Part shown: piece by piece, positions 1 to 64,000 of the stretch
Position numbering within the stretch: the first letter of the stretch is position 1
Layout of the letters: each line of letters begins with the position of its first letter
Origin: Woeseiaceae bacterium
Lineage (GTDB): Bacteria; Pseudomonadota; Gammaproteobacteria; Steroidobacterales; Woeseiaceae
Reading direction: 5' to 3'
Assembly: GCA_041579335.1 (NCBI GenBank)
Contig: JBFGFX010000001.1
Coordinates: 150-64,149 of the forward strand
Length of the DNA: 64,000 bases
Made by a program: the position numbers and the translations under genes
The notes under the pieces: model-generated
The model's input: the letters and a program-made list of their open reading frames with translations, nothing else
Databases searched by the model: none
Told to the model about the DNA's origin: nothing

Positions 1-1072
1 GGTTGACGAGATCCACGGCGCGACGCCAGCGCGGCAGCGGCGCCTCGATGCCGCGTAGCGTTTTCGAATAGAAGTCGAAGTGCGCGAGATCGAATTGTTC
101 GTCGAGCAGCGCGGCGTTTGCGTTGATTGCCTTCCACTTCAGGAACGTCTTCCAGTCGTCGAGCGGCGTGTCCGTGATGATCCCGTCCAATGCTTTCATA
201 TGGTCGAGCTGTGTGATTACCACGCCGTCGATGTCCGCGATGCCCGCTTCGGTCAGGTAAGCGTCCCAGGCAAACTCGGGCATTAGCTCCGCGAGGCTTG
301 CCGTCGCAATCCTGTTGTACAGCGCCACCATGTCGCGGGTCTGTTCCTTGCGCATGTGCTCGTTCGCCATGCGCGTCTCCAGCGCCATGATCGTCTCGGC
401 CGCCTGGGCGCCGCGCTCCAACCCGGCAAGGTCGAACATCGTGGCGATGTGCGCGAGGTAGGCCGCGCGAATGCTTGCGGACTTCTCGTCCTCGAGAGAA
501 TAGTACTCCCGGTCGGGCAGTCCGAGGCCGCCTTGCCAGGTGTACATCATGTAGGTATTGGGGTCTTTGAAGTCGACGTACTGGGCGAGGGCAAACGGCA
601 TGTCGAATCCGATCTTGTTCGCCTCAGCGAAGTACACGGCGAGCGCGTCGTAATCATCCAGCGCGTCGATCCGCGCAAACTCCGCCGCGAGCGGTACGGC
701 GCCCAACTGGTTGCGAGTGTCCATGTCAATGTACGACGCGAACAGGTCGCCGACTTTCTGTTCGTCGCTCCCTCTGGCGAAGTCACCGGCTGCGGACTGC
801 TCGATGATGCTGCGGACGTGCTCCTGGGCCTCTTCGTGGAGAATGTAGCCGATGCCGTAGCTGGGCTTGTCGGCCGGAATTTCCGTCGCTCTAAGCCAGG
901 TTCCATTGACGAACGCATGGAAGTCGTCTCCGGGCCGCACGTCGAGGTCCATGTGCTCGAGCAGCAGCCCGCTGCGCGCTGGCGCCGCTGAGCTCGTGGC
1001 GGCCGGTTCCTGGCCGCACGCGGTGAGGAACAAGGTCAGCAAGAGCGCCGCGACGCTAGTCAGTTTATTCAC
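1..1072 (-). CDS. M13 family metallopeptidase (PepO/neprilysin-like) lipoprotein, N-terminal part; the 3' end lies beyond the window start
   Basis: Absent from the ORF track because it runs off the window. Read on the reverse strand from GTG 1072-1070 (AGGTGA upstream) it gives VNKLTSVAALLLTLFLTACGQ (lipobox LTAC). It continues with HMDLDVRPGDDFHAFVNGTWL and WQGGLGLPDREYY, both typical of the Peptidase_M13 N-terminal domain. The frame stays open to position 2. Confidence 0.85.
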   Translation of the reverse strand, partial: MNKLTSVAALLLTLFLTACGQEPAATSSAAPARSGLLLEHMDLDVRPGDDFHAFVNGTWLRATEIPADKPSYGIGYILHEEAQEHVRSIIEQSAAGDFARGSDEQKVGDLFASYIDMDTRNQLGAVPLAAEFARIDALDDYDALAVYFAEANKIGFDMPFALAQYVDFKDPNTYMMYTWQGGLGLPDREYYSLEDEKSASIRAAYLAHIATMFDLAGLERGAQAAETIMALETRMANEHMRKEQTRDMVALYNRIATASLAELMPEFAWDAYLTEAGIADIDGVVITQLDHMKALDGIITDTPLDDWKTFLKWKAINANAALLDEQFDLAHFDFYSKTLRGIEAPLPRWRRAVDLVN

Positions 1073-1202
1073 GATGAGTCACCTGCTTCGAGGCAAAGCT
1101 GTCAGAGGGCGGCTATTCTGACCGAGTCACGGAGAAAATGTTAGCTCGACGGGCCTATAATCGGGTGCCAGAAAAACAACAAGCAAGCCTCGCGATTCGA
1201 GC

Positions 1203-1343
1203 ATGACCACCTTCGTCGATCCTCTGCTGCGCGCATGCCAGTTCGGAGCCGACCGTACCGCTCTCATCTTCAAAGACCGGCGGACAAAGCATCGAGAGCT
1301 CGCATCCCGCTGCCGCCGTCTGGCCGGGCGGCGGGTCAACTGA
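1203..1343 (+). pseudogene. 46-codon remnant resembling the N-terminus of an AMP-dependent acyl-CoA synthetase/ligase
   Basis: My translation is MTTFVDPLLRACQFGADRTALIFKDRRTKHRELASRCRRLAGRRVN*. The pattern (D.TALI..D...T..EL..R.RRLAG) matches the start of adenylate-forming enzymes but stops after 46 codons. It is too short to appear in the ORF track. Confidence 0.35.
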
Positions 1344-1352
1344 TCTTACGTA

Positions 1353-2291
1353 TCAGTCGCGCAGGAAGGTCAGCGCGGCGCGCGCGGTCGGCCCGGGGAT
1401 CTCTTCCATCGGCACGTGCCCGACGCCCGGGTACACGATCAGTCTGGAATTCGGAATGTCGTCGGCGAAGCCGCGGCCGTCCGCGAGCGGAATCCAGCGA
1501 TCCTCGACGCCCCAGAGAATAAGCGTCGGTTGGCGGATCAGTCGATGATCCCCGTCGACATCGTCGCGGGCGTCCAGGGCCCGCTCGACGAACGCCGCAC
1601 GATTACCGGGGCGCAGAGAGAGCTCGAAGTGGCGATCGATCAGCTCGTCGTCGATCTTGCTCGGATCGCCGTACACTTCGTGGAGACTCACCTCGATCAG
1701 GCGGCGCGGCGACACGACGGTGAAGATCCGATTGACGATCGGGGTGCGAGCCAGCTTGAACACCAGCGACTCGTTGACGGGTTCGGGCCGCGGGTAGCCG
1801 GCCGCGTCGATGAGCACGAGTTTGTCGACCTGCTCGGGGTATGTCAGCGCATAGTTCCAGGCGATCCGGCCACCCAGCGAGTTGCCGGCCAGGTGAAATC
1901 GGTCGAGCGCGAGCGCGTCCGCGAAAGCGCGCAGGAATGCGACGTAGCCGGCCACGGTGTACTCGCCGCCAGGATCCGGGCCGGTCAGGCCGAAGCCCGG
2001 CAGGTCGAGGCGCACGATGTGGAAATCGCGCTGCAACGGCTCGATCCAGCCGTCCCAGGTGTGCAGGGACGCGCCGGTGCCGTGCAGCAATAACAGCACG
2101 GGCCCGCTGCCCTCGTCGCGATAGTGCACCGGCATGCCGAGCACGTCGACGTACTCCGATTCCGCGTTCGCGTACTTTCGTTTCAGGTCGACCAGCGGGA
2201 GGTCGCTCTGATAGTTGGCGAGAAACACCCCACCGCAGACTACCGCAATGATCGTCACGGCCCACAGGGTAACTGTCTTGCGCGTCTGCAT
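1353..2291 (-). CDS. alpha/beta fold hydrolase with an N-terminal membrane anchor
   Basis: This is the C-terminal 312 aa of track ORF 1353..4169. It starts MQTRKTVTLWAVTIIAVVCGGVF at ATG 2291. It has HGTGASLHTW, the nucleophile elbow GNSLGG and a C-terminal GVGHVPMEE. Confidence 0.85.
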   Translation of the reverse strand: MQTRKTVTLWAVTIIAVVCGGVFLANYQSDLPLVDLKRKYANAESEYVDVLGMPVHYRDEGSGPVLLLLHGTGASLHTWDGWIEPLQRDFHIVRLDLPGFGLTGPDPGGEYTVAGYVAFLRAFADALALDRFHLAGNSLGGRIAWNYALTYPEQVDKLVLIDAAGYPRPEPVNESLVFKLARTPIVNRIFTVVSPRRLIEVSLHEVYGDPSKIDDELIDRHFELSLRPGNRAAFVERALDARDDVDGDHRLIRQPTLILWGVEDRWIPLADGRGFADDIPNSRLIVYPGVGHVPMEEIPGPTARAALTFLRD

Positions 2292-2420
2292 CGATTCGGG
2301 ATCGGCGAGTCGTCCGGCACCGTTGTCGTATAATTGCCTCGTGAACGTACCCGGGTCGGACGTGAAAGCGCAAGACGTGGTGGCGTCGGCACCGCCGATC
2401 GTCGGCGAGGACCTCTGCGT

Positions 2421-2879
2421 ATGAGCCTTAACGCCGACGACCTGCAGGAGTATCTGAACGCGAACATACCGATCACGCGCGCGATGGGCGTTACCGTCGC
2501 GGACGCGGACTGGGACAGCGTCCGAATCGGCGCGCCGCTCGCTCCAAACACCAACCATCGCGACACGGTCTTCGGCGGCAGCGCTGCTGCAGTCGCGATC
2601 CTCGCCGCATGGGCGTTGTTGCACTTGAGGCTTACGTCCGAGGGCATCGACAGCCGACTCGTGATTCAGAGAAGCCGGATGCGCTACGACCGGCCGATCG
2701 ACGGCGATTTCACCGCCACGTCGTCGATTCCCGACGCCGCCGTCTGGCACCGCTTCTTGAAGATGCTGACGCAGAAGGGTCGCGGCCGGCTGGCCGTGCC
2801 CGTCACGGTCTACTGCGGTGAGGAATCCGTCGCGTCTTTCGAGGGTGAGTTCGTCGCGCTGGCCGGCGGCGGCGACTGA
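2421..2879 (+). CDS. YiiD C-terminal-type (hotdog fold) putative thioesterase
   Basis: Track ORF 2334..2879, start re-set to MSLNADDLQEYLNANIPITRAMG (ATG 2421). APLAPNTNHRDTVFGGSAAAVAILAAWALL is typical of the yiiD_Cterm thioesterase family. Confidence 0.75.
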   Translation: MSLNADDLQEYLNANIPITRAMGVTVADADWDSVRIGAPLAPNTNHRDTVFGGSAAAVAILAAWALLHLRLTSEGIDSRLVIQRSRMRYDRPIDGDFTATSSIPDAAVWHRFLKMLTQKGRGRLAVPVTVYCGEESVASFEGEFVALAGGGD

Positions 2880-4360
2880 CAGCCGTCGGCCCGAAGGTAG
2901 CTCGCCAGTCGCGAAATCGGTGTCTGCCCAGTGGTGTGCGAATTGACGACGAGCGTGCCGGCCGGCAGGTGCTTGACGGCCCAGTCCGCGAACCAGCACT
3001 CCGTGCCGAGGCGGTCCGCGCGCGGCACGTCGGCGTCCGAGTTCGGCACGTGCAGGTCCGATTGGTAGAACAGGCCGGCATCCACGGCCCAGACGCCGAG
3101 GGACGCGCTCACGTGCGGGCCGGCGCCGATCGAGACCAGCCGGACGCTGTTGCGATCGCCGTCGATCGTCAGGCTTCCGCTGACTGGGCGCACGCTCACC
3201 CGCGCGCCTCGCGCTCTCAGCCGATCGTCCGGCATCGTTTCGCGGTTCAGGGCCCGCTCGAGGAAGCCCGCGATCTCGGCCGGCGCGTAGACGCTGGCGC
3301 CGGCGGCGGCGAACGCGCGCGCGCCGCCTGAGTGATCGTCGTGGGCGTGCGTCAGCGCTACGGCCCGGATCCTCTGGTCCGGGAAGGACGTCTCGAGGAA
3401 GTCGATGAACCGCTCCGACAAGCCGCTGATGCCGAGCCCGGGGACAAGGTCGGCCGGCGGAATCTGGTGCAGCTCGACCCAGCCCGCCGGCGCGTCCGCT
3501 ACGACCAGGCCGTCGCCGGTCTCGACGACGAGGTGCTGGAAGCCGGTACGCACGCCGCTCACGGTATGCACACCGTCGGCGAGTGTCTCGAGCCGCATGT
3601 CGATGCGTGCGGGCCAGGCATCGCCTGGGACGTTGATCGGATCCCGATCCGGACTCGGGCGCCAAAGCGCCGCGGCTTCCTGCGGGCCGAGTTCGCGCCA
3701 GCGCGCTCGGCCGCTGAACACGATGGTGCCGTCGATAGCCAGGGACACGGTCGGCCGGTCGCCCGCGGACCAGTCCCAGTGCCAGCGAACCGGAACGCGC
3801 CCGCGCAGCGGCAGGTCGGCGGTCGTCGACAATTCGCGCAGCCTGCCGCCGCCGAAGCTTAGACGGACGGACGCATCGCTGCCGGGGTAGCGGACTACCC
3901 GCCAGTCGCCGTCCGGGCGAGACCACTCGGGATGCGCGACGATTTCCTCGACCAGGCGCCGCGGGTCGAGGCGCCGGTTGCGCAGCGCTTCGGCCTCGAC
4001 GCCCTCGGCCCCTTCGAACTCGATGTCCGGCGAGCGGCCGCCGTTGACGATCCGCACGAGATCGGGCGGCAGATAGGCGACCGTGAATTCGCCCGCCATG
4101 TCCGGGTTCGATAGGCCCTGGCCGGAGAATTGCACCCGCGCCGTTTCGTCCTCGGTGACGACGCACCAAAGCGCTCCGGAGAGCTCGCCGGGGACGGGCG
4201 CCATGCCCTGCAGGCGGGCGCCGAGGTCGAACTCGCCGTCGAGGCAGAATTCCGTCGCGGCGGCATCTGCGCCGTCTGGTGCGACCGCCGCGAGCGCGGC
4301 GAGCGCCGCGGACGCAAACGTTGACGCTCGCGCGCGAGCGGCTTTCGCGGCGTCAGTCAC
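2810..4360 (-). CDS. MBL-fold metallo-hydrolase with an N-terminal extra domain, probably exported
   Basis: Track ORF of 516 aa. It has an Ala-rich signal-like N-terminus and the metallo-beta-lactamase motif ALTHAHDDHSGGARAF. Its start overlaps the stop of the upstream gene by 8 nt. Confidence 0.8.
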   Translation of the reverse strand: MTDAAKAARARASTFASAALAALAAVAPDGADAAATEFCLDGEFDLGARLQGMAPVPGELSGALWCVVTEDETARVQFSGQGLSNPDMAGEFTVAYLPPDLVRIVNGGRSPDIEFEGAEGVEAEALRNRRLDPRRLVEEIVAHPEWSRPDGDWRVVRYPGSDASVRLSFGGGRLRELSTTADLPLRGRVPVRWHWDWSAGDRPTVSLAIDGTIVFSGRARWRELGPQEAAALWRPSPDRDPINVPGDAWPARIDMRLETLADGVHTVSGVRTGFQHLVVETGDGLVVADAPAGWVELHQIPPADLVPGLGISGLSERFIDFLETSFPDQRIRAVALTHAHDDHSGGARAFAAAGASVYAPAEIAGFLERALNRETMPDDRLRARGARVSVRPVSGSLTIDGDRNSVRLVSIGAGPHVSASLGVWAVDAGLFYQSDLHVPNSDADVPRADRLGTECWFADWAVKHLPAGTLVVNSHTTGQTPISRLASYLRADGCQSPPPASATNSPSKDATDSSPQ

Positions 4361-4901
4361 TGCGCGTCGCTCGAATCCGGTACACCTCGACCCAGGTCGC
4401 GCCGCCGTCGAAAGAGAATTCCAGGGTCCAGTTCCAGCCGTCGCCGTCCGGAGGATAGAACGTGATGCGCCGCGGCGGGTCTTGAGGCGGCGACCTGTAA
4501 CGCATCACGATGTTGCCGTTCTCGTCCTCTTTGGCACCGATGTGTGCGAATCCCGGCTGAGTGTTGATCGCCCAGGCGATATCCCACGACTCGGTGTCGG
4601 CATTGTATGTACGCAGGTTGGTGCCGACGTTGCCGTCGTCCGGTAACCAAAAGTCCTGGATCGCGGTGCCGTTGCCGATACAGACGAAGTTCCAGCGCGA
4701 CCCGTTTCCCGGCAGCCACTCGCTGCCATCCGGGCTGAGTCGCTGATCCTCGATGTCCCAGTTGCCCACGTAGCGGCCGAACTGGGCCAGCGGGCCCTCC
4801 ATGCAGGCGGCCGCGTTGTCGACCGGCAGCGCCGTCGGCTCGGCGCCGCTCGCTGCGGCCGCGAAGAGGATGACAAATGCAGTCGCTTTTGTGGTCGTCA
4901 C
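4353..4901 (-). CDS. secreted hypothetical protein
   Basis: Track ORF of 182 aa with signal peptide MTTTKATAFVILFAAAASGAEP. Composition is coding-like and I recognise no domain. Confidence 0.7.
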   Translation of the reverse strand: MTTTKATAFVILFAAAASGAEPTALPVDNAAACMEGPLAQFGRYVGNWDIEDQRLSPDGSEWLPGNGSRWNFVCIGNGTAIQDFWLPDDGNVGTNLRTYNADTESWDIAWAINTQPGFAHIGAKEDENGNIVMRYRSPPQDPPRRITFYPPDGDGWNWTLEFSFDGGATWVEVYRIRATRSD

Positions 4902-5034
4902 GATGATCCCCCGCCAGATGCTTACTTCATGTGACCTTCATAGTGCGGCAATTACTGCAGCGAATGCCGTACCGGGGCGACTAAAGAAAGCGGATGGTCA
5001 ACCGACTATTAAGGAGTCACGCCGGAGAGCATCC

Positions 5035-5997
5035 ATGCTGAAGCCGCCACTGCCGCTCAACGAGACCGAGCGCCTGATGAGCCTGCATTCGCTGCACATC
5101 CTCGATACTCCCGCGGAGGATCGCTTCGACCGCATCACGCGGATGGCCAAGCGTCTGTTCGGTGTCGAGATGTGCCTCATAAGCCTCGTCGACTCGAAGC
5201 GTCAGTGGTTCAAATCCAAGCAGGGCCTGAATAGTTGCCAGACCTCTCGCGAAGTGTCGTTCTGCGGCCACGCGATCCTGCACGACGAGGTGTTCATCGT
5301 CGGCGACGCGAGCGTCGATCCTCGCTTCGAGGACAATCCGCTGGTCACCGGGCCGCCGTTCGTGCGCTTCTACGCCGGCTGCCCGGTGCGCGGGCCCCAG
5401 GGACATCGCGTCGGCACGCTGTGCCTGATCGACGTGAGCCCGCGCGGGCTGTCGACCGACGAGCAGGCGATGCTCAAGGTTCTCGCCGCGCTCGTCGAGG
5501 ACGAGCTCAAGGTTACGGCGGAGGGGACCGTCGATAATCTGACGCAGATTGCCAATCGGCGCGGTTTCCACACGGTCGCCGCGCATCTGCTGTCGCTTTG
5601 CCGCCGCACCAAAACCGATGCGGAGCTGGTGTTGTTCGACCTGGACGGCTTCGAGGCGGTCAACGACACCCTCGGCCGTCAGGCCGGCGATGCGCTCTTA
5701 CAGCGCTTCGCGACGCTGCTGATCGAATGTTTTCGTTCCGCGGACGTCGTGGCGCGGCTCGGCGGCGACGAGTTCGTCGTGCTGATGACCGCATCGAGCG
5801 ACCTGTCCGAGGTCGCGCTCGAACGCCTGGCAAGAAGCGCCGAGGCCGACGACTGTCAGGTTCTGCGCCAGCTCGGCTGGAACGCCCGGTCGATCCGCTT
5901 CGACCCAGAGCGGCACGACTCGGTCGACGCGATGCTCGGCGATGCCGATGCGATGATGGCCGCGCAGAGATTCGAGCGCCGCGATACCGGCAGCTAA
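5035..5997 (+). CDS. GAF domain-containing diguanylate cyclase (GGDEF) with an intact I-site
   Basis: Track ORF 4801..5997, start re-set to MLKPPLPLNETERL (ATG 5035). It has a GAF-like segment (ISLVDSKRQWFKS ... FYAGCPV). The motif RSADVVARLGGDEFVV gives RxxD five residues before GGDEF. Confidence 0.85.
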   Translation: MLKPPLPLNETERLMSLHSLHILDTPAEDRFDRITRMAKRLFGVEMCLISLVDSKRQWFKSKQGLNSCQTSREVSFCGHAILHDEVFIVGDASVDPRFEDNPLVTGPPFVRFYAGCPVRGPQGHRVGTLCLIDVSPRGLSTDEQAMLKVLAALVEDELKVTAEGTVDNLTQIANRRGFHTVAAHLLSLCRRTKTDAELVLFDLDGFEAVNDTLGRQAGDALLQRFATLLIECFRSADVVARLGGDEFVVLMTASSDLSEVALERLARSAEADDCQVLRQLGWNARSIRFDPERHDSVDAMLGDADAMMAAQRFERRDTGS

Positions 5998-6599
5998 CCG
6001 CTCGAGCGAGGCATTGGCTCGAAACCAGCGAGCCGCTCGACTTCCGCCAGCCAACGCTCGATCGCCGCATACGGGGCGAGATCGAGACCACCCTCATCGG
6101 CGACGCGGACGTAAGAGTACATCGCGACGTCGGCGATCGTGGCTCGGTCGGCGGCGAGCCAGCTGCGGCCATCGAGGTGCGCCTGCATCCAGTCGAACAG
6201 GCGTTTCGCCCACCCGCGGGCGGCGTCCACGTCGATGTCCCGTTTGAACATCACCGCCGCGCGGCACAGCGCCGGGCCGCGGTACAGCTCGCCCGAGGCG
6301 GTCGAGAGCCAGCGCTGCACCGCCGCCGCGCCGGTCGGATCCTCCGGCAGCCAGTCTTCGCGCTGATGCTTCTTCGCGAGGTAGATCAGCGCCGCGGTCG
6401 AGTCGGTGATGACGACCGTGTCGTCGACGAGCGTGGGGACCTGCCCCAAGGGGTTCAGCGCCAGGTAGTCGGGGGTGCGATGCGCACCGCTGCGGGCGTC
6501 GACGTCCACCCTGTCGTAGTCGACGCCGAGTAGCGAGAGGAACAGGCGGACCCGATGGCAGTGGCCGGAAGTATGCATGTCATAGAGGGTGATGGACAT
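5994..6599 (-). CDS. glutathione S-transferase family protein
   Basis: Track ORF 5994..6671, start re-set to [21 protein letters not shown] (ATG 6599). [13 protein letters not shown] is typical of the GST N-terminal domain. Confidence 0.85.
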
Positions 6600-6694
6600 G
6601 CGGCGATCATAGCAGGCTGCGCCGCCTCGGCTACGTAGTAGCCGCGTTTTCGCGTACCATCGCGCGTGCACATCGCCGGCCGCGGAGTGATTGG

Positions 6695-7060
6695 ATGACG
6701 TATCGAGCGATCAATTTTGCGCGGAAGCTCGGCCTGTTCAGCGAGCACTGGCAGCCGAAGATCATCGCCGAGATGAACGATTACCAGTTCAAGCTCGTCA
6801 AGATCAAAGGCGACTTCGTGTGGCACGAGCACTCGGACACCGACGAGACGTTCATCGTGCTCGAAGGCAAGCTGCGCATCGACTTTCGCGACGGCGCCGT
6901 CGACGTGGCGGTGGGAGAAATGTTCGTGGTGCCGAAGGGCGTGGAGCACAAGCCGTATGCCGCCGAAGAGGTCAAGCTGTTACTGATCGAGCCGCGCGGC
7001 GTCAAGAACACCGGCGAGGCGGGCGGCGAGCGGACGGCGGACGGCGACGTGTGGATCTGA
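6695..7060 (+). CDS. cupin domain protein
   Basis: Track ORF of 121 aa. [26 protein letters not shown] ... [10 protein letters not shown] is a cupin motif pair. Confidence 0.8.
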
Positions 7061-7067
7061 CGCCGAG

Positions 7068-7093
7068 CGGAGCCCGCATCGGCGCGGGCTCCG
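7068..7093. terminator. GC-rich hairpin between convergent genes, a possible bidirectional terminator
   Basis: cggagcccgc (7068-7077) pairs with gcgggctccg (7084-7093) around a 6-nt loop. There is no clear U-tract. Confidence 0.45.
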
Positions 7094-7100
7094 GCTCCAG

Positions 7101-7508
7101 TTACTGTGCCGCCTCGATGTTCTCGTCGAGCCCCTTCTTGAGCATCTCGATGGCCTCATCGGCGCGGCCCGTCTCCTTGAGCGTATCGCCAAGCATCAGG
7201 TAGGCCGCATTGCGGATGGCCGGGTTACGGCTCTCGTTCAGCACCTCTTTCAGGACCTCGACTGAGCGGGCCTTTTCGCCACGCTCCTCGTAGACCTCTT
7301 GGATCTTCTGCATCTGCATGATGGCGGCTTTCTCGGCGTCCGAGCTGATCTCGTGCGTGGCCTCGATGATCGAGAAGTAGTCGGTCATGATCTCGAGGAA
7401 AGTCTGCATGAGCTCGAGCTCTTCCGTTGTCTGGGCGTGCGAGGCGGGCGCGAGCGCCAGCATCAGGCTGGCGGTCATGGCCGCCATGAGGGTCGTTGTC
7501 TTACGCAT
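7101..7508 (-). CDS. periplasmic helical/TPR-like hypothetical protein, third gene of the ECF sigma operon
   Basis: Track ORF of 135 aa with signal peptide MRKTTTLMAAMTASLMLALAPASHAQ. It overlaps the upstream gene by 8 nt. Confidence 0.65.
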   Translation of the reverse strand: MRKTTTLMAAMTASLMLALAPASHAQTTEELELMQTFLEIMTDYFSIIEATHEISSDAEKAAIMQMQKIQEVYEERGEKARSVEVLKEVLNESRNPAIRNAAYLMLGDTLKETGRADEAIEMLKKGLDENIEAAQ

Positions 7509-7899
7509 AGTCCGTCTCCTTCTGGACGTCAGTCTTGATGTCGAAAAACGATCGTGGTTTCGGTGGGTTCAGTTTCGGCTTGGCCGGCAGGGGCGGGGTC
7601 TTGACGCTGCGCAGATTGCTCAGGCTCGGCGCCCGTGCAGACGGCTTCACCCGTGCCACGCGCGACAGCAGCGACAGCGACGGCGTGCTCGCCGTCGCCG
7701 ACTGCGCGTCCTGACGGTCGATCAGGTTCGGCGTCACCGCGACGACCGCGACGGCCACCGCTACCGTGGCGACCGCGGGGATCCACGAGCGCTGTCGGTG
7801 CGCTCGATCGCCCAGCTGCGCCTTGATTCGCGTCGCAAGATGTGCGGGCGCCTCGATGCTGCGATAGTCGCGTTTCAGTTTGTTCAGGTCATCGCTCAT
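7501..7899 (-). CDS. putative anti-sigma factor (single-pass membrane protein)
   Basis: Track ORF of 132 aa. It sits directly downstream of the ECF sigma gene with an ATGA overlap (7896-7899). One hydrophobic helix is present (WIPAVATVAVAVAVVAVTP). Confidence 0.6.
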   Translation of the reverse strand: MSDDLNKLKRDYRSIEAPAHLATRIKAQLGDRAHRQRSWIPAVATVAVAVAVVAVTPNLIDRQDAQSATASTPSLSLLSRVARVKPSARAPSLSNLRSVKTPPLPAKPKLNPPKPRSFFDIKTDVQKETDYA

Positions 7900-8453
7900 T
7901 GTGTTGCTCCCTTTCGATCGGAGGCGCGCTCGAGGTCGAGTTGCAGTCGCCGGGTCGCTTTGTGCAAGAGTGCCTTCACGGTCCCTTCTCGGCAGCCCAT
8001 CGCGGTCGCAGTCTCTCTGACGGACAGGTCCTCGAAGATGCGCAGCAGGACGACCTCGCGCTGCCTCGCCGGCAGCACCGAGACTAGCTGGCGTACGCGC
8101 CGTGCGGCCTGGAGATCCGCGATCTGCTGCTCAGGGGTTCTGCCGGCGTCGCGCGGCTCGGAGTCGAGCGCTTCGCCGCGGCGCCTGCGATTGAACTCGC
8201 TGCAGACGTTTCTCGTCATCCGGTACAGCCAGGTAAACGGCGCGGACCGGAACCGAAACCCCGCGAGGCCTTTGAAGCTCCGCAGGAAGACTTCCTGGGC
8301 CACGTCGACCGCCTGCTGCTCGTCGTAGAGCCAAACGCAGGCGAGCCGGTAGACGCGGTCCTGAAAACGCGTAACGATCGCGTCGAACGCGCTCTTGTCG
8401 CCGGACTTGAATCGCTTGACCAGTTCCACATCGGAGATGTCATCCACACTCAT
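7896..8453 (-). CDS. RNA polymerase ECF-type sigma-70 factor
   Basis: Track ORF of 185 aa. Region 2 (VDVAQEVFLRSFKGL ... FTWLYRMTRN) and region 4 (LPARQREVVLLRIFEDLSVRETATAMGCREGTVKALLHKATRRL) are both recognisable. Confidence 0.9.
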   Translation of the reverse strand: MSVDDISDVELVKRFKSGDKSAFDAIVTRFQDRVYRLACVWLYDEQQAVDVAQEVFLRSFKGLAGFRFRSAPFTWLYRMTRNVCSEFNRRRRGEALDSEPRDAGRTPEQQIADLQAARRVRQLVSVLPARQREVVLLRIFEDLSVRETATAMGCREGTVKALLHKATRRLQLDLERASDRKGATQ

Positions 8454-8523
8454 TACGGTCGATCTATTCCATTAGTGCACGCGCCTGGTGACCGGTTTAC
8501 TGTAGTCCAAGCGTCGTGGCGAT

Positions 8524-9906
8524 TCAGGACAGCAGGAATCCCATCGGTGCGGTGCCGCTCTCCGGAGAATAGAACGATCGCACATTCGGCAGTATCTCAT
8601 CGAGCTCGGACGGCGCGACGCCGAACCAGAGCGCCAGCTCCGCGAAGTACTCGTCGACCGACGTGGTCGGCGCGTACACGCCGCGACCGACGTCCAGCGG
8701 ACTCTGCGGAGACAGCAGCGGATAGTCGCCGTAGATCGTACCGCCGTTGACGGCGCCGCCCATGACGATCGCGTGGCCGCCCCAGCCGTGGTCCGATCCC
8801 TTGCCGTTCGACGTCAATGTTCGGCCGAAGTCGGAGATCGTGAACGTCGTGACGTCGTCGCTCACGCCGAGCTCGACGAGCGCGTCGCGGAATTCGCTCA
8901 AGCCGCGGCTGATCGCGGGCAGCATCTGGGCCTGATTGTCGAGCACGTCGTCGTGATGGTCCCAGCCGCCGACCGTGATGAAGAATGTCTGTCGTGTGGC
9001 CCCGAGGGCGTCGCGGGCGCCGATGACCCGGGCGATCTGACGCAGGCTCTGCGAGAAATAGCCGGTGGAGAACGGCGTCGCTAGCGAAGGCGACGTCTTC
9101 ATCGCGTCGACGAAGACGGCCTGCGCGTCGATAGCGGCTCTCAAGCGTCTGGAATATTCGCGGCGCAGGATGTGCTCTTGCTGGACCGCAAGCAGATCGT
9201 CGACCATGCGCTTCTTGAATGCGCCGAACTCGCTGCCGTCGTCGTAGGCGTTGATGCTGGGTGCGCCGTCGCCGCTGGCCTCGATGCTGTACTCGTTGCT
9301 CTGGCTGCCGCTCTGAAACACGTTGCTGCCCGAGAGCGAGATGTTCATCGATACGCCGTTCGTCACGTTGACGTCCTGCATGAGATCGGCGATCCGGCCA
9401 CCCCAGCCCTGCGCGATGCGCGCGTCCGGTGCCGCCGTCTGCCACTGATTGATCTGGTCCGCATGCGAGAACAGCCCGAGCGGTAGGCGCGCCGTTCCGG
9501 CCTCGACGGCCTGGGCGTCGAAGGCCTCGAGCAGGGTGCCGACATTCGCTACGAGCGCGGCGTCCCCCGATGCGTACAGCGACTGCAACTCCGGCATGCC
9601 CGGATGCAGACCGTAGCTCAAGCCGTTCGATGCGGTGCCGGCCAGCGGCAAGAGCACGTTCTGATCCAGCGCCAGGTCCGAACGAATGCTGCGGTACTCG
9701 CGGTACTGGTCGTTGTCGGTCGGTACCAGCATGTTGTAAGAATCGTTGCCGCCGGCCAAGAGCACGCACACGAGCGCGCGATAGCCGGAGGCGCTCTGCG
9801 CCGCCGCCGTCCTCGAAAGCCCGAGCTGAAGCAGCGCCGACGAGGCGGTCGCGGCGGCGACCCCGAGCGAGCAGCTGTGGGTCAGAAAGTGTCGTCGAGT
9901 GATCAT
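8524..9906 (-). CDS. DUF1501 domain protein (sulfatase-like) with a Tat-type signal
   Basis: Track ORF of 460 aa. It begins MITRRHFLTHSCSLGVAAATA, with ALVCVLLAGGNDSYNMLVP and GSDHGWGGHAIVMGG typical of DUF1501. Confidence 0.9.
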   Translation of the reverse strand: MITRRHFLTHSCSLGVAAATASSALLQLGLSRTAAAQSASGYRALVCVLLAGGNDSYNMLVPTDNDQYREYRSIRSDLALDQNVLLPLAGTASNGLSYGLHPGMPELQSLYASGDAALVANVGTLLEAFDAQAVEAGTARLPLGLFSHADQINQWQTAAPDARIAQGWGGRIADLMQDVNVTNGVSMNISLSGSNVFQSGSQSNEYSIEASGDGAPSINAYDDGSEFGAFKKRMVDDLLAVQQEHILRREYSRRLRAAIDAQAVFVDAMKTSPSLATPFSTGYFSQSLRQIARVIGARDALGATRQTFFITVGGWDHHDDVLDNQAQMLPAISRGLSEFRDALVELGVSDDVTTFTISDFGRTLTSNGKGSDHGWGGHAIVMGGAVNGGTIYGDYPLLSPQSPLDVGRGVYAPTTSVDEYFAELALWFGVAPSELDEILPNVRSFYSPESGTAPMGFLLS

Positions 9907-9918
9907 TGTTGAAGCTCC

Positions 9919-11622
9919 TTACAGACGAACCGCGTAGTCGGCCGAGGTCAGCATGAGGTAGATGGCGATGCGCAGCCTGGTTTCGGGCTCGTCGATGTCG
10001 GCGATCACGCCGCGCACCGCCTGACGCGTCATCGCATCCAGGGTGCCCGCGGTGAGCAGAATATCCAGGCGGTCGAGCAACGCGCCGACATCGGAGGCCA
10101 GCGCCAGATACTCATCGAGCTCGAGCGTCACGGGCGCGAACGGCTCGGGGGCATCGGTGACGAAACCGCCGAGCACGATGAAGTCGATCAGGTTCGTGAG
10201 CCCGACGATCGAATTGCTCGTCGTGATCTGAAACTCCGGCGCGACCAGGCCCGCATCGTCGATCTCGCCGGCGGGCACGTGCGTAGGCAGGAAGAAATTG
10301 AACACGCTCGGGGCCGACAGCGGGTGCTGCTTGCCGAGCTCCTGCAGGACGAATCCGGTATTGGCGATGAAGCCGTCGTCGCTCGTCGCTCCGAATTGCC
10401 GCAAAATGGACGCGTAACGAACGACCGGCTCGCGGAGCTTGCCGAATGTCCGCGCGGCGTCGGGCGGTGCCGTCGCCTCCGGGTCGAGCAGGACCGCGCG
10501 GATCACGGCCTGCATGTCACCGCGGATTCCGGTCGCGTCGCCGTTGAACGCGCGCGCGACGCGCTCGACGTAGGCAGGCGACGGATTCGAGGTCACGAGA
10601 CGCTGAATCAGCTGCTTGCCGATGAACGGGCCGACGTTCGGATGATCGAAGAGATTGTCGATTGCGGCGTCGATATCCTGCAGACCGGTCTGACCCGCGG
10701 GCACGACCAGTCCCGACAGCAGCCGCTTCTCGCCCGGCTCGTGCTCGCTGTCGAACATCCTCATCTGGGCCAGGAAATTCGGCTCCGGATTGCCGAAGTA
10801 GGCGTTCGGCCCGCCGAACGACAGGCCGGTGAAAATCTTCGCGAACTCGCGAATCTCGTCGTTGGAATAGGTCGGGATCGGCTGGTTCGCGCCGTCTAAG
10901 CGCAGCGTGCCGTCGATATTGAGCTCGAAAAGGCCGATCGAGAAGAGCTGCATGACTTCGCGGGCGTAGTTCTCGTCGGGAAATATGTTGTTCGCCGGGT
11001 CCGCCTTGCGATTGTTGACGTGGCTCAGGTAGATGCCCATCGTCGGATGCAGCGACACGTCGCGCAGCAGATCGCGGAAGTTGCCGAACGCGTTCTCGAG
11101 CAGCATGTCGTAGTAGCCTGCCAGTGCGAACGGGTTGATGATCAGATCGTCCACGTTATCGGAGACGACGAAGATCTCCGAGAGCGCGAAGGCCACGCGT
11201 TGCCGAAGGGCGTCCGGGCTCACGATCGTACGATCCCACCAGGCGAGGCGGCGGAACAGGATCAGCAACTCGATGTCTTGCTCGAACAATGCGAACTCCC
11301 CGGCCTCGCGACGTGTGACGAGGTCCCAGACGATCGGCGAATGCTCGCCGACCGGCAGCGCGAACTGCTGATCCAGCCAGCCGTCCGTGCCCAAGCGGGC
11401 CAGCGATTCGATCTGCTCGTAGGCCAGCCCGAACGTGGCTTGGGCGGCGAATCGCGATGCCGCCTCGAGCTCGGCGCTCGTCGGCGGAGTGGGGGGCTGC
11501 GGCGGCGCCAGGGGAGGGGGCGAGGAGCCTCCTCCGCCGCCTCCACAGGCGACGAGCAGCGTGGCCAAGAATAGGACCGGTAGTGTGTGGCCGCGCGGCA
11601 GTCCTTCGAGCATGCGAAACAT
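9919..11622 (-). CDS. DUF1800 domain lipoprotein
   Basis: Track ORF of 567 aa. It has the lipobox LLVACGGGGGG, and FPDENYAREVMQLFSIGLFEL is typical of DUF1800. It sits upstream of its usual DUF1501 partner. Confidence 0.9.
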   Translation of the reverse strand: MFRMLEGLPRGHTLPVLFLATLLVACGGGGGGSSPPPLAPPQPPTPPTSAELEAASRFAAQATFGLAYEQIESLARLGTDGWLDQQFALPVGEHSPIVWDLVTRREAGEFALFEQDIELLILFRRLAWWDRTIVSPDALRQRVAFALSEIFVVSDNVDDLIINPFALAGYYDMLLENAFGNFRDLLRDVSLHPTMGIYLSHVNNRKADPANNIFPDENYAREVMQLFSIGLFELNIDGTLRLDGANQPIPTYSNDEIREFAKIFTGLSFGGPNAYFGNPEPNFLAQMRMFDSEHEPGEKRLLSGLVVPAGQTGLQDIDAAIDNLFDHPNVGPFIGKQLIQRLVTSNPSPAYVERVARAFNGDATGIRGDMQAVIRAVLLDPEATAPPDAARTFGKLREPVVRYASILRQFGATSDDGFIANTGFVLQELGKQHPLSAPSVFNFFLPTHVPAGEIDDAGLVAPEFQITTSNSIVGLTNLIDFIVLGGFVTDAPEPFAPVTLELDEYLALASDVGALLDRLDILLTAGTLDAMTRQAVRGVIADIDEPETRLRIAIYLMLTSADYAVRL

Positions 11623-11817
11623 GGCGAATCCCTCCCTGAGAGAGCGTTCTCGACGGTCGTGTCGTACGCTTAGTGCGTCGTCGAGTTGAAGGGTTTACGG
11701 CCGCTTGCCATGACTTGCCATATTCGGGCGCGGAGCTCGGCAACCATTCGCGCCCGACACGGTCAACAAAGGAGCGGGCCCGTATCGGCCCGCGCGCTCT
11801 AAGGGGGAGGAGTCGGC

Positions 11818-13179
11818 GTGAGTGCACATTTCTGTCCGAGGGGTCTGCGAAAAGGCGTGGCTCTCGTCGTGCTGATTCTCGGTGGCGCTGCCCATGCGGA
11901 CTCGACCGGCTCGACGCCCGAGCACTGGGCGGAGCGCTCGGCAGCGGTCGAGACCTTCGTCGAGCAGTTCGTCGCGTTCGCGATGTTCGACGGCACGGTA
12001 TTGATCGACATCGGCGGCGAGGTGGCCTTCGAGCGGTCGTTCGGCTATGCGCACTACGAGCACGGCGTCCGGCACGATGCCGATACCCGATTCCGCATCG
12101 CATCGGTGTCCAAAGCGCTGACGGACGCCACGGTCGCTCGGATGATCGACGCTGGAGAGCTCGGACGGGAGATGCCGATCGCGCGCTATCTGCCCGACTT
12201 CCCGTCGGCGGAGCGAATAACGATCCGCCATCTCCTGGATCACAGCTCCGGCGTTCCGCACACGAACGATCAGCCGTGGGGCGACGGCTCGGTGCCGCTG
12301 TCGATCGACGAGATCGTCGCGCGGCTTGCGGAGCTGCCACTCGACTTCGAGCCCGGCAGCGATCGTTCGTACAGCAACGGCGGCTACGCGGTTTTGGCGC
12401 ATGTCATCGGGATCGCGGGCGGAGGGACCTACGCAGAGGTCATGCGACGGCACGTGTTCGAGCCGCTCGGCATGCGCAACACGGATCACATCACGGACGC
12501 ACGCACGCCGATCGCACGGATGGCGACGGGCTACGAGCCGGGTGCTCGCATCGGCGAGCGGCGGCATGCGAGATATTATGCCGTCGAGACCCGTCCGGGC
12601 GGAGGCTCGCTGTATTCGACGGCTCGCGACCTACTGAGATTCGCGCGGGCCACGTTTCGCGACGATTTCATCAAGCCGGAGCAGCGTCGTGACGTGCTCG
12701 GCGCTGACGACGTCGGGTTTCTGTCGCAGGGGCGCTCACCGGGTTTCGTCGCGAAGCTGTACTACGAAGCCGAGCGCGACATCATCGTGATCAGTCTTTC
12801 CAACAACTACGCAGTTCCTGCGGGCTGGGCGGCAAAGCTCGCCGATCTCGCCACGGGCGCCGGCGCGGTCGAATCCTGGCCGCATGTCGAGGCGGCGGAC
12901 CCGACACCGGTTGCGGCCGACGATTCCCGACTAGGCCGCTATCGCCTGTCGCGCGGCGGCGCGGAGGTGGCGCTCGTGCGCGGCATCGCGGGTGGCTTGA
13001 CCATGACGGGTATCGGCAGCGAAGCCGCGACCGCCATGATTCCGTTGGCCGACGGTGCGTTTCTGCAGCCGCAGTATTTCCAACGGTGCGAGCAAGACGC
13101 CGTGACGCGCGTGATCACCTGCCGGATTCTGTCGGGCGACGAGCGCTATACGACGATGCTCACGCCCGTGTCGCAATGA
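11818..13179 (+). CDS. serine hydrolase, class C beta-lactamase/PBP-like
   Basis: Track ORF of 453 aa with a GTG start and a signal peptide. It has SxxK (ASVSKALT) and YxN (YSNGGY). Confidence 0.85.
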   Translation: MSAHFCPRGLRKGVALVVLILGGAAHADSTGSTPEHWAERSAAVETFVEQFVAFAMFDGTVLIDIGGEVAFERSFGYAHYEHGVRHDADTRFRIASVSKALTDATVARMIDAGELGREMPIARYLPDFPSAERITIRHLLDHSSGVPHTNDQPWGDGSVPLSIDEIVARLAELPLDFEPGSDRSYSNGGYAVLAHVIGIAGGGTYAEVMRRHVFEPLGMRNTDHITDARTPIARMATGYEPGARIGERRHARYYAVETRPGGGSLYSTARDLLRFARATFRDDFIKPEQRRDVLGADDVGFLSQGRSPGFVAKLYYEAERDIIVISLSNNYAVPAGWAAKLADLATGAGAVESWPHVEAADPTPVAADDSRLGRYRLSRGGAEVALVRGIAGGLTMTGIGSEAATAMIPLADGAFLQPQYFQRCEQDAVTRVITCRILSGDERYTTMLTPVSQ

Positions 13180-13202
13180 TCACGTTGGGAGATCCGTAGA
13201 AC

Positions 13203-13715
13203 GTGTGGGAGTATCGCGGACAGAAGCGACCCGAATTTGCGGAACGGCCGGGGGACGGTCAAGAATCGGTCTGGGACTACCCGCGGCCCCCGCAGGCGGT
13301 CGGGGACAGCCGCTTGGTGGAGGTGAAGAACGACGGTTCGCTGATTGCGAGCACGTCTGCTGCCATACGCGTCTGTGAGACGGCGTCACCGCCGACGTTC
13401 TACATCCCGCCCAACGACGTGCGCTGGTCGACTCTCGTCTCCGTTAAGGGCCACTCGTTCTGCGAGTGGAAAGGCGCCGCGAGCTACTGGGCGCTCGCGG
13501 CCGATCCGACTGGCGTGCCGGTCGCCTGGAGCTACGACCGTCCGACACCGGGCTTCGCGGTCATCGCGTCCTACGTGTCCTTTTATCCGGGGCGGCTCGA
13601 GTGCTACGTCGACGGAGAGCGCGTCTTGCCGCAGCCCGGCGGCTTCTACGGCGGCTGGGTCACGAGCGAGGTCGTCGGTCCGTTCAAGGGCGAGCCCGGT
13701 ACCGGGCACTGGTGA
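13203..13715 (+). CDS. DUF427 domain protein
   Basis: Track ORF of 170 aa. TFYIPPNDV ... HSFCEWKGAASYW ... FYPGR is the DUF427 pattern. Confidence 0.8.
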   Translation: MWEYRGQKRPEFAERPGDGQESVWDYPRPPQAVGDSRLVEVKNDGSLIASTSAAIRVCETASPPTFYIPPNDVRWSTLVSVKGHSFCEWKGAASYWALAADPTGVPVAWSYDRPTPGFAVIASYVSFYPGRLECYVDGERVLPQPGGFYGGWVTSEVVGPFKGEPGTGHW

Positions 13716-13857
13716 TGCGCCGATGACGTTGGCCGCCGACTCGTCATTGGTGGACTACACTTGTCTTGATTCGATGGAGCGTGCCGCCTCGCCCGCGACC
13801 GGGTATGAGCGCATACGCCCATATCATGGGAACAAAAACGACAAGAAGGGGAAACAC

Positions 13858-14556
13858 ATGCCAGTGCAACTACGAAGAATCCTGATAGCGTGCGGCGCCG
13901 CTTTGATGGGAACGACGTCGGGAGTCGTCCAGGCGGCACCGGTCGAGGCGGTCATCGGTCTCGACGTCGACAACAGCCGCGCGTTCGTCAGCGCGATGGA
14001 CGCCATGTTCGAGTCCGGGGCGATGGACGGTTACGACCTGACGATCTGGGCCAACGCGTTCGACGGCACCAATCCGGCAACGCATACGCTGGTTGCGAGC
14101 TTCGACGGCTACGAGTCGTACGACCGGCTGACCCGGCAGCGTCTCGATCACTCTGGATGGCTGGAGTTCCTACAGGCAATCGAGGGTACCTCCACGGGCA
14201 CCTCGTCACTGATGGCGGTCGAGGCGTTCAAGGCCGGTGAGATCGCCGACAGCCATCGGTCCGGGGTGGCATTCATCATGACCGTGCGCGATCCGGCGAA
14301 GTACGCCGCGGAGTTCTCCAAGCTGACCAGGGCGCAGGGGCATCCCGGCTCGATCCGTCTGATGCAGCTCCGCTACGGCAGCATGGGCGCGACGCACGCG
14401 GTGGTAATGACGGCACCGAGCTCGGCGGCGATGAACGAGTATCTCGATAAGCTCCTTGCGAGCGAGGACTACGCCGATTTCGTCGACGAGGTCGGCGACA
14501 TCCGTACGATCAATACGGTGAACAACTACGCGCTCGTCAAGCGCTGGCGCAAGTAA
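13858..14556 (+). CDS. secreted hypothetical protein
   Basis: Track ORF 13345..14556, start re-set to MPVQLRRILIACGAALMGTTSGVVQAAP (ATG 13858, GAAGGGGAA upstream). The upstream part of the track ORF overlaps the DUF427 gene in another frame. Confidence 0.65.
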   Translation: MPVQLRRILIACGAALMGTTSGVVQAAPVEAVIGLDVDNSRAFVSAMDAMFESGAMDGYDLTIWANAFDGTNPATHTLVASFDGYESYDRLTRQRLDHSGWLEFLQAIEGTSTGTSSLMAVEAFKAGEIADSHRSGVAFIMTVRDPAKYAAEFSKLTRAQGHPGSIRLMQLRYGSMGATHAVVMTAPSSAAMNEYLDKLLASEDYADFVDEVGDIRTINTVNNYALVKRWRK

Positions 14557-14634
14557 TACGCACCGCCACAATGACAATGGCCTGAGCCTGCTGGTCTGCA
14601 TCGGTTGCCAAAGTCATATCGTTGCAGTCGCCGC

Positions 14635-16914
14635 TTATAGAGCAGCACCGGAAAACACGAGCTCGTCGTCCGCGAACCTGAGCATATTCTCTAGTTCCGC
14701 TTCAATGGTCTTGGCGGTCGCGTCGTCGCCGTGCGCGCGATGAGCTTTCACGCTCAATGCCCGCACTCGCATCCATGGATAACCGGACGACTCCTGCCAG
14801 TACAAGGTTACAGGGCGTATGTTCGCCGCGCGATCGAGCACGGCGACGGCGTCTGCCGTGTTACCGATTGCGAGGTATGACTCGGCCAATGTCTCGACGG
14901 TCAAGAGGTACAAGGTCGTCAGATAACTGCGCGGCAGGCGCAGATGCCGCTCTGCATCCGACAAAGTTTGGATCGCCTCGTCGTAGCTGCCGCGATGGAA
15001 ATACAAGGAGCCTCGAATTGTATTCGCGAGCGTCTTTCGGTACTCGATCGGGTGGGTCGGGTGGTCATCAAGCTCGGCGATTGCTCGCTCGGCATCGGAC
15101 TGGAGACCCGCCCGCGGCAATAGCGCGGCTGCGTACAAGAGCGGCTGACCCGCGCGGAGATGCTGACTGAGCGCGTCGAGGTCGCCGCGGGCGAACGCCA
15201 GCCATGACATGCTCTCGTTGTAGTCCGGGTCTTCGTTGTCCTCCATGTGACCCCAAAGTGGGGCGGTAACGGGACCGGCGTCGCTACCACGCCGGTCCTC
15301 GGTACCGATGCGCCGAAATTCTCGCTCGGCCAGCGCGATCTGACCGGTCGACAGATAGTAAAGGCCGGTTATCTGAGCCAGTGCGTTGCGTGCGGATTCG
15401 TCGGGCGGGGCGGCGTTCTGTCGGATCCATTCCAACTCGCGGGCGGCGCCATCGAGGTCGTCGCTGCTCCAGTATCCGTACACACGATAGAACATGAAAT
15501 GCGCCCAGGCGGTCTCGTCGCCCGCGAGCCCTTCGATCGTCTGTCCCATCCGATGAATCGTGTCGAGATAGGGCTTTGCGTCGGCCAGTCGGCCCGTGAC
15601 CGCCAGCACCTGCGCGGCGACCAACGACGGGAAGAGCGCGTTGGGTCTTGCGTCCGCCATCGCCGTTGCATAGGGCACCGATTCCTCGACCCGCCCGTGC
15701 CGGTGCAGCAGGATAGCGAGATTGTTGTTGGCCCAGTAGTCGTCCGGGTAGTAACGGAGTAGGGCCTTGTAGTGCTGTGCGGCTTTCTCCAAATCCGGCT
15801 CGTAAGCTTGGTAGTAGCTGCCGAGAATGAACAGGCGCTCACGATCGCTGGTGGTGCCCGCGAGTTCGAAGGCGCGCTCAAAATGGTGGGCGGATTTCGC
15901 TTTGTCCGAGGCGTCCGCGGTCTCGTAGCCGATGTTGTCGTTGACCCACGCGAGGAACACGTGGGCAGTCGCGAAATCCGGGTCCTCGGCAACCGCACGT
16001 TCCAGAAAATCGCGGGACGCCTGCTGCTGATTGAGGTACAGACGTTCGAGGCCTTGAGAGAAGTATTGCAGCGCCGGCAGAGACTCTGTAGTCACTTTCG
16101 CCAATTCGGTGGATGCAGTACCGAGTCCCGGCAGCGTCTCTCCAAGCTCGCTGCGCAGGTTAGTTGCGAGCTTCTCGACCGTTCGGACTACCGCATGGCG
16201 ATCGGACGCTTTCTCTGACAGCGTTAGCGCCACCGCGCCGGACCGGGGCTCGATTAGAGCCAAGGTGATGACGTACGTCGCACCCAGAGTTTCGGCACGC
16301 CCCGTGACAATGCAGCGAATGCCACCGTCGCGCAACGCGATCTCGCGCGCGATCTCGGCTGTCAGGGGCGTGTCCGGCGGCCTCTGCATCAGGTTTAGCG
16401 TATCGGCAATCCTCGGAGCGGGGGTCACGTTGACGTAGCTCGAGCCGGCAAGCGAGCGCTGTAGCGCCAGTTCCAGCGATCCGTCGAACACGGTCTCGCC
16501 GGTACGGTTCTCGAAGTCGGCGATCAGGATCCAGTCGCGACTTTGAAACGTCACACTCGACGGCTGTGGATACAGAAGCGCAATAAAGGCGATGAGCGCC
16601 GCGGCGACACCACTCGCCGCGATCCAGAAGCCGGACCGCCTGGCCTTGACCGGTTTCCCAGATGTATCAGGCGGTGTGCGGTCCTGCCACCAGTGGTCGA
16701 GCTCGGACTTGAACGCGTAGACGGAGGCTCGCTTCTCGTGCAGATGTCGGTGCACCGGCAGCCCCTCGCTCTTCTCCCAGCGGCGCACCGTACGCACGTC
16801 ACGACTCAGGTGTCGGGCGATCGCCTTCCACGAGTCGAGGCGATCCGCCTTTGCGTTCGTCTCAGGATCAGACACTTGGGTTTTCAAATGGTCGCCGGCC
16901 GACACCCTAAGCAT
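14635..16914 (-). CDS. membrane-anchored transcriptional-regulator-like protein: N-terminal HTH, one TM helix, TPR repeats
   Basis: Track ORF of 759 aa. DSWKAIARHLSRDVRTVRRWEKSEGLPVHR is an HTH segment. A TM helix follows (FWIAASGVAAALIAFIALLY), then long TPR-like repeats. Confidence 0.75.
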   Translation of the reverse strand: MLRVSAGDHLKTQVSDPETNAKADRLDSWKAIARHLSRDVRTVRRWEKSEGLPVHRHLHEKRASVYAFKSELDHWWQDRTPPDTSGKPVKARRSGFWIAASGVAAALIAFIALLYPQPSSVTFQSRDWILIADFENRTGETVFDGSLELALQRSLAGSSYVNVTPAPRIADTLNLMQRPPDTPLTAEIAREIALRDGGIRCIVTGRAETLGATYVITLALIEPRSGAVALTLSEKASDRHAVVRTVEKLATNLRSELGETLPGLGTASTELAKVTTESLPALQYFSQGLERLYLNQQQASRDFLERAVAEDPDFATAHVFLAWVNDNIGYETADASDKAKSAHHFERAFELAGTTSDRERLFILGSYYQAYEPDLEKAAQHYKALLRYYPDDYWANNNLAILLHRHGRVEESVPYATAMADARPNALFPSLVAAQVLAVTGRLADAKPYLDTIHRMGQTIEGLAGDETAWAHFMFYRVYGYWSSDDLDGAARELEWIRQNAAPPDESARNALAQITGLYYLSTGQIALAEREFRRIGTEDRRGSDAGPVTAPLWGHMEDNEDPDYNESMSWLAFARGDLDALSQHLRAGQPLLYAAALLPRAGLQSDAERAIAELDDHPTHPIEYRKTLANTIRGSLYFHRGSYDEAIQTLSDAERHLRLPRSYLTTLYLLTVETLAESYLAIGNTADAVAVLDRAANIRPVTLYWQESSGYPWMRVRALSVKAHRAHGDDATAKTIEAELENMLRFADDELVFSGAAL

Positions 16915-16984
16915 AGGAAGGTTTGACTTCGATTCAAGGGCTTAGATGCGCCTTGCAGAGGCCGTGAGCGCTTTTGCACCCTAA

Positions 16985-16998
16985 TGTCCCTTGCGGGT
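16985..16998 (+). promoter_or_regulatory. conserved 14-mer TGTCCCTTGCGGGT, copy 1, 58 nt upstream of ATG 17057
   Basis: An identical 14-mer occurs at 18104-18117, 59 nt upstream of ATG 18177. This copy lies in the divergent intergenic region next to the HTH/TPR regulator gene. Confidence 0.5.
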
Positions 16999-17056
16999 GC
17001 AGCGGTCGCCTACCAGACTTAGGCCAAGCTCAACATTAAACGTCGGGATCCCGACC

Positions 17057-18001
17057 ATGATTAGTCGACGAGTACGAGCCCGAATCTGTGCGATCGTCTT
17101 CGCGAGTTTGGCGGCCCCGGTGTTCGCCGTCGCCGCACGGGCGGGCAAGCCGCCCGACGCCGGGCCCAAGGTGAAAGCGACCCTGCGAGTGCAGTTTCCG
17201 GCCACGACGGCCTCCGGTCTCGCCAATGCCGCGCAGGCAACCGGAGAACCCGGCTGCGACCACTACTGTCACGGCGAAGAGGGGATCGTCTCGGCATGGA
17301 GCGGCGTAGCCTTCAACTTCGAGACGGCCGGCTACCGCAGCCTCGGCGGCAATCAGCCGGGAAAGGGAAAGAACAAGGACACGGCCGCGCGGCAGGCGCG
17401 CACGTTCCTCGCGAATCCGCCGATGGATACAGACACCGATGTGCAGCTATGGGCGCAATGCCGACAGTGCGGGCCGGAGCCCGGCGAGCTCGCGACCTTT
17501 ACTGACGCAAACGGCGACGGGGTGATCAACGCGCTCGACGATCCGGATCCCTGTGACACGCTTGAGGAGGAGGCGGATTTCGACTGTGGTTTGCGCGACA
17601 TGGATCCGTTCTCGAGCGAGCACAGCCCCGGTCTCGGCGGCTGTGCCGGCAAGAAATCCTGCAAGGTGAAGGCGAAACACAATTGGCTGGTTGCCGAAAC
17701 GCCGCAGAATCGCATCACCCGCAAGCTGCGCTATGGTTGGCGCTGCGAGGATCCGAACTGGTATCCGCCGGAAGACGGGCGCGACGAGACGCTTGCCACG
17801 GTCACGGTCGACTGGCCCAACGATGACGACGGTGATGGCACGATGGACGGTTACGAGCTCGTCTGGACGATCTCGGCGCCTGCCGCCGAGGCGCTCTGCG
17901 AACAGAGCGAGGGCGTGACGATTCCGGTAGCCGGCTTCGAGCGAGGGCAGGGTGGTGCCTTCGAATGGAAGATCAAGGAAACCGCTACGACCAAACGCTG
18001 A
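17057..18001 (+). CDS. secreted Cys-rich hypothetical protein with EF-hand/dockerin-like Ca-binding loops
   Basis: Track ORF 16991..18001, start re-set to MISRRVRARICAIVFASLAAPVFAVAARA. The mature part has 10 Cys. DANGDGVINALDD and NDDDGDGTMDGYE are loop motifs. Confidence 0.65.
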   Translation: MISRRVRARICAIVFASLAAPVFAVAARAGKPPDAGPKVKATLRVQFPATTASGLANAAQATGEPGCDHYCHGEEGIVSAWSGVAFNFETAGYRSLGGNQPGKGKNKDTAARQARTFLANPPMDTDTDVQLWAQCRQCGPEPGELATFTDANGDGVINALDDPDPCDTLEEEADFDCGLRDMDPFSSEHSPGLGGCAGKKSCKVKAKHNWLVAETPQNRITRKLRYGWRCEDPNWYPPEDGRDETLATVTVDWPNDDDGDGTMDGYELVWTISAPAAEALCEQSEGVTIPVAGFERGQGGAFEWKIKETATTKR

Positions 18002-18027
18002 TCGACAAAATCCCCCGACCAACGCGC

Positions 18028-18058
18028 GAAGAAGCCGGCCTTGCGCCGGCTTCTTTGT
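18028..18058 (+). terminator. rho-independent terminator
   Basis: aagaagccggc (18029-18039) pairs perfectly with gccggcttctt (18045-18055) around the loop cttgc, followed by TTTGTG. Confidence 0.75.
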
Positions 18059-18103
18059 GCCTTGTCCCCTAATGACCGCATCTACATACAAACGTCGTGC
18101 TCG

Positions 18104-18117
18104 TGTCCCTTGCGGGT
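18104..18117 (+). promoter_or_regulatory. conserved 14-mer TGTCCCTTGCGGGT, copy 2, 59 nt upstream of ATG 18177
   Basis: Identical to 16985-16998 and located after the terminator at 18028-18058. A shorter echo TGTCCCCTAATG sits at 18063-18074 (compare CCCTAATGTCCC at 16979-16990). Confidence 0.5.
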
Positions 18118-18176
18118 AGCCGACTCCGACATCAGGCTGCATTCGAGACGAAAACAGCGATGTAGGAGAATTCGAC

Positions 18177-19019
18177 ATGCGTGGACGAATGACAAAAACT
18201 GGTCCGTTGGCGGCGGCAGGTGCGATGATCGTCTTCCTCGCTACACCCGCATTCGCCGACCACAAGGGGAATCATCCTCCGTCCGGCGGAGACGGCGGCA
18301 AAAAAGTCGCGTTGCCCGATAGCGGTCAGGCCGACATCACATCGGAGCACGACGAGGTCTATGTTGACGGCGAGGGCGGTATCCTCGCAGTTTTCGACGG
18401 CGGCGGCGCGCCCGAGTTTGCGACGGCTTCCAAATTGCCGAAAAAAAACCTGGGCTCGATACGCAAGATCGTTGTGAGCGCCCGAGACGCAGACGGTTTC
18501 TGCGATCCCGGTGGCGCTTTCGACGACGTGTGTGCAGGCGGTTTCTATTTCGGCGGCGCCAGGCTTGCGAGCTTCAATACCCGCTGTAACGACCTGAACA
18601 TCCCGATCAGCGGGCCGTGCGATATGGATCAGATGGCCGTGGGCGACTCAAGAAAGTTTCGACTGTCGATCGTCCCCGACTTCGAAAACGGTTTCAGCTC
18701 GATTTTTCGTCTTCGCTTCGGCGCGGCGTGCAAAGACTCAACGGGGAGTACACTGGTCTTCCCGGCAAGCATGGCGGACGCGACGCCCGCGATGATCGTG
18801 GTGAGCGGAAATCCCGACGACCCGCAGGGCAAGCTGTGGCGGTTCGATTCGTCCACCATTCGGACGAACGTCGATCCGATTACGGAGTTGCCGGCCGGAC
18901 CCAATTACAACGCCTGGCTCTGCCGGGAAGTGCAGACGGGTCACGGACAGAATCGGACCTGGGAGGTGTCATCGCGACGGGTACTCGTCGACTTCACCTG
19001 GGAGATCTGGGACAAGTAG
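18177..19019 (+). CDS. secreted Cys-rich hypothetical protein
   Basis: Track ORF of 280 aa with AGGAG upstream and signal peptide MRGRMTKTGPLAAAGAMIVFLATPAFA. The mature part has 6 Cys. I recognise no domain. Confidence 0.65.
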   Translation: MRGRMTKTGPLAAAGAMIVFLATPAFADHKGNHPPSGGDGGKKVALPDSGQADITSEHDEVYVDGEGGILAVFDGGGAPEFATASKLPKKNLGSIRKIVVSARDADGFCDPGGAFDDVCAGGFYFGGARLASFNTRCNDLNIPISGPCDMDQMAVGDSRKFRLSIVPDFENGFSSIFRLRFGAACKDSTGSTLVFPASMADATPAMIVVSGNPDDPQGKLWRFDSSTIRTNVDPITELPAGPNYNAWLCREVQTGHGQNRTWEVSSRRVLVDFTWEIWDK

Positions 19020-19032
19020 CGACACGAAGCGA

Positions 19033-19060
19033 GACATTTCGCAATAGCGGGCGAAATGTC
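19033..19060. terminator. 10-bp perfect hairpin between convergent genes, a possible bidirectional terminator
   Basis: gacatttcgc (19033-19042) pairs with gcgaaatgtc (19051-19060) around an 8-nt loop. There is no U-tract. Confidence 0.45.
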
Positions 19061-19072
19061 CCCAGTGCCCGC

Positions 19073-19933
19073 TCAGTACAAGAGCTCCGCCCAGCGCCCG
19101 TCCTCGACGAGCTTGGCTTTGCGCTGCTGCCAGACTTCCTTCGAGCCGGCTAAGCGCGAGAAGAGCTCGTCGAGCTCGTCGCGGACGTTCTCGAGTCCCG
19201 CTAAGTAGACGTAGGTCTTGTCGTCCGACAGCATTTCCATGATCTCTTCCGAGCGCGTCTCCAGACAGTATTCCCAGGCGATCGGATCGGCCCAGTGGGG
19301 ACGCGGGGATACGGCTTTGAAGGCTTCGAACGTCTCTTCGTCGTAATACTGGGCGAAGTCGTCGCGATGCTCGTTCATGTAGACGTGCTCGAGCCCGACG
19401 TGGGCGCCGTAGAATAGCCGCACCTTACCGCGCCAGTCGCCAACGTCCTTGTAAATGTGTTTGACGAGGGCGCGGAACGGCGCAATGCCGGTGCCGCTGC
19501 CGATCAGTATCAGGTTGGCGTCTTTGTCTTTGGGCACCTCGAACGCATAGCCGTAGGGCCCCGTGATCTCGATGTGGTTGCCGGGCTTCAAGTCGCAGAG
19601 GTAGTTCGAGGAGATGCCGTCGTAGCGTTCGCCGCTGTATTCGTCGATGTAGCTGCAGCGCCGGACCGCGATCGTAATGCGTGGTTTGCCGGTTTCCGTG
19701 CGCGATTGGGTGTCTGCCACGGTGTATAGCCGGAAATGGTGTTCGTGGCCGAGATCGTGTGGTCCGGGGATGACGACGCCGATGCTCTGACCGGGCCGAT
19801 AATCGAATGCCGCACGGTCCACCTCCAGCACGAGCTCGCGCACGTCGGCCTCGGCTTCATCCGGCGTGATACGGCTGCTCGATAGCACGGTCGCGTCGAA
19901 GCGTTCGCTCTTGTCGTAGTCGTCGAGCCTCAT
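19073..19933 (-). CDS. plant-type ferredoxin-NADP(+) reductase (FNR)
   Basis: Track ORF of 286 aa. It has the FAD motif HFRLYTVAD (RLYSIAS-type), the NADP motif LILIGSGTGIAPFRA, and a C-terminal ...WAELLY ending in Tyr. An ATGA overlap links it to the upstream small ORF. Confidence 0.85.
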   Translation of the reverse strand: MRLDDYDKSERFDATVLSSSRITPDEAEADVRELVLEVDRAAFDYRPGQSIGVVIPGPHDLGHEHHFRLYTVADTQSRTETGKPRITIAVRRCSYIDEYSGERYDGISSNYLCDLKPGNHIEITGPYGYAFEVPKDKDANLILIGSGTGIAPFRALVKHIYKDVGDWRGKVRLFYGAHVGLEHVYMNEHRDDFAQYYDEETFEAFKAVSPRPHWADPIAWEYCLETRSEEIMEMLSDDKTYVYLAGLENVRDELDELFSRLAGSKEVWQQRKAKLVEDGRWAELLY

Positions 19934-20139
19934 GCGTCACTCTCCCTTTGATCGATGTACTTTGAATTTGGGTCTTCATTACAGCGGCTGGCGCACCCGC
20001 AGCGCCCGCACTCGCTGCGCCCGGCCAAGGCATCGCCGTCGGTCGAAGGGAATTGCCGGCGCCACGCGTGCTGCACGGCTACCCATCCGAGCAGCAGCAG
20101 CGGCGGCAACGACAGCGCCAGAAGGTAGTGCTTCAGCAT
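19930..20139 (-). CDS. small membrane protein with a Cys cluster (one TM helix plus CGRCGCASRC)
   Basis: Track ORF of 69 aa: MLKHYLLALSLPPLLLLGWVAVQ ... SECGRCGCASRCNED. It is wedged between rnfA (2-nt gap) and FNR (4-nt overlap). Confidence 0.6.
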   Translation of the reverse strand: MLKHYLLALSLPPLLLLGWVAVQHAWRRQFPSTDGDALAGRSECGRCGCASRCNEDPNSKYIDQRESDA

Positions 20140-20141
20140 GC

Positions 20142-20723
20142 CTACGCTCCCAGCCCGGCGAAGCCCATGAACGTCAGCGACAGTACGCCGGCGACCATCA
20201 GCGCGATCGCGGTTCCTTTGGCGACGTCGGGCATCGTGGCAAGCTCGAGCTTCTCGCGGATGCCTGCCATCAGGATCAATGCCACGGCGAATCCGATCCC
20301 GGCACCGAGGGCGTAGATGAGCGCCTGTGGGAAATCGTATTCTTTGTTGGTCTGGAACAGAGCCAGACCCAGGATTGCGCAGTTCGTCGTGATCAGCGGC
20401 AGGAAAATACCGAGCGCGCGGAACAGCGCGGGGCTCACTTTCTTGATGAACATCTCGACCAGCTGCACCGTCGAGGCGATGACGACGATGAACGCGATGA
20501 GCTCCAGGAACGGCGCGCCGATCGCGATCAGCAGGTGATGGATCGCGTAGGCGCAGACCGAGCTCACCAGCATGACGAACATGACGGCCCCGCCCATGCG
20601 GGTGGCCGTCGCCATCTTCGCCGAGACGCCCAGGAACGGGCAGATCCCCAAAAAGTACGCCAGCACGAAGTTATTCACGAGCGACGCGTTGACGAAGATC
20701 GACCACAGCGACTGCTCGTTCAC
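20142..20723 (-). CDS. rnfA: Rnf complex subunit A
   Basis: Track ORF 20142..20834, start re-set to GTG 20723 (AGGAGG upstream, GTGA overlap with the rnfE stop). It encodes 193 aa: VNNFVLAYFLGICPFLGVS ... LPLITTNCAILG. Confidence 0.9.
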   Translation of the reverse strand: MNEQSLWSIFVNASLVNNFVLAYFLGICPFLGVSAKMATATRMGGAVMFVMLVSSVCAYAIHHLLIAIGAPFLELIAFIVVIASTVQLVEMFIKKVSPALFRALGIFLPLITTNCAILGLALFQTNKEYDFPQALIYALGAGIGFAVALILMAGIREKLELATMPDVAKGTAIALMVAGVLSLTFMGFAGLGA

Positions 20724-21352
20724 TGGAGCACCTCCTGAAGTCGCGTCTCGCGTCGCTGCTTGAGCCAGTTGATCAGGAGCAGCCAGCCCGCGAGCGTGAA
20801 GAAGCCGCCGCTCGGCAGGATCATCACAATCCAAGGCTCGAAAGCGGCGGGGAACAGCGCCTGGCCGAACAGCGTGCCGTTGCCCAGAATCTCGCGCACG
20901 CCGCCCAAGCAGAAGAGCGCCAGGGTGAAGCCTAAGCCCATGCCGAGACCGTCGAGCATCGCCAAGCGTACGCTGTGCTTCGAGGCGAACGCCTCAGCGC
21001 GGCCGAGTATCAGGCAGTTGACGACGATGAGCGATATGAACGCCCCCAACGCACGATGCAGGTCGACGCTGATCGCCTCGATCGCATAGTCGACGATGGT
21101 CACGAACGTGGCGATGATCAGAATGTACGTCGCAATGCGGACCTGCTTCGGGATGAAGTCGCGCAACACGGAAACGAGGGTGTTCGACATGAACATCACG
21201 AACGTCGTCGCGAGGCCCATCGCGATGCCGTTCTCGGCCGAGTTCGTCACCGCGAGCACCGGGCACATGCCGAGCACCTGCACGAACACGGGGTTCTCGC
21301 GCCATACGCCCTTTAAGAACTCGTCCCGCGGATTCGGCTCAGTTGCCTGCAT
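20720..21352 (-). CDS. rnfE: Rnf complex subunit E
   Basis: Track ORF 20720..21718, start re-set to MQATEPNPRDEFLKGVWRENPVFVQVLGMCPVLAVT (ATG 21352). It encodes 210 aa with LIVVNCLILGRAEAFA. Confidence 0.9.
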   Translation of the reverse strand: MQATEPNPRDEFLKGVWRENPVFVQVLGMCPVLAVTNSAENGIAMGLATTFVMFMSNTLVSVLRDFIPKQVRIATYILIIATFVTIVDYAIEAISVDLHRALGAFISLIVVNCLILGRAEAFASKHSVRLAMLDGLGMGLGFTLALFCLGGVREILGNGTLFGQALFPAAFEPWIVMILPSGGFFTLAGWLLLINWLKQRRETRLQEVLQ

Positions 21353-22013
21353 CGATCCCTCCCGACTCGAGCTGATGGAGCTCTCTGGCGATGACGGGGA
21401 CCCAAGCCGCGGTGCTGGTCGCAAGGATATTGCCGATCGCCTGCGACGATACGGTCGCGCCCGTGATGCCGTCGATCTGCCAAGCCTCCGTTTTTTTCCC
21501 CGCCTTGACGGTCTCGATCGGATGCGCGAGCGCATCGCCCGTTGCGTCCAGGCCGACGTCGAGCGCCTCGAAGTTGGCGAGGAAATCGGCATCGGACTCG
21601 ATCTTGTCGCCCAAGCCCGGCGTCTCCTTGCTCGCGAGGACTCGCACACCGACGATCGCCTCGCGGGCCGGCGCATATCCGTACAGCAGGCTGATCGTGT
21701 CGGCATAGCCCATGCCACTGGCCTCGACTGCCACGCCGACCAGACGACCGCTGTCGTCGAAACCGGCGTGAACGCGTTCGCCGGCCGGGCCCGTCGCAGG
21801 CTCGAGGCTTCCGTCCGCGGTCAGGGTAAACGTCGCGCGGCGACTCGCATCCGGCAGTACTGCGAACACCGCCCGCTCGAGGAATGCCGCGCGATTGCGC
21901 TCGATGACCGGGAGCGTCCCCTGATACGCGACGGCGATCAGCAGACCGCACAGCATGCCGATGCCCACGAGCGCGCGGTACATAGGCCAGGTCGGCTGCG
22001 CGCCGCTGGTCAC
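21339..22013 (-). CDS. rnfG: Rnf complex subunit G (FMN-binding)
   Basis: Track ORF of 224 aa with an N-terminal TM helix. It has the flavinylation-type motif IDGITGATVSS. A GTGA overlap links it to the rnfD stop. Confidence 0.85.
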   Translation of the reverse strand: MTSGAQPTWPMYRALVGIGMLCGLLIAVAYQGTLPVIERNRAAFLERAVFAVLPDASRRATFTLTADGSLEPATGPAGERVHAGFDDSGRLVGVAVEASGMGYADTISLLYGYAPAREAIVGVRVLASKETPGLGDKIESDADFLANFEALDVGLDATGDALAHPIETVKAGKKTEAWQIDGITGATVSSQAIGNILATSTAAWVPVIARELHQLESGGIDAGN

Positions 22014-23032
22014 GATGACCTCCTTGCGCGCGTGCCGTAAACGCGCGGCTGGATCAGCGAATCGATGTGCGGTGAGACGGCATTGCCGATGAGAATGGCG
22101 TACATCACCCCTTCGGGCATGCCGCCCCAGAGCCGGATCACCACGACGAGAGTGCCGATCAGCACGCCGTAGAGCACGCAGCCTGTACCGGTCATGGGCG
22201 AAGCCACCATGTCCGTCGCCATGAAAACGGCCCCGAGCATCAGGCCCCCGGCGAACAGCATGAACACCGGACTCGGGTATGTTGCGGGGTCGAGCAGGTG
22301 CAAAGCGCCGCTTATCGTAAACACGGACGCAAGAATCGCAATCGGGATGCGCCAGTTCATCATGTTGCGCGCCACGAGATAGGCGCCGCCCAAGAGAATC
22401 AGAAGCGCCGAGGTCTCGCCGGTCGAGCCGGCGGTAAAACCCATCACGAGGTCGTTGACCGCGGTTACGGCACCATCGAACTTCATGGCCGCAAGCGGAG
22501 TGGCCCCGGTCGTCACGTCGTAGGCAGGCGTCGCGAACGGAAACGCCAGCGTCGAGGCCGGTAGCGTCGTGAAGCGATCGGCGCCGAGTGATGGATACCA
22601 GGTGGTCATCGCGACCGGGAAAGCGGCAGCGAGAAACGCCCGCGCCACCAGCGCCGGGTTGAATGCGTTGTAGCCCAGACCTCCGAACATGAACTTACCG
22701 ACCCCCACGCCGACGGCGCCGCCGACCACGACCATCCAGACGGGCAACCCCGGCGGCAGCGTGAGCCCGTATAGGAGCCCCGTGATGACGACGGACCAGT
22801 CGCGCAGGGTCGTCGCTTTGCCGTTCAGGCGGCACAGAAGGTGCTCGGTCGCGACGCAGCTCGCCGTCGCTGCAGTCAACGTCACCAAGGCCGCGAGCCC
22901 GAACGCGTAGACGGCAAACACGCATACCGGAATGAGCGCGTAGACGACGTTGCGCATGATGTGCTCGACGCTTAAGCCGCTCGCGATATGCGGCGAGGTA
23001 TGGATCTCGAGCGTCGTGCTTCGCGTCGTCAT
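22010..23032 (-). CDS. rnfD: Rnf complex subunit D
   Basis: Track ORF 22010..23860, start re-set to MTTRSTTLEIHTSPHI (ATG 23032). It is a 340-aa polytopic membrane protein with DVTTGATPLAAMK (SGAT-type FMN site). Confidence 0.9.
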   Translation of the reverse strand: MTTRSTTLEIHTSPHIASGLSVEHIMRNVVYALIPVCVFAVYAFGLAALVTLTAATASCVATEHLLCRLNGKATTLRDWSVVITGLLYGLTLPPGLPVWMVVVGGAVGVGVGKFMFGGLGYNAFNPALVARAFLAAAFPVAMTTWYPSLGADRFTTLPASTLAFPFATPAYDVTTGATPLAAMKFDGAVTAVNDLVMGFTAGSTGETSALLILLGGAYLVARNMMNWRIPIAILASVFTISGALHLLDPATYPSPVFMLFAGGLMLGAVFMATDMVASPMTGTGCVLYGVLIGTLVVVIRLWGGMPEGVMYAILIGNAVSPHIDSLIQPRVYGTRARRSS

Positions 23033-24369
23033 CAGGCGACCCTCCGCTTGCGGACAATCGCTTTGGACTGGCGGAAGCGCTGAACGAGCGGAATATTCGA
23101 CGGACAGACGTAGGCGCAGGAGCCGCACTCGAAACAGTCCAGGAGATGGAACTCGTCGGCCATGCGCTCGTAACAGGCGTTCTTTGCAAGGATCCCTAGC
23201 ATCGCCGGATTTAGAAAAACCGGGCAGGCATCGACGCAATACGCGCAGCGAATGCAGGCGTACTCGCGCCGTGCTTCGCCGGTCTCGGCCGCCGTGAACG
23301 CGACGAAGCCCGAGGTGCCTTTGGTGATCGGGATGTCGAGGCTCGACAGCGCCTGGCCCATCATCGGCCCGCCCAGGAACACGCGGCTGATGTCGTCGCT
23401 GGCGGAGGCCTGCTCGAGCGCGAAACCGAGCGGCGTGCCGATCGGGATACGGTAGTTGCCTTTGCGCCGAATCGCCGGGCCCGTGATGGTGACCACGCGT
23501 TCCTGGATGCCTCGCCCGTACGGTAAGAGCCTGCCGATTTCGGCCGCGGTGGCGACGTTGACGACGACGATGCCGACGTCGATCGGCAGCCCGCCCGACG
23601 GTACCTCGGCGCCCGTGAGCGCCGTGATCAGCATCTTCTCGGCGCCCTGCGGGTATTTCACCTTCAGGACTTCGATGTCTACGGGCAGGTCGGTTGGAGC
23701 GGCGGCGCGCAGCGCGCCGGCCGCGTCGAGCTTGTTCGCCTCGACGCCGATGAGCGCGCGATTCGCGCCGGTCGCTTTGAGCAAATAGCGGATGCCTTTG
23801 TGAACGTCCGCCGCCTGTTCCAGCATCACGCGATGGTCCGTCGTCAAATACGGCTCGCATTCGATGCCGTTCAAGATGAGGACATCGATCGATTTGCCGT
23901 CGGGTGGCCTGAGCTTGACGTGGGTCGGAAACGCGGCGCCGCCCAGGCCCACGATCCCGGCGGCCTGTATCGCCGCGACGATCTCGTCCGGCGTTGCGCC
24001 GTCGGGCTCGCAGGGCTCACCGTCGATCGCCTCCTGGGACGAGCCCGGATGCGGCTCGAGATAGATGCCGGGCACCATCTTGCCCACGATGCTCGGAACC
24101 AGCCCGATCCGGCGCACGACCCCCGAGGCCGGCGCATGCTGCGGCACCGAGACGAATCCGTCCGCTCTCGCGATGAGCTGGCCGCGGCGCACCTCTTCTC
24201 CCTCCCGCACGACCGCGACGGACGGATTACCGAAATGCTGCGCCAGCGGGATCACGAGCACCGGCGCGAACGGGAACTGCCGGATGCTCGAGCTGCGCGT
24301 ATCGTCCTTGGAGTCCGGCGGATGAATGCCGTGGCGGAAGCTCGGGTAGCGTTTCAACCAGTCCGTCAT
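23032..24369 (-). CDS. rnfC: Rnf complex subunit C (NADH/FMN-binding, 2x[4Fe-4S])
   Basis: Track ORF 23032..24714, start re-set to MTDWLKRYPSFRHGIHPP (ATG 24369). It encodes 445 aa with GIVGLGGAAFPTHVKL, NGIECEPYLT, CIRCAYCVDACP and CFECGSCAYVCP. Confidence 0.9.
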   Translation of the reverse strand: MTDWLKRYPSFRHGIHPPDSKDDTRSSSIRQFPFAPVLVIPLAQHFGNPSVAVVREGEEVRRGQLIARADGFVSVPQHAPASGVVRRIGLVPSIVGKMVPGIYLEPHPGSSQEAIDGEPCEPDGATPDEIVAAIQAAGIVGLGGAAFPTHVKLRPPDGKSIDVLILNGIECEPYLTTDHRVMLEQAADVHKGIRYLLKATGANRALIGVEANKLDAAGALRAAAPTDLPVDIEVLKVKYPQGAEKMLITALTGAEVPSGGLPIDVGIVVVNVATAAEIGRLLPYGRGIQERVVTITGPAIRRKGNYRIPIGTPLGFALEQASASDDISRVFLGGPMMGQALSSLDIPITKGTSGFVAFTAAETGEARREYACIRCAYCVDACPVFLNPAMLGILAKNACYERMADEFHLLDCFECGSCAYVCPSNIPLVQRFRQSKAIVRKRRVA

Positions 24370-24370
24370 C

Positions 24371-27300
24371 TCAATTGAACTTGCTGCCGCGCGCAATCCA
24401 TTTGCCGATGTCTTTCGCCGACCTGTCGCGCGGCAGCCCCGGGTGGATGACCTGCGCCGTGCACTTTTCCGCGGCTCTGACGAGGTCGCTGTACGGTCCT
24501 GCATTCGGATCCTTGATGAACGCTTTCTTGTCCTCGTTGTACTCGAAGACGCTGGAGTTGATCTTGATGCACTCGTCGCACGAGGTGCAGTCGTCGGTAT
24601 CGAGCCACGGCGCCATGTAGTCGCCGGCCTCCTGTTGCGCCGGCTCGGTCGGCGCGACCGCCGGCGATGCCGCTGCTGGCGATGCCGCTGCTGGCGCGGG
24701 GACCGCCGCTTCACCGCCGACCATCCGCGCGAGTACCTCCGCCATTCGTTGCGCCACGTCTTGACGCACGCGTGCCTCGATCTCGGGTATAGACGGTGCG
24801 CTCTTGCGCACGCCGCCGAGCGCGCGCAGCATCGTCCAGAAGTCGCGCCGGTCTTCGCAGGATTCGACCATCGATCGATCGACCAGCAGGCGGCTCAAGT
24901 GATTCTTACGGTCGACCGTCCAGATGAACGGAAACCGATCCTCGCGCTCGCTCTCGTCCAGCTCGAGGAACTCGTGAAGCGGCACCATCTTCTCGTTCCA
25001 GCTATCGGGCGGTGCCATGCGGAAGTGCTTGCGGAAGCGCGTCTCTGTGATCGCGAAGTCGGCGAACGTCAGCGGCAGCTCCATGGTCTTCTCGCGCGAC
25101 CCCTGTCGGTAGGTCAGCGTGTACGTCGGCCAGTCCGCGTCCATAGCCGGGTTTCCCGAAAGATCGAAGCACTCGTCGGCCGTCGTGCCCCCGTCCGGGT
25201 CGTACTTGAACAACGGATAGGCGCGCGACTCGACGGCGAGCTTGGCCTGCTGCTCGCTCATGTCGTCGCCGATGCCGTGCTCGGGCTGACAGGACGTGTA
25301 CAGATTGAACAGCGCCGGACGACGCGCGAGCAGGCCTTCGATAAACCCTTCGATCATATGGCTCGCGTAGGCGATCGTGCTCTGCAGCACGTAGGTCGTG
25401 CGGTGCGCCATGCCGATGAGTCCGATCTCCTTGCGGACCTCCTCTTTGCCCTGGATCGCCTTGCCGAACTGCGCCATGTCGGAGACCTGGCCGAAGAACC
25501 CCGAGGTGCACGCCTGGCCGCCGGTATTCGAGTAGACCTGCGTATCGACGACGACGCACTTGATCGGTTTGCCCGACATCATGAGCCGCGAGAGGTTCTG
25601 GAAGCCGATGTCGTACATTGCGCCGTCGCCGCCGACCGCGACCACGGGCGGACACAGCTTGAATTCCTCGTCCGTGAACTGCCGCCAGTCGAAATAGGTG
25701 AAGAACTCGTCGTGCACCGACGGCCGGTATTCGCCGGTGAGCTCGAGCTCGGCTAGGCGTATCGTTTTGAAGCCCTCGGCCATTTTCGCCATGTGGCCCT
25801 CGAACACCCCCATCGCCAGCGACGGCGCGTCCTGGAACAGGTGATTCGCCCACGGGAATGGATACGGGTTGAACGGATACGTGCTGCCCCATACCGACGT
25901 GCAGCCGGTCGCGTTCAGCATCCCCATGCGTGCTCGCCCCTGTCCGGTCGTACCCTCGACGTAGCGCCACTTGAGCTTCTCGAGATCGCCGATAAGGCCG
26001 GTCATGCGTTTCAGCCATCCGGGATCGATCGGCTGCGAACCCTTGTCGTGCTCGATGCGATCCGCGATGCCGGCTAGCGTGACGTCGGCGTCGCCTAAGT
26101 CTTCGACGATGCTCGCAATCTCCGCCGTGTCGCTCAGGTCGATTTCGCCGACGAGCTTTGCCTGCACGTTCTTCTTCAGCCGGTCGACCAGGCCGTCGAG
26201 TTTTTCGACGTGCGCCGCTATGCGCGGCTGCATCAGTGCCTCGACGGTCGCGACGAACAGATGGATGACGGTCTTTTCCGCACACCCGAGGCAGGCGCCG
26301 TCGCCGCTCGCGAACGACAAATAGTTGTCCTTGTCGAGCAGCAGCGTCTCGAGCGCCCCGATCCGCTCCTCGAGATCGTCCACGCGGATGTATTTCTTCG
26401 GCGTATTCGGCAGGTCCAGCCAGAAGTCCCATTTGTGACGGAGGGCATCGATGGACTCGGCGGTCTGAGGCACCGGTTTCAGGGCGTCGTCGTCGCAGAC
26501 GGCGACGCATTCCATGCAGCCCTTGCAGGTGTAAGGATCGACCGTGATCGACAGCAGCCCGCCGGAGCCCTTCTCACGTTTCTCCGGCAGCGTGTAGTAG
26601 GGGCGGGACAGGGCAAATTGAAAGCCGTCGAGCTCTTCTGTGAAGCGGCCGAATTCCTCGGTGAGCGCCGCGCGGCTGTCGGCGTCGCTCGCGGCGATCG
26701 TTTGCTCGATCGCCTCTTCGATCAGGCCGGCGACCGAATCGGTCTCGCTAGCCGCGCTCATTCCCGCGCGGAGATACTGCTCCATCTGGCGCACGGCACG
26801 CGGCAGGTGTTCGACCGAAGCGCCGTTCTTCTTCACCCGCTTGACGACGGTGTCGAGGACCTGGCCGACGTCGTTGACGAGGCCAGGTATTGCGGTGTCG
26901 GGGCAGACGGTATAGCAGTTGCCGCAGGCCGTGCAGTTTTCCGCGTTCCACTCCGGATGTTCGAAACGAATGCCGGTCATGTCGCGATACAGCGAGGAAA
27001 CGGCCGGCATGACCCCCAGCCCGATGAATGGATCGGTGAGGTTGTCGTTGCCCATGCCGCGCGCGTAGAAGTTGCCGGTCTGCTCCCAGAATCGATGGAT
27101 GTCGGACGCGCTCGACCGGCTCTGGGGCAGGCGCTTGACCATGATCGGCACGGGCGGCTCGGGCGGCACTGCCGAGGCGCGGCTTTCTTTCAGCGTGAAC
27201 GGCTTGTCGCGAATCTCCTCCACCTCGTCGAAGCCGCGCCTGACCACGCGCATGTTGTCTTCGACGACCCGCGCGCCCTTGGCGCCGAACTTGTGCTCGA

Positions 27301-29296
27301 GCTGCGCACGGATGGCTTTGAGCAGGGTCGGCTCATCGAGTTTCGCCTGCTCGAGGACCGGAGATGCGGCGAAGAACGCGCCCTGAAACGCGACGCCCTG
27401 CATGCGAAGCTGAAGCTCCGGATCGGTGGCCTCGTCGCGCGCGATGCGGAACGCGTCCAAGAAGAACACGCGGATGTCCTTCTCGACGATAATCTGTTGG
27501 AACGCGACCGGTATCGATTCCCAGACCTCGTCAGCGCTGCCCAGGTCGCTCTGGATGATGAACACGCCGCCGTCTTTCAAACCCGCGATCGCATTCGTGT
27601 GGTTGAACACGTTCGGATCGGGCGATAGCACCACGTCGACGTAATAGTATTCACAGTTGACTTTGATGGGCTCGGATGACGCGGAGAGGTAGAAGGTCGT
27701 CGGCTGGCCTTTTTTCTCCGAGCCATACTTCGGGTTCGCCTTGATGTGAAAGTCCAACAGATCGAACAGCGTCATCGCGAGGTTTTTGCCAGTCGTGATC
27801 GCGCCCCAGCCGCCGACCGAATGGAAGCGCACGGTGATGCTGTCCTCCGGCATCAGGTTCGGATTCTCGCTGCCGCGAATCGCGAGCTCCCGCACGTCGG
27901 GATACGCATCCTCGATCGTCTGCTGGTAGATTTCCTGCTTCGGCGTGAACGGCTTTTTGCGCAGGAAGTCGATCGAGAGGTAGAAGAGCTTCTTGCGCGG
28001 CCCGTCCGGTAGCATGTTCTCGACCGCGCCGATCAGTCCTTCGGGCTGCAGGTCGCGGCTGCCCATGCCGAACGATCCGGAATAGAGGGGCGGCGCGTCC
28101 TTCAAGCTCGAATACGTTTCGAGCTCGGGATGAGGCGTCGCGTTCTTGTCCCGACCGTTCTCCAAGGACTTGGCCACGGTGGCGCGGATCTCGCGCATCA
28201 ACGGCAGGTCGCCGGCCAGCGGCTGGTCCAAGCGTTCGAGCACGGCGACGCCTTTTCTGCCCTTTAGAATCTCTGCCAGTAAGTCGGCGGGGAACGGACG
28301 AAACATCGTGACATCGACGACGCCGACTTTGAGCTTTCTGGACTTGCGCAGGTAGTCGGCGACGACCTCGGCGCTCGGAATCATGCTGCCCTGACCGACG
28401 ATCAAATAGTCGGCATCGTCGGCACGATAGGTGCTGATACGCGCGTAGCGGCGGCCGGTTAGCGCCGCAAATTCCTCGAAGGCGCGGTCGGCAATCTCCT
28501 TGACGTGGTCGTAGAAGAACGGCCGCTGAGCCGCGACGCTCTGCATGTAGGCATCCTGGTTCTCGACGATGCCCGACATGACCGGGTTGTCGACGTCCCA
28601 GAGCTCCGGAATTCGGCGCCGGGTCGGGCCGTAGATGATCCGCTGCGCCGGCGTCGGCGTGTCGATGATGTCGTCCGGTCGACCGAGGAACTCCGCGATG
28701 AGCTCGCGCTCGGGGACCATAAGCGATTCGATCAGGTGCGTCGTCAGGAATCCATCCTGTGCGATCGCCCCCGGCGTCAGGGCCAGCTCGGCGATGCGGT
28801 GAGCGATTATGTTGAGATCGGCGGCGCCCTGCGCGTTCGTCGCGAAAAGCTGGAAGAACCCGGTGTCGTCGATGCAGTGGTAGTCGTCGTGCCCGGCATG
28901 CACGTTCAGCGTCGACTTGGTCATCGCGCGGGCGCCGATGTTGAGGACGTAGGTCAGCCGTTTGCCGGCGGCCGCGTACAGCGACTCGTGCATGTACGCG
29001 ATGCCCTGTCCCGACGAGAAGTTGCTGGCCCGGAGCCCGGTCATCGACATGCCAGCGGTGACCGCGGCCGCGGCGTGCTCGCCCTCGGGCTCGATGAATA
29101 TCAGCGGCCGGCCGGAGACGTTGACGTGGCCTGCGGCTGCGGCTTCCGCCCAGTACTCCCCCATCTGCGTCGACGGCGTGATCGGATAGGCGCCGGCCGC
29201 GTCACTCGCTTCGCGCTCGCAGGCGATGACCGCGGTATTGCCGTCCATCGCGGCGCGCGTGCCCGGGTACTTCACCGGCTTCTCAGACTTCCACAT
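24371..29296 (-). CDS. pyruvate:ferredoxin (flavodoxin) oxidoreductase-type 2-oxoacid oxidoreductase, 1641 aa, with a C-terminal linker plus ferredoxin-like module
   Basis: Track ORF 24371..29530, start re-set to MWKSEKPVKYPG (ATG 29296, GAAGGAAG upstream). Canonical PFOR motifs present are YPITPSTQMGE, CTACGNCYTVCP, CKGCMECVAVCDDD, GDGACLGCAEK, NATGCTSVWG and the TPP motif GGDGAMYDIGFQNL...VVDTQVYSNTGGQ. The C-terminus is an Ala/Pro linker followed by CTSCDEC...EKCT. Confidence 0.9.
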   Translation of the reverse strand: MWKSEKPVKYPGTRAAMDGNTAVIACEREASDAAGAYPITPSTQMGEYWAEAAAAGHVNVSGRPLIFIEPEGEHAAAAVTAGMSMTGLRASNFSSGQGIAYMHESLYAAAGKRLTYVLNIGARAMTKSTLNVHAGHDDYHCIDDTGFFQLFATNAQGAADLNIIAHRIAELALTPGAIAQDGFLTTHLIESLMVPERELIAEFLGRPDDIIDTPTPAQRIIYGPTRRRIPELWDVDNPVMSGIVENQDAYMQSVAAQRPFFYDHVKEIADRAFEEFAALTGRRYARISTYRADDADYLIVGQGSMIPSAEVVADYLRKSRKLKVGVVDVTMFRPFPADLLAEILKGRKGVAVLERLDQPLAGDLPLMREIRATVAKSLENGRDKNATPHPELETYSSLKDAPPLYSGSFGMGSRDLQPEGLIGAVENMLPDGPRKKLFYLSIDFLRKKPFTPKQEIYQQTIEDAYPDVRELAIRGSENPNLMPEDSITVRFHSVGGWGAITTGKNLAMTLFDLLDFHIKANPKYGSEKKGQPTTFYLSASSEPIKVNCEYYYVDVVLSPDPNVFNHTNAIAGLKDGGVFIIQSDLGSADEVWESIPVAFQQIIVEKDIRVFFLDAFRIARDEATDPELQLRMQGVAFQGAFFAASPVLEQAKLDEPTLLKAIRAQLEHKFGAKGARVVEDNMRVVRRGFDEVEEIRDKPFTLKESRASAVPPEPPVPIMVKRLPQSRSSASDIHRFWEQTGNFYARGMGNDNLTDPFIGLGVMPAVSSLYRDMTGIRFEHPEWNAENCTACGNCYTVCPDTAIPGLVNDVGQVLDTVVKRVKKNGASVEHLPRAVRQMEQYLRAGMSAASETDSVAGLIEEAIEQTIAASDADSRAALTEEFGRFTEELDGFQFALSRPYYTLPEKREKGSGGLLSITVDPYTCKGCMECVAVCDDDALKPVPQTAESIDALRHKWDFWLDLPNTPKKYIRVDDLEERIGALETLLLDKDNYLSFASGDGACLGCAEKTVIHLFVATVEALMQPRIAAHVEKLDGLVDRLKKNVQAKLVGEIDLSDTAEIASIVEDLGDADVTLAGIADRIEHDKGSQPIDPGWLKRMTGLIGDLEKLKWRYVEGTTGQGRARMGMLNATGCTSVWGSTYPFNPYPFPWANHLFQDAPSLAMGVFEGHMAKMAEGFKTIRLAELELTGEYRPSVHDEFFTYFDWRQFTDEEFKLCPPVVAVGGDGAMYDIGFQNLSRLMMSGKPIKCVVVDTQVYSNTGGQACTSGFFGQVSDMAQFGKAIQGKEEVRKEIGLIGMAHRTTYVLQSTIAYASHMIEGFIEGLLARRPALFNLYTSCQPEHGIGDDMSEQQAKLAVESRAYPLFKYDPDGGTTADECFDLSGNPAMDADWPTYTLTYRQGSREKTMELPLTFADFAITETRFRKHFRMAPPDSWNEKMVPLHEFLELDESEREDRFPFIWTVDRKNHLSRLLVDRSMVESCEDRRDFWTMLRALGGVRKSAPSIPEIEARVRQDVAQRMAEVLARMVGGEAAVPAPAAASPAAASPAVAPTEPAQQEAGDYMAPWLDTDDCTSCDECIKINSSVFEYNEDKKAFIKDPNAGPYSDLVRAAEKCTAQVIHPGLPRDRSAKDIGKWIARGSKFN
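24663..24692 (-). repeat. perfect 15-bp tandem duplication (ggcgatgccgctgct x2) inside the PFOR Ala/Pro linker
   Basis: Read directly: 24663-24677 equals 24678-24692. It encodes the repeated AASPA units of the linker PAAASPAAASPA. Confidence 0.9.
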
Positions 29297-29307
29297 CGAA
29301 TCTTCCT

Positions 29308-30171
29308 TCAAGTCGCCGCGGCGGGTCGCGCCGAGCGGCGTGAAACCGCGCTCGCCTCGTCGCCTTTGACCACCGTTCCGTCCGGCTCGAGCCACACGAT
29401 CGCCCCGGTTGGGCAGCGCGCGATCGGCGTCTTCGTCGCATGCGGGCGGCGGTAGTCGACGACGGCCAGGTTGTTCTCGATCGTGATCAGCCCCGGTGCG
29501 TCCATCGCGCATTTGCCGCAGGCAGTGCACGCGACCTCGCAGTCCTCGAGGATCTCGTCGCCTTTCTCCAGGTTCTTACAGGCGACCCACAGCCGGTGGC
29601 TCTTCGGATGCAGGCTGAACAGGTCCTTCGGGCAAATTTCGACGCAGTCGTTGCAGGCCGTGCAGAGATCCTCGTCGACGACGGGGAGCGAATACCGATT
29701 CATCGTGATGGCGTCGAAATCACAGACCTCCTCGCAGTCGCCCAGGCCCAAGCATCCCCAGAAACAGCTCTTGCCCCCGCCCGCGACCAGGGCGGCGGAG
29801 CGGCAGCTCCGATGCCCGGTGTAGCGGGCACGATTTCGCGCCACGTTGATGCCGCCAGCGCAGGCCAGCCGGGCGACCTCGCGTTCGCCGGCGCCGACGT
29901 CGACCCCGAGGAATGCGGCAACGGCCTCGCGCTCGGCATCGCCGGACACCGTGCACTGTCCGGGGACGGCCTCGCTCGTGACCAGTGCCTCGGCGAACGC
30001 CCGGCAGCCCGGAAAGCCGCAGGCGCCGCAGTTCGTGCCCGGCAGCATCGCTTCGACGTCGTCGAAGCGCGCATCTTCGAAGACGTAGAGCTTGCGATTA
30101 GCAACGACGAGGCCCGTCGCGAGCAGCAGGGTGAGCGCGCCGAGGGCGCCGATCGCAGTGAGGATAATCAC
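29308..30171 (-). CDS. rnfB: Rnf complex subunit B-like polyferredoxin
   Basis: Track ORF of 287 aa with a GTG start. It has an N-terminal TM helix, the RnfB-type motif GTNCGACGFPGCRAFAEAL, and further clusters CTACNDCVEICP and CTACGKCAMDAP. Confidence 0.85.
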   Translation of the reverse strand: MIILTAIGALGALTLLLATGLVVANRKLYVFEDARFDDVEAMLPGTNCGACGFPGCRAFAEALVTSEAVPGQCTVSGDAEREAVAAFLGVDVGAGEREVARLACAGGINVARNRARYTGHRSCRSAALVAGGGKSCFWGCLGLGDCEEVCDFDAITMNRYSLPVVDEDLCTACNDCVEICPKDLFSLHPKSHRLWVACKNLEKGDEILEDCEVACTACGKCAMDAPGLITIENNLAVVDYRRPHATKTPIARCPTGAIVWLEPDGTVVKGDEASAVSRRSARPAAAT

Positions 30172-30370
30172 TTAGCCGCCCCGGACCGCTCGCGGGGCAG
30201 AGCGGCCTCCGTCGTTCGTCTGTGTCCACCCGAATCGCATCCAGCCTCACCTCGCTCGGCCGACTGTTGCACAAAGCTCATAGCCGATCTGTAGGGGAAT
30301 ACCGAGGCGGGATTGCGAGGTGCGAAATGGAAGAATGAGCGTCCGCAACAAGCGCCTCGGAGCATCGGCA

Positions 30371-31033
30371 ATGCGGTCCCTCCTCATCGTTTGCGCAGCC
30401 GGGCTGCTGCCCCTGGCAGCGGCCGGTGACGCGTCAGAGCGCGTGCCACTGCCCGAGCCCGACCTCGACGGTGACCAGGTGGTCGAGCGGTCGCTCGCGG
30501 AGCGGCGATCCGTTCGTGATTTCGCGAACGCGAGCCTGTCTTTGGCCGACGTGTCGCAAATCCTCTGGGCCGGGCAGGGCATCACGCATCGCCGCGGCTA
30601 CCGGACCGCCCCCTCGGCCGGCGGCCTTTATCCGTTGGAGCTCTACGTCGTTGCGGGGGCCGTGGATGGCCTCACGCCGGGCGTGTATCGCTATCGGCCG
30701 GAGCGGCACGAGCTCATTCGCGTCGCGAGTGGCGATCGCCGCAGACGGCTCGCGGCGGCCGCGCTCGACCAGCGTTGGGTCCGGCGGGCGCCGGCGGTGC
30801 TCGCGATCACGGTGGTCTACGAGCGGACGGAAGCGAAATACGGGGCACGCGGCCGCCGTTACGTGCATGTCGAGGTCGGCCACGCGGCGCAGAACGTGTA
30901 CCTCCAGGCCGGGGCCCGCGGCCTGGGCACCGTCATCGTGGGTGCTTTTCGTGACGCGGAGGTTGCGAGCGCGCTCGAGCTTCCAGCGGACCACCGACCG
31001 CTCGCGCTGATGCCGCTCGGTCGCAGACGCTAG
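30371..31033 (+). CDS. SagB/ThcOx-type nitroreductase-fold dehydrogenase with a signal-peptide-like N-terminus
   Basis: Track ORF 30320..31033; ATG 30371 gives MRSLLIVCAAGLLPLAAAGDA (30320 is also possible). RRSVRDF, APSAGGLYPLELYVV and HVEVGHAAQNVYLQA are typical of the family. Confidence 0.75.
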   Translation: MRSLLIVCAAGLLPLAAAGDASERVPLPEPDLDGDQVVERSLAERRSVRDFANASLSLADVSQILWAGQGITHRRGYRTAPSAGGLYPLELYVVAGAVDGLTPGVYRYRPERHELIRVASGDRRRRLAAAALDQRWVRRAPAVLAITVVYERTEAKYGARGRRYVHVEVGHAAQNVYLQAGARGLGTVIVGAFRDAEVASALELPADHRPLALMPLGRRR

Positions 31034-31929
31034 GTCGCCTCGGCAAGCCGCAGCACGGTCCGTCCGAGCCCATCGGTCAGCTCGGCCAGCCGCCGATAGT
31101 CGACGTGGATCGCCAGATCGGCGGGCGTGTGGTAGTACGGGTAGCGGTAGAACGCGGTGTCGGTCACCATCAGGGCGCGATAGCCTCGGCGCCAGAACGA
31201 GTATTGATCGCTCCAGGCAACGCCGGGGATCCAGGAGAACGTCGCGACACGTTCCATCGGAAAGTCCGTTTGCTGCCGAAATACCGCCGCAAAACGGTTC
31301 AGCGCGCGGCGCGATCGCAGGTTGGATACGAACGCGATGTAATTCCCCCGGTCCGGGAAGAAATGCCGAAACAGGGGCGGATAACGCTGACTGCCCTTGC
31401 GATCGTCGTAGTAGCCGAGCGTCTCCAAAGACACCATCAGCGTGATGTCGTCGCCGCGCGCCTTTGCGGCATTCGCATACACCGTGCTGCCCATCCGCTC
31501 GGTCATGAAAAAGGGCGGTTCTTCGTTGACGAAAGCGACGAAGCGGACGGTCCGGTCGGTAGAGCGGTCGGCGATCTCGCGAGACAACTCGAGCAGAGAA
31601 GCGACGCCGCTGCCGTTGTCGTTCGCGCCGGGACTGCCGATCACGGAATCGTAATGGGCGCCGATCAGCAGGATTTCGTCCGGCAGCCGCGAGCCGATTC
31701 GGCTGCAGGCGAGATTCGAGCAGGCGATCGAATCGACGTCGTAGGTCTGCCGGGCCACTTCGTAGCCGATTTCACGCCACTGGTCGTCGATGTAGTCGGC
31801 GGCCTTGGCGAGCGCCTGCGGCCGGTACACGTTGCGCTCGCCGATGACCTCCGCGAGCGTGCGGACGTGCCGCTCCAGCCGGGCGGCGAGATCGTCCGCG
31901 GTCACAGCGCTGCGTTCGGATGTGGTCAT
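31030..31929 (-). CDS. M28 family metallopeptidase
   Basis: Track ORF of 299 aa. LLIGAHYDSVIGSPGANDNGSGVASLLELSR is the M28 zinc-ligand region. A 4-nt overlap links it to the upstream NhaC gene. Confidence 0.85.
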   Translation of the reverse strand: MTTSERSAVTADDLAARLERHVRTLAEVIGERNVYRPQALAKAADYIDDQWREIGYEVARQTYDVDSIACSNLACSRIGSRLPDEILLIGAHYDSVIGSPGANDNGSGVASLLELSREIADRSTDRTVRFVAFVNEEPPFFMTERMGSTVYANAAKARGDDITLMVSLETLGYYDDRKGSQRYPPLFRHFFPDRGNYIAFVSNLRSRRALNRFAAVFRQQTDFPMERVATFSWIPGVAWSDQYSFWRRGYRALMVTDTAFYRYPYYHTPADLAIHVDYRRLAELTDGLGRTVLRLAEAT

Positions 31930-33425
31930 ACGTGTGCTGGTCCCCCGAAGAAGCGCATCGATAGCTTAACGGCAATGAACAAGACGAGCACGGCTGCGGC
32001 CAGCACCAGCGGCGTCTCGTAGATCCCGGCAAGCAGCAGGGCGAAGACCGTGACGAGACCGGTCAGGCCCGCGTACGCGGCTTGCGTCGTGACGTGATTC
32101 AGGTGATTGCAGTCTGCGCCGAAAGACGCCAGCACCGTCGTGTCCGAGATCGGTGAGCAGTGATCCCCCAGCAGGCCGCTGCTCAAGACCGCGGCGATAG
32201 TGAGCAGCATCGACGCCTCCAAATACACACCGACCGGCGCGGCGATCGCCATCACGATCGCGAACGTTCCGTAAGACGAACCGGTCGACAGCGAGATGAA
32301 GGCGCCCAGAACGAACACCAGCGTCGGGAAGACCGCGGGCGACACGGTTCCGCCGATGATGGATGCCACATACTCGGCCGTGCCGAGATCGCCGGTGATC
32401 GCGCTCAACGACCAGGCGAGCACCAGGACGATGCACACGTAGACGAGCGATTCCACCCCCTTGATGAATACGGCGATGGACTCGGTGTAGGGCTTCGACT
32501 GATAGCGCCGCATCAGCTCCATGCAGGTCAGCGATGCGGTGAGATAGGCGATGATCAGCGTCGAGCGGATGTGCGTGCCCGTAATGCCGTCATGGGTCCA
32601 GTGCCAACCGATCTGACCCGCGACGAGCAGCAGCATCACGCCCAGAGGGTAGAGGAACAGGCCGAGGCGTTCCTCGGCCTCGCCTTCGGTCTCAGCGACG
32701 GCGACCGCCGTCGGCGACCCCGGCAGCGCCAGGGCCTCATCGTACTCCGCCTGGATCCGGCGCATCGGACCGTAATCACGGCGTGTGAGAATGATCATGG
32801 GGACCGTGAGCAGCGCCAGGAACGCATAGAACTGGTACGGAATTACGCTGATCAGCACCGCGAACGCGTCGTCGGTCAGCCCGACGGTCGTGTAGTTCTT
32901 CTCGATCAGAGACATGATGTACGCGCCCCAGCCGGTGATCGGGATCAGTATGCTGATTGGCGATGCCGTCGTGTCGAGGATGTAGGCGAGCTTCTCGCGA
33001 CAGAGCCGGAACTCGTCGAACACCGACCGGAACAGGGGACCGACAATCAGACAACTTCCCGAGGCGGTGAAGAAGACGGCGAGGCCGGCGAGCCAGGCGA
33101 GCAGTTGCGCCTTGACGCGAGTCGATACGATGCGAGCCATCCGACGCGCGAATGCTGTCGCGCCGCCCGAGACGTCGAGGACCCTTACGAAGCCGCCGAT
33201 GACCATCATCGTGACGATCACCTGCACCTGGCTCGGCACCGAAACCTCGACGAGGATCTGCTCCTCGACCGCATTTTTGGCCGCGTCGAAGGGATTGAAC
33301 CCGGTCAGGATCAAGGATCCGCTCGCGACGCCAAGGACCAGCGCTACGATCACGTTCTTCGTATAAAGCGCGAGGATGATCGTCAGAATCGGAGGGACGA
33401 TCGACAGAAAACCGTAGTCCTGCAT
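31926..33425 (-). CDS. Na+/H+ antiporter NhaC family protein
   Basis: Track ORF 31926..34103, start re-set to MQDYGFLSIVPPILTIILALYTKN (ATG 33425). It encodes 499 aa and is polytopic. The upstream 226 codons of the track ORF are Arg-rich and antisense to the XdhC genes. Confidence 0.85.
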   Translation of the reverse strand: MQDYGFLSIVPPILTIILALYTKNVIVALVLGVASGSLILTGFNPFDAAKNAVEEQILVEVSVPSQVQVIVTMMVIGGFVRVLDVSGGATAFARRMARIVSTRVKAQLLAWLAGLAVFFTASGSCLIVGPLFRSVFDEFRLCREKLAYILDTTASPISILIPITGWGAYIMSLIEKNYTTVGLTDDAFAVLISVIPYQFYAFLALLTVPMIILTRRDYGPMRRIQAEYDEALALPGSPTAVAVAETEGEAEERLGLFLYPLGVMLLLVAGQIGWHWTHDGITGTHIRSTLIIAYLTASLTCMELMRRYQSKPYTESIAVFIKGVESLVYVCIVLVLAWSLSAITGDLGTAEYVASIIGGTVSPAVFPTLVFVLGAFISLSTGSSYGTFAIVMAIAAPVGVYLEASMLLTIAAVLSSGLLGDHCSPISDTTVLASFGADCNHLNHVTTQAAYAGLTGLVTVFALLLAGIYETPLVLAAAVLVLFIAVKLSMRFFGGPAHV

Positions 33426-33524
33426 CGTTGTTGTTGTACGTACGGCGCCGTCGTCGAGCATAGCACGCGGCTGTCTCACAGACGCGGTATCATCAGCGTC
33501 GGTAGTTCCCGATTGGTGACGACG

Positions 33525-33866
33525 ATGGGTAATCGCGAGGCGTCTGAGCATGCGCCGACCGAGATACTGGCGACCGCGCTCGCCTGGCTCGAGTCGGGCC
33601 GACGTGTCGCGCTGGCGACGGTCGTCGAGACCTGCGGCTCGTCGCCGCGACCCGTGGGCAGCAACCTGGTGGTCGCGGAAGACGGCAGCTTCGAGGGATC
33701 CGTGTCGGGCGGCTGTGTCGAGAGCGCCGTCGTCGGCGCGGCGATCGAGGTTATCGAAACCGGGGAGTCGCGCCTGCTCGAGTTCGGCTACAGCGACGAG
33801 GAGGCGTGGGAGGTCGGTCTCGCGTGCGGCGGCTCGATACAGGTGTTCGTGGAGCCGATCGAATGA
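33525..33866 (+). CDS. XdhC/CoxI family protein (N-terminal-domain-only, 113 aa)
   Basis: This is the last 113 codons of track ORF 32160..33866, starting at ATG 33525. ALATVVETCGSSPRPVGSNLVVAEDGSFEGSVSGGCVE is the XdhC_CoxI motif. Confidence 0.75.
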   Translation: MGNREASEHAPTEILATALAWLESGRRVALATVVETCGSSPRPVGSNLVVAEDGSFEGSVSGGCVESAVVGAAIEVIETGESRLLEFGYSDEEAWEVGLACGGSIQVFVEPIE

Positions 33867-34591
33867 AGCGCGAGCTCCTCGCTTCACTGGTCGGCGTGCG
33901 GCGCAACAACGAGACGGCGGTGTTGGTCCGGAGCTTGAGCGGCGGCAGCCAGTTCGTCGTGACCCCGCGTGCGTCATTCGGCGACCCAAACGCAGTGGAC
34001 GCAAGCGTCCGTGATGCGGCGCGCGCGGCCCTGGATGCCGACGGCGCGCGGACCATGGAGGCGGGGGGCGAGCGCTTTCTGCTGCAGCCCCTCGCGGCGC
34101 CACCGGTCATCGTCGTCGTCGGCGCGGTCCACATCGCGCAGGCGCTGATTCCGATGGCGCGCCGGGCGGGATTCGACGTCTACCTGATCGAGCCGCGCGC
34201 AGCGTTCGCGCATGCCGACCGGTTTCCCGGCATCGAGGTTGACGGCCGCTGGCCGGACGAGGTCATGAGGGACCTCGAGCTCGGCGCGCGGACGGCGCTG
34301 GTGACCCTGAGCCACGATCCGAAGATCGATGAACCGGCGCTGTGCCGTGCGATGGACTCCGACGCGTTTTACATCGGTGCGCTCGGTAGCAAGGGCAACC
34401 ACAAGAAGAGGCTCGAGCGCCTGGCCGCGCTCGGCTACTCGGACGCCCAGTTAGCGCGCATCCACGGACCGATCGGCCTCAAGCTCGGCGGACGATCGCC
34501 CGCGGAGATCGCGGTCGCCACGCTCGCCGAGATCATCCAGGCACGCTACCGCGATCGGGGGCAGCCGCGATCGGGGGCAGCCGCGACCTGA
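33863..34591 (+). CDS. XdhC family accessory protein (Rossmann-like C-terminal domain)
   Basis: Track ORF 33806..34591, start re-set to MKRELLASLVG (ATG 33863, ATGA overlap with the previous stop). It has VVVVGAVHIAQALIPMARRAGFDVYLIEPR and YIGALGSKGNHKKR. Confidence 0.8.
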   Translation: MKRELLASLVGVRRNNETAVLVRSLSGGSQFVVTPRASFGDPNAVDASVRDAARAALDADGARTMEAGGERFLLQPLAAPPVIVVVGAVHIAQALIPMARRAGFDVYLIEPRAAFAHADRFPGIEVDGRWPDEVMRDLELGARTALVTLSHDPKIDEPALCRAMDSDAFYIGALGSKGNHKKRLERLAALGYSDAQLARIHGPIGLKLGGRSPAEIAVATLAEIIQARYRDRGQPRSGAAAT

Positions 34592-34594
34592 GCC

Positions 34595-34645
34595 GGTGTT
34601 TAACTAACGTATATAAATCATTGATTATCGGTAAGTTATAAAGCC
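34595..34645 (+). promoter_or_regulatory. AT-rich island with the palindrome AATCA-T-TGATT upstream of the beta-barrel OMP gene; putative promoter/operator
   Basis: gtttaactaacgtatataaatcattgattatcggtaagttataaag stands out in GC-rich DNA. It carries a perfect 5-1-5 palindrome at 34616-34626 and several TATAAA/TATATA hexamers. Confidence 0.4.
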
Positions 34646-34730
34646 GAACCCGCCTTCAGCTTAGCTTCAGGAAGGCTGCGGCCTAATGGCGTCGTTTCTA
34701 TCCACCGTCCCCCGTTATAAGGAGATAGCA

Positions 34731-35288
34731 ATGACCCGCAGACAATGGACCGCGCCGGCCCTGATCGCCGCCGCCCTCATCCCGGCGCTTGCCGCCGCCA
34801 ACCCCGGCCTGTATGTCACCGGCAGTATCGGCAGCGCCAGTCTGGACGAAGACTTCGACGGCTTCTCGGTCTCAGACGACGTCGAGGCGTTCCGCATTCT
34901 CGGCGGCTGGCAGCTCACCGACGCGCTCGGCATCGAAGCCGGCTACCAGAACTTCGGCGACTTCGAGGAGACCGTCGATCTCGGCGGCACGCTCGCGCGC
35001 ACCGTGCTGACGGCAGACGGCTGGACTCTGGGCGGCACGCTCGGCATGCCCGTGGGTCAGAGCGTATCGCTGTTCGGACGTGCCGGCGTATTCGTCTGGG
35101 ATGCCGACGTGCGCGTCGACGGCGTCCGCGCCGCGGTCGACGACGATAGCAACCCCTACTTTGGCGGCGGCGCCAAGGTCGACCTTACCCCGAACTTCTC
35201 GCTGGTCGGCGATTGGACGCGCTACGAGCTCGACGACGTCGATTCTGACGTGATCTCGCTCGGCTTCGAGTATCGCTTCGGCCGATAA
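34731..35288 (+). CDS. outer-membrane beta-barrel protein (OmpA-like/porin family)
   Basis: Track ORF 34686..35288, start re-set to MTRRQWTAPALIAAALIPALAAA (AAGGAG upstream). It has alternating beta-strand patterning and the terminal SLGFEYRFGR. Confidence 0.75.
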   Translation: MTRRQWTAPALIAAALIPALAAANPGLYVTGSIGSASLDEDFDGFSVSDDVEAFRILGGWQLTDALGIEAGYQNFGDFEETVDLGGTLARTVLTADGWTLGGTLGMPVGQSVSLFGRAGVFVWDADVRVDGVRAAVDDDSNPYFGGGAKVDLTPNFSLVGDWTRYELDDVDSDVISLGFEYRFGR

Positions 35289-35309
35289 GGCTGCACTCGC
35301 TTGGGCGCC

Positions 35310-35340
35310 GGGAGGGCCCGCCAGCGCGGGGGGCCCTCCC
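35310..35340. terminator. GC-rich hairpin between convergent genes
   Basis: gggagggccc (35310-35319) pairs with gggccctccc (35331-35340). There is no U-tract. Confidence 0.45.
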
Positions 35341-35344
35341 GCTC

Positions 35345-38300
35345 TCAGTCGGCGGCCGGCCGCGGCTGCGAGATATGACGCTCTGCCTCCAGGAGGTCGG
35401 GCGTCTGCAATCCTTCGGCGAACCCACTATATAAGGTGTGCAGAGATTGCCGCGCAGCCGCGAGCTCCGCGCCGCGGTTCTGCGCGAGGAGCAGCCCTAC
35501 GAGGCTGTTCGTCGCCCGAATCTCGATCATGCTGGCACCGTGGGCTCGCGCCAGTCGAATGGCTTCCTCGAAATCGGCTTGCGCATCCGCCGTTCGCGGC
35601 GGGTCGCAAGCCAGGTTCGTCAATCCACGGATGTGGCGGATGTAGCTTTCGAAATAGTATTCGCCGTTCGAGTGAATCGACTCGAACGCCTGATCCAACA
35701 GCTCGAGCGATTGCCGCGGGCGCTCGGCCTCCCGCTCGGCCTCTGCGATGCCGGCCAGGTAGTAGGACTTGTTGATCGCTGCGCCGGCGGAGAGCCAGGC
35801 GTTCAGCCCGTTCTCGACCAGGGGGATCCCCTCCGCGGTCTCACCGAGCGTGCTCTTGGCAATGCCCAGGTGCATCGTGCAGGCGAGGTGCCAAATGTCG
35901 TAGCCGTGCTCCGCGGCGATCTGCATGCCGAGTTGCGCATGCTCTAACGCTTTCTCGGGCTCTCCCCAGACTTGGTAGAGCTGCGCCGCATGAGTGTGGA
36001 TCAGCGCGAAATTGATCGGATGCTCAAGGCGCTCGGCGAGCGAGAATGCGGTACCGAGGCAATCGGCCGATCGGTCGGGAAGGCCGAGCTGCCAGAGCAC
36101 GAGCGGCAAAAGAGCCAGCGACGCGACGGCCGGATGCTGTGCCGTGACGGGCACGAACTTGTCGTCGCCGTGCGCCTCGTACAGCGAAACACAACGCTCG
36201 AGCACGAGCCGGGATTGCTCGAACTCCCCCGAATAGCAGAGGCTGAAGCCCAATGCGGCGCAGGCCTCGATCAGGTAGTCCACCTGGTCGCCGTCTTCGG
36301 CCAGCCGAACGCACTGTTCGGCCAGCGAGCGCGCCGCCCCGAGCTCGCCGCGAACGAGATGAAAGACGTACAGGCCCAAGAGGATCGGCACGAGCTCGGT
36401 CGTCTGACCGAGCTGCTCCGATAGCTCGTGCGCGCGTTTGTAGGTCTCTTCGACCTGCTCGGCGGAGTATCCGAATGTCGCCTCCAGATTGGGTCCCAAG
36501 GCAATCTGTAGCTCGAGCTCGAGCTGTAACCGCGTTCGGTCGTCGGGCACATCGCTCAACATGCCGAGCGCGGTGTTCAGGTGGCGTACCGCTTCCAAGT
36601 GCGCGGCACGCTCCTTCGCCAACTTGCCGGCATCCAGCCAGTAGTGGATTGCCGTCAGCGTGTCGCCCGACTGGGTGTAGTGATGAGCCAACAACGCCGG
36701 CCGCACCTGGCCGGTTTCGCTGACCTTGCGTTCGATTTGAGCCGCAACCTCGCGGTGCAGCTCCCGGCGCTGCTCGCGCAGCATCGTGAAGTAGGCCGCA
36801 TCCCGAATCAGCGCGTGGCGGAACTCGTAGGTCGACTCCGGCGGTTCCCCGCGGCCAGTGATGAGCTGAGCGGTGATGAGTTGGCCGAGCGCTCTGATCA
36901 ATTCGCCACGATCCAAGGAACAGATCGCCGCGAGGAACTCGTAGGAGAACTCGCGGCCGATGGCCGCGCCGATTTGTGCGACCTCTTTCGCCTCCGATAG
37001 CTGATCGAGCCGAGCCATCAACGAATCCTGCAGAGTGTTCGGAATGGAGATTTCCGGCGCCGCCTCGGTCAGAAAATACTCCTCATCGGACTCCGCCAGA
37101 AGGCCCGATGCGATGACGGTTTTCGTCAGTTCCTCGACGAACAGCGGGATACCGTCGGACTTCACGATGATCTGCTCCAGCACTTCCTGCGGCAGGGACT
37201 TGCCACCGCACACGCGCTCGACCACCGCTCGACTCTCGTGCGCAGTCAGGCGCTGCAGCTCCAGCGGGGTGCAGGCGGACTCAGGCCATGACGATTCGAA
37301 TTCGGGGCGTGCCGTCATCACCAGCATGACCGGCAGCGTTCGAATACGATCGACGATCAGGCCCAATAGTTGTCGCGTCGTCGGATCAACCCAGTGCAGG
37401 TCCTCGAAGATCATCAGCACGGGTGCGTCTCGCGCGAGGTCTTCCAGCTGCGACAGGACGCAACGAAAAATGCTGTCGCGAAACAAACGCGGACTCAAGT
37501 TGAGCGGTGCATACGAATCCTCCGTCGGCAGCGACAAGAGAGTGGCGTACAAAGGGACGATGTCCGGCTCGACGCCGGTATGACGTTGCAGAGAACGCTC
37601 CAGCTTACGCAGCCGAGTGCCGGGATCATCGTCAGCTGAGAACCCGGCGGCACGTTCGAGCTGACCGATCACGGAGATCAAGGCACTGTTCTGTTGATAC
37701 GGTGTGCAGTAGTAGCGCAGCAGCGTATGCGGGAGCTTCGCAAACGCGTTCCGAATCGCGATCGTCATTCGGGATTTGCCGATTCCGGGCTCGCCCTTCA
37801 GCAGCACCGCGTGGCCTCGGCCGTCGATCGACCGATCCTTGACGCGGTTCAACAGGTCGAGCTCGGAATCGCGGCCGACCACGTGAGTAAGACTGATGTA
37901 GGCGTGCGTAGCCTCGAATCGGCTTTCGACGATGGCCTCGCGCTTGACCCCCCAGGCGTGCACCGGTTCGTCAAAGCCGCTCAGGGTGAGAAGGCCCAGG
38001 TCCTCGTATTCGAACAGGCCGCCGGCCAACCGGCGAGTCTGGTCACTGACGACGACGGTGTCCGGCGCGGCATGACTTTGCAACCGGGCCGCAAGATTGG
38101 GGGTCGCGCCCATCACGGTGCGTTCGAGCGTCAAGCCGCTTTGGATGACGTCGCCGGCGATGACCTCGCCGGTCGCGACGCCCACACGCGTCTCGAGCTT
38201 CAGGCCTGGCAGCACCTCGAGCGCCGACACCGCGTTGACGACCTCGAGGCCTGCGCGAATCGCCTTCTCGGGATCGTATTCGCTGGCGACGGGATAGCCG

Positions 38301-38722
38301 AAATAGACCAGCAGCCCGTCGCCCATGGACCGGCCGATGTTTCCGCCCGAGTCAGCGATAACCTCCGAACAGCATTCCTGAAAGGCAATGATGATCTTGC
38401 GAAGATCGTCACGGTCGTATCGCACGGAGAGAGCGGTAGAGCCTACCAGGTCGCAGAACATCACGGTCAACTGTCGCTGTTCTGCGTGCGCCGTCTCGAT
38501 CTGCGTCGTCGCGCGGGTCGAATCGCGCAGCGCCTTTTGGGGGCAGCTCGACGCGATCGACTTTAGGATTCTTTTGCGGTGCCCTAAGGAGACACCAATG
38601 TCGGCGAGGTCCCGATCGGAGAGATCGGGAAGGACATCCATGTCGATGTCATGGTCTTCGAAGCAGTCGGCGTATTTTTCCAGGCCAAGTTCGTTGAGCC
38701 ACGTCCGTAATTCTTTGCTCAT
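35345..38722 (-). CDS. SAM domain - class III adenylate/guanylate cyclase - AAA/STAND ATPase - TPR multidomain signalling protein
   Basis: Track ORF 35345..38968, start re-set to MSKELRTWLNELGLEKYADCF (SAM; ATG 38722). The cyclase domain shows RQLTVMFCDLVGSTALS ... GVATGEVIAGD, followed by the P-loop LLKGEPGIGKSR and a long TPR region. Confidence 0.85.
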   Translation of the reverse strand: MSKELRTWLNELGLEKYADCFEDHDIDMDVLPDLSDRDLADIGVSLGHRKRILKSIASSCPQKALRDSTRATTQIETAHAEQRQLTVMFCDLVGSTALSVRYDRDDLRKIIIAFQECCSEVIADSGGNIGRSMGDGLLVYFGYPVASEYDPEKAIRAGLEVVNAVSALEVLPGLKLETRVGVATGEVIAGDVIQSGLTLERTVMGATPNLAARLQSHAAPDTVVVSDQTRRLAGGLFEYEDLGLLTLSGFDEPVHAWGVKREAIVESRFEATHAYISLTHVVGRDSELDLLNRVKDRSIDGRGHAVLLKGEPGIGKSRMTIAIRNAFAKLPHTLLRYYCTPYQQNSALISVIGQLERAAGFSADDDPGTRLRKLERSLQRHTGVEPDIVPLYATLLSLPTEDSYAPLNLSPRLFRDSIFRCVLSQLEDLARDAPVLMIFEDLHWVDPTTRQLLGLIVDRIRTLPVMLVMTARPEFESSWPESACTPLELQRLTAHESRAVVERVCGGKSLPQEVLEQIIVKSDGIPLFVEELTKTVIASGLLAESDEEYFLTEAAPEISIPNTLQDSLMARLDQLSEAKEVAQIGAAIGREFSYEFLAAICSLDRGELIRALGQLITAQLITGRGEPPESTYEFRHALIRDAAYFTMLREQRRELHREVAAQIERKVSETGQVRPALLAHHYTQSGDTLTAIHYWLDAGKLAKERAAHLEAVRHLNTALGMLSDVPDDRTRLQLELELQIALGPNLEATFGYSAEQVEETYKRAHELSEQLGQTTELVPILLGLYVFHLVRGELGAARSLAEQCVRLAEDGDQVDYLIEACAALGFSLCYSGEFEQSRLVLERCVSLYEAHGDDKFVPVTAQHPAVASLALLPLVLWQLGLPDRSADCLGTAFSLAERLEHPINFALIHTHAAQLYQVWGEPEKALEHAQLGMQIAAEHGYDIWHLACTMHLGIAKSTLGETAEGIPLVENGLNAWLSAGAAINKSYYLAGIAEAEREAERPRQSLELLDQAFESIHSNGEYYFESYIRHIRGLTNLACDPPRTADAQADFEEAIRLARAHGASMIEIRATNSLVGLLLAQNRGAELAAARQSLHTLYSGFAEGLQTPDLLEAERHISQPRPAAD

Positions 38723-38786
38723 ATTGGCTGGTGTACTAGAATTCTCGGGGCAGCGTAGCACAAACGATCGCTGAGCCGGGTGGATC

Positions 38787-41240
38787 ATGCATATGGAATG
38801 GTGCGACGTGGGACGAACGAGAAACAGTCTATCAACTCCGGCATTGGCCCAGGCCGTATGTGGCTTAATCGCGACGTTTTCCCTGGCGAATCCCACTGTT
38901 TTCGCGCAGACGAACGACGATGACGACAGCTTCGATGCCGAGATCACCAAGACGCTCGAGGAGATCATCGTCAGGGCCGAGAAGCGTTCGAATCAAGTCG
39001 TTCAGGATCTGCCGCTCGCCATTTCGGTGCTGACGGAAGAGACGATCCGTCATTCCGGGATGGAGACGATCATGCGTCTGACCGACCTGCATCCGAGCGT
39101 GTTCTTCGATCAGGCCCACAGCTTTCAGAACTCCAGTCTCAAAGTGCGCGGTATTGGCACATTTGGTAACGGCCGCACATTTGAGGGTGCCGTGGGCGTG
39201 TTTACGGACGGCGTCTACCGGACGAGATCCGGCATGGCGTTGTCGGAGCTCTTAGACGTCGACAACGTGCAGGTACTGCGCGGTCCGCAGGGGACCCTGT
39301 TCGGCAAGAACACGGTGGCCGGCGCCATTTCGCTCGAGAGTGTGAGTCCCGATCCGAACGAGGTGTCGGGATTTGCGGAAGCGCGCGCCGGCAATCTGGA
39401 TACGCAGTACCTGACCGCTGCGGTCAACGTCCCGGTGGGCAACGACTCGGCGTTGCGGCTGGCCGGTGTCATGCACCAGCGAGACGGCTCGATCGTGAGC
39501 CCCGACAACGACGACCAGTACAACAGCGTCGATCGCTACGGGCTGAAGGCCCAGTACCTGTACAGCCCCCATGACGGGCTCGAGGCCTGGATCATCGCCG
39601 ACCATGCGGAGTCCGATGCCGAATGCTGCTGGGCGACGGCGAACGTGTTCAACGGACCGACGGCGCCGCTGATCGAGACGTATGCGGGCTTGAACGGCCT
39701 GACCTTCGTGCAGCCGCCGGTGGCCGAACGCGAGCGGTTGCAGTCCTTGAACACGCTGCCGACGGAGGAGGTCGAGGACTCGGGGCTGACCGCGATCGTG
39801 CGCTGGGAGCTCGGCGAGTCATCCCTGCGATCGATCTCCGCCTACCGGCGCTGGGAGCACCGTCACGTCGAAGCGGATCCGGACTTTGTTGCGGCCGACC
39901 TGTTCATCCTGAACGAACCAACGGAAATCACCACGCTGTCGCAGGAGTTCAACTGGTCGTTGCCGCTGGGTCCGATGGAGACGGCCGGCGAATCGGATCT
40001 GCTATTGGGCGCCTATTTCGCGAAAGAGGACTTCGAGAGCACGCGCTCCGCAGAGACCGGTGCAGACGCCGACAACTACTTGAACGCTCTGGTGAGCGCT
40101 GGCCAAGGCGCCGTCGCCTGCCTGCCGCCCGTGGTTGCGGCCGACTGTCTGTTTCCGGTCGGCATCGGTGCGCTGCTGCCCGACGGCGAGTTTACGAGAG
40201 AGTTCTATTTCCAGGACACGACTACCTACGCGCTGTTCGCGCATGCGCGATGGGATTTCAGCAGCGATGCGCGACTCGTCACCGGAATCAGGTACAGCAT
40301 CGAGGACAAGGACGGCGGCGTCGACAATCTTTTCTGGTACGACTCGGCCATCGTCCGTGCCGCACTCGAAGCCGCCGGCATACCCGACGACGGCACGCCG
40401 CGGAACGGACTCGATCTGATCGGCACCGTGTACAGTCCGTCGTTCGTCGATGAAACGGAGGACAGGGAAGTCACTGGCACGATTTCCTTTCAATACTACG
40501 GCATTCCCGACGTGATGATGTTCGTTGGCTTCCGCCGAGGCTACAAAGCTGGCGGCGTCAATCTGTTCCGCGAAGGCGTGGTGTCGAATACGACCACCTA
40601 CGAACCGGAGTTCGTCGACCACTTCGAAGCGGGGCTCAAGGCGGACTACTGGGCGAACAAAGCGAGAACGAATGTTGCGGTGTTCCATTCGACGTTCACG
40701 GATCTGCAGTTCAACTTCTTCACCGGCCTCGAGTTCCGCACCGAGAATACCGGCGAGGCGACGTCCAAGGGCGTCGAGCTGGAGAATCAGTTTCAGGTTA
40801 CCGACGAGCTCCGGCTCGACCTGTCCGTGACCTACCTGGATTCGCAGTTCGATCAGTTGAACAACCCGTTCCTGTCCTATCTGGACGGTCGCGATACGCC
40901 AAGAGCGCCGCGCTGGGCCGGGATCGCGTCGCTCTTCTACGAGCTGCCGCTCGGCAATGGCCTCAACCTTTTCGCGCGGGGAATGGGCTCGTACACGGGC
41001 AGTCATTTCGTCGGCGCGGATGTGCCGAACGAACAGAAGGTTGACAGCTATGTCATCGCCGACGCGAACCTCGGCATTCGACGCGACGACGGCAGCTGGG
41101 AGATTATGGCCTGGTGCCGCAACTGCGGCGACGAGACATATAGGACGATCTTCTTCAATTCGACCTTCCAGCCAGGGTCGTTCACGACCTATCTGAATAA
41201 CCCCCGCCTGTACGGTGTCTCGTTGCGCTACGCGTTTTGA
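38787..41240 (+). CDS. TonB-dependent receptor
   Basis: Track ORF of 817 aa. It has a signal peptide, a plug domain (IIVRAEKRS ... LKVRGIG ... VQVLRGPQGTLFGKNTVAGAISL) and the C-terminal YGVSLRYAF. Confidence 0.9.
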   Translation: MHMEWCDVGRTRNSLSTPALAQAVCGLIATFSLANPTVFAQTNDDDDSFDAEITKTLEEIIVRAEKRSNQVVQDLPLAISVLTEETIRHSGMETIMRLTDLHPSVFFDQAHSFQNSSLKVRGIGTFGNGRTFEGAVGVFTDGVYRTRSGMALSELLDVDNVQVLRGPQGTLFGKNTVAGAISLESVSPDPNEVSGFAEARAGNLDTQYLTAAVNVPVGNDSALRLAGVMHQRDGSIVSPDNDDQYNSVDRYGLKAQYLYSPHDGLEAWIIADHAESDAECCWATANVFNGPTAPLIETYAGLNGLTFVQPPVAERERLQSLNTLPTEEVEDSGLTAIVRWELGESSLRSISAYRRWEHRHVEADPDFVAADLFILNEPTEITTLSQEFNWSLPLGPMETAGESDLLLGAYFAKEDFESTRSAETGADADNYLNALVSAGQGAVACLPPVVAADCLFPVGIGALLPDGEFTREFYFQDTTTYALFAHARWDFSSDARLVTGIRYSIEDKDGGVDNLFWYDSAIVRAALEAAGIPDDGTPRNGLDLIGTVYSPSFVDETEDREVTGTISFQYYGIPDVMMFVGFRRGYKAGGVNLFREGVVSNTTTYEPEFVDHFEAGLKADYWANKARTNVAVFHSTFTDLQFNFFTGLEFRTENTGEATSKGVELENQFQVTDELRLDLSVTYLDSQFDQLNNPFLSYLDGRDTPRAPRWAGIASLFYELPLGNGLNLFARGMGSYTGSHFVGADVPNEQKVDSYVIADANLGIRRDDGSWEIMAWCRNCGDETYRTIFFNSTFQPGSFTTYLNNPRLYGVSLRYAF

Positions 41241-43420
41241 CGAGCGACGACGACAACAAGCCGATCAAGGTAGCGGTGGTCGGCGGCGGCTGTGCCTCGA
41301 TCGCCGCGGCCTTCGAGCTGTCGCGCCCGGAGCATGCCGGTAAGTACGAGGTGACCGTCTATCAGCTGGGCTGGCGTCTCGGTGGCAAGGGCGCGTCCGG
41401 TCGCGGCGCCGCCGATCGGATCGAGGAGCACGGGCTGCACGTGTGGCTGGGTTTCTACGAGAATGCCTTTCGTCTGATGCGCGAGTGCTACGCGGAGCTG
41501 GGCCGCGACCCGAGTGTCTGCCCGATCGCGGACTGGCGGGATGCGTTTTTTCCGGATCCGTGCGTTGGCATGGCGGACGTCGGCAGGGACGGCCGTTGGC
41601 TGCAGTGGACGGCGATGTTTCCATCCGCGAGAGGTCTCCCGGGCGACTCGCTCAGCGAACACAACCCGTTCACGATAATGGGCTACGTCAGTCGTACGAT
41701 CGCATTGCTGAAGACGCTGCTGACCGGGGTCACGACTCATCGCGACGCCGACACGGCTTCTCCGGACGTTGCGGTCGAGGTGCCGAGCGGCGGTGCTCGA
41801 CTATCGGCCCGCGAGGTCAGCTCGATCGTCAATCGCCTGCTGAAGATCGTGGCGCTCGGCGCTACGGCCGGCATCATCGAGGCGCTGGCGGTGGCGGAGG
41901 TGCTGATTCGCACGGGCTCGAAGGATTCGTCGAATACGGTCGTCAAGCTCCTGCAGGAAATCGCTCGGTCCGTCCGTGACAGCCTCGAGCGTTTGTTCGA
42001 TGAAAACGACGAAGTCCGCTACAAATGGGAGATCATCGACCTGGTCATCGCGATACTCGTCGGCATCATTCGCGAAGGCCTGATCGCCGATCCCCGAGGA
42101 TTCGACGCGATCGACGATCAGGAATGCCGTCAATGGTTGCTCGACAACGGGGCGTCGCCCAAGTCGGTCGATTCGGCGTTCGTCCGCGGGCTTTTCGATC
42201 TCGCGATGGCCTATCCCGGCGGTGACTTCGAACGGCCGGCGCTGGCGGCAGGGCAGGCGATACGCGGATCCCTGCGCATGTTCTTTACCTACCGGGGCGC
42301 CATGTTCTGGAAGATGCGCGCCGGCATGGGCGACGTCGTGTTCGCGCCGTTTTACGAAGTGTTGAAGAAGCGGGGCGTGCGATTCGAATTTTTTCATCGG
42401 CTCGAAAACGTAAGGCTGTCGGCCCCTCGGGAGCTTGTGCCCGGTGACGGGCCGCACGTCACGGCGCTCGAGTTCGACGTTCAGGCTACGACGAAGAATG
42501 GTGATGAGTACGATCCGTTGGTCGACGTGGACGGCCTGCCGTGCTGGCCGGCGAGGCCCGACTACGACCAGCTCTTGGGCGGTGATCGGATCGAAGCAGA
42601 GGGCTGGCGTTTCGAGTCGTTCTGGGATCGCAATCGAGTGGCCGGCAAGACGCTGCGCGTCGGCGAGGACTTCGACTTCGTCGTCTTGGGCGTCGGAATC
42701 GGCGCCATCCCACACGTCTGCTCGGAGCTCGTCGACCGCGATGAACGCTGGCGTGCGATGGTCGAGCACGTCAAGACCGTGCCGAGCCAGGCGTTTCAGA
42801 TCTGGCTCCGAGAGGACCTCGAGACCTTGGGCTGGCCGGACCCGCCGCCGACGATCTCGGCGTTTGCGAAGCCGTTCGACACCTGGAGTGACATGACCCA
42901 TCTCGTCGAGCAAGAGTCCTGGACGGCCAAGCCGGGCGCGATCGCCTATTTCTGCAGCGCGCTCGGCGACGGCGTCGATACGAGCCGGCGCGCCGACGAT
43001 GGCTATCCACGGCGTCGCGAGCGCGAGGTTCGGGCGAATGCGGTTCGTTTCCTCGAGGAGAACATCAAGCACTTGTGGCCGAATGCGGTCGATGGCGACG
43101 GCCGGTTTCGCTGGGAGCTCCTGATGGACCCGGCCGATCCGCTGCGGCAGCGACACGGTGCTGAAGCTTTCGACAGCCAGTTTTGGACCGCCAACGTCGA
43201 CCCGTCGGATCGATACACGCTCGCGCCGCCCGGCAGCATCAAATACCGGATATCGCCTTTGGATAACACATATGACAATTTGACCATCGCCGGCGATTGG
43301 ACGGCCTGCGGCTTCAACGAAGGCTGCGTCGAGGCCGCGATCATGTCGGGTCGCCTGGCGGCGCACGCCTTGAGCAAAAGACCGGCATTGGCCGCGATCA
43401 TAGGCTATGATCATCCTTAG
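41237..43420 (+). CDS. large FAD/NAD(P)-binding oxidoreductase, amine-oxidase/phytoene-desaturase superfamily (COG3349-like)
   Basis: Track ORF of 727 aa with a TTG start that overlaps the receptor's TGA. It has the Rossmann motif KVAVVGGGCASIAAAFELS, then LGGKGASGR and the C-terminal NLTIAGDWTACGFNEGCVEAAIMSGRLAA. Confidence 0.8.
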   Translation: MTSDDDNKPIKVAVVGGGCASIAAAFELSRPEHAGKYEVTVYQLGWRLGGKGASGRGAADRIEEHGLHVWLGFYENAFRLMRECYAELGRDPSVCPIADWRDAFFPDPCVGMADVGRDGRWLQWTAMFPSARGLPGDSLSEHNPFTIMGYVSRTIALLKTLLTGVTTHRDADTASPDVAVEVPSGGARLSAREVSSIVNRLLKIVALGATAGIIEALAVAEVLIRTGSKDSSNTVVKLLQEIARSVRDSLERLFDENDEVRYKWEIIDLVIAILVGIIREGLIADPRGFDAIDDQECRQWLLDNGASPKSVDSAFVRGLFDLAMAYPGGDFERPALAAGQAIRGSLRMFFTYRGAMFWKMRAGMGDVVFAPFYEVLKKRGVRFEFFHRLENVRLSAPRELVPGDGPHVTALEFDVQATTKNGDEYDPLVDVDGLPCWPARPDYDQLLGGDRIEAEGWRFESFWDRNRVAGKTLRVGEDFDFVVLGVGIGAIPHVCSELVDRDERWRAMVEHVKTVPSQAFQIWLREDLETLGWPDPPPTISAFAKPFDTWSDMTHLVEQESWTAKPGAIAYFCSALGDGVDTSRRADDGYPRRREREVRANAVRFLEENIKHLWPNAVDGDGRFRWELLMDPADPLRQRHGAEAFDSQFWTANVDPSDRYTLAPPGSIKYRISPLDNTYDNLTIAGDWTACGFNEGCVEAAIMSGRLAAHALSKRPALAAIIGYDHP

Positions 43421-43548
43421 CGAATAAACGACCGTAATAACAACGACATCCTGCGCCGGACCGACGTCGAACCATCCTTGCTGACGATCTACGTCGAGCT
43501 CGAGCGACGTAGCGCTCTGCCGTCGAGCCGGAAACGGGAACGACAAAT

Positions 43549-44307
43549 ATGACAAGACGCGTGCGTCGAGAACCGCCGGAGCGATCGGCGCCCATACGGA
43601 ACTGGAGCACGCTCTTTCGGCACTCGGACTCTTGGAATATGGAAATGGACGGCGATCCCTCGAAGTCGAAAGACGACAGCCGAGACCGGCGTAGCTTCGA
43701 AAGCGTCGCATCGGATGCGGTCGCGAAGGGCTACAAGGTCATCGAGGAACAGATTCGTCAAGGTCAACAGTTCGCCCGCGATTTCGCCGATCGCTCGCTC
43801 GACGCCGGCGTGCTCAGCGGCGACACGTCCGATCTGATAGAGCGCATCATGACCTTCTATACCGACCTGGGCGCGCTCTGGTTCGAGATGATCGAGTCGC
43901 TCGCGCGCAACCCGGCACTGCGAGATCTCATGCCGAATCGCCGTAACAACGGTGCGGACGGTCCCACGAACGGCGCCGGCAACGGAACCGGTCACGCAAG
44001 TATCCCGGTCGAGATCGTATCGCCGGTGCGGACGGACGTTAAGATGATACTGGATCTTCAGAGTCTGTCGGCCGGCGGAGCACCGGGCGTTCATGAGCTG
44101 CGGTCATTGGATTCGGCGAAGCCGCCCATCCGGAACGTCGTATTTGACCCGGGCACGGACAGCTGGAGTCCCGTCCTGCGGGTTACGATCGAACAGGGTC
44201 AACCGGCCGACACATATACGGGCGTCATCATCGACACGGCCACCAACGAACCGCTCGGAACGCTCTGTATTCGAATCGCCGACGCAGAGCCCAGAGATTT
44301 CCGCTAG
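43549..44307 (+). CDS. hypothetical protein (no recognised domain)
   Basis: Track ORF of 252 aa with coding-like composition. An alternative start is ATG 43639. Only 3 nt separate it from the downstream polyprenyl synthase gene. Confidence 0.6.
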   Translation: MTRRVRREPPERSAPIRNWSTLFRHSDSWNMEMDGDPSKSKDDSRDRRSFESVASDAVAKGYKVIEEQIRQGQQFARDFADRSLDAGVLSGDTSDLIERIMTFYTDLGALWFEMIESLARNPALRDLMPNRRNNGADGPTNGAGNGTGHASIPVEIVSPVRTDVKMILDLQSLSAGGAPGVHELRSLDSAKPPIRNVVFDPGTDSWSPVLRVTIEQGQPADTYTGVIIDTATNEPLGTLCIRIADAEPRDFR

Positions 44308-44310
44308 ACC

Positions 44311-45345
44311 ATGAGTACGGCGGTCACCCCCGATCTGGTACCGAACGTACTGCGCGAATACGGCGACATCACCAAGACCGTTCTCAAAGGCTATATTCCT
44401 TCGCAGCACCCGCACCGGCATCTGTACGATCTGCTGGCGGACTACCCGCAACGCGGCGGCAAGATGATGCGGCCGAGCCTTTGCATAGCTACGGCGCGCG
44501 CGTTCGGGGCCAAGCTGGAGGACGCCCTCAATACCGCGGTCGCCATCGAGCTGCTGCACAATGCGCTTTTGATTCACGACGATATCGAGGACGACAGCGA
44601 AGAGCGACGCGGCAGCCCGACCCTGCACGTGCTCCACGGCGTGCCGCTGGCGATCAATGCCGGTGATACGCTGAGCCTACTGAGCCTGCGGCCGCTGATC
44701 GAGAACAAAGCCAAAGTCGGGCCCAGACTGGCACTGCGCATCCTCGAAGAAACCGAATGCATGGCGCGAAAGTCGGCGGAGGGGCAGGCCATGGAGCTGG
44801 GCTGGAGACGCGACAATGTGACCGAGCTCGACGAGTCCGACTATCTCGAAATGGTGCTCAAGAAGACGTGCTGGCTCGCGGCTATCTATCCGAGCCGCGT
44901 AGGGGCGATGATCGGCACGCGCGACAACGTCGAGTTGGACCCGTTCATTCGCTTCGGTTTCTTCCTGGGTGCTGCGTTTCAAATTCAGGACGATCTGCTG
45001 AACCTGGTCGCCGATGCACGTTACGGTAAAGAGCTGGACGGCGACATCTGGGAAGGCAAGCGTACGCTGATGCTGATTCGACTGTTCAGCTTGGCGGCAC
45101 CGAGGGAGCGTGAGCGTCTCACGGCGATCATGCGGCTCGCGCGCGAGGAGCGAACCGAAGAGGAGGTCAGCTGGATACGCGCGCTGATGGATCGCTACGG
45201 CTGCGTTGACTATGCGCGCCAGTTCGCCCATGGCCTGGCCGGTGCGGCGCTGCACGAGTTCTCGCTCATCTACCGCGACGTGCCTGATTCGCGAGACAAG
45301 CGCTTCATCGAAGGGCTCGTCACCTGGGTGTTCGAAAGAACCTAG
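44311..45345 (+). CDS. polyprenyl diphosphate synthase (trans-isoprenyl diphosphate synthase family)
   Basis: Track ORF of 344 aa. The first Asp-rich motif is LLIHDDIEDDSEERRG and the second is FQIQDDLLN. Confidence 0.9.
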   Translation: MSTAVTPDLVPNVLREYGDITKTVLKGYIPSQHPHRHLYDLLADYPQRGGKMMRPSLCIATARAFGAKLEDALNTAVAIELLHNALLIHDDIEDDSEERRGSPTLHVLHGVPLAINAGDTLSLLSLRPLIENKAKVGPRLALRILEETECMARKSAEGQAMELGWRRDNVTELDESDYLEMVLKKTCWLAAIYPSRVGAMIGTRDNVELDPFIRFGFFLGAAFQIQDDLLNLVADARYGKELDGDIWEGKRTLMLIRLFSLAAPRERERLTAIMRLAREERTEEEVSWIRALMDRYGCVDYARQFAHGLAGAALHEFSLIYRDVPDSRDKRFIEGLVTWVFERT

Positions 45346-45367
45346 TCGCCGAGGCGGGGAACGATCG

Positions 45368-47917
45368 ATGTCAAACGGGTATACGGACGACGGCAGCTCG
45401 AGGCGCGGCGACGCGTCGAACGACGGCGACACGGCGGAGTTCGTCGACTATCTCAACAAGGAGATGTACCAGGAGCAGCGCAAGCTGCGCTTGGCGTTCA
45501 CCGGGGTCACGGCGCGCGCTTTCCCCCTCAAAGCGAGCCTGAACCGGCTGCAAGACTTCTGCGACAGCTATCTGAATTTCGCGGACGACACCGGTAGGCG
45601 GCCTCCGTACTACTTCAAACCGGCGATCCCGTTCGTTTATTTGCAGATGATCAACTACGGCGAGATGGCGACGCTGACGGAGAACCTGGGGTTCATCTCG
45701 CAGCACGAAGTGCTGTTTGCGGTGCCGGTCGAGTGGTACGACGTCGACAGGAATACCGGCAAGCTGAAGTTCCGAGACTGGGCGCTGGTATGCCCGTACG
45801 TGTTCGTGGATAACGACATGTCGCTGCGCACGGGGCGGCAGGTGTACGGTTGGACCAAAGTACGCGCCTGGCTCAATCGCGTCGAGCCGTCCTGGACGGA
45901 CGACCCGCGGAACCGGCGCCAGCTGATGGAGTTGAAAACGAAGCTGTTCTTGACGGCCTACTCCGGCCAACGCATCGAGCCTCGGGTCCTGCTCGAGATC
46001 GTTCAGGATCCGCCGCCGAGCGTCTTCCGCAATCCGTACAGCAAGCGCGACCTGTTCAATCCGCTGTGGACCTGGCCGCAGGCCGTGCGCGAGTCGATGA
46101 TGGCGGTGGGCGATACGCTCGAATTTTTGACCGCATTACCGATTCTCGGCTATGACCAGGCACGCTTCGCCCCCGTGTTGCCGGAGATGATGCGGCGCGG
46201 CATCGACAACACGCGGCGGTTCCTGCCGTGGGTGTCCTGCAGAGACCCGTACCAAAAGGAAGTGCTGGAGCGGGCCAAGCACAATCCGTACATCAATCAG
46301 ATCACGCTCAAGCAGTTCCGCGATGCGGCTGAGCCGACGCTGGCGTGCTATCAGGCCTACGTGAACTCGAAGATCTTGATCGATCACTACCACGACGGCG
46401 GCCTGCTCGGCGGCCCGAACCTGTTTCTGGGTGACCTCACCGCCGGATTTCGCGTCCTGGTGCACGACTACGCCGAACAGAAGATCGTGCACACGCTCGG
46501 CATCGAGATTTCGGAGACGGAGAAGGACGCACACGGCAAAGACGTGTTGGTGCTGACGCCGAGGTTGCCGTTCTGGACTTCGCTGGACCTCCGCTACGAT
46601 GAGGGCGAGCTGCTGCACTGGCGCTCCAAGACCTCGGATTGGACGCAAGGCAAAGAGACGCAAGCGGTCGCGAGAGGAGAGCAGAGGAACTGCTTCAACG
46701 TGACCCGCGGCGCCGCAATCCAGGAGTTGTTCGGGCCCTTCAACTTTCCGGACATCACCGTGCGGGTGCTGCCGCTCGCGGCAAAGACCGATCAGCTACA
46801 ACGGTTCTGTGACAGATACTTGAACAATCTGATCCAGGACAAATCGGCGGAGGGCCGCGTCGCGGATCTGCCGCGCTCGCAGACCGATATCGATCGGATG
46901 TTCAAGAGCCAACGCTTCACGCCGTGGGGCGATCACGTCTTTCTGCTCGTGACGAGCTACGGCGGCAAGCACGGCGCCGGCTACTCGGAATCCAATGACA
47001 TCGGCCAGATCGAGCAGGAGAAGGTCTCGTTCTACGTGCCGGCGGAATGGACCTTCGAAGACGACCAGGGCGCGAAGAGGAAGCGTCCCTGCCTGCTTGC
47101 TCCTTGGGTCTTCAACAGCTCCAGCCGGCATGCGATCACGGAAAGGGAGGTCAACGGGGTCGAGGCACACCACGCGGTCATACACTGCGACGACGCAAGC
47201 TGGCTCAAGGAGTCGGGGCCGGTTGCCGAACGCCTGCTCATGTCTCTGAAGCGCCTGATGATGATCGGGGCGAACGCGGGCCAGGAGGCCGACATGCGCA
47301 CGCTCATCGAAATAAGGCAGGACGGCCAATATCCCGCGCACGGCCGGCGCCGCGATGCGCACCGGGACGAGGAATGCCCCGACATCAAGGACATGATCCG
47401 GTATCTCGGCAGTTCGGTCGACTTCGTCTCGCTCAAGCAGTTCCCGAAGTCCGGCAACTTCGACAACTCGTGTTATCAAGCGTTCGTGATGGTCAAGCGC
47501 AGAATCACCCATATCTTCGATCATCGTCGCGACCGGATGCGCGAGTCGTATGCGGAGGGCGACAGGTTCAAGTTCGCGGTCGCGGAGCCGATGGGCGACG
47601 ACCTGCGCGTCTCGATACAGCGGCATCTGTACTGGCCGATCGTCGAGAATCTCGGTCTCCGATACGAGACGCTCGACTGCAAGCCGGGCGAGCTGCCGGT
47701 CTACCAGATCAGACCCGAGCGTCCGTTCTTCCTGCGTCTGGGACTGAGAGAAGAGGTCGGGATGAACCTCTGGACCCGCACGCACGGCACCAAGTGGCAG
47801 CGGGAGCAGCAAGGCATCGAGGAGCTTCACCGAGACGTGACGTTCCCGACGGCGACGCCGATGCAGATGATCCACAGCATGCTCAACTGCCTGGAGGAGC
47901 TCGGCTCCGACGACTAG
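45368..47917 (+). CDS. 849-aa protein with two tandem acetoacetate-decarboxylase(ADC)-like domains
   Basis: Track ORF 45206..47917, start re-set to MSNGYTDDG (ATG 45368). The upstream part overlaps the polyprenyl synthase gene. Domain 1 has AFPLKASLNRLQDFCDSYLNF, TGRQVYGWTK and TLKQFRDAAEPTLACYQ. Domain 2 has VLPLAAKTDQLQRFCDRYLNN, TEREVNGVEA and SLKQFPKSGNFDNSCYQ. The fold was assigned by eye against the ADC pattern. Confidence 0.7.
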   Translation: MSNGYTDDGSSRRGDASNDGDTAEFVDYLNKEMYQEQRKLRLAFTGVTARAFPLKASLNRLQDFCDSYLNFADDTGRRPPYYFKPAIPFVYLQMINYGEMATLTENLGFISQHEVLFAVPVEWYDVDRNTGKLKFRDWALVCPYVFVDNDMSLRTGRQVYGWTKVRAWLNRVEPSWTDDPRNRRQLMELKTKLFLTAYSGQRIEPRVLLEIVQDPPPSVFRNPYSKRDLFNPLWTWPQAVRESMMAVGDTLEFLTALPILGYDQARFAPVLPEMMRRGIDNTRRFLPWVSCRDPYQKEVLERAKHNPYINQITLKQFRDAAEPTLACYQAYVNSKILIDHYHDGGLLGGPNLFLGDLTAGFRVLVHDYAEQKIVHTLGIEISETEKDAHGKDVLVLTPRLPFWTSLDLRYDEGELLHWRSKTSDWTQGKETQAVARGEQRNCFNVTRGAAIQELFGPFNFPDITVRVLPLAAKTDQLQRFCDRYLNNLIQDKSAEGRVADLPRSQTDIDRMFKSQRFTPWGDHVFLLVTSYGGKHGAGYSESNDIGQIEQEKVSFYVPAEWTFEDDQGAKRKRPCLLAPWVFNSSSRHAITEREVNGVEAHHAVIHCDDASWLKESGPVAERLLMSLKRLMMIGANAGQEADMRTLIEIRQDGQYPAHGRRRDAHRDEECPDIKDMIRYLGSSVDFVSLKQFPKSGNFDNSCYQAFVMVKRRITHIFDHRRDRMRESYAEGDRFKFAVAEPMGDDLRVSIQRHLYWPIVENLGLRYETLDCKPGELPVYQIRPERPFFLRLGLREEVGMNLWTRTHGTKWQREQQGIEELHRDVTFPTATPMQMIHSMLNCLEELGSDD

Positions 47918-47951
47918 GCCTGCCCGTCGTCTCTCACGCTTCGCCGAACCG

Positions 47952-50216
47952 ATGAGCCACCCAGCGAACAACTCGAACGGCATCGTCATCGTCGCGGGAG
48001 CCGGGATCTGCGGCTTGGCAACCGCGCTTGCCGTCGCCTCCCGGGGGCGCCGCGTCCACGTCCTGGAGGCGCGGCACGATCCGGACGACGCCCGCGGACG
48101 GGGACTTTTGGCAACCGCCGATCGGCTCGTCGAGCGCGCCAACCGGACGCTGGTCAGGGGCGAGGGCGGGTCGGCCGACGAGCTGTTCGAACGCGCCGCG
48201 GCGGCGAGGAACGCGGTGTGGGGCTCACGGCTCCGCAATCTGCTGTTCGACCACCATTCCGTGGGCTTTCTCTCGAAACTGGGCGTGGACATGCGCTCGT
48301 TGCCGCGGCTACGGCAACTGGACACGCACCTCGGACCCGGGCAGCCGAGCATCTTCATCCGCTACGGCGATCGCGAGTCTGGAACCGGCAACGGGCGACT
48401 GGATGCCGCCACCCTGATCGCGCAGCGCGATCCGGTGGTCGCCGCCTCGATCGGCGACGTGGAGCGAGTCCTGCGGCGCGCCGTCGACCGCAATCCGAAC
48501 GTCGTCCTCTCCTACGACGCGCCGGCGGTGTCCATTCGCCAGCACGATGCGGGCGTGTCGGTCGACTATGGCCGTCGGGGCATCGACACGCTGCGCGGCT
48601 CACTACTCGTGATTGCCGACGGCGGCGGCCGTCGCTCGTTGAGCCGCCGGCTCGGTATCGGTCGCATAGACGTCGGCTACGAAGCGATGAACATCGCGGC
48701 GTTTCAGTGCGATCCGGATGCGGAGCTGCTGGGCCACAGGCTCGACGAGGCGTGGCTCGACGCACGCACGACTGAGCAGGGCTGGGTGGTATTTCTGAAC
48801 AGCGGCGCCGGCCGCCTCACCGTGAATACGCGCAGGGTGGTCGGCGCCGATGCGCCTACCGCGCTGGAGCTGGCCATCGACAGCGGGGCGGCAGCACCGC
48901 TGGCGGACAAACCGGCGGACGTCCGCTACGCGTTGGATCGCGCGGAGCGGGTCGTCGACGGCGACGCGACGGTCCTAGTCGGTGACGCCGCCTGCCGGGC
49001 GTCGCCAATTTGGGCGTTCGGAGCGCAGTTCGGGCTGCTCTGGGCGCAGATGGTCGCAGACCTGATCGGCGACTCCGTCGGCCCCGGGGGTCCGCCCAGC
49101 CTCGAATCGTTGCGGCTGTTTGCCGACGAGGCGGAACGCGTATCGAAGATGCGTCTCGAGTTCGAGTCGTCGGTCATCAAGCTCGTCGACCTGGCCAACG
49201 CCAACGTGCGTAGCGTGTCGGACATCACGATGTCGCAGAATCTGGTTGCGGCGGTCGATCGAATCGAGCTGAACTTCGAGGCGGCCGGGCCCACGGGCGG
49301 TCGGATGGCGCTCAAGCTCGGCGTCGACCTCGACCGACTGATCAGCGCCAGCGACAAGCCGGATCTCGCCGCCTTCTGCGCCGCCGTAGGCCGTTTCAAC
49401 GTGGAGGGCCTGCTGAACCTGCATTACGACGGCGACGGCGGCGGCGCTGCGTCGTCGAGCGAGGCACAGCCGCTCGACTATCGGACGAATCTCGAGCGGG
49501 TCCGGCTGCAGGGCGGCAATCTGACGGTGCGGCGCGTCGACGCAGGCTATTGGACGTTCTGCATGCGCGGCGTAGACCTGCACCGCAACGTCGATAAATC
49601 CGGCAGCGCCTCGGTCGCGGCGATCGAACGGGCGGAGCTGAGGCTACCGGATGCGTTCGTCACCGAAGTCCTGCAGCGCATGGGGCCGCAGCTTTGGGCA
49701 CTAGGCGCTACCAAGCACCGCCCGATGCGTTTCGAGTTCGAGCTCGAGCCCGGCAAACTCGAGCTCGGCGACTTCGAGCTGCGCCTGTCCGGAGCGCCGC
49801 TCGTGTGCATGATACTGAGCCGCCGGCGGGGCAGCTCGCACTTCCGTTTCCAGCTCTTGCGAGGCAGCGCGGTGAGTCGGAACTTCTCCGCGGTCGTAAG
49901 GAACACGAGGCTCGGAGCCACCCGTGTGCTGCGGGCAGGGCAGTCCGTGTTCGGCCGGATTGCGGACCCGTTCATCGATTGGTGGGCCTCGGGCGCGTCC
50001 ATCATGATACGGCGCGTCGATTTTACGATGAACGCGAACGGCTCGGGCAAAGCGACGTACTACTTCCTGGGCGTGCCCTTCCCGGTGCGGATGAACAAGG
50101 ACGACGTCGAGCAGCTGATTGCCGGGCTGTTCCGCTCGGAGAGCTGTGAGCGCATCATGCGTCAGTATCAAACCAGCGTGCGCGCGGCGCGAATCTCGCC
50201 CACGACGCCACCATGA
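47952..50216 (+). CDS. FAD-dependent monooxygenase-like protein (about 400 aa) fused to a C-terminal region of about 350 aa of unknown function
   Basis: Track ORF of 754 aa. It has IVIVAGAGICGLATALAVASRGRRVHVLEAR (GxGxxG), LLVIADGGGRRS and VLVGDAACRASPIWAFGAQFG (GDAA-type). Confidence 0.75.
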   Translation: MSHPANNSNGIVIVAGAGICGLATALAVASRGRRVHVLEARHDPDDARGRGLLATADRLVERANRTLVRGEGGSADELFERAAAARNAVWGSRLRNLLFDHHSVGFLSKLGVDMRSLPRLRQLDTHLGPGQPSIFIRYGDRESGTGNGRLDAATLIAQRDPVVAASIGDVERVLRRAVDRNPNVVLSYDAPAVSIRQHDAGVSVDYGRRGIDTLRGSLLVIADGGGRRSLSRRLGIGRIDVGYEAMNIAAFQCDPDAELLGHRLDEAWLDARTTEQGWVVFLNSGAGRLTVNTRRVVGADAPTALELAIDSGAAAPLADKPADVRYALDRAERVVDGDATVLVGDAACRASPIWAFGAQFGLLWAQMVADLIGDSVGPGGPPSLESLRLFADEAERVSKMRLEFESSVIKLVDLANANVRSVSDITMSQNLVAAVDRIELNFEAAGPTGGRMALKLGVDLDRLISASDKPDLAAFCAAVGRFNVEGLLNLHYDGDGGGAASSSEAQPLDYRTNLERVRLQGGNLTVRRVDAGYWTFCMRGVDLHRNVDKSGSASVAAIERAELRLPDAFVTEVLQRMGPQLWALGATKHRPMRFEFELEPGKLELGDFELRLSGAPLVCMILSRRRGSSHFRFQLLRGSAVSRNFSAVVRNTRLGATRVLRAGQSVFGRIADPFIDWWASGASIMIRRVDFTMNANGSGKATYYFLGVPFPVRMNKDDVEQLIAGLFRSESCERIMRQYQTSVRAARISPTTPP

Positions 50217-51199
50217 ACGTCCTCGTGCTCGGCGCTACCGGCTTGATCGGCAATGCGGTCGTGCGCGAGCTGCTTGCCCGCGGCCATACCGTGACGGCGA
50301 CGGGGCGTCGACCTGGGCCGACCGTGAACCTGACCGGGCTGGACGTCCGCTACCGGGCGGGCGACGTCGACCGGCCCGGACAGTTGGACGAATGGTTCGC
50401 GGGCCAAGACGCGATTGTCGATGCGGCCGCGCCGTACGCGCTGCATCTCGCTCGTCGAGCGGACGGTGGGGCGCAGCAACGCAGCGATGCCGTCGCGCGG
50501 CGCACTGATGCCATGTTGAGCGCGGTGCACCGGCACGGTCCGAAGCTCGTTTACATCAGCACGCTGACGAGCGAGTCGCCGAGTCGGAGCGTGCTTCCGC
50601 AGAGCATCCAGAAGCGCCTGATGCGCGAGGTGCACCCGTATTTCAGGCTCAAACGACGGATCGAGAATCACATGCTGGATGCTGCCTCGCAGGGGCTGCC
50701 GGTGACCGTGGTCCGTCCGTCGGCCTGCGTCGGGCCGTGGGACGTCAAGCCGCGCGGTCAGTGCTGGGTGCCGGCGCTCTTGAACGGAGAGATCTCCATC
50801 ACGGTCCAGCACAGGGTCAACGTCATCGACACGCGTGACGTCGCGAGAGGGATCGCGGCGCTCGTCGAGCATGCGCATGCCGAGAAACCGATCTCCCTCA
50901 TCGGTCACAACACCTCGGTCAAGGCGCTGTTTGCCGATTTCTGCGAAATCGGTCGCGCCCAACGACCGCGTTGGCAGATTCCGGCGGCGTTGACGGTCCT
51001 GCCGTCGCTTTGGGCGGAGCTGGCCTGGGCCAGCATCGGCCGCGAGTCCCCGCTGCCCTCGATCGTGCCGATGCTGATTTGCGAGCAGCAATGGCGGAAG
51101 CCGAGCGTCGAGCAGCAGCAGCTTGGGGCTGCGCCGAGGCCGCTTCAGGAAACGGCACGAGACACGATCGCCTGGTACAGGCGCCTGGGATACTGCTGA
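50213..51199 (+). CDS. NAD-dependent epimerase/dehydratase family (extended SDR) protein
   Basis: Track ORF of 328 aa. It begins MNVLVLGATGLIGNAVVRELLARGHTV. An ATGA overlap links it to the upstream gene. Confidence 0.85.
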   Translation: MNVLVLGATGLIGNAVVRELLARGHTVTATGRRPGPTVNLTGLDVRYRAGDVDRPGQLDEWFAGQDAIVDAAAPYALHLARRADGGAQQRSDAVARRTDAMLSAVHRHGPKLVYISTLTSESPSRSVLPQSIQKRLMREVHPYFRLKRRIENHMLDAASQGLPVTVVRPSACVGPWDVKPRGQCWVPALLNGEISITVQHRVNVIDTRDVARGIAALVEHAHAEKPISLIGHNTSVKALFADFCEIGRAQRPRWQIPAALTVLPSLWAELAWASIGRESPLPSIVPMLICEQQWRKPSVEQQQLGAAPRPLQETARDTIAWYRRLGYC

Positions 51200-51219
51200 G
51201 GATGTGCGATCCGAGGGCG

Positions 51220-51456
51220 TTATTTGCCAGCGGCGGGATCGGCAGGTTCTTTAGATGTGGGGGGGCACGGCTTGCAGTCTTCGATCGCCTTGTTGACGGC
51301 ATTCGCCCAGCTGTCGAGCGCCTGGCTGTAGCACTTGACGGGAAGCTTCACGAGCTCGCACGTCGCCTTGATGCTCGCTTCCATCGCCTGGACGAGAGAA
51401 TCTACGGTTTTGCTGCCTTCCTGCGCCGGGTGGTCTGGGCGTTCTCTTGTCGTCAT
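51220..51456 (-). CDS. small hypothetical protein (78 aa, 4 Cys)
   Basis: Track ORF. The segment SIKATCELVKLPVKCYSQALDSWANAVNKAIEDCKP resembles the C-terminal tail of the neighbouring ADC-like protein. Confidence 0.5.
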   Translation of the reverse strand: MTTRERPDHPAQEGSKTVDSLVQAMEASIKATCELVKLPVKCYSQALDSWANAVNKAIEDCKPCPPTSKEPADPAAGK

Positions 51457-51729
51457 GTCGTTCTCCGCTGGGTCTGAGCGCTGCGTGCGTCGTGAGCGAC
51501 CGGCATGCGTTTCGATTATAGGTTATACGCCGACGCGGCGGAAAAAAACCAGGCAGTTGGCGTACAATTCCAGAAGAGGCGCCGACAACAACCAGCCGGT
51601 GCGCCGCGGCGGCAAAAAAAGGCCGAGTTTTCCACCGCTTGCAACGAGAAGTGAGAATCCCGTTGATGCTCGGACCAGGATCAGAACGAGCGGCCGGCGG
51701 CGCATGGGTTCTTCGAGGACCATAAGAGC

Positions 51730-52926
51730 ATGAACGGCCCGCCCGATTTCATTCCGCAGCATCCTCCCCTGTGCGATCCGCAGATGCCCCCGCCGTATCG
51801 TTTCGAAAACGTCGGCATGCGGATATTCCTGCTGCCGGCTGCGGCCGTGCTGCTGCAGAAGGTCTGCAAGCGTTTCTTCAACGACATTGCCGTCCGCGAC
51901 AACCTCGATTTTCGCATCACCCCGATCGCCGATATCTTCGGCAACAGTCACGTCTACCTCGAAGTCCTCACGTATCCCAAGATCTACTCACTGGCGCCGA
52001 ATCACGCGCAGCTGGGTTACATCGAGCAGAACGAATTTTTCGTGTCGATACCGGTGGTTTTCGAAGATGTTTACGGGCTGCCGCTCGGCGTCGGCATGTT
52101 CGTGCCGTTCATCTTCGTCGACAAGGACTGGTCCGTCATCGCCGGCCGGGACGTCATGGGTTTTCCGAAAGGCATCGCCGAGTTCAGGGTCGACGCCGTC
52201 CCGAGCAAGATCGACGGGACCGCGGCGAAAAGCCTGGTGCTGTCGAGCTACGGTGCCGACCAGCGGGCGACAACCGAGCTGATCCTGGAGATCAACGCGG
52301 CCGACCTGAAGCTCAGCAAGGCGGCCGCGAGCCAGTCACTACAGGTCGATCCGAACGCGACGCCTATTCATGAATACTGGCCGTTCGGGCCGGTAGACGA
52401 GCTGTTCGGCGAGGGGCAGCCGCGGCAGATGGCGGACGACGTCCTCGACCTGCTCAAGCAGAGCGCCGGCGTGCAGATGGTCAACTACACGCTCAAACAG
52501 TTTCGCGACGCCGCCGAGCCGAGCAAGGCCTGTTTCCAGTCCATCCTCGAATGCAGGATGACGGTCGACGGCTTGAGCGCCGGCGGCACGTATCCCCCGC
52601 TGGACATCACGCTGCCCCGGCACGACAGCCTGGAAATCGCCAAGCGGCTGGGCATTCCGGTGACCGGCGGCGGCGTCGCCGAGCCGATATTCGGCTTCTG
52701 GTACCAGGCAGACTTCACGCTGCACGAGGCCGAGCGCCTCCACACGGTCTGCGGTGGCAAGGAAGTGGCGACGGACGCGGGTCCGACGACCAGCGACTTC
52801 GGCGTCACGGGTGACGAGTGCGACGACTCCATTCGCCGGCTGTGCAAGCTCAACCTCAAGGTCTACAAGTCCTGCCTGGATGTCTGGCTGAACACCGTCG
52901 AAGCCTGCATCGGCAAGCCGAAATAA
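51730..52926 (+). CDS. acetoacetate-decarboxylase-like family protein (single domain, 398 aa)
   Basis: Track ORF. It has PPPYRFENVGMRIFLLPAAAVLLQKVCKRFFND. AGRDVMGFPKG aligns by eye with GRELSAYPK of clostridial Adc. TLKQFRDAAEPSKACFQ is shared with the 849-aa paralog. Confidence 0.7.
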   Translation: MNGPPDFIPQHPPLCDPQMPPPYRFENVGMRIFLLPAAAVLLQKVCKRFFNDIAVRDNLDFRITPIADIFGNSHVYLEVLTYPKIYSLAPNHAQLGYIEQNEFFVSIPVVFEDVYGLPLGVGMFVPFIFVDKDWSVIAGRDVMGFPKGIAEFRVDAVPSKIDGTAAKSLVLSSYGADQRATTELILEINAADLKLSKAAASQSLQVDPNATPIHEYWPFGPVDELFGEGQPRQMADDVLDLLKQSAGVQMVNYTLKQFRDAAEPSKACFQSILECRMTVDGLSAGGTYPPLDITLPRHDSLEIAKRLGIPVTGGGVAEPIFGFWYQADFTLHEAERLHTVCGGKEVATDAGPTTSDFGVTGDECDDSIRRLCKLNLKVYKSCLDVWLNTVEACIGKPK

Positions 52927-53021
52927 GCGTCGTCCCGACGCGCCGGGCGCAGCACCCGCATGCCGCACGTAAGCCACTCCTACGGTCTCGATGGCGACAC
53001 CCCGCAGTAGGGGAGTCCCGA

Positions 53022-54701
53022 TCAAAAGCTCCGCTTCGATTCGACGACGAGCTGTACGCTGTCGATGCTCGCATCGCCGTCCAAGGGAAATGCCAGGTCG
53101 ATGTGGTAGACGTCGCCGCTGCTCGAACGGGTCGGGGCGAGTCGCAGACCGAAGCCGACGTCGGTCAGCCAACCGAGCGGCGGCCCGCCGGCCGGGTTGT
53201 CTCCCCAGGTGCGTCCGGCATCTGCGAACGCGGCGAAGCCGACGCGGACGAGTCGGAACGGGTACCAGTCGGTGTAGTACCGCTGCTCGATCGAAACGAG
53301 CAAACGTGAATCGCCGGTCTGGTAGCGTAGCGGGTATCCACGAAGGCCGCTGTTGCCGCCGAGCACCTGCAGGTTGTCGAGGTCGAGCTCTCGTCCCCAG
53401 GCGCCGTCCAGGGCCATGAAGAACAGGCGTTTCTTCGACTGTTGGTGGTAATAGCGCGCGTTGACATTCACGAGCGTGTTCACCGCATCGCCGTCGTCGG
53501 TGCGGCCGCTCACTCCGGTCGAGAATAGCAGCGCTCGTTTCTTGATCGAGCCGAAGCCGCGGCTCACACTCGCAGAGTAAAGCAGCGAGTCGCGGTCCGA
53601 ATCGAAGCTCTCGCTCGCGACACCGATGCTTGCCGCCAAGCGCGTGCCGAGCAGGAAGTCTTCGGTCCGTTCGATCTGGTCGCGGTTTGCCGACGTATGG
53701 AAATCGTCCTGCAGGAGCTCGAAGCCGAGGAAGGGATAGATGAGCCTGCGGTCCTCGGGCAGCAGCGCGGGCAGCGTCGGCTCGCGCACCTCGGAGAAGC
53801 GCCTGTCGTCGTACACGGCACCCAGCGACCAGCGCCGGACCCAGCCGTTTCTCAGCCCGGACGACCAGCCGTGGAACAACGAATAGTGCTCGCGCCGGCC
53901 CCGATACTCGGCCGCCTCCTCGCCCAGCTCGTAGAAGCGCGTCTCGGCGTCGCTGTTGAAGAGCGCCACGCCGGCGGCCCTGCGCGTATCGAGCGAGTAG
54001 AACGGCTTAAGCAGTCGAAACCGTTGCGTCTCCCCGTCCGAGCTGTCGATCAGCTGCAGCAAGAGCTGAGAGCGGCTCCTCAATAGATTGTTGTCGCTGA
54101 ACTCGAACAGCGTCGAATCGCGATCGACATTCTCTTCATAGGCGACTCTGATCGTCGCACCGGTTCCGAGCAGATTTTGCTCGGAAAGGCCGACCCGCCA
54201 TTTGTTTTCGCCGCCGGTGCGCGAGAAAGAGATGTCCGGGATTAGCGACCACACGTCTTTGGTCCAGACAACGATATCGACGACCCCGTCCTCGTAGCCG
54301 CCCTTCGTGATTCGCGCATCGTAGAGATACGCGTTGCGGCGCAGTAGGCGCGCCGATTCGTCGAGAAGCCGCTGCGAGAACGGGTCGCCCGGGCGAAACA
54401 GCAGCTGGGAGCGGATGACGGATTCTTGTGTAATGAGGTGCCAACGATTCGCCAGCCGATAGAGCGCGTAGTTCTCCCCAGGCTGGGTCAAGTCGAACAC
54501 GTTGTCGCGTACCAGGATGATGTCGCCGATGACCGCGCCGGACGCCTCGAGCTCGGCATCGCTCGGGATGGAGGCGGCACTATCGGTGGCCGCCGACGGC
54601 TCCGTGTCGAGGCCAGCGTTGTCGGCGGCGCCACTCGGGCTTGCAAGCGCCAGCGTACACACGAACAGAGAAAGACGGCTTGGCGCGGCGCGGCGAGGCA
54701 T
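53022..54701 (-). CDS. Omp85/BamA-TamA family outer-membrane protein (surface antigen D15-like)
   Basis: Track ORF of 559 aa with a signal peptide. It has a POTRA-like N-terminal part, a beta-barrel region and a terminal ...VVESKRSF aromatic residue. Confidence 0.7.
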   Translation of the reverse strand: MPRRAAPSRLSLFVCTLALASPSGAADNAGLDTEPSAATDSAASIPSDAELEASGAVIGDIILVRDNVFDLTQPGENYALYRLANRWHLITQESVIRSQLLFRPGDPFSQRLLDESARLLRRNAYLYDARITKGGYEDGVVDIVVWTKDVWSLIPDISFSRTGGENKWRVGLSEQNLLGTGATIRVAYEENVDRDSTLFEFSDNNLLRSRSQLLLQLIDSSDGETQRFRLLKPFYSLDTRRAAGVALFNSDAETRFYELGEEAAEYRGRREHYSLFHGWSSGLRNGWVRRWSLGAVYDDRRFSEVREPTLPALLPEDRRLIYPFLGFELLQDDFHTSANRDQIERTEDFLLGTRLAASIGVASESFDSDRDSLLYSASVSRGFGSIKKRALLFSTGVSGRTDDGDAVNTLVNVNARYYHQQSKKRLFFMALDGAWGRELDLDNLQVLGGNSGLRGYPLRYQTGDSRLLVSIEQRYYTDWYPFRLVRVGFAAFADAGRTWGDNPAGGPPLGWLTDVGFGLRLAPTRSSSGDVYHIDLAFPLDGDASIDSVQLVVESKRSF

Positions 54702-54753
54702 GGCGCGAATTCTCGCCCGGCCCTGCGAGGTTGCGCAACCGACGTTCGCGGGA

Positions 54754-56310
54754 CTACCCGGGCGAGGAATCGTCCGCCGGTCCGTAGCGGCGCTTGAGCG
54801 CCTCCTTCTGCACCTTGCCCTGGGTACTCATCGGCAGACTTTCGACGAACGCAAAGTGCTTCGGGATCTTGAATGCGGCCAGACGAGGACGTAAATGGTC
54901 GAGGACGCGTTCTTTGCTCAATTCGCAGCCGGGCTTGGGCTGAATCACGGCCAACCCCACCTCGCCCCATTTTCTGTCCTCGACGCCGACTACGGCTGCC
55001 ACATCGATGTCGTCAATCTCCTCGAGCAGCATCTCGATCTCCGACGGGTAGACGTTTTCTCCGCCGGAGATGTAGACGTCTTTGAACCGATCAACGATGT
55101 AGATCGAGCCCTCGTCGTCGATCCGACCCGCGTCTCCGGTCTTGAACCAGCCGTCGAGGAATGCCTGCTCCGTTTCCTCGCGCGACTTCCAATAGCCGGG
55201 TGTCACCGCTGGACCCTTGATCATGATCTCACCCACCTCTCCCGGAGCGACGCGTCGGCCCTCGGCGTCCGCAACCTTCAATCGAGTATGCAGCATGCGG
55301 TGACCGACAGAACCGGGCTTGAGCATCGCGGTTTGCGGCGGCAGGAAGCAGACGCTGAATGCCTCGGTCAGGCCGTAGGACTGCGCAAGAAACACCCCTT
55401 TTGCCGCCCACGCCTCGAGGAGCTCGCGCGGCGCCGGCGCCGCCCCGACCCCGGCGACCTGCAGCGTCGGAAACGTTGCTTCGGCAAATGCCGGTAGCGC
55501 TGCGATCGTCGCATACTGCATCGGCACGCCGATCGTGTGCGTGATGCCGACCTCCGGGTCGGTCATGAGTGTGAGAAATCGCGCCGGATCCCATTTTTTC
55601 ATCACGTAGAGCGTTCCACCGTAATGGAAGATCGGCATCGAGAATCCGTACAGGCCGGCCGCGTGAAACATCGGCGCGCTCGTCAACGATCGGGACGCGC
55701 CATTCAGCGCACCGTGCAGCGCGGCGTGAATAATCGTGTCCCGCATCATGCGAAACGTGTGGATGACGCCTTTCGGGCGGCCGGTCGTACCCGACGTGTA
55801 CATGAGCGTGCTGAGGTCGTCGATGGTGAGCGCTACCGGCTGGACCTCCGGGCTGTTGGCGGCGATCAGCGCCTCGTACTGACAGCCGCCGCTGGCCGGG
55901 CTGCGTCTCAAGGTCGGTACGGCCAGGTCGGCCACAAGGTCGGCGAACTCCTCGTCGTAGATGACGACGGCCGGCTCGCCGTGATCGATCAGCATCGCGA
56001 TCTCTCGGGCGCTGAGTCGCCAGTTCAGTGGCATCAGGGCGGCCCCGATTTCCCAGCCGCCGAACAGGCACTCGAATACGCCCGTGCAGTTCTTGGCCAG
56101 CAGTGCCACGCGGTCGCCTTTGCCGACGCCAAAGCGATCCCTCAGTCCCGTCGCCAATCGCCTGAGCCGGTCGTTGAATTCGCGGTAGGTGAAGCGCGCG
56201 CCGGTGTCGACCTCGACGGCCGCGACTAGGTTCGCGTCGTAGCGGCCGTGATAGTCGAGCCAGTCGATCGAGAACTGGTCTTTGAGCTCGCGTTCCGCTC
56301 GATCGGACAT
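54754..56310 (-). CDS. AMP-dependent acyl-CoA synthetase/ligase (fatty-acid-CoA ligase-like)
   Basis: Track ORF of 518 aa. It has the AMP motif LMYTSGTTGRPKGV, then GWFKTGDAGRIDDEGSIYIVDRFKD and the C-terminal PMSTQGKVQK. Confidence 0.9.
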   Translation of the reverse strand: MSDRAERELKDQFSIDWLDYHGRYDANLVAAVEVDTGARFTYREFNDRLRRLATGLRDRFGVGKGDRVALLAKNCTGVFECLFGGWEIGAALMPLNWRLSAREIAMLIDHGEPAVVIYDEEFADLVADLAVPTLRRSPASGGCQYEALIAANSPEVQPVALTIDDLSTLMYTSGTTGRPKGVIHTFRMMRDTIIHAALHGALNGASRSLTSAPMFHAAGLYGFSMPIFHYGGTLYVMKKWDPARFLTLMTDPEVGITHTIGVPMQYATIAALPAFAEATFPTLQVAGVGAAPAPRELLEAWAAKGVFLAQSYGLTEAFSVCFLPPQTAMLKPGSVGHRMLHTRLKVADAEGRRVAPGEVGEIMIKGPAVTPGYWKSREETEQAFLDGWFKTGDAGRIDDEGSIYIVDRFKDVYISGGENVYPSEIEMLLEEIDDIDVAAVVGVEDRKWGEVGLAVIQPKPGCELSKERVLDHLRPRLAAFKIPKHFAFVESLPMSTQGKVQKEALKRRYGPADDSSPG

Positions 56311-56318
56311 CCGAGTGT

Positions 56319-57872
56319 CTATCCGGCTTTCTTCGTTGCCACCGCGGTTTCAGTCGTCTTCCGCTTTTCTCGGCTCGTCTTGCCGGGTGTCTTCACGGTC
56401 TTCGGTCCGTCGCTTTTTGGCGCGTGCCTCTTTCCCGACTTGCTCTTGCGGATTTTGCCGAGCGCCGCGGTTTTCAGCTCGTCAAACGCTGCATCGATGC
56501 ACGAGGCGTAGAACTCCGGATCTGGCAGCATCTCGCGGCAGGCCGTGAAGCCGATAGAGACTCTGCCATCGTAGGAGAACACCGTGTGGAATATGCCCGA
56601 TCTGTCGATGATCGGACCGCTCGCCAGGATTCGGATTAGCTGCGCACCGGCGAGGTACACGGGTCGTTGGACGCCGGCCACGTTCGTGACGATCGTGTTG
56701 AACGGTAGCGCCTCGGCGCGCAGCGCCAGCTGGGAGATGAGCGGAAACAGACTTTTCGCAATGGGCGCCGGCAGGTGCAAGGGAATCTCGGTCATCGTAC
56801 GGCTGCCGATCTTCTCCACCCAGCCCTTGGCCGATCGCGTGCCATCGCGGATCGCTTTCAAACGTTGCACCGGATCCTCGATCTCGGTGTGCAGTGGCGC
56901 CATCATCATGCTCAACAGGTTGCCGCGTCCCTCGTTTGCATCCGTCTCGCTGCCGACGTTGATAGGGCAGCCTGCGAGCAGGCTCTCGTCCGGCAGGGCG
57001 TCCTTCGCATCGAGGTAATGCCTGAGGGCGCCGCCGAGCACCGTCAGCGCGACGTCGTTGATCGTGGTGCCAGTTTGCGAAGCGCGAATCGCCTTGAAAT
57101 CCACGAGATCGAAGAATCGGCCGTCGAACACGCGGTTCGGCGAGACGCGCCCTTGGTTGAAAACCGTGAGCGGTACCGCAGTCCGTGGCGCGCTTCTGGA
57201 CGCCAGCGCGAATCGCAGCACTCCGGGGAGAGCGCGCGTCAAGCCGAGGCCGAGCTTCATGAGCTTGAGCGCCGTATTGAACGGCGCTCGCGCCAGCAGA
57301 CTCCAGTCGCTCGGGCTGCTACCGTCACCCGGTCCGGAGGACGGCTCGTAGGACGACGCGTCCGCCTGGTACGGTTTCGAATCGTGCAGCGCAGCCTGGA
57401 CCTCATGTCCCGTCACGCCGTCGATTGCAGCGTGGTGAATCTTCATGTACATCGCAAAGCAGCCCGGCTCGAGGCCTTCGACCCGATCCAGACCTTCGAT
57501 GATGTGTGCCATCCACAGCGGCTTCGAATGATCGAGCTGCCGCGCCTGCAGGCGCGCGATCTGCGCCATCAGCTGCTGCCAGTCGCCGGGGCGCGGCAAC
57601 GAGATGTGACGGACGTGGTACTCGAGATCGAAGTCGTCGTCGTGCACCCAGTACGGATGGTCGAGTGACAGCGGCACGGTCGCGAGCTTTTGCTGAAACA
57701 CGTCGCACCGGTCGATGCGCTGCTGGAAGGTCGCCAAGATCTCTTTGAAGCGTACGGCTCCTTTCGGCGCCGTCGACGGATCGTAGATCTGCAGGCAACC
57801 GACCTCTAGCGGAGCGCGATGGCTCTCGGCGTAGAGAAACATCGTATCCATACCAGACAATTGCTTAAGCAT
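56319..57872 (-). CDS. wax ester synthase/acyl-CoA:diacylglycerol acyltransferase (WS/DGAT)
   Basis: Track ORF of 517 aa. It begins MLKQLSGMDTMFLYAES and has the catalytic HHxxxDG motif as IHHAAIDGVTG. The C-terminal tail is Lys-rich. Confidence 0.9.
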   Translation of the reverse strand: MLKQLSGMDTMFLYAESHRAPLEVGCLQIYDPSTAPKGAVRFKEILATFQQRIDRCDVFQQKLATVPLSLDHPYWVHDDDFDLEYHVRHISLPRPGDWQQLMAQIARLQARQLDHSKPLWMAHIIEGLDRVEGLEPGCFAMYMKIHHAAIDGVTGHEVQAALHDSKPYQADASSYEPSSGPGDGSSPSDWSLLARAPFNTALKLMKLGLGLTRALPGVLRFALASRSAPRTAVPLTVFNQGRVSPNRVFDGRFFDLVDFKAIRASQTGTTINDVALTVLGGALRHYLDAKDALPDESLLAGCPINVGSETDANEGRGNLLSMMMAPLHTEIEDPVQRLKAIRDGTRSAKGWVEKIGSRTMTEIPLHLPAPIAKSLFPLISQLALRAEALPFNTIVTNVAGVQRPVYLAGAQLIRILASGPIIDRSGIFHTVFSYDGRVSIGFTACREMLPDPEFYASCIDAAFDELKTAALGKIRKSKSGKRHAPKSDGPKTVKTPGKTSREKRKTTETAVATKKAG

Positions 57873-58785
57873 CGTTACCTTCCTTCTGCGTCGGCCGGCC
57901 GAACAGCCATTCGAACGCGCTGGAGTTGAAAGGTTGCCAGTCGTCTTCGGGTTGCGCCAGGCGATCGGCTATGACCAGCAGTACCAAAGGATTCACCGCC
58001 ATGCCGAGATGGCTCGACGTGACCCGGATGTTCTCGACGTTGGGCGACACGAGATCCTGAGCAATGTCCGGTGAGACGATGCCGTCGGACAAGCTGTAGA
58101 TGCAGATGCAGCGCACGTTCGGCAGCGGCGTCGCCACCTCGCGCATGAAGCTCATCAGTTCGCTCGTGATTTCCTCCGATGAGGTGCGTTTGAAGATACG
58201 GAAGATCGTGGTCGCTTCCGGCGCATCCGCGATCGGGCTGCCCAGCGTGATGATCTGTCGAACGAGGTCGGGTCTCCGCTTCGCGATCTCCCGGGCGATC
58301 ACGCCGCCCTGACTCCAGCCGATCAGCGTGGCGGGTTCGCCTCGCTTGGCGACGATGCGTTCGACGTTGATCAGGAAGCGTTCCTCGTAATCGATGCGCT
58401 GGTAGCCGACCCCCAGATTCGTGCCGAGCCCCCACGGATAAGGGTCGTAGCCCCAACGCGCGAGGTAACGCCGCAGGGCGAGCATCGCGGTATCGTTGCT
58501 GCGATAGCCGGGGACCGTGATGACCGGGTGACCGTCGCCGCGCGGAGCTCGTGTGAGGATCGCATGGGCCGGAATCAGGCTGGCAAACTCCAACAGCGCC
58601 CGCGGTAGCTCCGCGAACGCATAACCCAACAGTGGGGGTTCCGAAGGCCCCCGGTCTAAGTCGTCGGCTGCCGCCATCGCCCATGTCCGGTCCTGGTTTG
58701 CCGCCGCCATTGTACCGCGCCCGTTATGCGAACGAGGGCGGGGAGAGTACTTATTGAATCCGGCAAGTCTTTGGTCCATCGTCAA
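57865..58785 (-). CDS. alpha/beta hydrolase (lipase/esterase-like); start uncertain
   Basis: Track ORF of 306 aa with the nucleophile elbow LIGWSQGG and an 8-nt overlap with the WS/DGAT start. Alternative in-frame ATGs lie at 58710 and 58680. Confidence 0.75.
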   Translation of the reverse strand: MTMDQRLAGFNKYSPRPRSHNGRGTMAAANQDRTWAMAAADDLDRGPSEPPLLGYAFAELPRALLEFASLIPAHAILTRAPRGDGHPVITVPGYRSNDTAMLALRRYLARWGYDPYPWGLGTNLGVGYQRIDYEERFLINVERIVAKRGEPATLIGWSQGGVIAREIAKRRPDLVRQIITLGSPIADAPEATTIFRIFKRTSSEEITSELMSFMREVATPLPNVRCICIYSLSDGIVSPDIAQDLVSPNVENIRVTSSHLGMAVNPLVLLVIADRLAQPEDDWQPFNSSAFEWLFGRPTQKEGNDA

Positions 58786-58805
58786 TTTCCCTGAGGCGTT
58801 GAGGC

Positions 58806-60269
58806 GTGCAGGAACGAGCTGTGGAAGCGTACGCGAGCTTCACGACGGACATTGCAGGCAGCCCGCGCGGCAAGACGACCGGCGCGTTCTTCGATTTCGA
58901 TGGCACGATCATCGCCGGCCACTCCGTCACCGAGCTGTTCTTGGAGCGGCTGAAAAGCGGTGAGATCGGCGGGCAGGAGATTTTCGATCTGGTCGCGATG
59001 GCGTCGCGCTATTTGCTCAAGCCGGCCGGCTTCGAGACTGCGTTGGCCGCGTCGATCGAGAATCTCGCCGGCACGCCGGAGCAGAAGCTCTCCGATCTCG
59101 GCGCAAAAGTGTCGCGCGAACGCCTGTCGGCCGACGTGTTCCCCGAAGTGAAGGCCATGATCGAGGCTCATCGACGGCGCGGTCACACCGTAGCGATCGT
59201 GACCTCGGCGACGCGCTATCAGGTTCAGACGCTCGCCGCGAGTCTCGGCATCACCGATATCCTGTGCACGGAGCTCGAGGTCGAGGATGGAAAGTTCACC
59301 GGCCGCTTGCAGGGCGAGGCCTGCTACGGCAAGCACAAGCTTGACGCCGTCCGGGTGTTCGCGAAGCGTAAGCGTATCAGCTTGAAGAAGAGCTTCGTGT
59401 ACAGCAACGGCGCCGAGGACGTCGCGCTCCTCGAGGCGGTCGGTCATCCAGTCGCGATCAATCCGGATCGCAAGCTGGCGGAGTGCGCTAGCCGGAAAGG
59501 GTGGCACGCGGTCGAGCTCGACAGCCGCGGGTTCGTCGGCGTCGGCGATGTCGCACGAACGCTGCTGACGTTCGGTAGCGCGCTGCCTTTTCTCGCTGCG
59601 AGTCTGCCGATTCGCGCGCTCGGGGGCTCGCAGCGGGACGCGATCAATTTTTCCATTGGCACCTGGTCGACGGTGGCCGCCCTGATCGCGCGCCTCAAGC
59701 TGATCATTGACGGTGAAGCGAATCTCTGGTCGCATCGGCCTGCTGTCTTCGTCTTCAATCACCAGAGTGCTATCGATCTCTTGATCGTCGCGAAAGTGAT
59801 GCGCGAGGACATCGTTGGAATCGCGAAAAAAGAAATCCAACGCCAGCCGCTCATGGGACCGGCGCTGACCTTCGCGGGCGCGGTGTTTATCGATCGAGAT
59901 AACGTCCGCGATCCGAAAACTGCGCTCGCACCGGCGGTCGACGCGCTGAGACACGGTCGCTCGGTCGTGATCGCGCCCGAGGGCACCCGCAGTCGTGACG
60001 GCAAGCTCGGCGAATTCAAGCGGGGCGCATTCCACATGGCGCGCCAGGCCGGCGTGCCGATCGTGCCGATCGTCATCCACAATGCGACCGATGCGCTACC
60101 CGTGAGAAGCATGGTGATCCGGCCCGCCGAGGTGAAGGTCAGCGTTCTGAAGCCGATCGCGACGGACGGCTGGATGCTGTCCGACGTAGCGCCGCAGGCG
60201 CGGAGGGTACGCGAGCTGTATCTCGAAGAGCTCGGCCAAGGCGACAAGGTCCGGGCTCGGACAAGTTGA
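58806..60269 (+). CDS. bifunctional HAD-IB family hydrolase / 1-acyl-sn-glycerol-3-phosphate acyltransferase
   Basis: Track ORF of 487 aa with a GTG start. It has the HAD motif I FFDFDGTIIAG, the acyltransferase HX4D motif VFNHQSAIDLL, and APEGTRSRDG. Confidence 0.85.
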   Translation: MQERAVEAYASFTTDIAGSPRGKTTGAFFDFDGTIIAGHSVTELFLERLKSGEIGGQEIFDLVAMASRYLLKPAGFETALAASIENLAGTPEQKLSDLGAKVSRERLSADVFPEVKAMIEAHRRRGHTVAIVTSATRYQVQTLAASLGITDILCTELEVEDGKFTGRLQGEACYGKHKLDAVRVFAKRKRISLKKSFVYSNGAEDVALLEAVGHPVAINPDRKLAECASRKGWHAVELDSRGFVGVGDVARTLLTFGSALPFLAASLPIRALGGSQRDAINFSIGTWSTVAALIARLKLIIDGEANLWSHRPAVFVFNHQSAIDLLIVAKVMREDIVGIAKKEIQRQPLMGPALTFAGAVFIDRDNVRDPKTALAPAVDALRHGRSVVIAPEGTRSRDGKLGEFKRGAFHMARQAGVPIVPIVIHNATDALPVRSMVIRPAEVKVSVLKPIATDGWMLSDVAPQARRVRELYLEELGQGDKVRARTS

Positions 60270-60278
60270 TCGACGGCA

Positions 60279-62084
60279 ATGACCACGGTCGCGTTGTCCA
60301 GGGTCGCCACGCTCGACGAGCGGGAGGTCTTGAAGGACGCTGCTTTTAAGGCGGCGCTGCGGGAGCTCGCGGACGGACAGAATCGTGACTTCCGCGAGGT
60401 AGAACGTTACGCCAAAGAGTGCCTCGACGAGCTGTCGGTGCGTCCGGCCGATCGCTATCTCGGGTGGGTCGCAGCGCTTGCGCGGTTCATGTACACCCGC
60501 AGCTTCGAACCGGAGTTCGACGTCAACTGGGAGGCTTTGCGGACACTCAAATCCATGGCCGAATCGCGACCGCTCGTGTTTCTCTGGTCGCACAAGTCCC
60601 ATTTGGATGCGTTCGTCTTCATGCGCACCCTCTACGATGCCGGCTTTCGGCCGCAGCCGCTCAGCTTTGCGGGCATCAACATGGCGTTCGCCGGCTTCGG
60701 TGCGCTCGCCAAGCATTCGGGCGCGATTTTCCTGCGCCGCACCTTCAAAGACGACGATGTCTACAAACTGGTTCTGCAGCATTTCATCGATTATCTGGTG
60801 GCGCGCCGCGTGCCCCTGTCCTGGTCGATCGAGGGTACCCGCTCGCGCACGGGTCTGCTGATGCCGCCGAAGCTCGGACTGATTCAATGGGTCGTCGATG
60901 CCTACCACCGGGCGCAGTGCGACGATGCGCTGCTGGTACCGGTCGCGATCAGCTTCGACCAGATCCCGGAGATCGATGACTTCATCGCGATGCAGCGGGG
61001 TCTGCCGAAGCGCAAGGAAACGCTTCGGTGGTTCATCGGCTACATCGCCGGCATGAAGGCGAAGTACGGCAAGATCTACGTGCGCTTCGCGGAACCGGTG
61101 TCGCTATCGGAATCCGTGCCGGTCGCGGATGCGTTGGTGCGAGGCGACACACCGGACCGTGCGCAGGTACACAAGCTCGCTTTCGAGGTATGCAACCGAA
61201 TCGAGCATATCAAACCCATTACTCCGATCGACCTCATCACTTTGGTGCTGATGGCGGCCAACGATCGCGCTCTGGACGAAGGCCAGATTCGGGACCACGC
61301 GGTCGAGATCATCGATCTGATCCAACGGTGGGCATTGCCAACAGCCGCCAATCTGGACCCGGACGGCCAGCGATCATTGTCATCGACGCTCCAGACGCTG
61401 ACGGAGACCGAGCTCCTGGAAGCGCACGAGATGGATGCGGCGCCCGTGTACAGAATCATGAGTGGCAAACAGCTCGCCGCGGCTTATTATCGCAATACGA
61501 TCGTGCATTATTTCTTGAGCAGCGCGATCGCGGAGGTGGCGCTCGCAATGACGTCCGAAGGACGCGGCAAGGAAGGCGTCCTGGACACGGCGATGGCGCT
61601 CAGGGATCTGCTGAAGTTCGAGTTTTTTTTCAAGACCAAGGCTGCGTTCAGGAGCGACGTCGCCGCCTACCTCGACTATCGTTACCCGAGTTGGTGCGCC
61701 GGTAAATCCGATCTGTCGACCGAGAAGCCGCCGCTCTTTGGCCATGGCATCCTGAGGTCTTTCGTCGAAGCCTACGGTATCCTGGCGGAGTTACTCGTCC
61801 GCCGCGGGGAGCAGATCATCGCCGAATCGGAACAAGAGGCGCTGATCGGCGGTTGCCTGCGGCACGGCGAGGAAATGCTGCTGCGTAAGGAGATCAGCAC
61901 GGAGGCGGCGCTCTCGCAGCCCATGTTTGCGCACGCGATTCGACTCGCCAACCACCGGGGCCTCTTGCGCGGCGACGGCGGTCGCCAAGAACGGCGTCGC
62001 GCATTCGCCGACGAAATCGCGGGTGTCCTGAACGGGATCGCTCTCCTGCAGACTATGTACGACCGGCACCTGGGGGGTACGTAA
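60279..62084 (+). CDS. PlsB-like glycerol-3-phosphate acyltransferase
   Basis: Track ORF of 601 aa. It has the HX4D motif LWSHKSHLDAF, then FLRRTF and IEGTRSRTG, blocks typical of GPAT. Confidence 0.85.
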   Translation: MTTVALSRVATLDEREVLKDAAFKAALRELADGQNRDFREVERYAKECLDELSVRPADRYLGWVAALARFMYTRSFEPEFDVNWEALRTLKSMAESRPLVFLWSHKSHLDAFVFMRTLYDAGFRPQPLSFAGINMAFAGFGALAKHSGAIFLRRTFKDDDVYKLVLQHFIDYLVARRVPLSWSIEGTRSRTGLLMPPKLGLIQWVVDAYHRAQCDDALLVPVAISFDQIPEIDDFIAMQRGLPKRKETLRWFIGYIAGMKAKYGKIYVRFAEPVSLSESVPVADALVRGDTPDRAQVHKLAFEVCNRIEHIKPITPIDLITLVLMAANDRALDEGQIRDHAVEIIDLIQRWALPTAANLDPDGQRSLSSTLQTLTETELLEAHEMDAAPVYRIMSGKQLAAAYYRNTIVHYFLSSAIAEVALAMTSEGRGKEGVLDTAMALRDLLKFEFFFKTKAAFRSDVAAYLDYRYPSWCAGKSDLSTEKPPLFGHGILRSFVEAYGILAELLVRRGEQIIAESEQEALIGGCLRHGEEMLLRKEISTEAALSQPMFAHAIRLANHRGLLRGDGGRQERRRAFADEIAGVLNGIALLQTMYDRHLGGT

Positions 62085-62093
62085 TCGGGGCGG

Positions 62094-62489
62094 TCAGTAC
62101 TGATACTCGGTCTGCGACCGGTGGAGCTCTCTGAAGCGCTCCTTGCTCTCGGTCTCGAGCGCCTCGATCTCGGCTCGGGTTCGGCAGACCCGCATTGCAC
62201 GGTTCGATCCGGTCCGCTTCTCCAGGCGGCAAACCCGCTGAGCGGCGACGCTCGCGGTTGGAGGAGTATCGGCAGTGGATTGGACGCGCGGTATCTCGGC
62301 GACTTCCAGCACGGATTCGGTCGCATCGTCGACCGCCGGGTCGTCGTCCGCCGAAGCCGCCGCGCTGGCGACGCCCGCACGGTCGTCGGCGGCGCCGTCG
62401 GGGAGCGCATCGTTATCGGCTGCCGGACCGGACGCGGCGCAGCCGGCAAGACCCAACAACGTGGCGCTCAACAAGCAACGAAACTTCAT
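62094..62489 (-). CDS. small lipoprotein, hypothetical
   Basis: Track ORF 62094..62639, start re-set to MKFRCLLSATLLGLAGCAA (lipobox LAGC; ATG 62489). Confidence 0.6.
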   Translation of the reverse strand: MKFRCLLSATLLGLAGCAASGPAADNDALPDGAADDRAGVASAAASADDDPAVDDATESVLEVAEIPRVQSTADTPPTASVAAQRVCRLEKRTGSNRAMRVCRTRAEIEALETESKERFRELHRSQTEYQY

Positions 62490-62616
62490 ATCGTCCCCAC
62501 CGCTCGAGCCACGATAATAGCGCCCGGCAGGAGTCGAGACCAGCGACTGCGCTCGGCATCGGCTCATGACAAATTGGAATATCGAAACCTCGGAGCCGCG
62601 TTCCGCGGCGGCGCAA

Positions 62617-64000
62617 CTAGCGTCTGCGGGTGAATGCATCCAAGCTGCCGGGCGTAGAGGACAGGGCCTCGACCTCGTCGATCTCGATCGGGATGATTCG
62701 GCTCAACCACTCGTAACCGGAATCCGTCACCAGCACGTCGTCTTCGAAAGCGACGCGCGGTCCTTCGGGAGGCATCACGCCCTGCTCGATGGACAGCACC
62801 ATGCCGGACTTGAGCGGCGCGAGGTAGTCGCCCTCGTCGTGCACTTCCATGCCGATGAAGTGGCCGATGCCGTAGTAGTAGTGCTCGTCGTATCCGCCGG
62901 CGTCGCGCAGCATCTCGATCGCCTTGTCGTGCAGCTCCCACCAGGTGACGCCGGGTCGCACCATGTCGATGACGGTCTTTTGCACGTCCAGGGCGATCTC
63001 GTACAGCCGGCGCTGCTCGCTGCTGAAGCGACCGTCAATCGGCATGTTGCGCTGGATGTCGGCCGAGTAATGGTTGAACGCCGCGCCGGTATCGGTCCAG
63101 ACCATGTCGCCCGGTTGGAACATGGCGCCGCCCGATCGTGGCACGAATTCGATCCAGCCTTCGGGTATCGTCGGCTCGTCCGCGGTGGTCTCCACACCTT
63201 CGCGACGCACGGAGGTCGGAAAGCCCAAGGTCGCGCCGCGATAGCGATAGACGAAATCCATGACCTCCATGACCTGCTTCTCCGACATGCCCGGCCGCGC
63301 AGCGCGCAGGGCTTCGACCACGCCCTCTCCGGTGATTTCGACGGCGCGCTTTAGATTCGCGAGCGACCAGGAGTCCTGTAGCATGCGGACCTGATCGAGG
63401 ATGTCGGCGGAATCGCGTGCCTCGATCTCCGGGGAGAACCGCTTGATCCGCTCGAATTCGGCGAGGCGTGACGGTTCCGGCATGCCGAGCCGGAAAAAGC
63501 GTGGATAGTTGAGGTACAGCACCTTGTCGCGCTCACCCCAGGCGCGCGACAGCGCGGCCGCGAGCGGCCAGCGGCGCACCTGGGTGATGCGCCAGTCGCG
63601 GAAATCGGTCATCGCGACCGAGAGGTCGTTCTCCAATACCGCGAACGGACGCACGTCGTCGATACCGGTGCGCCGCGCGAGCGCCTCCGGATCTCCCGAG
63701 GTGTACAAGACCACCCAGCTCTTGACCGGTCCGTCGAGACGCCCGCGCGCGTCGGGAGCAGCAGGCAAGAGGAGCAGCGCCGAATCGAGACTGTCGAGGC
63801 CGTCGAGTCCGGACAGATAGATGAAGTCGTGGTTATCTGAATGCGGCACCTGGAATTCGAGGCGGCGCTCCTGAGCGCGTTCTACCGAGTAGATGAGCAT
63901 CGCGCCCTCCGGCATTGCCTCGAGCACCCGCGCGCGGCGTTTTGCGAAGATCTCCCGCAGCCGATCCGGGTCGGGATTATCGACGTCGAGCGTTGCGGCA
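62617..64000 (-). CDS. M24B Xaa-Pro aminopeptidase family protein; the 5' end probably lies beyond the window end
   Basis: Track ORF 62617..63927, but the frame stays open upstream to 64000 (...AATLDVDNPDPDRLREIFAKRRARVLEAMPEG). HYSADIQRNMPIDG, GIGHFIGMEVHD and SIEQG are metal-ligand regions of the M24 family. Confidence 0.85.
   Translation of the reverse strand, partial: AATLDVDNPDPDRLREIFAKRRARVLEAMPEGAMLIYSVERAQERRLEFQVPHSDNHDFIYLSGLDGLDSLDSALLLLPAAPDARGRLDGPVKSWVVLYTSGDPEALARRTGIDDVRPFAVLENDLSVAMTDFRDWRITQVRRWPLAAALSRAWGERDKVLYLNYPRFFRLGMPEPSRLAEFERIKRFSPEIEARDSADILDQVRMLQDSWSLANLKRAVEITGEGVVEALRAARPGMSEKQVMEVMDFVYRYRGATLGFPTSVRREGVETTADEPTIPEGWIEFVPRSGGAMFQPGDMVWTDTGAAFNHYSADIQRNMPIDGRFSSEQRRLYEIALDVQKTVIDMVRPGVTWWELHDKAIEMLRDAGGYDEHYYYGIGHFIGMEVHDEGDYLAPLKSGMVLSIEQGVMPPEGPRVAFEDDVLVTDSGYEWLSRIIPIEIDEVEALSSTPGSLDAFTRRR

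Follow-up and report, generated by a model that had tools for sequence, protein, structure and literature searches.

A gene cluster conserved across bacterial phyla in which an rnf operon includes genes for a plant-type FNR and for a long PFOR-like enzyme with a tethered ferredoxin domain

Rnf, an ion-pumping ferredoxin:NAD+ oxidoreductase, and PFOR are classically associated with strict anaerobes. The Rnf of aerobes is known mainly from two roles, the supply of electrons to nitrogenase by an enzyme running in reverse and the reduction of SoxR by the Rsx system; Rnf, PFOR and ferredoxin-NADP+ reductase (FNR) are all reversible. The anaerobe chain of Acetobacterium woodii, Clostridium tetanomorphum, Thermotoga maritima and Prevotella/Bacteroides consists of three steps, namely pyruvate oxidation by a PFOR, transfer to a ferredoxin carrier and ion-pumping ferredoxin:NAD+ oxidoreduction. 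A PFOR module can also be coupled to a flavoprotein of the FNR superfamily, so that pyruvate oxidation yields NADPH, as in PNO of Euglena and Cryptosporidium, where a single chain is fused to a cytochrome-P450-reductase-like FMN/FAD domain, and in the YdbK-flavodoxin-Fpr route of E. coli, in which YdbK and Fpr have a role in stress. In respiring Gammaproteobacteria, the nif-linked Rnf1 of A. vinelandii and the rnf genes of the rTCA clusters of tubeworm symbionts and Thioflavicoccus mobilis are linked to processes that use or make ferredoxin and are co-localized with 2-oxoacid:ferredoxin oxidoreductase genes (10.1101/363564; PMC12174285); these systems are of the rnfABCDGE(H) type, have a short RnfB and are read as running in reverse. 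The Na+-NQR operon (nqrABCDEF-apbE-nqrM) offers a parallel in gene order, since homologues of rnfC, D, G, E and A are followed in it by a gene of the FNR superfamily, and it also encodes a small single-helix four-Cys membrane protein, NqrM, which is needed for the intramembrane [2Fe-2S] centre of Na+-NQR (PMC12174285).

The window analysed here, a 64,000-nucleotide stretch of a Woeseiaceae genome, contains nine head-to-tail open reading frames on the minus strand (19073-30171), all of which translate from start to stop without internal stops. In the order of the minus strand, the cluster and its borders comprise the following features.

30172-30319, no strand: intergenic region between rnfB and a divergent nitroreductase-family gene, presumed to be the promoter region
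29308-30171, minus: rnfB, 287 amino acids; N-terminal membrane helix, FeS domain (PF04060) and polyferredoxin part, of the long clostridial type
24371-29296, minus: long PFOR-like 2-oxoacid:ferredoxin oxidoreductase, 1641 amino acids; Pfam domains POR_N, PFOR_II, POR, Fer4 and TPP_enzyme_C
24620-24718, minus: variable, Ala/Pro/Gly/Ser-rich linker of the PFOR (approximately residues 1527-1559), non-conserved in alignments
24374-24619, minus: C-terminal single-cluster ferredoxin domain of the PFOR, CxxCxxC...C (Fer4_13, PF13370)
23032-24369, minus: rnfC, 445 amino acids; NADH/FMN module and 2x[4Fe-4S] (TIGR01945, 486 bits, cut-off 246)
22010-23032, minus: rnfD, 340 amino acids; covalent-FMN TGAT motif within TTGATPLAA (TIGR01946, 314 bits, cut-off 207)
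21339-22013, minus: rnfG, 224 amino acids; FMN_bind (PF04205) with a TGAT motif within GITGATVSS
20720-21352, minus: rnfE, 210 amino acids (TIGR01948, 250.6 bits, cut-off 213.4)
20142-20723, minus: rnfA, 193 amino acids (TIGR01943, 235.6 bits, cut-off 229.3)
19930-20139, minus: 69-amino-acid protein; one N-terminal membrane helix, then D-A-L-A-G-R-x2-C-x2-C-x-C-x3-C
19073-19933, minus: plant-type ferredoxin-NADP+ reductase-like flavoprotein (FNR), 286 amino acids; FAD_binding_6 and NAD_binding_1
19033-19060, minus: perfect 10 bp inverted repeat with an 8-nt loop, 13 nt past the FNR stop (-26.9 kcal/mol, z = -3.5)

Neighbouring genes are separated by 11 nt (rnfB/PFOR), 1 nt (PFOR/rnfC) and 2 nt (rnfA/69-amino-acid ORF), or overlap by 1 nt (rnfC/rnfD, TGATG), 4 nt (rnfD/rnfG and rnfE/rnfA, both GTGA; 69-amino-acid ORF/FNR, ATGA) and 14 nt (rnfG/rnfE). 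Recomputation from the coordinates reproduced exactly the nine-gene layout and junctions described in the initial annotation, and its gene identities proved to be correct by family-model and solved-structure matches, eight of the nine frames matching the expected family and the 69-amino-acid ORF being the exception. The start codons chosen give frames shorter than the maximal ones, consistent with family-model alignments and homologue lengths; for PFOR, the choice agrees with homologues of 1637-1670 amino acids in which Met1 is invariant. Shine-Dalgarno sequences are recognizable upstream of seven of the nine starts. The operon-like packing noted earlier is real: promoter-like and terminator-like sites within the operon show no excess over expectation, and opposite-strand genes border it at both ends. 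The hairpin at 19033-19060, the stability of which is far above chance and the U-tract of which is weak, is likely to be the end of the transcript, shared with the convergent gene, while the region at 30172-30319 gave no match to a sigma-70 consensus or to an Rfam element.

The PFOR chain is composed of domains I, II, III, V (2x[4Fe-4S]) and VI (TPP and the proximal cluster), to which insertions and a C-terminal extension are added. Moorella PFOR (6CIN) aligns with it piecewise at ~30% identity, and from the aligned pieces the insertions in domains V and VI are estimated at ~120 amino acids and the extension at ~270. All catalytic, TPP and Fe-S residues are retained. Residues T40 and R123, which align with the pyruvate-binding Thr and Arg of the Moorella and D. 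africanus enzymes, are invariant in 13 diverse homologues, as are E1007, N1257 (within the conserved VYSNTGGQ motif), the GDG at 1223-1225 and 16 cluster Cys; the latter include the proximal-cluster ligands C1002, C1005, C1132 and C1336, the eight ferredoxin-domain Cys (C788-798 and C924-934) and Cys1570, 1573, 1576 and 1612 of the C-terminal domain. The PFOR-type assignment of the initial annotation holds for domains and residues, but the enzyme is not an ordinary PFOR, and its tethered ferredoxin had been missed. A score of 409 bits against TIGR02176 (NifJ/Por; cut-off 911), together with a length of ~1640 amino acids compared with ~1170-1230 for canonical PFORs, rules out a canonical NifJ, and by sequence the protein should be filed as a distinct, divergent long subfamily of the OFOR superfamily. 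Since the score lies below the equivalog cut-off, the substrate may be another small 2-oxoacid.

A variable linker followed by a CxxCxxC...C domain is found in all 76 long-PFOR orthologues; A/P/E/G/S/T/Q make up on average 64% of the linker. Over the linker of the enzyme encoded here (24620-24718), AlphaFold pLDDT values are 30-43. The model of the ferredoxin domain resembles D. gigas ferredoxin II (1FXD; TM 0.66 normalized to the target, 35% identity) and also the P. furiosus and T. maritima ferredoxins, and the predicted architecture is that of a disordered linker leading to a ferredoxin-like fold. No separate ferredoxin gene is present in the nine-gene operon. Whereas the PFOR of the anaerobe chain is encoded elsewhere and uses a diffusible ferredoxin, the long enzyme carries its ferredoxin on a tether and is encoded inside the rnf operon, with an FNR and a small Cys-rich membrane protein added. 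It is not a PNO, having no flavodoxin-like or CPR domain and being accompanied by a separate gene for a two-domain, plant-type FNR; in contrast to PNO and the YdbK route, its carrier would be a tethered [4Fe-4S] ferredoxin domain, with a membrane ion pump as a second outlet.

All six Rnf subunits are encoded in the cluster (motif definitions from general knowledge and PMC12174285), in the rnfCDGEA(B) order of clostridia and Bacteroides. Subunits A-E score above the cut-offs of their models, TIGR01944 in the case of RnfB, while RnfG lies just below that of TIGR01947 (91.7 bits, cut-off 102) and contains the Pfam FMN_bind domain. The best solved relatives of RnfB are those of A. woodii (9ERI_B, 199 bits) and C. 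tetanomorphum (7ZC6_B, 185 bits), that of A. vinelandii (8AHX_B) reaching only 61 bits, and RnfC, with Complex1_51K and Fer4 domains, matches C. tetanomorphum 7ZC6_C with 354 bits; both subunits are thus nearest to Na+-pumping ferredoxin:NAD+ oxidoreductases and not to the reverse-running Rnf1 of A. vinelandii. An RsxB-type identity of RnfB was rejected (NF003475, 75 bits, cut-off 203), and no RnfH gene is found in the cluster. The four Cys ligands of the intramembrane [2Fe-2S] centre of Na+-NQR are conserved at the corresponding positions, Cys30 and Cys113 of RnfE and Cys28 and Cys115 of RnfA.

The FNR displays the two domains, the R-x-Y-S/T and G-T-G-I-A-P motifs and the C-terminal aromatic residue of the plant-type fold: RLY[ST] and GTGIAP are conserved, and of 60 orthologues 52 end in Tyr and four in Phe, so that 56 have the aromatic last residue of the plastidic type. 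Its top NCBIfam matches are PetH and BoxA (~150-155 bits, below the cut-offs; PetH/FNR equivalog 600-635), and its best solved relatives are plant and cyanobacterial FNRs (~130 bits). Of the residues Ser-Arg...Tyr, which bind the 2'-phosphate of NADP, the Ser is kept in AVSPRP, but the Arg lies one position off and the Tyr has no aligned counterpart. Cys272 and Glu312 (spinach numbering) are also without conserved counterparts in register, which leaves both the specificity for NADP and the catalytic efficiency uncertain. An NqrF was also considered and rejected, since TIGR01941 scores 57 bits (cut-off 295), the chain begins directly at the FAD domain and RnfB is present. Compared with the Na+-NQR operon, RnfB is retained and the flavoprotein is without the NqrF [2Fe-2S] domain, scoring ~130-155 bits against plant FNRs and 54-57 against NqrF.

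The 69-amino-acid protein has no Pfam or NCBIfam match, yet nearly every related locus has a counterpart of it between rnfA and FNR, with position and motif kept. An alignment of 28 sequences shows C44 in all of them and a conservation of at least 90% at W19, D36 and C53. The protein shares the architecture of NqrM, one membrane helix and four Cys, but homology is not detectable, none of the 28 orthologues matching PF04400 at E <= 10. Its most likely role lies with the membrane part of Rnf, either as a factor for assembly or cluster insertion or as a small subunit.

The cluster is a widespread unit and is not peculiar to this Woeseiaceae genome. In a comparison set of 80 related loci, counted only where flanking DNA sufficed, the long PFOR is followed by rnfC in 69/69, rnfD in 67/67, rnfG in 65/65, rnfE in 65/65 and rnfA in 64/64 loci, with an FNR after the Rnf genes in 59/62. 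The gene rnfB is adjacent in all 68 judgeable loci, either before PFOR or after FNR; the order of the initial annotation, rnfB before PFOR, thus holds for one conserved arrangement but not for the other, found in Bacteroidota and Methylotuvimicrobium, where rnfB follows FNR. The loci come from at least seven phyla (Pseudomonadota, Myxococcota, Acidobacteriota, Bacteroidota, Planctomycetota, Calditrichota, Hydrogenedentota and Gemmatimonadota), and in Gemmatirosa the core PFOR-rnf association is kept at 49% PFOR identity, with FNR missing. The sequence identities of PFOR rise and fall together with those of Rnf and FNR (r = 0.65-0.86), which indicates inheritance as a unit, and near-obligate synteny over phyla makes the nine genes look, at the level of sequence, like an inherited functional unit. 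The flanking of the long PFOR by rnf genes in every judgeable locus gives strong comparative-genomic backing to the functional coupling of PFOR, Rnf and FNR that had been proposed. No published description of a PFOR-Rnf-FNR cluster was found in the literature searched. The systems linked to nif and rTCA genes, by comparison, have no PFOR amid rnf, no FNR and no tethered ferredoxin. In contrast to the anaerobe chain, the hosts include Gammaproteobacteria, Bacteroidota, Myxococcota and Acidobacteriota, and several cultured ones (Methylotuvimicrobium, Algoriphagus, Cecembia, Hyunsoonleella and Gemmatirosa) are described as aerobes.

Other genes adjoin the cluster in some loci. The gene apbE, whose product is the flavin transferase that RnfD and RnfG require, does so in six, and KorAB-type 2-oxoacid oxidoreductase genes in ~12. 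In a sister arrangement, korA-korB and a gene for an 857-amino-acid accessory protein, which bears the extension, linker and ferredoxin module of the long PFOR, lie directly upstream of rnfB, suggesting that the module is a general adaptor between 2-oxoacid oxidoreductases and Rnf.

We tentatively favour, at slightly less than an even chance, a reading in which the nine genes form a self-contained pyruvate and low-potential-electron module running as pyruvate oxidation to Rnf and FNR. The long PFOR-like enzyme would oxidatively decarboxylate pyruvate with CoA to acetyl-CoA and CO2, the electrons moving from the TPP site along three [4Fe-4S] clusters and on to the ferredoxin domain of the same chain, with the flexible low-complexity linker as a swinging arm that replaces free ferredoxin. 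This domain would pass electrons to the polyferredoxin of RnfB in the clostridial-type Rnf, where RnfC would reduce NAD+ while Na+ or H+ is exported, and to the soluble plant-type FNR as a second acceptor, which would reduce NADP+. The net result would be NADH, extra ion-motive force and NADPH from pyruvate, an energy-conserving alternative to pyruvate dehydrogenase that would probably operate under scarce oxygen.

The direction of electron flow is not readable from sequence, and the main rival, reverse pyruvate synthesis, is unproven and on balance unlikely, although seriously to be weighed. Respiratory ion-motive force would drive Rnf to pass electrons from NADH to the tethered ferredoxin, PFOR would act as a pyruvate synthase (acetyl-CoA and CO2 to pyruvate) for anaplerosis or C2 assimilation in aerobes or microaerobes, and FNR would add or buffer reducing power. 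Many cultured hosts are described as aerobes, in which as a rule pyruvate dehydrogenase is present, the membrane potential is high and NADH is abundant; A. vinelandii runs Rnf in reverse under such conditions. This counts against the oxidative reading, as does the adjacency of pyruvate-to-PEP genes, which fits gluconeogenesis from a pyruvate synthase: PPDK adjoins the cluster in seven loci, and ppsA and ppsR, PEP synthase and its regulator, stand in place of FNR in two (L070 and L071), forming with the KorAB-type genes a reductive-carboxylation enzyme set. This adjacency is limited to a minority of loci, however, and RnfB and RnfC belong to the clostridial forward-type lineage. Precedents exist in the rnf cluster within the rTCA genes of tubeworm symbionts and Thioflavicoccus mobilis (10.1101/363564) and in the Rnf1 of aerobic A. 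vinelandii, but RnfH, which is tied to the reverse-mode enzyme of the latter, is absent here (PMC12174285). An FNR in the same operon would moreover drain ferredoxin reduced at the cost of the gradient, and Methylotuvimicrobium obtains pyruvate directly from the RuMP/EMP pathways (PMC7154130), so that its need for a pyruvate synthase is not evident.

It is rather improbable that pyruvate (through PFOR), NADH and the gradient (through reverse Rnf) and NADPH (through FNR) all equilibrate with one ferredoxin pool, so that the module would serve aerobes as an energy-linked transhydrogenase from NADH to NADPH or would provide the reduced ferredoxin for repairing Fe-S centres and for defence against oxidative stress, in the manner of E. 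coli YdbK-flavodoxin-Fpr and Rsx. Homologues of PFOR and Rnf and a reductase of the FNR class, the analogues of the three E. coli components, all lie within one operon here, but the ferredoxin tethered to a 1641-residue enzyme is ill fitted for dispersed client enzymes, RnfB is not of the RsxB type, and no SoxR-like regulator or stress gene is conserved beside the cluster in the related loci. Published observations in keeping with such a role are the function of Rsx in SoxR reduction (PMC12174285), the reading of Woeseiales Rnf transcripts as an oxidative-stress response (PMC7451513) and the finding that, in the aerobe Methylococcus capsulatus, a putative Rnf complex (from a different rnf cluster) and a ferredoxin were scored as essential for growth on methane, discussed as redox homeostasis (PMC13108547). 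Less probable still is that the genes are mere neighbours without direct electron exchange, or that the PFOR-like enzyme serves another 2-oxoacid with an acceptor unrelated to Rnf. Its sub-equivalog score, large insertions with no assigned function and the missing FNR in three of 62 loci and in Gemmatirosa would suit such a case; it is opposed by the invariable linkage of the long PFOR to rnfCDGEA in at least seven phyla and two gene orders, the overlapping start and stop codons, the conserved pyruvate-binding residues and the finding that no gene for an alternative electron acceptor is conserved near the related loci.

A more far-reaching form of the oxidative reading is doubtful, and is offered as a proposal. 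PFOR would dock on RnfB through the swinging ferredoxin domain to form a membrane-associated ion-pumping pyruvate:NAD+ oxidoreductase, in effect a pyruvate dehydrogenase that conserves energy, with the plant-type FNR as a second, NADPH-forming outlet and the 69-amino-acid protein as a hitherto unrecognized Rnf-specific assembly factor or subunit. Through such a supercomplex, aerobic and facultative bacteria from at least seven phyla would oxidize pyruvate by a widespread pathway that has so far been overlooked, and the tethered-ferredoxin adaptor would also link KorAB-type enzymes to Rnf.

The hosts include marine-sediment Woeseiaceae and Halieaceae, Flavobacteriia, Saprospiraceae, Myxococcota, Acidobacteriota and the industrial methanotroph Methylotuvimicrobium buryatense. 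Three unannotated families are defined by this work, the long PFOR, the 857-amino-acid adaptor and the small Cys protein. The operon would offer a natural example of tethered-ferredoxin electron channelling, and the existence of genetically tractable hosts makes the cluster directly testable. An rnf operon that incorporates a ferredoxin-tethered PFOR together with a plant-type FNR, and is deeply conserved, changes the textbook picture of Rnf and PFOR. By implication, low-potential ferredoxin chemistry belongs regularly to the pyruvate node of organisms usually modelled with pyruvate dehydrogenase only. In metabolic models, this would shift estimates of energy yield and redox balance both for abundant bacteria of sediments and wastewater and for methanotrophs used as production strains.

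The nine consecutive minus-strand ORFs of the cluster at 19073-30171 (rnfB, PFOR, rnfC, rnfD, rnfG, rnfE, rnfA, a 69-aa ORF and FNR) all translate cleanly from the named start codon to the stop codon, and the tight junctions claimed in the initial annotation were borne out: gaps of 11 nt between rnfB and PFOR, 1 nt between PFOR and rnfC and 2 nt between rnfA and the small ORF, overlaps of 1 nt between rnfC and rnfD and 14 nt between rnfG and rnfE, GTGA overlaps at rnfD/rnfG and rnfE/rnfA, and an ATGA overlap between the small ORF and FNR. Although the maximal ORFs are longer, with the chosen starts lying inside them, these starts fit the family models from end to end and agree with the lengths of homologues, and seven of the nine are preceded by a clear Shine-Dalgarno sequence. 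Both flanking genes have the opposite orientation: a nitroreductase-family gene diverges from rnfB, and an unassigned ORF at 18177-19019 converges on FNR. A consensus scan detected no promoter-like site inside the operon, and its nine weak terminator-like sites, against 8.4 expected, represent no excess and are otherwise uninformative. Visual inspection of the DNA preceding rnfB revealed no obvious FNR/CRP box, no Rfam element, riboswitch or regulatory RNA matched at E <= 0.1 within 18000-31500, and the GC content and skews of the cluster resemble those of the remainder of the window, giving no signal of horizontal transfer. Two features accompany the operon:

19033-19060: perfect 10-bp inverted repeat GACATTTCGC-N8-GCGAAATGTC, 13 nt past the FNR stop codon
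19930-30171, plus strand: long antisense ORFs overlapping the operon, for example 19932-20738, 24443-25756 and 26210-27628

The inverted repeat sits within the 53-nt gap between the convergent stop codons of FNR and ORF 18177-19019 and folds into a stable hairpin with a poor U-tract (-26.9 kcal/mol, z = -3.5); it might terminate transcription in both directions or bind a protein. The antisense ORFs are the usual by-product of a G+C content of about 64% and stand without independent support. Elsewhere in the window, several further features were recorded:

8524-11622, minus strand: DUF1501/DUF1800 gene pair; next to it, on the opposite strand, comes a beta-lactamase-family protein (11818-13179)
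35345-38968, minus strand: 1207-aa protein of unusual signalling architecture, with SAM (sterile alpha motif), adenylate/guanylate cyclase and AAA_16 ATPase domains
54754-57872, minus strand, and 51730-52926, plus strand: wax-ester synthase/diacylglycerol acyltransferase gene adjoining an AMP-binding (acyl-CoA synthetase-like) gene, with an acetoacetate-decarboxylase-like gene a few kilobases off
45206-47917, 47952-50216, 53022-54701 and 58782-60080: large ORFs with no Pfam match at E <= 1e-5

The wax-ester synthase, AMP-binding and acetoacetate-decarboxylase-like genes hint at a neutral-lipid storage metabolism.

The long PFOR, the 1641-aa PFOR-like enzyme of the cluster, was used to query 5.8 billion protein clusters. 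Its 120 top matches are almost all 1624-1674 aa in length (one, partial, has 1547 aa) and, besides the self-match at 100%, are 72-85% identical to the query, under generic names such as '2-oxoacid:acceptor oxidoreductase family protein' or 'pyruvate-ferredoxin/flavodoxin oxidoreductase'. When one genome per GTDB species was scanned, at least 584 candidate loci emerged; the best 80 were kept and are distributed as follows:

Pseudomonadota: Woeseiaceae, Haliea and other Pseudomonadales, Methylotuvimicrobium buryatense 5G and sp. KM1, Chromatiaceae, Lysobacterales and Nitrosomonas
Bacteroidota: Algoriphagus, Cecembia, Aquiflexum, Hyunsoonleella, Allomuricauda, Phaeodactylibacter, Saprospiraceae and others
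Other phyla: Myxococcota, Acidobacteriota, Planctomycetota (Aureliella), Calditrichota and Hydrogenedentota

The closest named relatives among these 80 loci are Woeseiaceae (Gammaproteobacteria) MAGs, with PFOR identities of 79-82%. The synteny search that the initial annotation had proposed was carried out on the same 80 loci with the nine window proteins as tblastn queries; a locus counted only where its DNA extended far enough on the side concerned. It placed the long PFOR beside rnf genes in every locus that could be judged: rnfC in 69 of 69, rnfD in 67 of 67, rnfG and rnfE each in 65 of 65 and rnfA in 64 of 64, with FNR in 59 of 62. Once 12 loci at contig ends are left out, rnfB lies directly upstream of PFOR in 43 loci (Pseudomonadota, Myxococcota, Acidobacteriota, Planctomycetota, Calditrichota and Hydrogenedentota) and directly after FNR in 25 (Bacteroidota and Methylotuvimicrobium). 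In the tractable host M. buryatense 5GB1, the locus (L068) corresponds to about 3,901,000-3,912,400 of NZ_KB455575.1 and runs from PFOR (10001-14905 in L068) to rnfB (20574-21350). Directly upstream of PFOR and on the same strand, 21 loci carry a gene for a conserved helical protein of about 120-126 aa with no Pfam match (for example 9451-9831 in L019 and 9511-9873 in L047, both Bacteroidota-type loci with rnfB at the far end), which in loci of that type may belong to the cluster as its tenth gene; it was not found upstream of PFOR in the two Methylotuvimicrobium loci (L068 and L028). The closer a PFOR is in identity to its window counterpart, the closer, in general, are FNR and each of the Rnf subunits (r = 0.65-0.86), as expected for a block inherited, or transferred, as a unit.

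A plasmid collection added two loci, though no annotation, from Persicobacter (Bacteroidota; pPP1, L082) and Gemmatirosa (Gemmatimonadota; L083). The latter, on Gemmatirosa kalamazoonensis plasmid 1 (NZ_CP007129.1), has a PFOR of 49% identity and an intact order rnfB-PFOR-rnfCDG-rnfEA, interrupted between rnfG and rnfE by an insert of about 1.2 kb (17055-18282 of L083); its rnfA is not followed by an FNR homologue within 3.5 kb, which points to PFOR and Rnf as the core of the system and to FNR and the small protein as very frequent additions. The replicon carrying the Gemmatirosa cluster measures 1.1 Mb, and the Persicobacter cluster is likewise on a plasmid. The cluster is thus real, robust and wider than a peculiarity of the single stretch first read, and with high confidence its nine genes form one functional unit.

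The 1641-aa protein, with PFOR domains I, II, III, V and VI, is a member of the 2-oxoacid:ferredoxin oxidoreductase superfamily. A canonical NifJ/Por identity was rejected, since TIGR02176 scores only 409 bits where 911 would be required. Solved PFORs align to it only piecewise (Moorella 6CIN with 296 bits, D. africanus 1B0P with 249 bits), and the aligned blocks suggest that, compared with canonical PFOR, it has an insertion of about 120 aa between the two ferredoxin-type cluster motifs, another of about 115 aa ahead of the TPP domain and about 270 additional C-terminal residues. Across 13 diverse homologues, Thr40 and Arg123 (the pyruvate-binding Thr/Arg by alignment), Asn1257 of the VYSNTGGQ motif, the GDG TPP motif, Glu1007, the four cysteines of the proximal cluster and the eight of domain V are all invariant. 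The C-terminus bears a variable Ala/Pro/Gly/Ser-rich linker (about residues 1527-1559) followed by a CxxCxxC...C domain (Pfam Fer4_13), both present in 76 of 76 orthologues; the operon contains no separate ferredoxin gene. The last 257 residues, modelled with AlphaFold (mean pLDDT 66), comprise a confidently folded domain (1385-1495), a helix, a disordered stretch lying exactly over the linker (pLDDT 30-43) and a small domain whose structural relatives are only single-cluster ferredoxins (D. gigas FdII, P. furiosus Fd and T. maritima Fd). The ferredoxin domain alone found structural relatives; the well predicted domain 1385-1495 had no significant match in the PDB.

RnfA, RnfB, RnfC, RnfD and RnfE score above the curated NCBIfam cut-offs for their subunits, and RnfG, which contains an FMN_bind domain, falls just below its own (91.7 against 102). 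The translations of RnfD and RnfG contain TGAT flavinylation motifs, RnfA and RnfE each possess the two cysteines that ligate the intramembrane [2Fe-2S] cluster in solved Rnf/Nqr structures, and RnfC has an NADH/FMN and 2x[4Fe-4S] module. An ApbE flavin transferase gene adjoins the cluster in six loci (for example 7787-9058 in L052), and none is found near the cluster within the window. RnfB is of the long polyferredoxin type, scoring 199 bits against the A. woodii structure and 185 against that of C. tetanomorphum but only 61 against the short RnfB of A. vinelandii; RnfC ranks its solved relatives in the same way, and the Rnf is therefore of the clostridial type.

The last gene encodes a two-domain flavoprotein of the FNR superfamily, for which plant and cyanobacterial FNRs are the best PDB matches by a wide margin (about 130 bits); PetH and BoxA score about 150 bits, below the equivalog cut-offs. 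An NqrF-like ancestry was rejected, as plant FNR and BoxA score far above NqrF. The RLY(S/T) and GTGIAP motifs are kept and the C-terminal residue is aromatic, as in plastidic enzymes; among 60 orthologues it is Tyr in 52 and Phe in four, and in the remaining four a single acidic residue follows the Tyr. The residues that we take to bind the 2'-phosphate of NADP are only partly in register, so that NADP specificity is only likely. The 69-aa ORF is a real gene despite the absence of a family match in Pfam or NCBIfam; a counterpart lies between rnfA and FNR in almost every related locus, with a shared layout of one N-terminal membrane helix, a W..VQ..W stretch and the motif D-(A/V)-L-A-G-R-x2-C-x2-C-x-C-x3-C. 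Homology to NqrM was rejected (no Pfam NqrM match in 28 orthologues, leaving an architectural analogy only), as was homology to RseC (RseC_MucC in only two of the 28, at E = 4). Because its architecture and genomic position resemble those of NqrM, our best guess is that the protein may help to assemble or stabilize the membrane Fe-S centre of Rnf.

Taken together, the genes would describe a single redox node at the potential of ferredoxin served by three enzymes, PFOR (pyruvate/acetyl-CoA and CO2), Rnf (NAD+/NADH and the ion gradient) and FNR (NADP+/NADPH), with the ferredoxin domain built into PFOR acting as the carrier on a flexible arm. Working oxidatively, the system would pass electrons from pyruvate to NAD+ through Rnf, with export of ions, and to NADP+ through FNR as a second outlet. 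This direction is tentatively preferred as the most likely reading, because the Rnf belongs to the lineage that works oxidatively in A. woodii and C. tetanomorphum, because an FNR in the operon is a sensible second sink for ferredoxin reduced by PFOR and would short-circuit gradient-driven reduction of ferredoxin, because Methylotuvimicrobium has no evident need for a pyruvate synthase, and because RnfH, which a recent review ties to the reverse-running A. vinelandii enzyme, is absent (PMC12174285).

The lineage of the Rnf, the missing RnfH and the drain that FNR would impose on gradient-reduced ferredoxin also weigh against the main rival, a pyruvate synthase driven by Rnf. That reverse reaction, unlikely but still the strongest competitor, draws on the aerobic lifestyle of many cultured hosts, on precedents in the same review and in a preprint on tubeworm-symbiont rnf and rTCA genes (PMC12174285; 10.1101/363564), and on the neighbours of a minority of loci: a pyruvate phosphate dikinase gene in seven (for example 4137-6905 in L031), KorA/KorB-type oxidoreductase genes in about 12 and, in two gammaproteobacterial MAGs lacking FNR (L070 19649-23192 and L071 20443-24151), proteins of about 790 and 280 aa following rnfA that look, by eye and from their N-terminal sequences, like PEP synthase and its regulatory protein. 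An energy-linked transhydrogenase, or a supply of low-potential electrons for stress defence, modelled on YdbK, Fpr and Rsx of E. coli, appears less probable again, and mere neighbourhood of the genes without direct coupling is very improbable.

The C-terminal module of the long PFOR also occurs outside it. A profile of its 257 residues retrieved 1307 clusters at 50% identity (E <= 1e-10), many of them proteins of about 800-870 aa, and one such protein takes part in a sister arrangement:

L081 (JGI metagenome 3300002231), 7075-14300: korA-like (629 aa), korB-like (317 aa), P0158 (857 aa), rnfB and long PFOR

The same arrangement is found at 6520-12034 in L010 and probably in L011 and L069. P0158 consists of an N-terminal part of about 360 aa, a PFOR domain-VI-like region that we judge to be degenerate, and the extension, acidic/Pro-rich linker and Fer4_13 ferredoxin domain that the long PFOR also has. 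The recurrence of the module in proteins of this size, and beside rnfB in P0158, suggests that the tethered ferredoxin may act as a transferable adaptor linking 2-oxoacid oxidoreductases to Rnf.

The chain from PFOR through ferredoxin to Rnf is well known in anaerobes. In contrast to that system, the PFOR described here, encoded among the rnf genes of one operon, represents a separate long subfamily that carries a tethered ferredoxin; the unit also includes a plant-type FNR and a new small membrane protein, and the hosts are largely respiring and often aerobic. The order rnfCDGEA, small Cys protein, FNR-family gene also resembles the nqrABCDE-F...nqrM order of Na+-NQR, although the FNR is not NqrF-like. 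No description of a PFOR inside an rnf cluster was found in literature whose full-text coverage excludes most subscription journals: the work on Woeseiales reports Rnf transcripts only (PMC7451513), the 2025 RNF/NQR review lists no such cluster (PMC12174285) and the rnf genes discussed in methanotroph papers are those linked to nif. The individual parts are, by sequence, members of known families or close to them; the cluster as a whole would surprise specialists in bacterial bioenergetics, and it defines several unannotated protein families.

Follow-up and report, generated by a model that had tools for sequence, protein, structure and literature searches.

The PFOR-like enzyme encoded within an rnf gene cluster of a Woeseiaceae bacterium carries a single-cluster ferredoxin domain near its C-terminus, attached through a linker that varies in length among homologues and is predicted to be disordered. 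The gene, here called PFOR-Fd, lies in a 64,000-nucleotide stretch of contig JBFGFX010000001.1 (the window), whose features are listed in Table 1. We favor the explanation that the tail is a built-in tethered [4Fe-4S] carrier, which would take electrons from the distal cluster of the enzyme to RnfB and possibly to a ferredoxin-NADP+ reductase (FNR), and put its probability at roughly 55%.

The usual picture of PFOR and Rnf has a pool of soluble ferredoxin connecting them, mostly in anaerobes. In the PFOR-Fd family, the dehydrogenase has its putative carrier bound to it covalently and is itself encoded within the pump operon. This arrangement is conserved across many phyla dominant in marine sediments, both oxic and suboxic, for example Woeseiaceae, Pirellulaceae, Halieaceae and Myxococcota. 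According to an initial annotation of the window, the fusion is not known to have been characterised, and our search of the open-access literature agrees with it. Neither a PFOR-ferredoxin fusion nor a PFOR gene within an rnf operon was found described there; such absence is not proof.

Table 1. Features of the PFOR-Fd gene and the surrounding rnf cluster (window coordinates)
Feature	Coordinates	Strand	Basis
PFOR-Fd gene, long-form PFOR-like 2-oxoacid:acceptor oxidoreductase with C-terminal tethered ferredoxin	24371..29296	-	1641 aa plus stop
PFOR-Fd domain V, two [4Fe-4S] motifs, C788/791/794/798 and C924/927/930/934	26495..26935	-	Cys positions, 6cin alignment
PFOR-Fd TPP-binding domain VI core	25187..25648	-	Pfam TPP_enzyme_C; NF008819 PorB match, residues 1218-1366
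Conserved C-terminal extension, ~residues 1380-1526, β-rich subdomain then two long helices	24719..25159	-	AF2, alignment
Flexible linker (predicted), residues 1527-1557, GGEAAVPAPAAASPAAASPAVAPTEPAQQEA	24626..24718	-	alignment, AF2
Perfect 15-bp tandem duplication in linker, encodes AAASP-AAASP	24663..24696		Tandem Repeats Finder
Single-cluster ferredoxin domain, residues 1558-1620, 63 aa	24437..24625	-	Fer4_13, 1dax alignment, AF2/Foldseek
Basic C-terminal helix and terminus, residues 1621-1641, LPRDRSAKDIGKWIARGSKFN	24374..24436	-	conservation, AF2
rnfB, 287 aa, N-terminal membrane helix, FeS domain (NCGACGFPGC), Fer4 motifs	29308..30171	-	PF04060 54.9 bits, Fer4 families
rnfC, 445 aa, NAD(H)/FMN module	23032..24369	-	TIGR01945 486 bits
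rnfD, 340 aa	22010..23032	-	Pfam PF03116 350.7 bits
rnfG, 224 aa	21339..22013	-	Pfam FMN_bind 53.8 bits
rnfE, 210 aa	20720..21352	-	Pfam Rnf-Nqr 230.7 bits
rnfA, 193 aa	20142..20723	-	Pfam Rnf-Nqr 192.5 bits
Plant-type FNR, 286 aa, C-terminal Tyr	19073..19933	-	Pfam FAD_binding_6, NAD_binding_1

The core enzyme

Translation of the minus strand of the window from 29530 to 24371 yields the C-terminus ...MVGGEAAVPAPAAASPAAASPAVAPTEPAQQEAGDYMAPWLDTDDCTSCDECIKINSSVFEYNEDKKAFIKDPNAGPYSDLVRAAEKCTAQVIHPGLPRDRSAKDIGKWIARGSKFN*, as given in the initial annotation. The start codon of PFOR-Fd is the ATG at 29296 and the stop codon is the TGA at 24373-24371. A homologue on a 99.76%-identical contig has the same length in a separate gene call.

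Pfam identified POR_N (151.8 bits), PFOR_II (50.7 bits), POR (104.7 bits) and TPP_enzyme_C (29.1 bits), all above their cutoffs, together with two Fer4 matches and one Fer4_13 match. No flavoprotein domain was identified in the open reading frame by Pfam. Domains I (POR_N), II (PFOR_II), III (POR) and VI (TPP_enzyme_C) occur in canonical order, which places the protein in the PFOR/OFOR superfamily. PFORs of known structure are matched with E values of 3e-87 (Moorella thermoacetica, 6cin) and 5e-73 (Desulfovibrio africanus, 1b0p). TIGR02176, the equivalog model for NifJ-type PFORs, gave 409 bits, well below its cutoff of 911, and PFOR-Fd is, as judged by sequence, a divergent sister family of the TIGR02176 PFORs. 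NCBI names the family a '2-oxoacid:acceptor oxidoreductase family protein' and nothing more specific.

The Mg-TPP motif GDG...N (GGDGAMYDIGFQN, residues 1221-1233) is invariant across homologues. The cluster cysteines of domain V, whose two motifs are separated by an insertion of ~125 residues, are near-invariant in 54 homologues, and C1002, C1005 and C1132 are conserved too. With C1336, assigned by position only as the putative fourth ligand of the proximal cluster, these residues make up the 12 cysteines needed for three [4Fe-4S] clusters. The YPITPST, E-H-A-A and GAR motifs are also conserved and align to the M. thermoacetica PFOR. The motifs point to a core that is cofactor-complete and PFOR-like. 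Pyruvate and CoA are its predicted substrates, or else a related 2-oxoacid; the shortfall against TIGR02176 counts against certainty.

PFOR-Fd resembles the single-chain homodimeric PFORs 6cin and 1b0p in its domain order (I, II, III, V, VI), TPP motif and three [4Fe-4S] sites. It differs from 6cin in having ~190 extra residues between the first domain V motif and the proximal-cluster region (residues 804-1114, compared with 702-819 of 6cin), and from both structures in the ~270 residues that follow the TPP domain and include a fourth cluster domain. As displayed, the alignment to 6cin stops near residue 1370.

The first part of this additional sequence is a conserved extension with a mean column identity of 0.70 and AF2 pLDDT values mostly of 80–96. 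It was examined in an AF2 model of residues 1091-1641, of which only the extension, linker and tail were used, as the TPP domain was poorly folded (pLDDT <50). PDB searches by sequence and by fold found no solved relative of the extension. When residues 1372-1641 were searched by sequence, only ferredoxins were matched, and the credible fold matches of the 1091-1641 model were likewise ferredoxins only. These PDB searches thus found no homology of the extension to domain VII of the D. africanus PFOR or to any solved structure.

Domain VII is nonetheless the precedent for a protective function. The extension and tail might form an oxygen-protective or regulatory lid that shields the distal clusters in a similar way, and the hosts of the fusion, mostly aerobes or facultative sediment bacteria, would suit such a role. 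We consider the lid highly improbable: beyond the TPP domain there is neither sequence nor fold similarity to the D. africanus enzyme, and a lid needs neither four invariant ligand cysteines nor a ferredoxin fold.

The linker

The extension is joined to the ferredoxin domain by 31 residues. The initial annotation described the protein as ending with this low-complexity segment, a wording that needs correction, as residues 1527-1557 are the linker and the ferredoxin module follows. Among 181 distinct homologue C-termini the linker ranges from 21 to 51 residues with a median of 32. It is rich in A, G, P, S and E (A 33%, G 15%, P 10%). Column identity is 0.37, compared with 0.80 for the tail in the same 181 sequences, and the region is gap-filled and unalignable. 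AF2 gave pLDDT values of 34–42 at residues 1532-1560, and the linker is predicted to be disordered.

A perfect 15-bp tandem duplication within the linker had been pointed out at 24663-24692. Tandem Repeats Finder recovered it with a period of 15, 2.3 copies and a 100% match over 24663-24696, the two perfect copies occupying 24663-24692. A comparison of copy number among related strains had also been proposed. The one close strain compared, at 99.76% identity, has two copies as well, so the pair shows no variation, and the repeat is absent from relatives at ≤85% identity. The linker changes through slippage or duplication.

The E2 subunits of 2-oxoacid dehydrogenases use Ala/Pro-rich linkers of variable length to join a small lipoyl carrier domain to a large assembly. 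The likeness of the PFOR-Fd linker to these swinging arms, first remarked on in the initial annotation, holds for its composition, its 21–51 residue range, its unalignability and its pLDDT below 50. Here too a low-complexity, variable segment joins a small carrier domain to a 2-oxoacid enzyme. The PFOR-Fd linker differs in carrying an Fe-S rather than a lipoyl domain and in being richer in Gly, and its mobility is something we only infer. A disordered, low-complexity linker of variable length is one mark of an E2-type swinging arm, a comparison drawn here by analogy only; the other, a carrier domain that physically visits more than one active site, is predicted for PFOR-Fd.

The ferredoxin domain and terminal helix

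The tail was examined with family profiles, structural alignment and fold searches, much as the initial annotation had suggested for its proposed ferredoxin-like module. Fer4_13 matched the tail alone with 35.2 bits (E 2e-8) and the full protein with 28.3 bits, both above the cutoff of 24.5. Fer4_15 scored 20.4 bits with the tail alone and 23.3 bits with the full protein, and passed its cutoff of 22.4 in the full protein only. The proposed CxxCxxC...C ligand pattern was read directly from the codons for C1570 (24587-24589), C1573 (24578-24580), C1576 (24569-24571) and C1612 (24461-24463), and all four cysteines are invariant in 181/181 distinct homologue C-termini. D. africanus ferredoxin I (1dax) aligned with an E value of 5e-5 and with all four ligand cysteines in register.

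The AlphaFold models bear out the fold. The AF2 model of the tail has a mean pLDDT of 75, with 75–90 in the ferredoxin domain. Foldseek placed 1fxd and 1fxr as the best matches of two independent AF2 models, with probabilities of 0.99–1.0. The best 12 matches of the tail model are all small ferredoxins; ten are single-cluster proteins, while ranks 9 and 12 are entries for H. thermophilus Fd1. Single-cluster ferredoxins share ~31–33% identity with the tail, with TM scores (target) of 0.61–0.67 and rmsd of 2.2–2.9 Å. Profile, ligand pattern and modelled fold identify the tail as a single-cluster ferredoxin domain.

Its ligands and fold are those of D. africanus Fd I (1fxr/1dax), D. gigas Fd II (1fxd) and P. 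furiosus Fd. The tail differs from these proteins in being covalently tethered to its reductase and in having a conserved APW lead-in and a basic C-terminal helix. It also has Thr where Pro is usual after the fourth cysteine (177/181). A [4Fe-4S] cluster is the presumed cofactor, and a [3Fe-4S] or otherwise atypical cluster is possible because Thr replaces the usual Pro.

The ferredoxin domain is acidic (net charge -6), and the terminal helix has a net charge of +4 and the family consensus LPRDRSxKDIDKWIxRGEKYN. The helix corresponds to residues 75-82 of the AF2 tail model (pLDDT 81–88) and may be a docking element. Within the tail, APW, GPY, VIHPG and the C-terminal K(Y/F)N are invariant.

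This degree of conservation exceeds what a freely diffusing carrier would require, and it fits a fixed docking site equally well. The ferredoxin could therefore be a static fourth cluster, docked permanently on the PFOR core or the partner protomer near the distal cluster, where it would lengthen the internal wire and offer a new exit site; the linker would then be a loose connector around the C-terminal extension. Conserved tail and helix motifs are typical of a fixed interface, and the conserved extension could serve as its platform. A fixed domain, however, rarely tolerates a sequence-free, low-complexity connector of 21–51 residues, and paralogues whose two tails stand in tandem, each on its own linker, fit a single fixed site poorly. 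We regard permanent docking as unlikely.

The rnf gene cluster and candidate acceptors

PFOR-Fd belongs to a nine-gene cluster of 11 kb in which rnfB, PFOR-Fd, rnfC, rnfD, rnfG, rnfE, rnfA and FNR follow in that order. All six Rnf subunits (RnfA, B, C, D, E and G) are encoded together. The stop codon of rnfB lies 11 nt before the PFOR-Fd start, and the same rnfB call was obtained on the 99.76%-identical contig. At the other end, the reported spacing of 1 nt to rnfC was found as described, with only position 24370 between the PFOR-Fd stop and the rnfC ATG (24369-24367). These gaps and an ATGA overlap make the cluster tightly packed, with spacing like that of translationally coupled genes. A promoter and terminator scan of the operon returned counts at chance level. 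The FNR, the last gene of the cluster, has chloroplast and cyanobacterial FNRs as its best PDB matches (E 6e-38). The order C-D-G-E-A-FNR mimics NqrA-F, and an Nqr-like hybrid without rnfB was considered; it was ruled out when the ORF list and a scan for Cys motifs revealed the rnfB gene directly upstream of PFOR-Fd.

The initial annotation placed the carrier well for feeding RnfB or RnfC, having missed the upstream rnfB gene. RnfB is the ferredoxin-accepting subunit, through its C-terminal domain, and RnfC is the NAD(H) module (PMC12174285). Since the established Rnf structure assigns ferredoxin electrons to RnfB, this subunit is the likely acceptor and RnfC is not. Electrons handed to RnfC would miss the ion pump, and the adjacency of rnfC reflects nothing more than gene order. 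FNR is possibly a second partner of the tail. RnfB, domain V of PFOR-Fd and FNR are all net acidic, like the ferredoxin core, so charge gives no clear prediction of the partner, and any simple pairing of opposite charges would depend on the basic terminal helix.

Conservation across bacteria

Nearly all of 80 genomes with PFOR-Fd, from more than ten phyla, keep the rnfB-PFOR-rnfCDGEA-FNR cluster. One homologue comes from a cultured bacterium, Fulvivirga sp. M361. The order is shared by Woeseiaceae, Halieaceae, Myxococcota, Planctomycetota, Acidobacteriota and Verrucomicrobiota, and also by Bacteroidota, Calditrichota, KSB1 and Gemmatimonadota. FNR stands at the cluster end in 55/57 loci and rnfB upstream in 54/57. 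Whether the fusion tracks rnf had been raised at the outset; across the PFOR-Fd family, rnfC follows the tail in 69/70 assessable loci. A profile of the tail matched 979 clusters (50% identity) at E < 1e-10. Of the 150 clusters listed, most have the match at the very C-terminus or stopping a few residues short of it, and three have it internally.

An assembly artefact, which absence of the tail from relatives would have suggested, is rejected because the fusion and its four cysteines are conserved among homologues. The open reading frame is continuous in 119/120 of the best database matches (the exception being a partial sequence) and in 80/80 genome loci. The tail might instead be translated separately from an internal ATG (M1561, 24614-24616), given an AGGAGG at 24628-24633, 11 nt upstream. 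An SD-like motif occurs in 10/68 loci compared with a 10% background, however, and 13/81 loci have no start-capable codon at this site. Independent translation from M1561 was ruled out on this lack of conservation. Mis-assembly, misannotation and a separate product are effectively refuted by the conservation data, and we assign them a negligible likelihood.

Proposed path of electrons

The tethered-carrier explanation assigns a function to the last 115 residues as a whole, with a disordered tether of ~31 residues, an acidic single-[4Fe-4S] ferredoxin and a conserved basic helix. The core, with TPP and three canonical [4Fe-4S] clusters, would oxidise pyruvate or a related 2-oxoacid with CoA. 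Electrons would pass from the proximal to the medial and distal clusters and on to the tethered ferredoxin, which would swing to the cytoplasmic ferredoxin-accepting domain of RnfB. The co-encoded RnfCDGEA would then reduce NAD+ and pump Na+ or H+, with the FNR at the operon end as an NADP+ branch. Low-potential electrons would thus probably reach the pump without a free carrier. Flow might also be reversed, with Rnf- or NADPH-driven reduction of the ferredoxin supporting pyruvate synthesis.

Parts of this arrangement have precedents. The pyruvate:NADP+ oxidoreductase (PNO) of Euglena and Cryptosporidium is a PFOR fused to a CPR-like flavoprotein. PNO likewise has a redox partner attached C-terminally to a PFOR, and the operon FNR would give PFOR-Fd the same net reaction, from pyruvate to NADP+. 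PFOR-Fd does not qualify as a PNO, as its fused module is a ferredoxin rather than a flavoprotein and its FNR is a separate gene. MCCYP51FX of Methylococcus capsulatus is a P450 with a C-terminal ferredoxin behind an alanine-rich linker, and its ferredoxin donates to the enzyme. It shares with PFOR-Fd the natural combination of enzyme, Ala-rich linker and small single-cluster ferredoxin, but it belongs to an unrelated enzyme class and lacks an Rnf context, and electrons would flow in the opposite direction in PFOR-Fd. RnfB and NqrF have a small flexible Fe-S domain that travels from donor to acceptor sites within the Rnf/Nqr machinery (PMC12174285). The PFOR-Fd tail is a similarly small Fe-S domain and would be similarly mobile; in RnfB and NqrF the mobile domain belongs to the pump, whereas here it would belong to the electron-donating dehydrogenase.

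OFORs are described with one to three clusters in a 2025 survey (PMC12337175), and PFOR-Fd would add a four-cluster architecture to the superfamily. Channelling of electrons by the tether, if it occurs, would account for the way bacteria of oxic and suboxic sediments shield low-potential electrons from O2. It would also amount to an alternative to the pyruvate dehydrogenase complex that conserves energy, and would offer a natural design for synthetic PFOR-ferredoxin fusions.

Degenerate paralogues

The tail, single or doubled, is also found on catalytically degenerate PFOR paralogues, whose genes follow those of two-subunit OFORs. They often adjoin rnf genes too, with rnf neighbours at three loci and none nearby at one locus. 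Because this one paralogue has no rnf nearby, the tail tracks OFORs more strictly than Rnf. Taken more widely, the module is an accessory of both OFORs and Rnf.

The same loci bear on a recruitment role, in which the tail, and the basic helix especially, would anchor soluble PFOR to membrane-bound Rnf (RnfB or RnfC) as a supercomplex, with its cluster as one hop in a fixed chain. The PFOR-like gene always lies between rnfB and rnfC or rnfD, even in catalytically dead versions, and the coupling-like gene spacing and the conserved helix are consistent with an anchor. The interaction is a predicted one, and the tail-bearing paralogue away from rnf argues against it. Anchoring, which is compatible with a tethered carrier, seems to us quite improbable.

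The tethered-carrier explanation can be extended to the whole cluster. A distinct subtype of Rnf might have PFOR-Fd as its own dedicated, physically bound input module, the two forming an ion pump in the membrane that works as a pyruvate:NAD+ oxidoreductase, with the Fer4_13 tail as sole carrier (no diffusible ferredoxin) and FNR as its branch to NADP+. The 11-kb, nine-gene unit would have spread horizontally among aerobic and facultative sediment bacteria of more than ten phyla, and the degenerate paralogues, with their one or two tails, would act as scaffold subunits that serve two-subunit OFORs in the same way. We put this forward tentatively, as a possibility that is rather doubtful in its full form. 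If true, it would let these bacteria conserve the ~180 mV lost in the ordinary pyruvate dehydrogenase complex. The searches in any case bring to light many unannotated scaffold proteins derived from PFOR, each with one or two ferredoxins on tethers.

The PFOR-Fd gene and the rnf cluster

The ORF designated PFOR-Fd encodes a long enzyme resembling PFOR, the pyruvate member of the 2-oxoacid:acceptor oxidoreductase (OFOR) superfamily, with a ferredoxin tethered at its C-terminus. Independent gene calling on a public contig of 99.76% identity (GCA_041616835.1) gave the same start and length, and translation of the minus strand reproduced exactly the C-terminal sequence reported in the initial annotation. 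The Pfam domains were POR_N, PFOR_II, POR, two Fer4 motifs, TPP_enzyme_C and a C-terminal Fer4_13. The closest solved structures were two single-chain PFORs, from M. thermoacetica (E 3e-87) and from D. africanus (E 5e-73). The Mg-TPP motif GGDGAMYDIGFQN, the cysteines of the domain-V clusters (788/791/794/798 and 924/927/930/934) and four that we assign to a putative proximal cluster (1002/1005/1132/1336) were kept across 54 aligned homologues. Because these are conserved, the core looks catalytically competent. Its substrate would be pyruvate or a different 2-oxoacid.

PFOR-Fd scored 409 bits against TIGR02176, below the cutoff of 911. Compared with solved PFORs it is longer by ~190 residues from the first domain-V motif to the region of the proximal cluster, and it continues for ~270 residues past the TPP domain. 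By score and extra residues, PFOR-Fd is classed as a divergent lineage. Solved PFORs lack two large insertions of ~125 aa each, one between the two domain-V cluster motifs and one between the proximal-cluster cysteines 1005 and 1132. In databases the protein is annotated only as '2-oxoacid:acceptor oxidoreductase family protein' or 'pyruvate-ferredoxin/flavodoxin oxidoreductase'.

The single nucleotide noted earlier between PFOR-Fd and rnfC was confirmed, and rnfC scored 486 bits against TIGR01945. The closest PDB matches of the FNR were chloroplast and cyanobacterial FNRs (E 6e-38). The cluster is flanked by the divergent nitroreductase gene and a convergent ORF.

Features of the PFOR-Fd locus (window coordinates; residues are those of PFOR-Fd)
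Feature	Position	Strand	Remarks
Nine-gene unit (rnfB, PFOR-Fd, rnfC, D, G, E, A, FNR)	30171-19073	minus
Nitroreductase-family gene	30320-31033	+	Pfam 121 bits; divergent from rnfB end of cluster
rnfB	30171-29308	minus	ends 11 nt before PFOR-Fd start; overlooked in the initial annotation
PFOR-Fd ORF	29296-24371	minus	ATG 29296, stop 24373-24371; 1641 aa by translation
Region of the two insertions	25960-26935		residues ~788-1113
Conserved C-terminal extension	24719-25159	minus	residues ~1380-1526; ahead of linker
Ala/Pro/Gly-rich linker	residues 1527-1557	minus
15-bp linker repeat	24663-24696		2.3 copies; encodes AAASP-AAASP
AGGAGG	24628-24633	minus	perfect match; 11 nt upstream of in-frame ATG of Met1561 (motif and ATG together 24614-24633), just ahead of ferredoxin domain
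Tail	residues 1558-1641	minus	ferredoxin domain and basic terminus
rnfC	start 24369	minus
rnfC, rnfD, rnfG, rnfE, rnfA	3' of PFOR-Fd, in that order	minus
Plant-type FNR	last cluster gene	minus	286 aa; C-terminal Tyr

A tethered single-cluster ferredoxin

The ferredoxin-like module proposed earlier was examined by profile and by fold. The last 89 aa alone scored 35.2 bits against Fer4_13 (E 2e-8, cutoff 24.5). In a phmmer search of the PDB the tail paired with D. africanus ferredoxin I (E 5e-5) and D. gigas ferredoxin II, with all four ligand cysteines aligned. An AF2 model of the tail (mean pLDDT 75, pTM 0.67) had small ferredoxins as all of its 12 best Foldseek matches, in keeping with the proposed fold. 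The top two were 1fxd and 1fxr (prob 0.99, rmsd 2.2-2.5 Å over 51-54 residues), and a second AF2 model covering residues 1091-1641 also matched 1fxd (prob 1.0). The four cysteines, whose conservation had been put forward as a check, were present in 181/181 distinct C-termini aligned with MAFFT, and a Thr directly follows the fourth in 177/181. As no cysteine of the CxxCxxC triad is missing, the domain would most likely bind a [4Fe-4S] cluster.

Among the 181 C-termini the linker was 21–51 aa long (median 32), with A at 33%, G at 15%, P at 10%, and S and E at 7% each. Column identity averaged 0.37 in the linker, compared with 0.80 in the tail and 0.70 in the preceding extension. AF2 pLDDT fell to 34–42 at residues 1532-1560, against 80–96 in the extension and 78–90 in the tail. 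The perfect 15-bp duplication described in the initial annotation was recovered by Tandem Repeats Finder. When related strains were compared, as had been suggested, the 99.76%-identical strain also had the repeat, and relatives at ≤85% identity lacked it. The duplication is, by this comparison, private to the lineage of the window, which shows that the linker evolves by slippage.

The best-supported reading, to which we assign a probability of about 0.55, is that the tail is a tethered carrier. A domain docked statically as a fourth cluster is an unlikely alternative given the linker profile, and a lid protecting against oxygen is improbable. Beyond the acidic ferredoxin core (charge -6), a basic helix and terminus with the conserved sequence LPRDRSxKDIDKWIxRGEKYN (net charge +4) close the tail. 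That this helix serves in recruitment is doubtful, a little more so than static docking.

With the tail as tethered carrier, electrons would pass from the TPP site through three core clusters to the ferredoxin domain, which would reach RnfB and possibly also FNR. RnfB and RnfC had both been proposed as acceptors. RnfB stands, its cytoplasmic C-terminal domain being the established ferredoxin acceptor of Rnf (PMC12174285). RnfC was dropped because it forms the pump's NAD(H) end, where electrons handed over directly would bypass ion translocation. The net effect would be pyruvate-driven NAD+ reduction with ion pumping, and NADP+ reduction via FNR; electron flow could also run in reverse.

Conservation across phyla

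The protein database holds thousands of PFOR-Fd relatives. The best 120 were 72–100% identical and, save one partial sequence, 1624–1674 aa long. Absence of the tail from relatives would have pointed to an assembly artefact; the tail was present in 119/120. An SD-like motif occupied the site matching the AGGAGG in 10/68 relatives' loci, compared with a 10% background. Since it is not conserved, the AGGAGG ahead of Met1561 is probably coincidental. An artefactual or separately translated tail is effectively refuted.

A genome scan with one genome per species gave 197 relatives, and 80 loci were kept for context. These came from Woeseiaceae (the closest, 77% identity), Halieaceae, Chromatiales and Lysobacterales; Myxococcota, Planctomycetota (Pirellulaceae, Phycisphaerae), Acidobacteriota (Bryobacterales) and Verrucomicrobiota (Opitutales); and Bacteroidota including the cultured Fulvivirga sp. 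M361, Calditrichota, KSB1, Gemmatimonadota and Bdellovibrionota. Synteny was scored by tblastn with the window's proteins, using as denominators the loci that could be assessed. The gene order of the window recurred at nearly all loci in >10 phyla (~55–69 of 57–70). The fusion tracked rnf linkage, a point raised earlier: rnfC directly followed the tail in 69/70 loci. FNR closed the cluster in 55/57 (exceptions L006, which is N-masked, and L078), and rnfB lay upstream in 54/57 (exceptions two Bacteroidota loci with rnfB after FNR, and masked L006). L078 (1-11933) was the only one of 70 loci where a tail-bearing PFOR lacked rnf genes after it; this may be genuine or may reflect a mis-assembled MAG. 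The last 409 aa of PFOR-Fd were 62–77% identical across phyla, which we take to imply horizontal spread of the whole cluster as a mobile energy module.

In a full-text search of the open-access literature we found neither a PFOR-ferredoxin fusion described nor a PFOR gene placed within an rnf operon. Fusions of enzymes to ferredoxins, and of PFOR to a partner (pyruvate:NADP+ oxidoreductase, PNO), are known kinds. According to a 2025 survey, OFORs have one architecture in common and carry one to three clusters, with domain VII of D. africanus as the unusual extension (PMC12337175). Beyond the routine are a nine-gene module kept strictly from phylum to phylum and a family of degenerate scaffolds bearing one or two tethered ferredoxins.

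Degenerate paralogues carrying the tail

The tail profile identified 979 clusters at E < 1e-10 among 1.84 billion representative proteins. Among the 150 matches listed, most ended at the C-terminus or a few residues short of it; the module was internal in P0230, P0248 and P0266. Many hosts were full-length or partial long-PFOR homologues (25–35% identity) without the GDG motif or domain-V cysteines. They carried one or two tandem tails, each with its own linker, and look like a family of scaffold subunits that has gone unannotated. The C-terminal extension, which matched nothing in the PDB by sequence or fold, is also kept by these paralogues, so extension, linker and tail behave together as a single evolutionary unit.

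The contexts of seven such proteins (P0121, P0122, P0135, P0141, P0207, P0213 and P0202) were taken as loci L082-L091. Where upstream sequence sufficed, a two-subunit OFOR (alpha ~630 aa; beta ~318 aa with PFO_beta_C) preceded the tail protein at L082/083, L086, L088 and L090; L084/085 had only a partial beta-subunit-like ORF, and L087 and L091 were too short upstream to judge. Rnf genes adjoined the tail protein at L084, L086 and L087, and none lay near it at L088. The module thus tracks an OFOR always where the upstream side is visible, and Rnf often. The window is the simplest version of this arrangement, with everything on one polypeptide.

The order at L086 was OFOR alpha, OFOR beta, two-tail scaffold, rnfB, a tail-less PFOR-like gene, rnfC, rnfD and rnfG. 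This second PFOR-like gene (9986-14497, 1503 aa) keeps both domain-V Cys motifs and lacks the GDG TPP motif and the tail; the tails are carried by the separate upstream paralogue P0122. L087 (1-8216, GCA_015657855.1) contained rnfB, the two-tail degenerate PFOR-like P0121, rnfD, rnfG, rnfE and rnfA; no rnfC separated the P0121 gene from rnfD in the 8216-nt locus. Elsewhere the module lies inside a NapH-like polyferredoxin membrane protein (P0230, 680 aa) and forms the C-terminus of P0137 (524 aa), whose N-terminal region is unrelated.

Follow-up and report, generated by a model that had tools for sequence, protein, structure and literature searches.

A recurring six-gene module, possibly for making and modifying an acyclic isoprenoid, with a STAND-type regulator among its genes

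The described systems closest to the locus reported here are the carotenoid and squalene routes (CrtE-CrtB-CrtI; HpnCDE), the acetoacetate decarboxylase (ADC) superfamily, and the STAND class III cyclase proteins of the mycobacterial Rv0386 type with the MalT-like NTPases. For the ADC superfamily, our comparison took in the C. acetobutylicum ADC, the Chromobacterium structures 3bgt and 3bh3, the aldolase-dehydratase Sbi00515 (4zbo) and MppR. In addition, the amine-oxidase-fold flavoprotein MAOB oxidises the C20 prenol geranylgeraniol to its aldehyde (PMC7193968, PMC8880059).

The window, by which we mean the whole stretch of 64,000 nucleotides of Woeseiaceae DNA that was analysed, contains the following features:

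35345-38722, minus strand: cyclase-STAND regulator, 1125 aa (Pfam SAM_1, Guanylate_cyc, AAA_16, TPR); core gene
38787-41240, plus strand: TonB-dependent outer-membrane receptor (Plug and TonB_dep_Rec_b-barrel, signal peptide); accessory
41237-43420, plus strand: 727-aa FAD flavoprotein (Pfam NAD_binding_8 N-terminal, Amino_oxidase C-terminal); core gene
43421-43548, no strand: 128-nt spacer between flavoprotein and orphan genes, with three copies of a CGACGTCG-type motif; alternative hairpins possible
43549-44307, plus strand: 252-aa orphan, no family; core gene between flavoprotein and synthase genes
44311-45345, plus strand: trans-polyprenyl diphosphate synthase (PF00348 polyprenyl_synt, E 2.8e-55); core gene
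45368-47917, plus strand: 849-aa tandem-duplicated ADC-like protein (Pfam ADC, 20.1 bits); core gene
45485-46657, plus strand: its N-terminal ADC-like half, aa 40-430, motif PF[IV]FVDNDxSxxxGRExYGWxK with K164
46700-47812, plus strand: its C-terminal ADC-like half, aa 445-815, REVNGVEAHH, lysine lost
47952-50216, plus strand: 754-aa protein with N-terminal FAD_binding_3 / NAD_binding_8; accessory
50213-51199, plus strand: extended SDR, NAD(P) reductase/dehydrogenase (Epimerase, E 3.9e-22); core function
51220-51456, minus strand: 78-aa ORF containing Cys, convergent with the SDR gene; uncertain whether a real gene
51730-52926, plus strand: 398-aa single-domain ADC-like paralogue (PF06314, 44.0 bits against a gathering score of 29.8); accessory

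The nine ORFs from the receptor to the single-domain paralogue, with the coordinates and domain calls given in a preliminary description of this DNA, were all recovered in our ORF check and Pfam/NCBIfam searches. The spacing it reported also agrees with the sequence: TTG 41237 overlaps the receptor TGA (gcgttTTGAcg), the intergenic gaps measure 3, 22 and 34 nt, and the SDR start lies in an ATGA overlap. ATG 45368, which gives the 849-aa product, is preceded by a GGGGA Shine-Dalgarno-like stretch. The STAND gene is divergent from the receptor gene and starts 64 nt upstream of it; its ORF extends to 38968, and from the sequence M83 (MSKELRTW...) is the probable start. A scan for consensus promoters and terminators performed no better than on shuffled sequence, so the operon structure is read only from gene spacing and synteny. 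The 128-nt spacer, which the preliminary description does not mention, matched no Rfam family. The 78-aa ORF has no family in Pfam or NCBIfam and no match in any examined locus, and it has an 11/24-identical motif in common with the C-terminal tail of the ADC-like protein that follows.

Gene content was compared across 47 non-redundant loci in which a homologue of the 849-aa protein is encoded with at least 6 kb of flank on each side. The flavoprotein gene is found in 41 of these, the synthase and orphan genes in 40 each, and a cyclase-AAA_16-TPR (STAND) homologue adjoins the cluster in 38. An NAD(P) reductase gene is present in about 36/47, as an SDR in 20 loci and as a Sacchrp_dh_NADP-type Rossmann protein instead in 16. 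The core is a set of six genes, encoding the synthase, flavoprotein, orphan, ADC-like protein, NAD(P) reductase and STAND protein, while the TonB receptor (2/47), the 754-aa monooxygenase (2/47) and a separate single ADC-like gene (1-3/47) are lineage-specific accessories. The boundaries drawn in the preliminary description, which took in these three genes and the 78-aa ORF and left out the STAND regulator, therefore need to be redrawn. Among loci with all three genes, the order flavoprotein, orphan, synthase is broken only in L029, L062 and L066, and the identical gene set was recovered with the flavoprotein as starting query. Dozens of genomes, drawn from at least nine phyla, have the six-gene set, so its grouping is more than chance. 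The taxa include Gamma-, Beta- and Alphaproteobacteria, Myxococcota, Acidobacteriota, Binatia, Nitrospirota, Gemmatimonadota, Latescibacterota and Cyanobacteria, among them pigmented and non-pigmented lineages; dADC paralogues stand alone in a few cases, chiefly in Thermoanaerobaculia. An uncharacterised, conserved cluster, as had been claimed, is thus what we find: co-localisation is strong across the 47 loci, and the searched literature yielded no description of the module. We put at about an even chance that it specifies an undescribed pathway, with chemistry that we infer at every step, which builds and modifies an acyclic isoprenoid, C20 being the likeliest length, and is coupled to a STAND sensor.

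The accessory genes bear on a different reading. Only the closest relatives, L006/L007 and L008, have the TonB receptor next to the cluster, and FadL/Toluene_X stands in its place in other lineages (FadL in 4/47), so that the link to outer-membrane transport suggested earlier holds as an occasional feature and not as a general one. Such neighbours would fit uptake equally with export. Full-length homologues of the 754-aa protein, whose Pfam/NCBIfam matches cover the N-terminal part and leave a C-terminal region of ~350 aa beyond them, are found next to the cluster in just two loci, L008 (52% identity) and L027 (31%); in L088 the place is taken by a FAD_binding_3 gene unrelated to it. An unlikely explanation is that the module lets the cell take up a hydrophobic compound from outside, such as a carotenoid, a prenol or another lipid, and break it down or remodel it, with import by TonB receptor or FadL, oxidation by the flavoprotein, retro-aldol cleavage or decarboxylation of a beta-keto/aldol intermediate by the ADC-like protein, and induction by the STAND-cyclase via cAMP and Crp. 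Retro-aldol and decarboxylase chemistry is the classical activity of the ADC superfamily, transporter genes are adjacent in several lineages, and acyl-CoA-synthetase-like genes are close by in 8/47 loci and in the window. In L088, Crp, class II phosphodiesterase and FadL genes adjoin the module (Crp is found in 6/47 loci), and this combination of sensor, Crp and phosphodiesterase is typical of inducible catabolism. Against this, a biosynthetic polyprenyl diphosphate synthase belongs to the core and lies directly downstream of the orphan nearly everywhere, outer-membrane transporters occur in only ~13% of loci, and no downstream catabolic genes, beta-oxidation included, are conserved across loci.

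The isoprenoid reading that we prefer starts from the synthase and the flavoprotein. In NCBIfam the synthase matches IdsA best (209 bits), followed by GGPP_syn (174 bits), each score being under its cut-off, and its nearest PDB sequence is the Thermus GGPPS 1wmw (205 bits); the DDxxD and DD[LVI][LM]N motifs are conserved in ~70 orthologues. By sequence it is closest to GGPP (C20) synthases. Because the Ala found at position -5 before the first DDxxD is common to long-chain synthases, a C20 product is not established. For the flavoprotein, the AF2 model (pLDDT 73, pTM 0.79) has rice PDS 5mog as its best Foldseek match (E 5e-13, TM 0.73), with MAO structures matching less well, so that on the model the fold is of the phytoene-desaturase/amine-oxidase type. 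A helical insertion of ~200 aa spans roughly residues 147-350. The best 120 of more than 6850 homologues are 59-68% identical throughout, with Nitrospirota and Methylococcaceae among their sources. The pairing of a polyprenyl synthase with a desaturase-type flavoprotein, noted previously, is thereby upheld, as is the absence of the classic partners: phytoene/squalene synthases and cyclases (SQS_PSY, lycopene cyclase and squalene-hopene cyclase domains) are annotated neither in ten Pfam-annotated loci (~8 independent places) nor among the scanned window ORFs. This absence weighs against a quite improbable reading, in which the module is a variant carotenoid, squalene or hopanoid-type pathway and the flavoprotein works on a C30/C40 hydrocarbon as a genuine desaturase or an HpnE-like enzyme; the head-to-head synthase would then be encoded elsewhere in the genome or be replaced by the ADC-like or orphan protein. 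Phytoene desaturase is indeed the best structural match, a GGPP-synthase-like gene is adjacent, and in NCBIfam the flavoprotein is matched best by HpnE, ZDS and PDS, and the SDR, which carries its cofactor and YxxxK motifs (GATGLIGNAV, YFRLK), by HpnA. These equivalog scores, however, fall far under their cut-offs (HpnE, 61.7 against 283 bits; HpnA, 132.8 against 367.65 bits), PDS has no such 200-aa insertion, and the module is found in pigmented and non-pigmented lineages alike.

Natural flavoprotein::ADC fusions (P0352, P0362), which share 37-39% identity with the whole length of the window flavoprotein, point to functional coupling and count in favour of a common isoprenoid module, as do the Crp, class II phosphodiesterase and FadL genes of L088; in L091 such a fusion lies 4 nt after a kinase-AAA_16-TPR STAND gene. 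The ADC score of the 849-aa protein is below the PF06314 gathering score, and the similarity covers only ~35-100 residues around the catalytic motif. Its more than 400 homologues are named hypothetical, save one 'acetoacetate decarboxylase family protein'. The two halves align with each other (hhalign probability 100, E 3.7e-70), which identifies the protein by sequence as an internal duplication. K164 (codon 45857-45859) is invariant in 27 sequences and lines up with the lysine that forms the Schiff base in acetoacetate decarboxylases; the surrounding motif aligns to Sbi00515 (4zbo, GFPKK) and the Chromobacterium ADC (3bgt, GFPKK) and occurs exactly once per ORF in 90 of 97 family members. 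Since this lysine is kept only in the N-half, the C-half is probably non-catalytic. The 398-aa paralogue retains it (GFPKG, K147, codon 52168-52170), and in alignment with the N-halves Q100, E102, R140, K147, K256, Q257, D260 and C268 are invariant. The family comprises 1244 representatives at 50% identity, in single and double forms, and L090 has a single-domain form in place of the double protein. Of the three ADC-like domains reported before, membership in the ADC superfamily stands, homology searches placing them in no other characterised family; they are one duplicated protein and one paralogue, with one lysine lost. Nothing points to a polyketide component, as the proposed prenylated polyketide-like product would imply.

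In the STAND protein the cyclase residues are present, namely the Asp residues that bind metal, in FCDLVGST and MGDG, and the Asn and Arg within PNLAARL. The L091 protein carries a Ser/Thr kinase output, its NTPase/TPR part being homologous to the window regulator, and in P0330 an ADC-like domain, fused directly to a cyclase-AAA_16 portion, replaces the TPR. It is improbable that signalling through STAND is the main role, with the enzymes making or destroying a small-molecule ligand and the ADC-like domains acting chiefly as ligand-binding or sensor modules. Such a role would agree with the core position of the STAND protein, its exchangeable output (cyclase in most loci), the one non-catalytic ADC half and the P0330 fusion, although the latter occurs once, on a 3-kb contig, possibly as an assembly or gene-call artefact. 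The Lys/Glu/Arg catalytic constellation, invariant in the other ADC half, argues for catalysis, and the signalling role overlaps our preferred explanation and does not exclude it. STAND NTPases are common in defence systems, and the cyclase domain weakly matches Pycsar cyclase models (50 bits); an anti-phage system of STAND or Pycsar type with metabolic enzymes as effectors is nonetheless very hard to credit, since the other proteins match no PADLOC model, the loci lie outside mobile or defence islands, and the identity among the best 120 flavoprotein homologues is unlike that of fast-evolving defence genes.

Searches of Pfam, NCBIfam and PDB gave no match for the orphan protein, and a word index yielded only 29 homologues, all of them unnamed or called hypothetical. 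The orphan's conserved N-terminal peptide is followed by a helical hairpin (aa 50-120) and, beyond a disordered linker, by a beta-sandwich (aa 154-243); Foldseek searches with its AF2 model (pLDDT 72) gave no significant structural relative. In the isoprenoid pathway that we propose, the synthase would supply a prenyl diphosphate, and the flavoprotein would oxidise or desaturate the dephosphorylated prenyl substrate to an allylic aldehyde or conjugated carbonyl. The module lacks a conserved phosphatase, and a NUDIX gene adjoins it only in the Binatia locus, so the prenol step has no assigned enzyme. The ADC-like lysine may then capture the carbonyl as an imine for aldol, dehydration or decarboxylation-type chemistry, and the reductase would fix the product. 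The orphan may link flavoprotein and synthase as an adaptor or lipid carrier without catalysing a step itself, and the TPR/NTPase part of the STAND protein would sense the lipid or a production cue, with cyclic-nucleotide synthesis as output. In the Woeseiaceae genome the module has gained the TonB receptor, the fused FAD monooxygenase and the extra single-domain ADC paralogue.

Compared with the carotenoid and squalene routes, the module likewise sets a GGPPS-like synthase beside a flavoprotein with a predicted fold closest to PDS, and has an HpnA-like extended SDR close by. It differs in having no CrtB/HpnC/HpnD head-to-head synthase and no cyclase in the window region or related loci, in equivalog HMM scores that are all far under cut-off, and in the flavoprotein insertion; we know of no carotenoid or hopanoid cluster with ADC-like, orphan and STAND-cyclase proteins. 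With the ADC superfamily it shares the alignable Schiff-base lysine motif (F/Y)(I/V)xVD(N/D)...GRExxG(W/F)PK, with its invariant lysine, and the single-domain paralogue and several relatives score above the PF06314 threshold. The module domains are longer (330-390 against ~250 aa), mostly tandemly duplicated with one copy lysine-less, and bear extra invariant motifs (KQFRDA..ACYQA, PI(V/I)xxLG(L/I)) with no alignable counterpart; unlike true decarboxylases they lack the adjacent second lysine and read K-V or K-G, and their context is isoprenoid as opposed to solventogenesis, polyketide or enduracididine. The STAND protein resembles the Rv0386-type and MalT-like proteins in its Guanylate_cyc, AAA_16 and TPR_MalT-like domains and intact catalytic residues, and departs from them in its missing HTH output domain, its N-terminal SAM domain (a zinc ribbon in other lineages), its dedicated synteny with a metabolic module and the Ser/Thr kinase output of one variant. 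Mammalian MAOB has no specific sequence relationship with the module flavoprotein, whose activity is predicted; its conversion of geranylgeraniol to geranylgeranial, toward geranylgeranoic acid, likewise involves an amine-oxidase-fold flavoprotein and a GGPP-derived C20 prenol, and by analogy offers a mechanistic precedent for the second step proposed here (PMC7193968, PMC8880059).

The gene string that the preliminary description had read as an isoprenoid-type cluster (38787-52926, from a TonB receptor through a third acetoacetate decarboxylase (ADC)-like domain) contains a real conserved gene set, and we are highly confident that its genes form a genuine conserved functional module. The receptor, the FAD monooxygenase fusion, the 78-aa open reading frame (ORF) and the third ADC-like domain are, on the other hand, accessories of this lineage. 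Our ORF listing reproduced every ORF coordinate of that description. The overlap at 41237-41240 between the TTG start of the flavoprotein gene and the TGA stop of the receptor gene was also confirmed, as was ATG 45368, preceded by a GGGGA stretch, as the start of the tandem-duplicated ADC-like protein (dADC). Two features had gone unmentioned there, namely a divergent STAND-cyclase gene next to the receptor gene and a 128-nt spacer between the flavoprotein and orphan genes (43421-43548).

Genes of the cluster in the window (coordinates, strand, product)
35345-38722, (-), STAND-cyclase, a SAM-cyclase-AAA_16-TPR protein; divergent, start 64 nt from the receptor gene
38787-41240, (+), TonB receptor; Plug and TonB barrel (Pfam and NCBIfam scans)
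41237-43420, (+), 727-aa flavoprotein; N-terminal NAD_binding_8 and C-terminal Amino_oxidase (Pfam)
43549-44307, (+), 252-aa orphan; zero family matches in Pfam and NCBIfam
44311-45345, (+), polyprenyl diphosphate synthase; polyprenyl_synt PF00348, E 2.8e-55
45368-47917, (+), dADC, 849 aa; weak ADC match, 20.1 bits against a gathering score of 29.8
47952-50216, (+), FMO754, a 754-aa FAD monooxygenase fusion; FAD_binding_3-type matches confined to the N-terminal half
50213-51199, (+), extended SDR with an HpnA-like match
51220-51456, (-), 78-aa ORF, convergent
51730-52926, (+), single ADC-like paralogue, 398 aa; ADC 44.0 bits, exceeding the gathering score of 29.8

Public homologues of dADC number more than 400 and are hypothetical or unnamed, with the single exception of one 'acetoacetate decarboxylase family protein'. 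The closest dADC locus belongs to an uncultured gammaproteobacterial MAG (43% identity), with Woeseiaceae relatives at ~42%. Around distant homologues (32-43% identity) in Thiohalocapsa sp. PB-PSB1, Binatia, Pseudomonadales and a Woeseiaceae-like metagenome bin the same neighbours recur: a ~730-aa flavoprotein, a 240-265-aa protein without a Pfam family, a polyprenyl synthase, the double ADC-like protein, an NAD(P) Rossmann reductase and a 1030-1116-aa Guanylate_cyc-AAA_16-TPR protein. Scanning GTDB with each species represented by a single genome added 80 loci, which belong to Gamma-, Beta- and Alphaproteobacteria, Myxococcota, Acidobacteriota, Binatia, Nitrospirota, Gemmatimonadota, Latescibacterota and Cyanobacteria. 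The cultured carriers are Xenophilus sp. L33, Polyangium fumosum DSM 14668, Rhodopila globiformis DSM 161, Methylotetracoccus oryzae C50C1 and two species of Sulfitobacter, S. sediminilitoris among them.

In practice, the window proteins were searched iteratively against the six-frame ORFs of all loci, and genes were counted within 9 kb of the ADC-like gene in 47 non-redundant loci that have at least 6 kb on each side of it. In the related loci, genes were called as stop-to-stop ORFs with a HMMER match, which makes the counts conservative where a protein is short or divergent, as the orphan is. The co-localisation on which the preliminary description had made its reading depend is present in these genomes, with the flavoprotein found in 41 of the 47 loci, the synthase and the orphan in 40 each and the STAND-cyclase in 38. 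Reductases follow (SDR in 20/47, a Sacchrp_dh_NADP-type reductase in 16/47), then Crp (6/47), FadL (4/47), the TonB receptor and FMO754 (2/47 each) and a separate single ADC-like gene (1-3/47). The receptor is common to the closest relatives, L006 and L008, and FMO754 to L008 and L027. The contiguous order flavoprotein, orphan, synthase is broken among carrier loci only in L029, L062 and L066. Three loci reached from the flavoprotein (L088-L090) show the same gene set; in one of these flavoprotein-found loci a single 330-aa ADC protein replaces the double form, and another also encodes Crp, FadL, a FAD_binding_3 enzyme and a class II cyclic-nucleotide phosphodiesterase. The locus counts, the contiguity and the loci reached from the flavoprotein together define the core as a six-gene module. 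Uptake and breakdown of a hydrophobic compound from outside the cell, a role that the TonB receptor might call to mind, is unlikely for such a module, in which a biosynthetic synthase belongs to the core and transporters are rare.

Two leads were discarded, as a 752-aa 'family' recurring in 28 loci is an antisense ORF of the flavoprotein, and the C-terminal region of FMO754 proved unrelated to a 249-aa protein of L088. An acyl-CoA-synthetase-like gene lies near the module in 8/47 loci, and one also occurs in the neutral-lipid locus that directly adjoins the window's cluster downstream (53022-62084). Apart from a PlsB-like GPAT on the (+) strand, the genes of that locus lie on the (-) strand and encode an Omp85-like protein, the acyl-CoA synthetase, a WS/DGAT wax-ester synthase, an alpha/beta-hydrolase and a 432-aa protein without a Pfam family. 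A functional link to the module is conceivable, in which such enzymes might esterify or activate its product. The upstream context is ordinary chromosome and includes, all on the (-) strand, a DUF1800/DUF1501 pair (8524-11622), an RnfD/NqrB-family protein with a 285-aa N-terminal extension (22010-23860) and a 1719-aa pyruvate:ferredoxin-oxidoreductase-type protein with an extra C-terminal ferredoxin domain (24371-29530).

The two halves of dADC are homologous (hhalign probability 100, E 3.7e-70, 28% identity) and have in common the motifs FxGVTxRVFPLxA...FCDxYLN, KQFRDA..ACYQA and PI(V/I)xxLG(L/I). The N-half motif PF(I/V)FVDNDxSxxxGRExYGWxK aligns with segments of Sbi00515 (4zbo) and of the Chromobacterium ADC (3bgt), by which K164 falls on the Schiff-base lysine. 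K164 and its counterpart in the 398-aa paralogue, K147, are invariant, each aligning with the lysine that 4zbo and 3bgt have in GFPKK; the C-half of dADC lacks the lysine and has REVNGVEAHH at the equivalent place. The GRExxG(W/F/Y)xK motif occurs exactly once per ORF in 90 of the 97 family ORFs of the loci. The paralogue is a single domain that keeps the lysine in GFPKG, and Q100, E102, R140, K147, K256, Q257, D260 and C268 are invariant between it and the N-halves.

An exhaustive search returned 1244 family representatives at 50% identity, in single and double forms. Some exceed the PF06314 threshold of 29.8 bits (the paralogue with 44.0, P0083 with 35.1, P0292 with 48.3, P0352 with 32.4 and P0301 with 32.6), and it is through these relatives that dADC, itself at 20.1 bits, is tied to the ADC superfamily. 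Searched against the PDB as single sequences, neither dADC nor the flavoprotein, the orphan or the single ADC protein had a significant match, and PDB profile searches recovered the lysine motif only. True acetoacetate decarboxylases (EC 4.1.1.4) have subunits of ~250 aa and a KK pair, the second lysine of which reduces the pKa of the nucleophilic one. In the proteins studied here, in contrast, the lysine stands in GWTKV (dADC) or GFPKG (paralogue), with no second lysine, and the domains measure 330-390 aa; they are not canonical decarboxylases. Judged from their sequences, the ADC-like proteins form a divergent branch of the superfamily, with similarity limited to, at most, positions 29-128 of the 238 in the PF06314 profile.

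No additional known domain was found in the long dADC homologues (1130-1355 aa), and the 4125-aa P0336 was removed from the family as a PKD-repeat false positive. Thermoanaerobaculia genomes have several dADC paralogues (L024, L025, L049 and L056 in one MAG, together with L017, L028, L048, L069 and L071), only some of them within a full module; conserved neighbours were looked for around the paralogues outside modules and none were found. An ungapped motif is common to the 78-aa ORF, where it reads LVKLPVKCYSQALDSWANAVNKAI, and to the Cys-rich tail at the C-terminus of the window's paralogue (52840-52911, (+)), where it reads LCKLNLKVYKSCLDVWLNTVEACI; 11/24 positions are identical, with a pairwise E of 2e-4 within a tiny search space. 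This motif of a putative ORF and a paralogue tail may represent a shared small module or docking helix.

Homologues of the flavoprotein number over 6850. The best 120 are without exception 59-68% identical to it and include Nitrospirota and Methylococcaceae sources; the JGI label on these is 'uncharacterized protein with NAD-binding domain and iron-sulfur cluster'. Its AlphaFold (AF2) model (pLDDT 73, pTM 0.79) matches rice phytoene desaturase best in Foldseek (5mog, E 5e-13, TM 0.73 on target), followed by monoamine and putrescine oxidases, NicA2, LSD1 and oleate hydratase. The predicted fold is thus that of phytoene desaturases (PDS) and amine oxidases, with a FAD Rossmann domain and an amine-oxidase substrate domain, to which the model adds a helical insertion at residues 147-350 that PDS does not have. 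Curated equivalog cut-offs were missed widely (HpnE, the best NCBIfam match, 61.7 versus 283.05, ZDS 33 versus 622, PDS 19.6 versus 569). A precedent for prenol oxidation in the amine-oxidase fold is MAOB, which oxidises geranylgeraniol to geranylgeranial (PMC7193968, PMC8880059).

The synthase carries both Asp-rich motifs, LIHDDIEDD and FQIQDDLLN, conserved in ~70 orthologues, and on these and PF00348 it is assigned as a probable short-chain trans-prenyl diphosphate synthase. Its best NCBIfam matches are IdsA (209 bits against a cut-off of 468) and GGPP_syn (174 against 500), and the nearest solved sequences are the GGPP synthases of Thermus, Pyrococcus and Geoglobus. The Ala at -5 before the first Asp-rich motif is compatible also with products longer than C20. 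For the orphan, a word-index search found 29 homologues, and in its model a conserved N-terminal peptide (RLRREDPxRTxPIRNW) is followed by a helical hairpin and, after a disordered linker, by a beta-sandwich. Foldseek gave no significant match to this model, the best being MD-2/NPC2-like beta-sandwiches at a probability of at most 0.2. The orphan was also considered as the small subunit of a heteromeric prenyl synthase (HepS-like) and rejected, its predicted hairpin and beta-sandwich differing from the all-alpha synthase fold. The SDR has the motifs GATGLIGNAV and YFRLK and is not placed in HpnA, scoring 132.8 bits against the curated cut-off of 367.65.

The preliminary description had remarked that the classic partners are missing, which holds: the SQS_PSY (CrtB, HpnC/D), CrtY and SHC families were not seen in the scanned ORFs of the window or in the Pfam-annotated loci (L001-L007 and L088-L090). 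A variant carotenoid or squalene route that relies on a head-to-head synthase encoded elsewhere would accommodate this absence from the window. It is quite unlikely, considering that equivalog scores stay below threshold and that SQS_PSY and cyclase genes are absent from every annotated locus.

The STAND-cyclase combines Guanylate_cyc, AAA_16 and TPR regions, and the metal-binding Asp and transition-state Asn/Arg are present in its cyclase domain (37934-38521, (-)). The nucleotide-specificity position is Lys in adenylate cyclases and Glu in guanylate cyclases. In the window protein it is Arg (IGRSMGDG), whereas Cya2 (2w01), the best PDB match of the domain, has Glu, so that the predicted product could be cAMP or cGMP. 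Additionally, two family members, P0352 (1049 aa) and P0362 (1066 aa), match the flavoprotein over its full length, with the helical insertion, at 37-39% identity and end in a fused ADC-like domain exceeding the Pfam threshold. In L091 (5809-12637), P0352 lies 4 nt downstream of a Ser/Thr-kinase-AAA_16-TPR protein whose NTPase/TPR part is homologous to the window's STAND-cyclase; the STAND sensor retains its partners while its output domain is swapped. In P0330 (L092, 194-2677), a single case on a 3-kb contig, cyclase-AAA_16 is joined directly to an ADC-like domain. The flavoprotein::ADC fusions and the STAND pairing point, beyond synteny, to a functional coupling.

Such architectures invite two further readings. 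A mainly signalling role with the ADC domains as sensors, which overlaps with the explanation that we prefer, has a low probability. A defence system is highly improbable, as PADLOC gave only generic PycC cyclase matches of ~50 bits and left the seven other proteins unmatched, and the flavoprotein is too strongly conserved.

Enzyme identity, invariance of the lysine, protein fusions and synteny are all observed, and from them we infer a pathway of isoprenoid-modifying steps, to which, as stated here, we give an even chance. The synthase would deliver a prenyl diphosphate, probably C20, and the flavoprotein would oxidise or desaturate the prenyl chain or a derived prenol to a carbonyl compound. 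The ADC-like lysine would then form an imine with the carbonyl, leading to aldol-dehydration or decarboxylation-type chemistry like that of Sbi00515, MppR and ADC, and the reductase would finish the product. The orphan may serve as adaptor or carrier, and the STAND protein may couple the lipid to cyclic-nucleotide signalling. In the Binatia locus L002/L003 (3073-3609), the flavoprotein is directly preceded by a NUDIX hydrolase, a CoA-binding protein and a thiolase; this NUDIX enzyme, not conserved in other loci, could take on a step that the pathway lacks, dephosphorylation of the prenyl diphosphate. A more daring extension, which we consider doubtful, is a self-contained lipid-signal circuit in which a new molecule derived from an acyclic isoprenoid, made by Schiff-base chemistry on a prenal by a new, duplicated ADC branch, would be the ligand of the module's own STAND receptor, its level being read out as cAMP/cGMP or, in some lineages, as protein phosphorylation.

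As for expression, 43421-43548 is the sole long spacer within the co-directional gene string. Within it, an 8-9-nt CGACGTCG-like motif occurs three times (43462-43470, 43488-43496 and 43505-43512); the copies are able to pair as two alternative hairpins, and the spacer could be an attenuator or operator. Promoter and terminator scans gave nothing beyond shuffled-sequence level, and an Rfam scan of 35-54 kb gave zero matches.

The module is conserved from Cyanobacteria to Myxococcota and holds three uncharacterised families, namely the flavoprotein, the duplicated ADC-like proteins (more than 1200 representatives at 50% identity) and the adaptor-like orphan; in the full-text literature searched, the cluster and its protein families were not found described. 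Knowing the product would give functions to thousands of hypothetical proteins and could uncover new isoprenoid chemistry as well as a regulatory link from a metabolite through STAND proteins to cyclic nucleotides. The lipid-signal circuit, if true, would add a new class of hormone or second-messenger pathway based on terpenoids to those of bacteria, and one that spans at least nine phyla. Bacterial terpenoid clusters are usually recognised via a terpene synthase, a cyclase or a head-to-head synthase, and since the module is without these signature enzymes, a search keyed on them would probably fail to recognise it as a complete pathway. Among known systems, the pairing of a polyprenyl synthase with a PDS-fold flavoprotein resembles that of the carotenoid and HpnCDE pathways. 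The module differs from these in that their defining partners are missing and no equivalog threshold is reached, and in that it adds the duplicated ADC-like protein, the orphan and the STAND-cyclase. Each module enzyme falls in a known superfamily, but as an isoprenoid gene cluster the composition is unprecedented.
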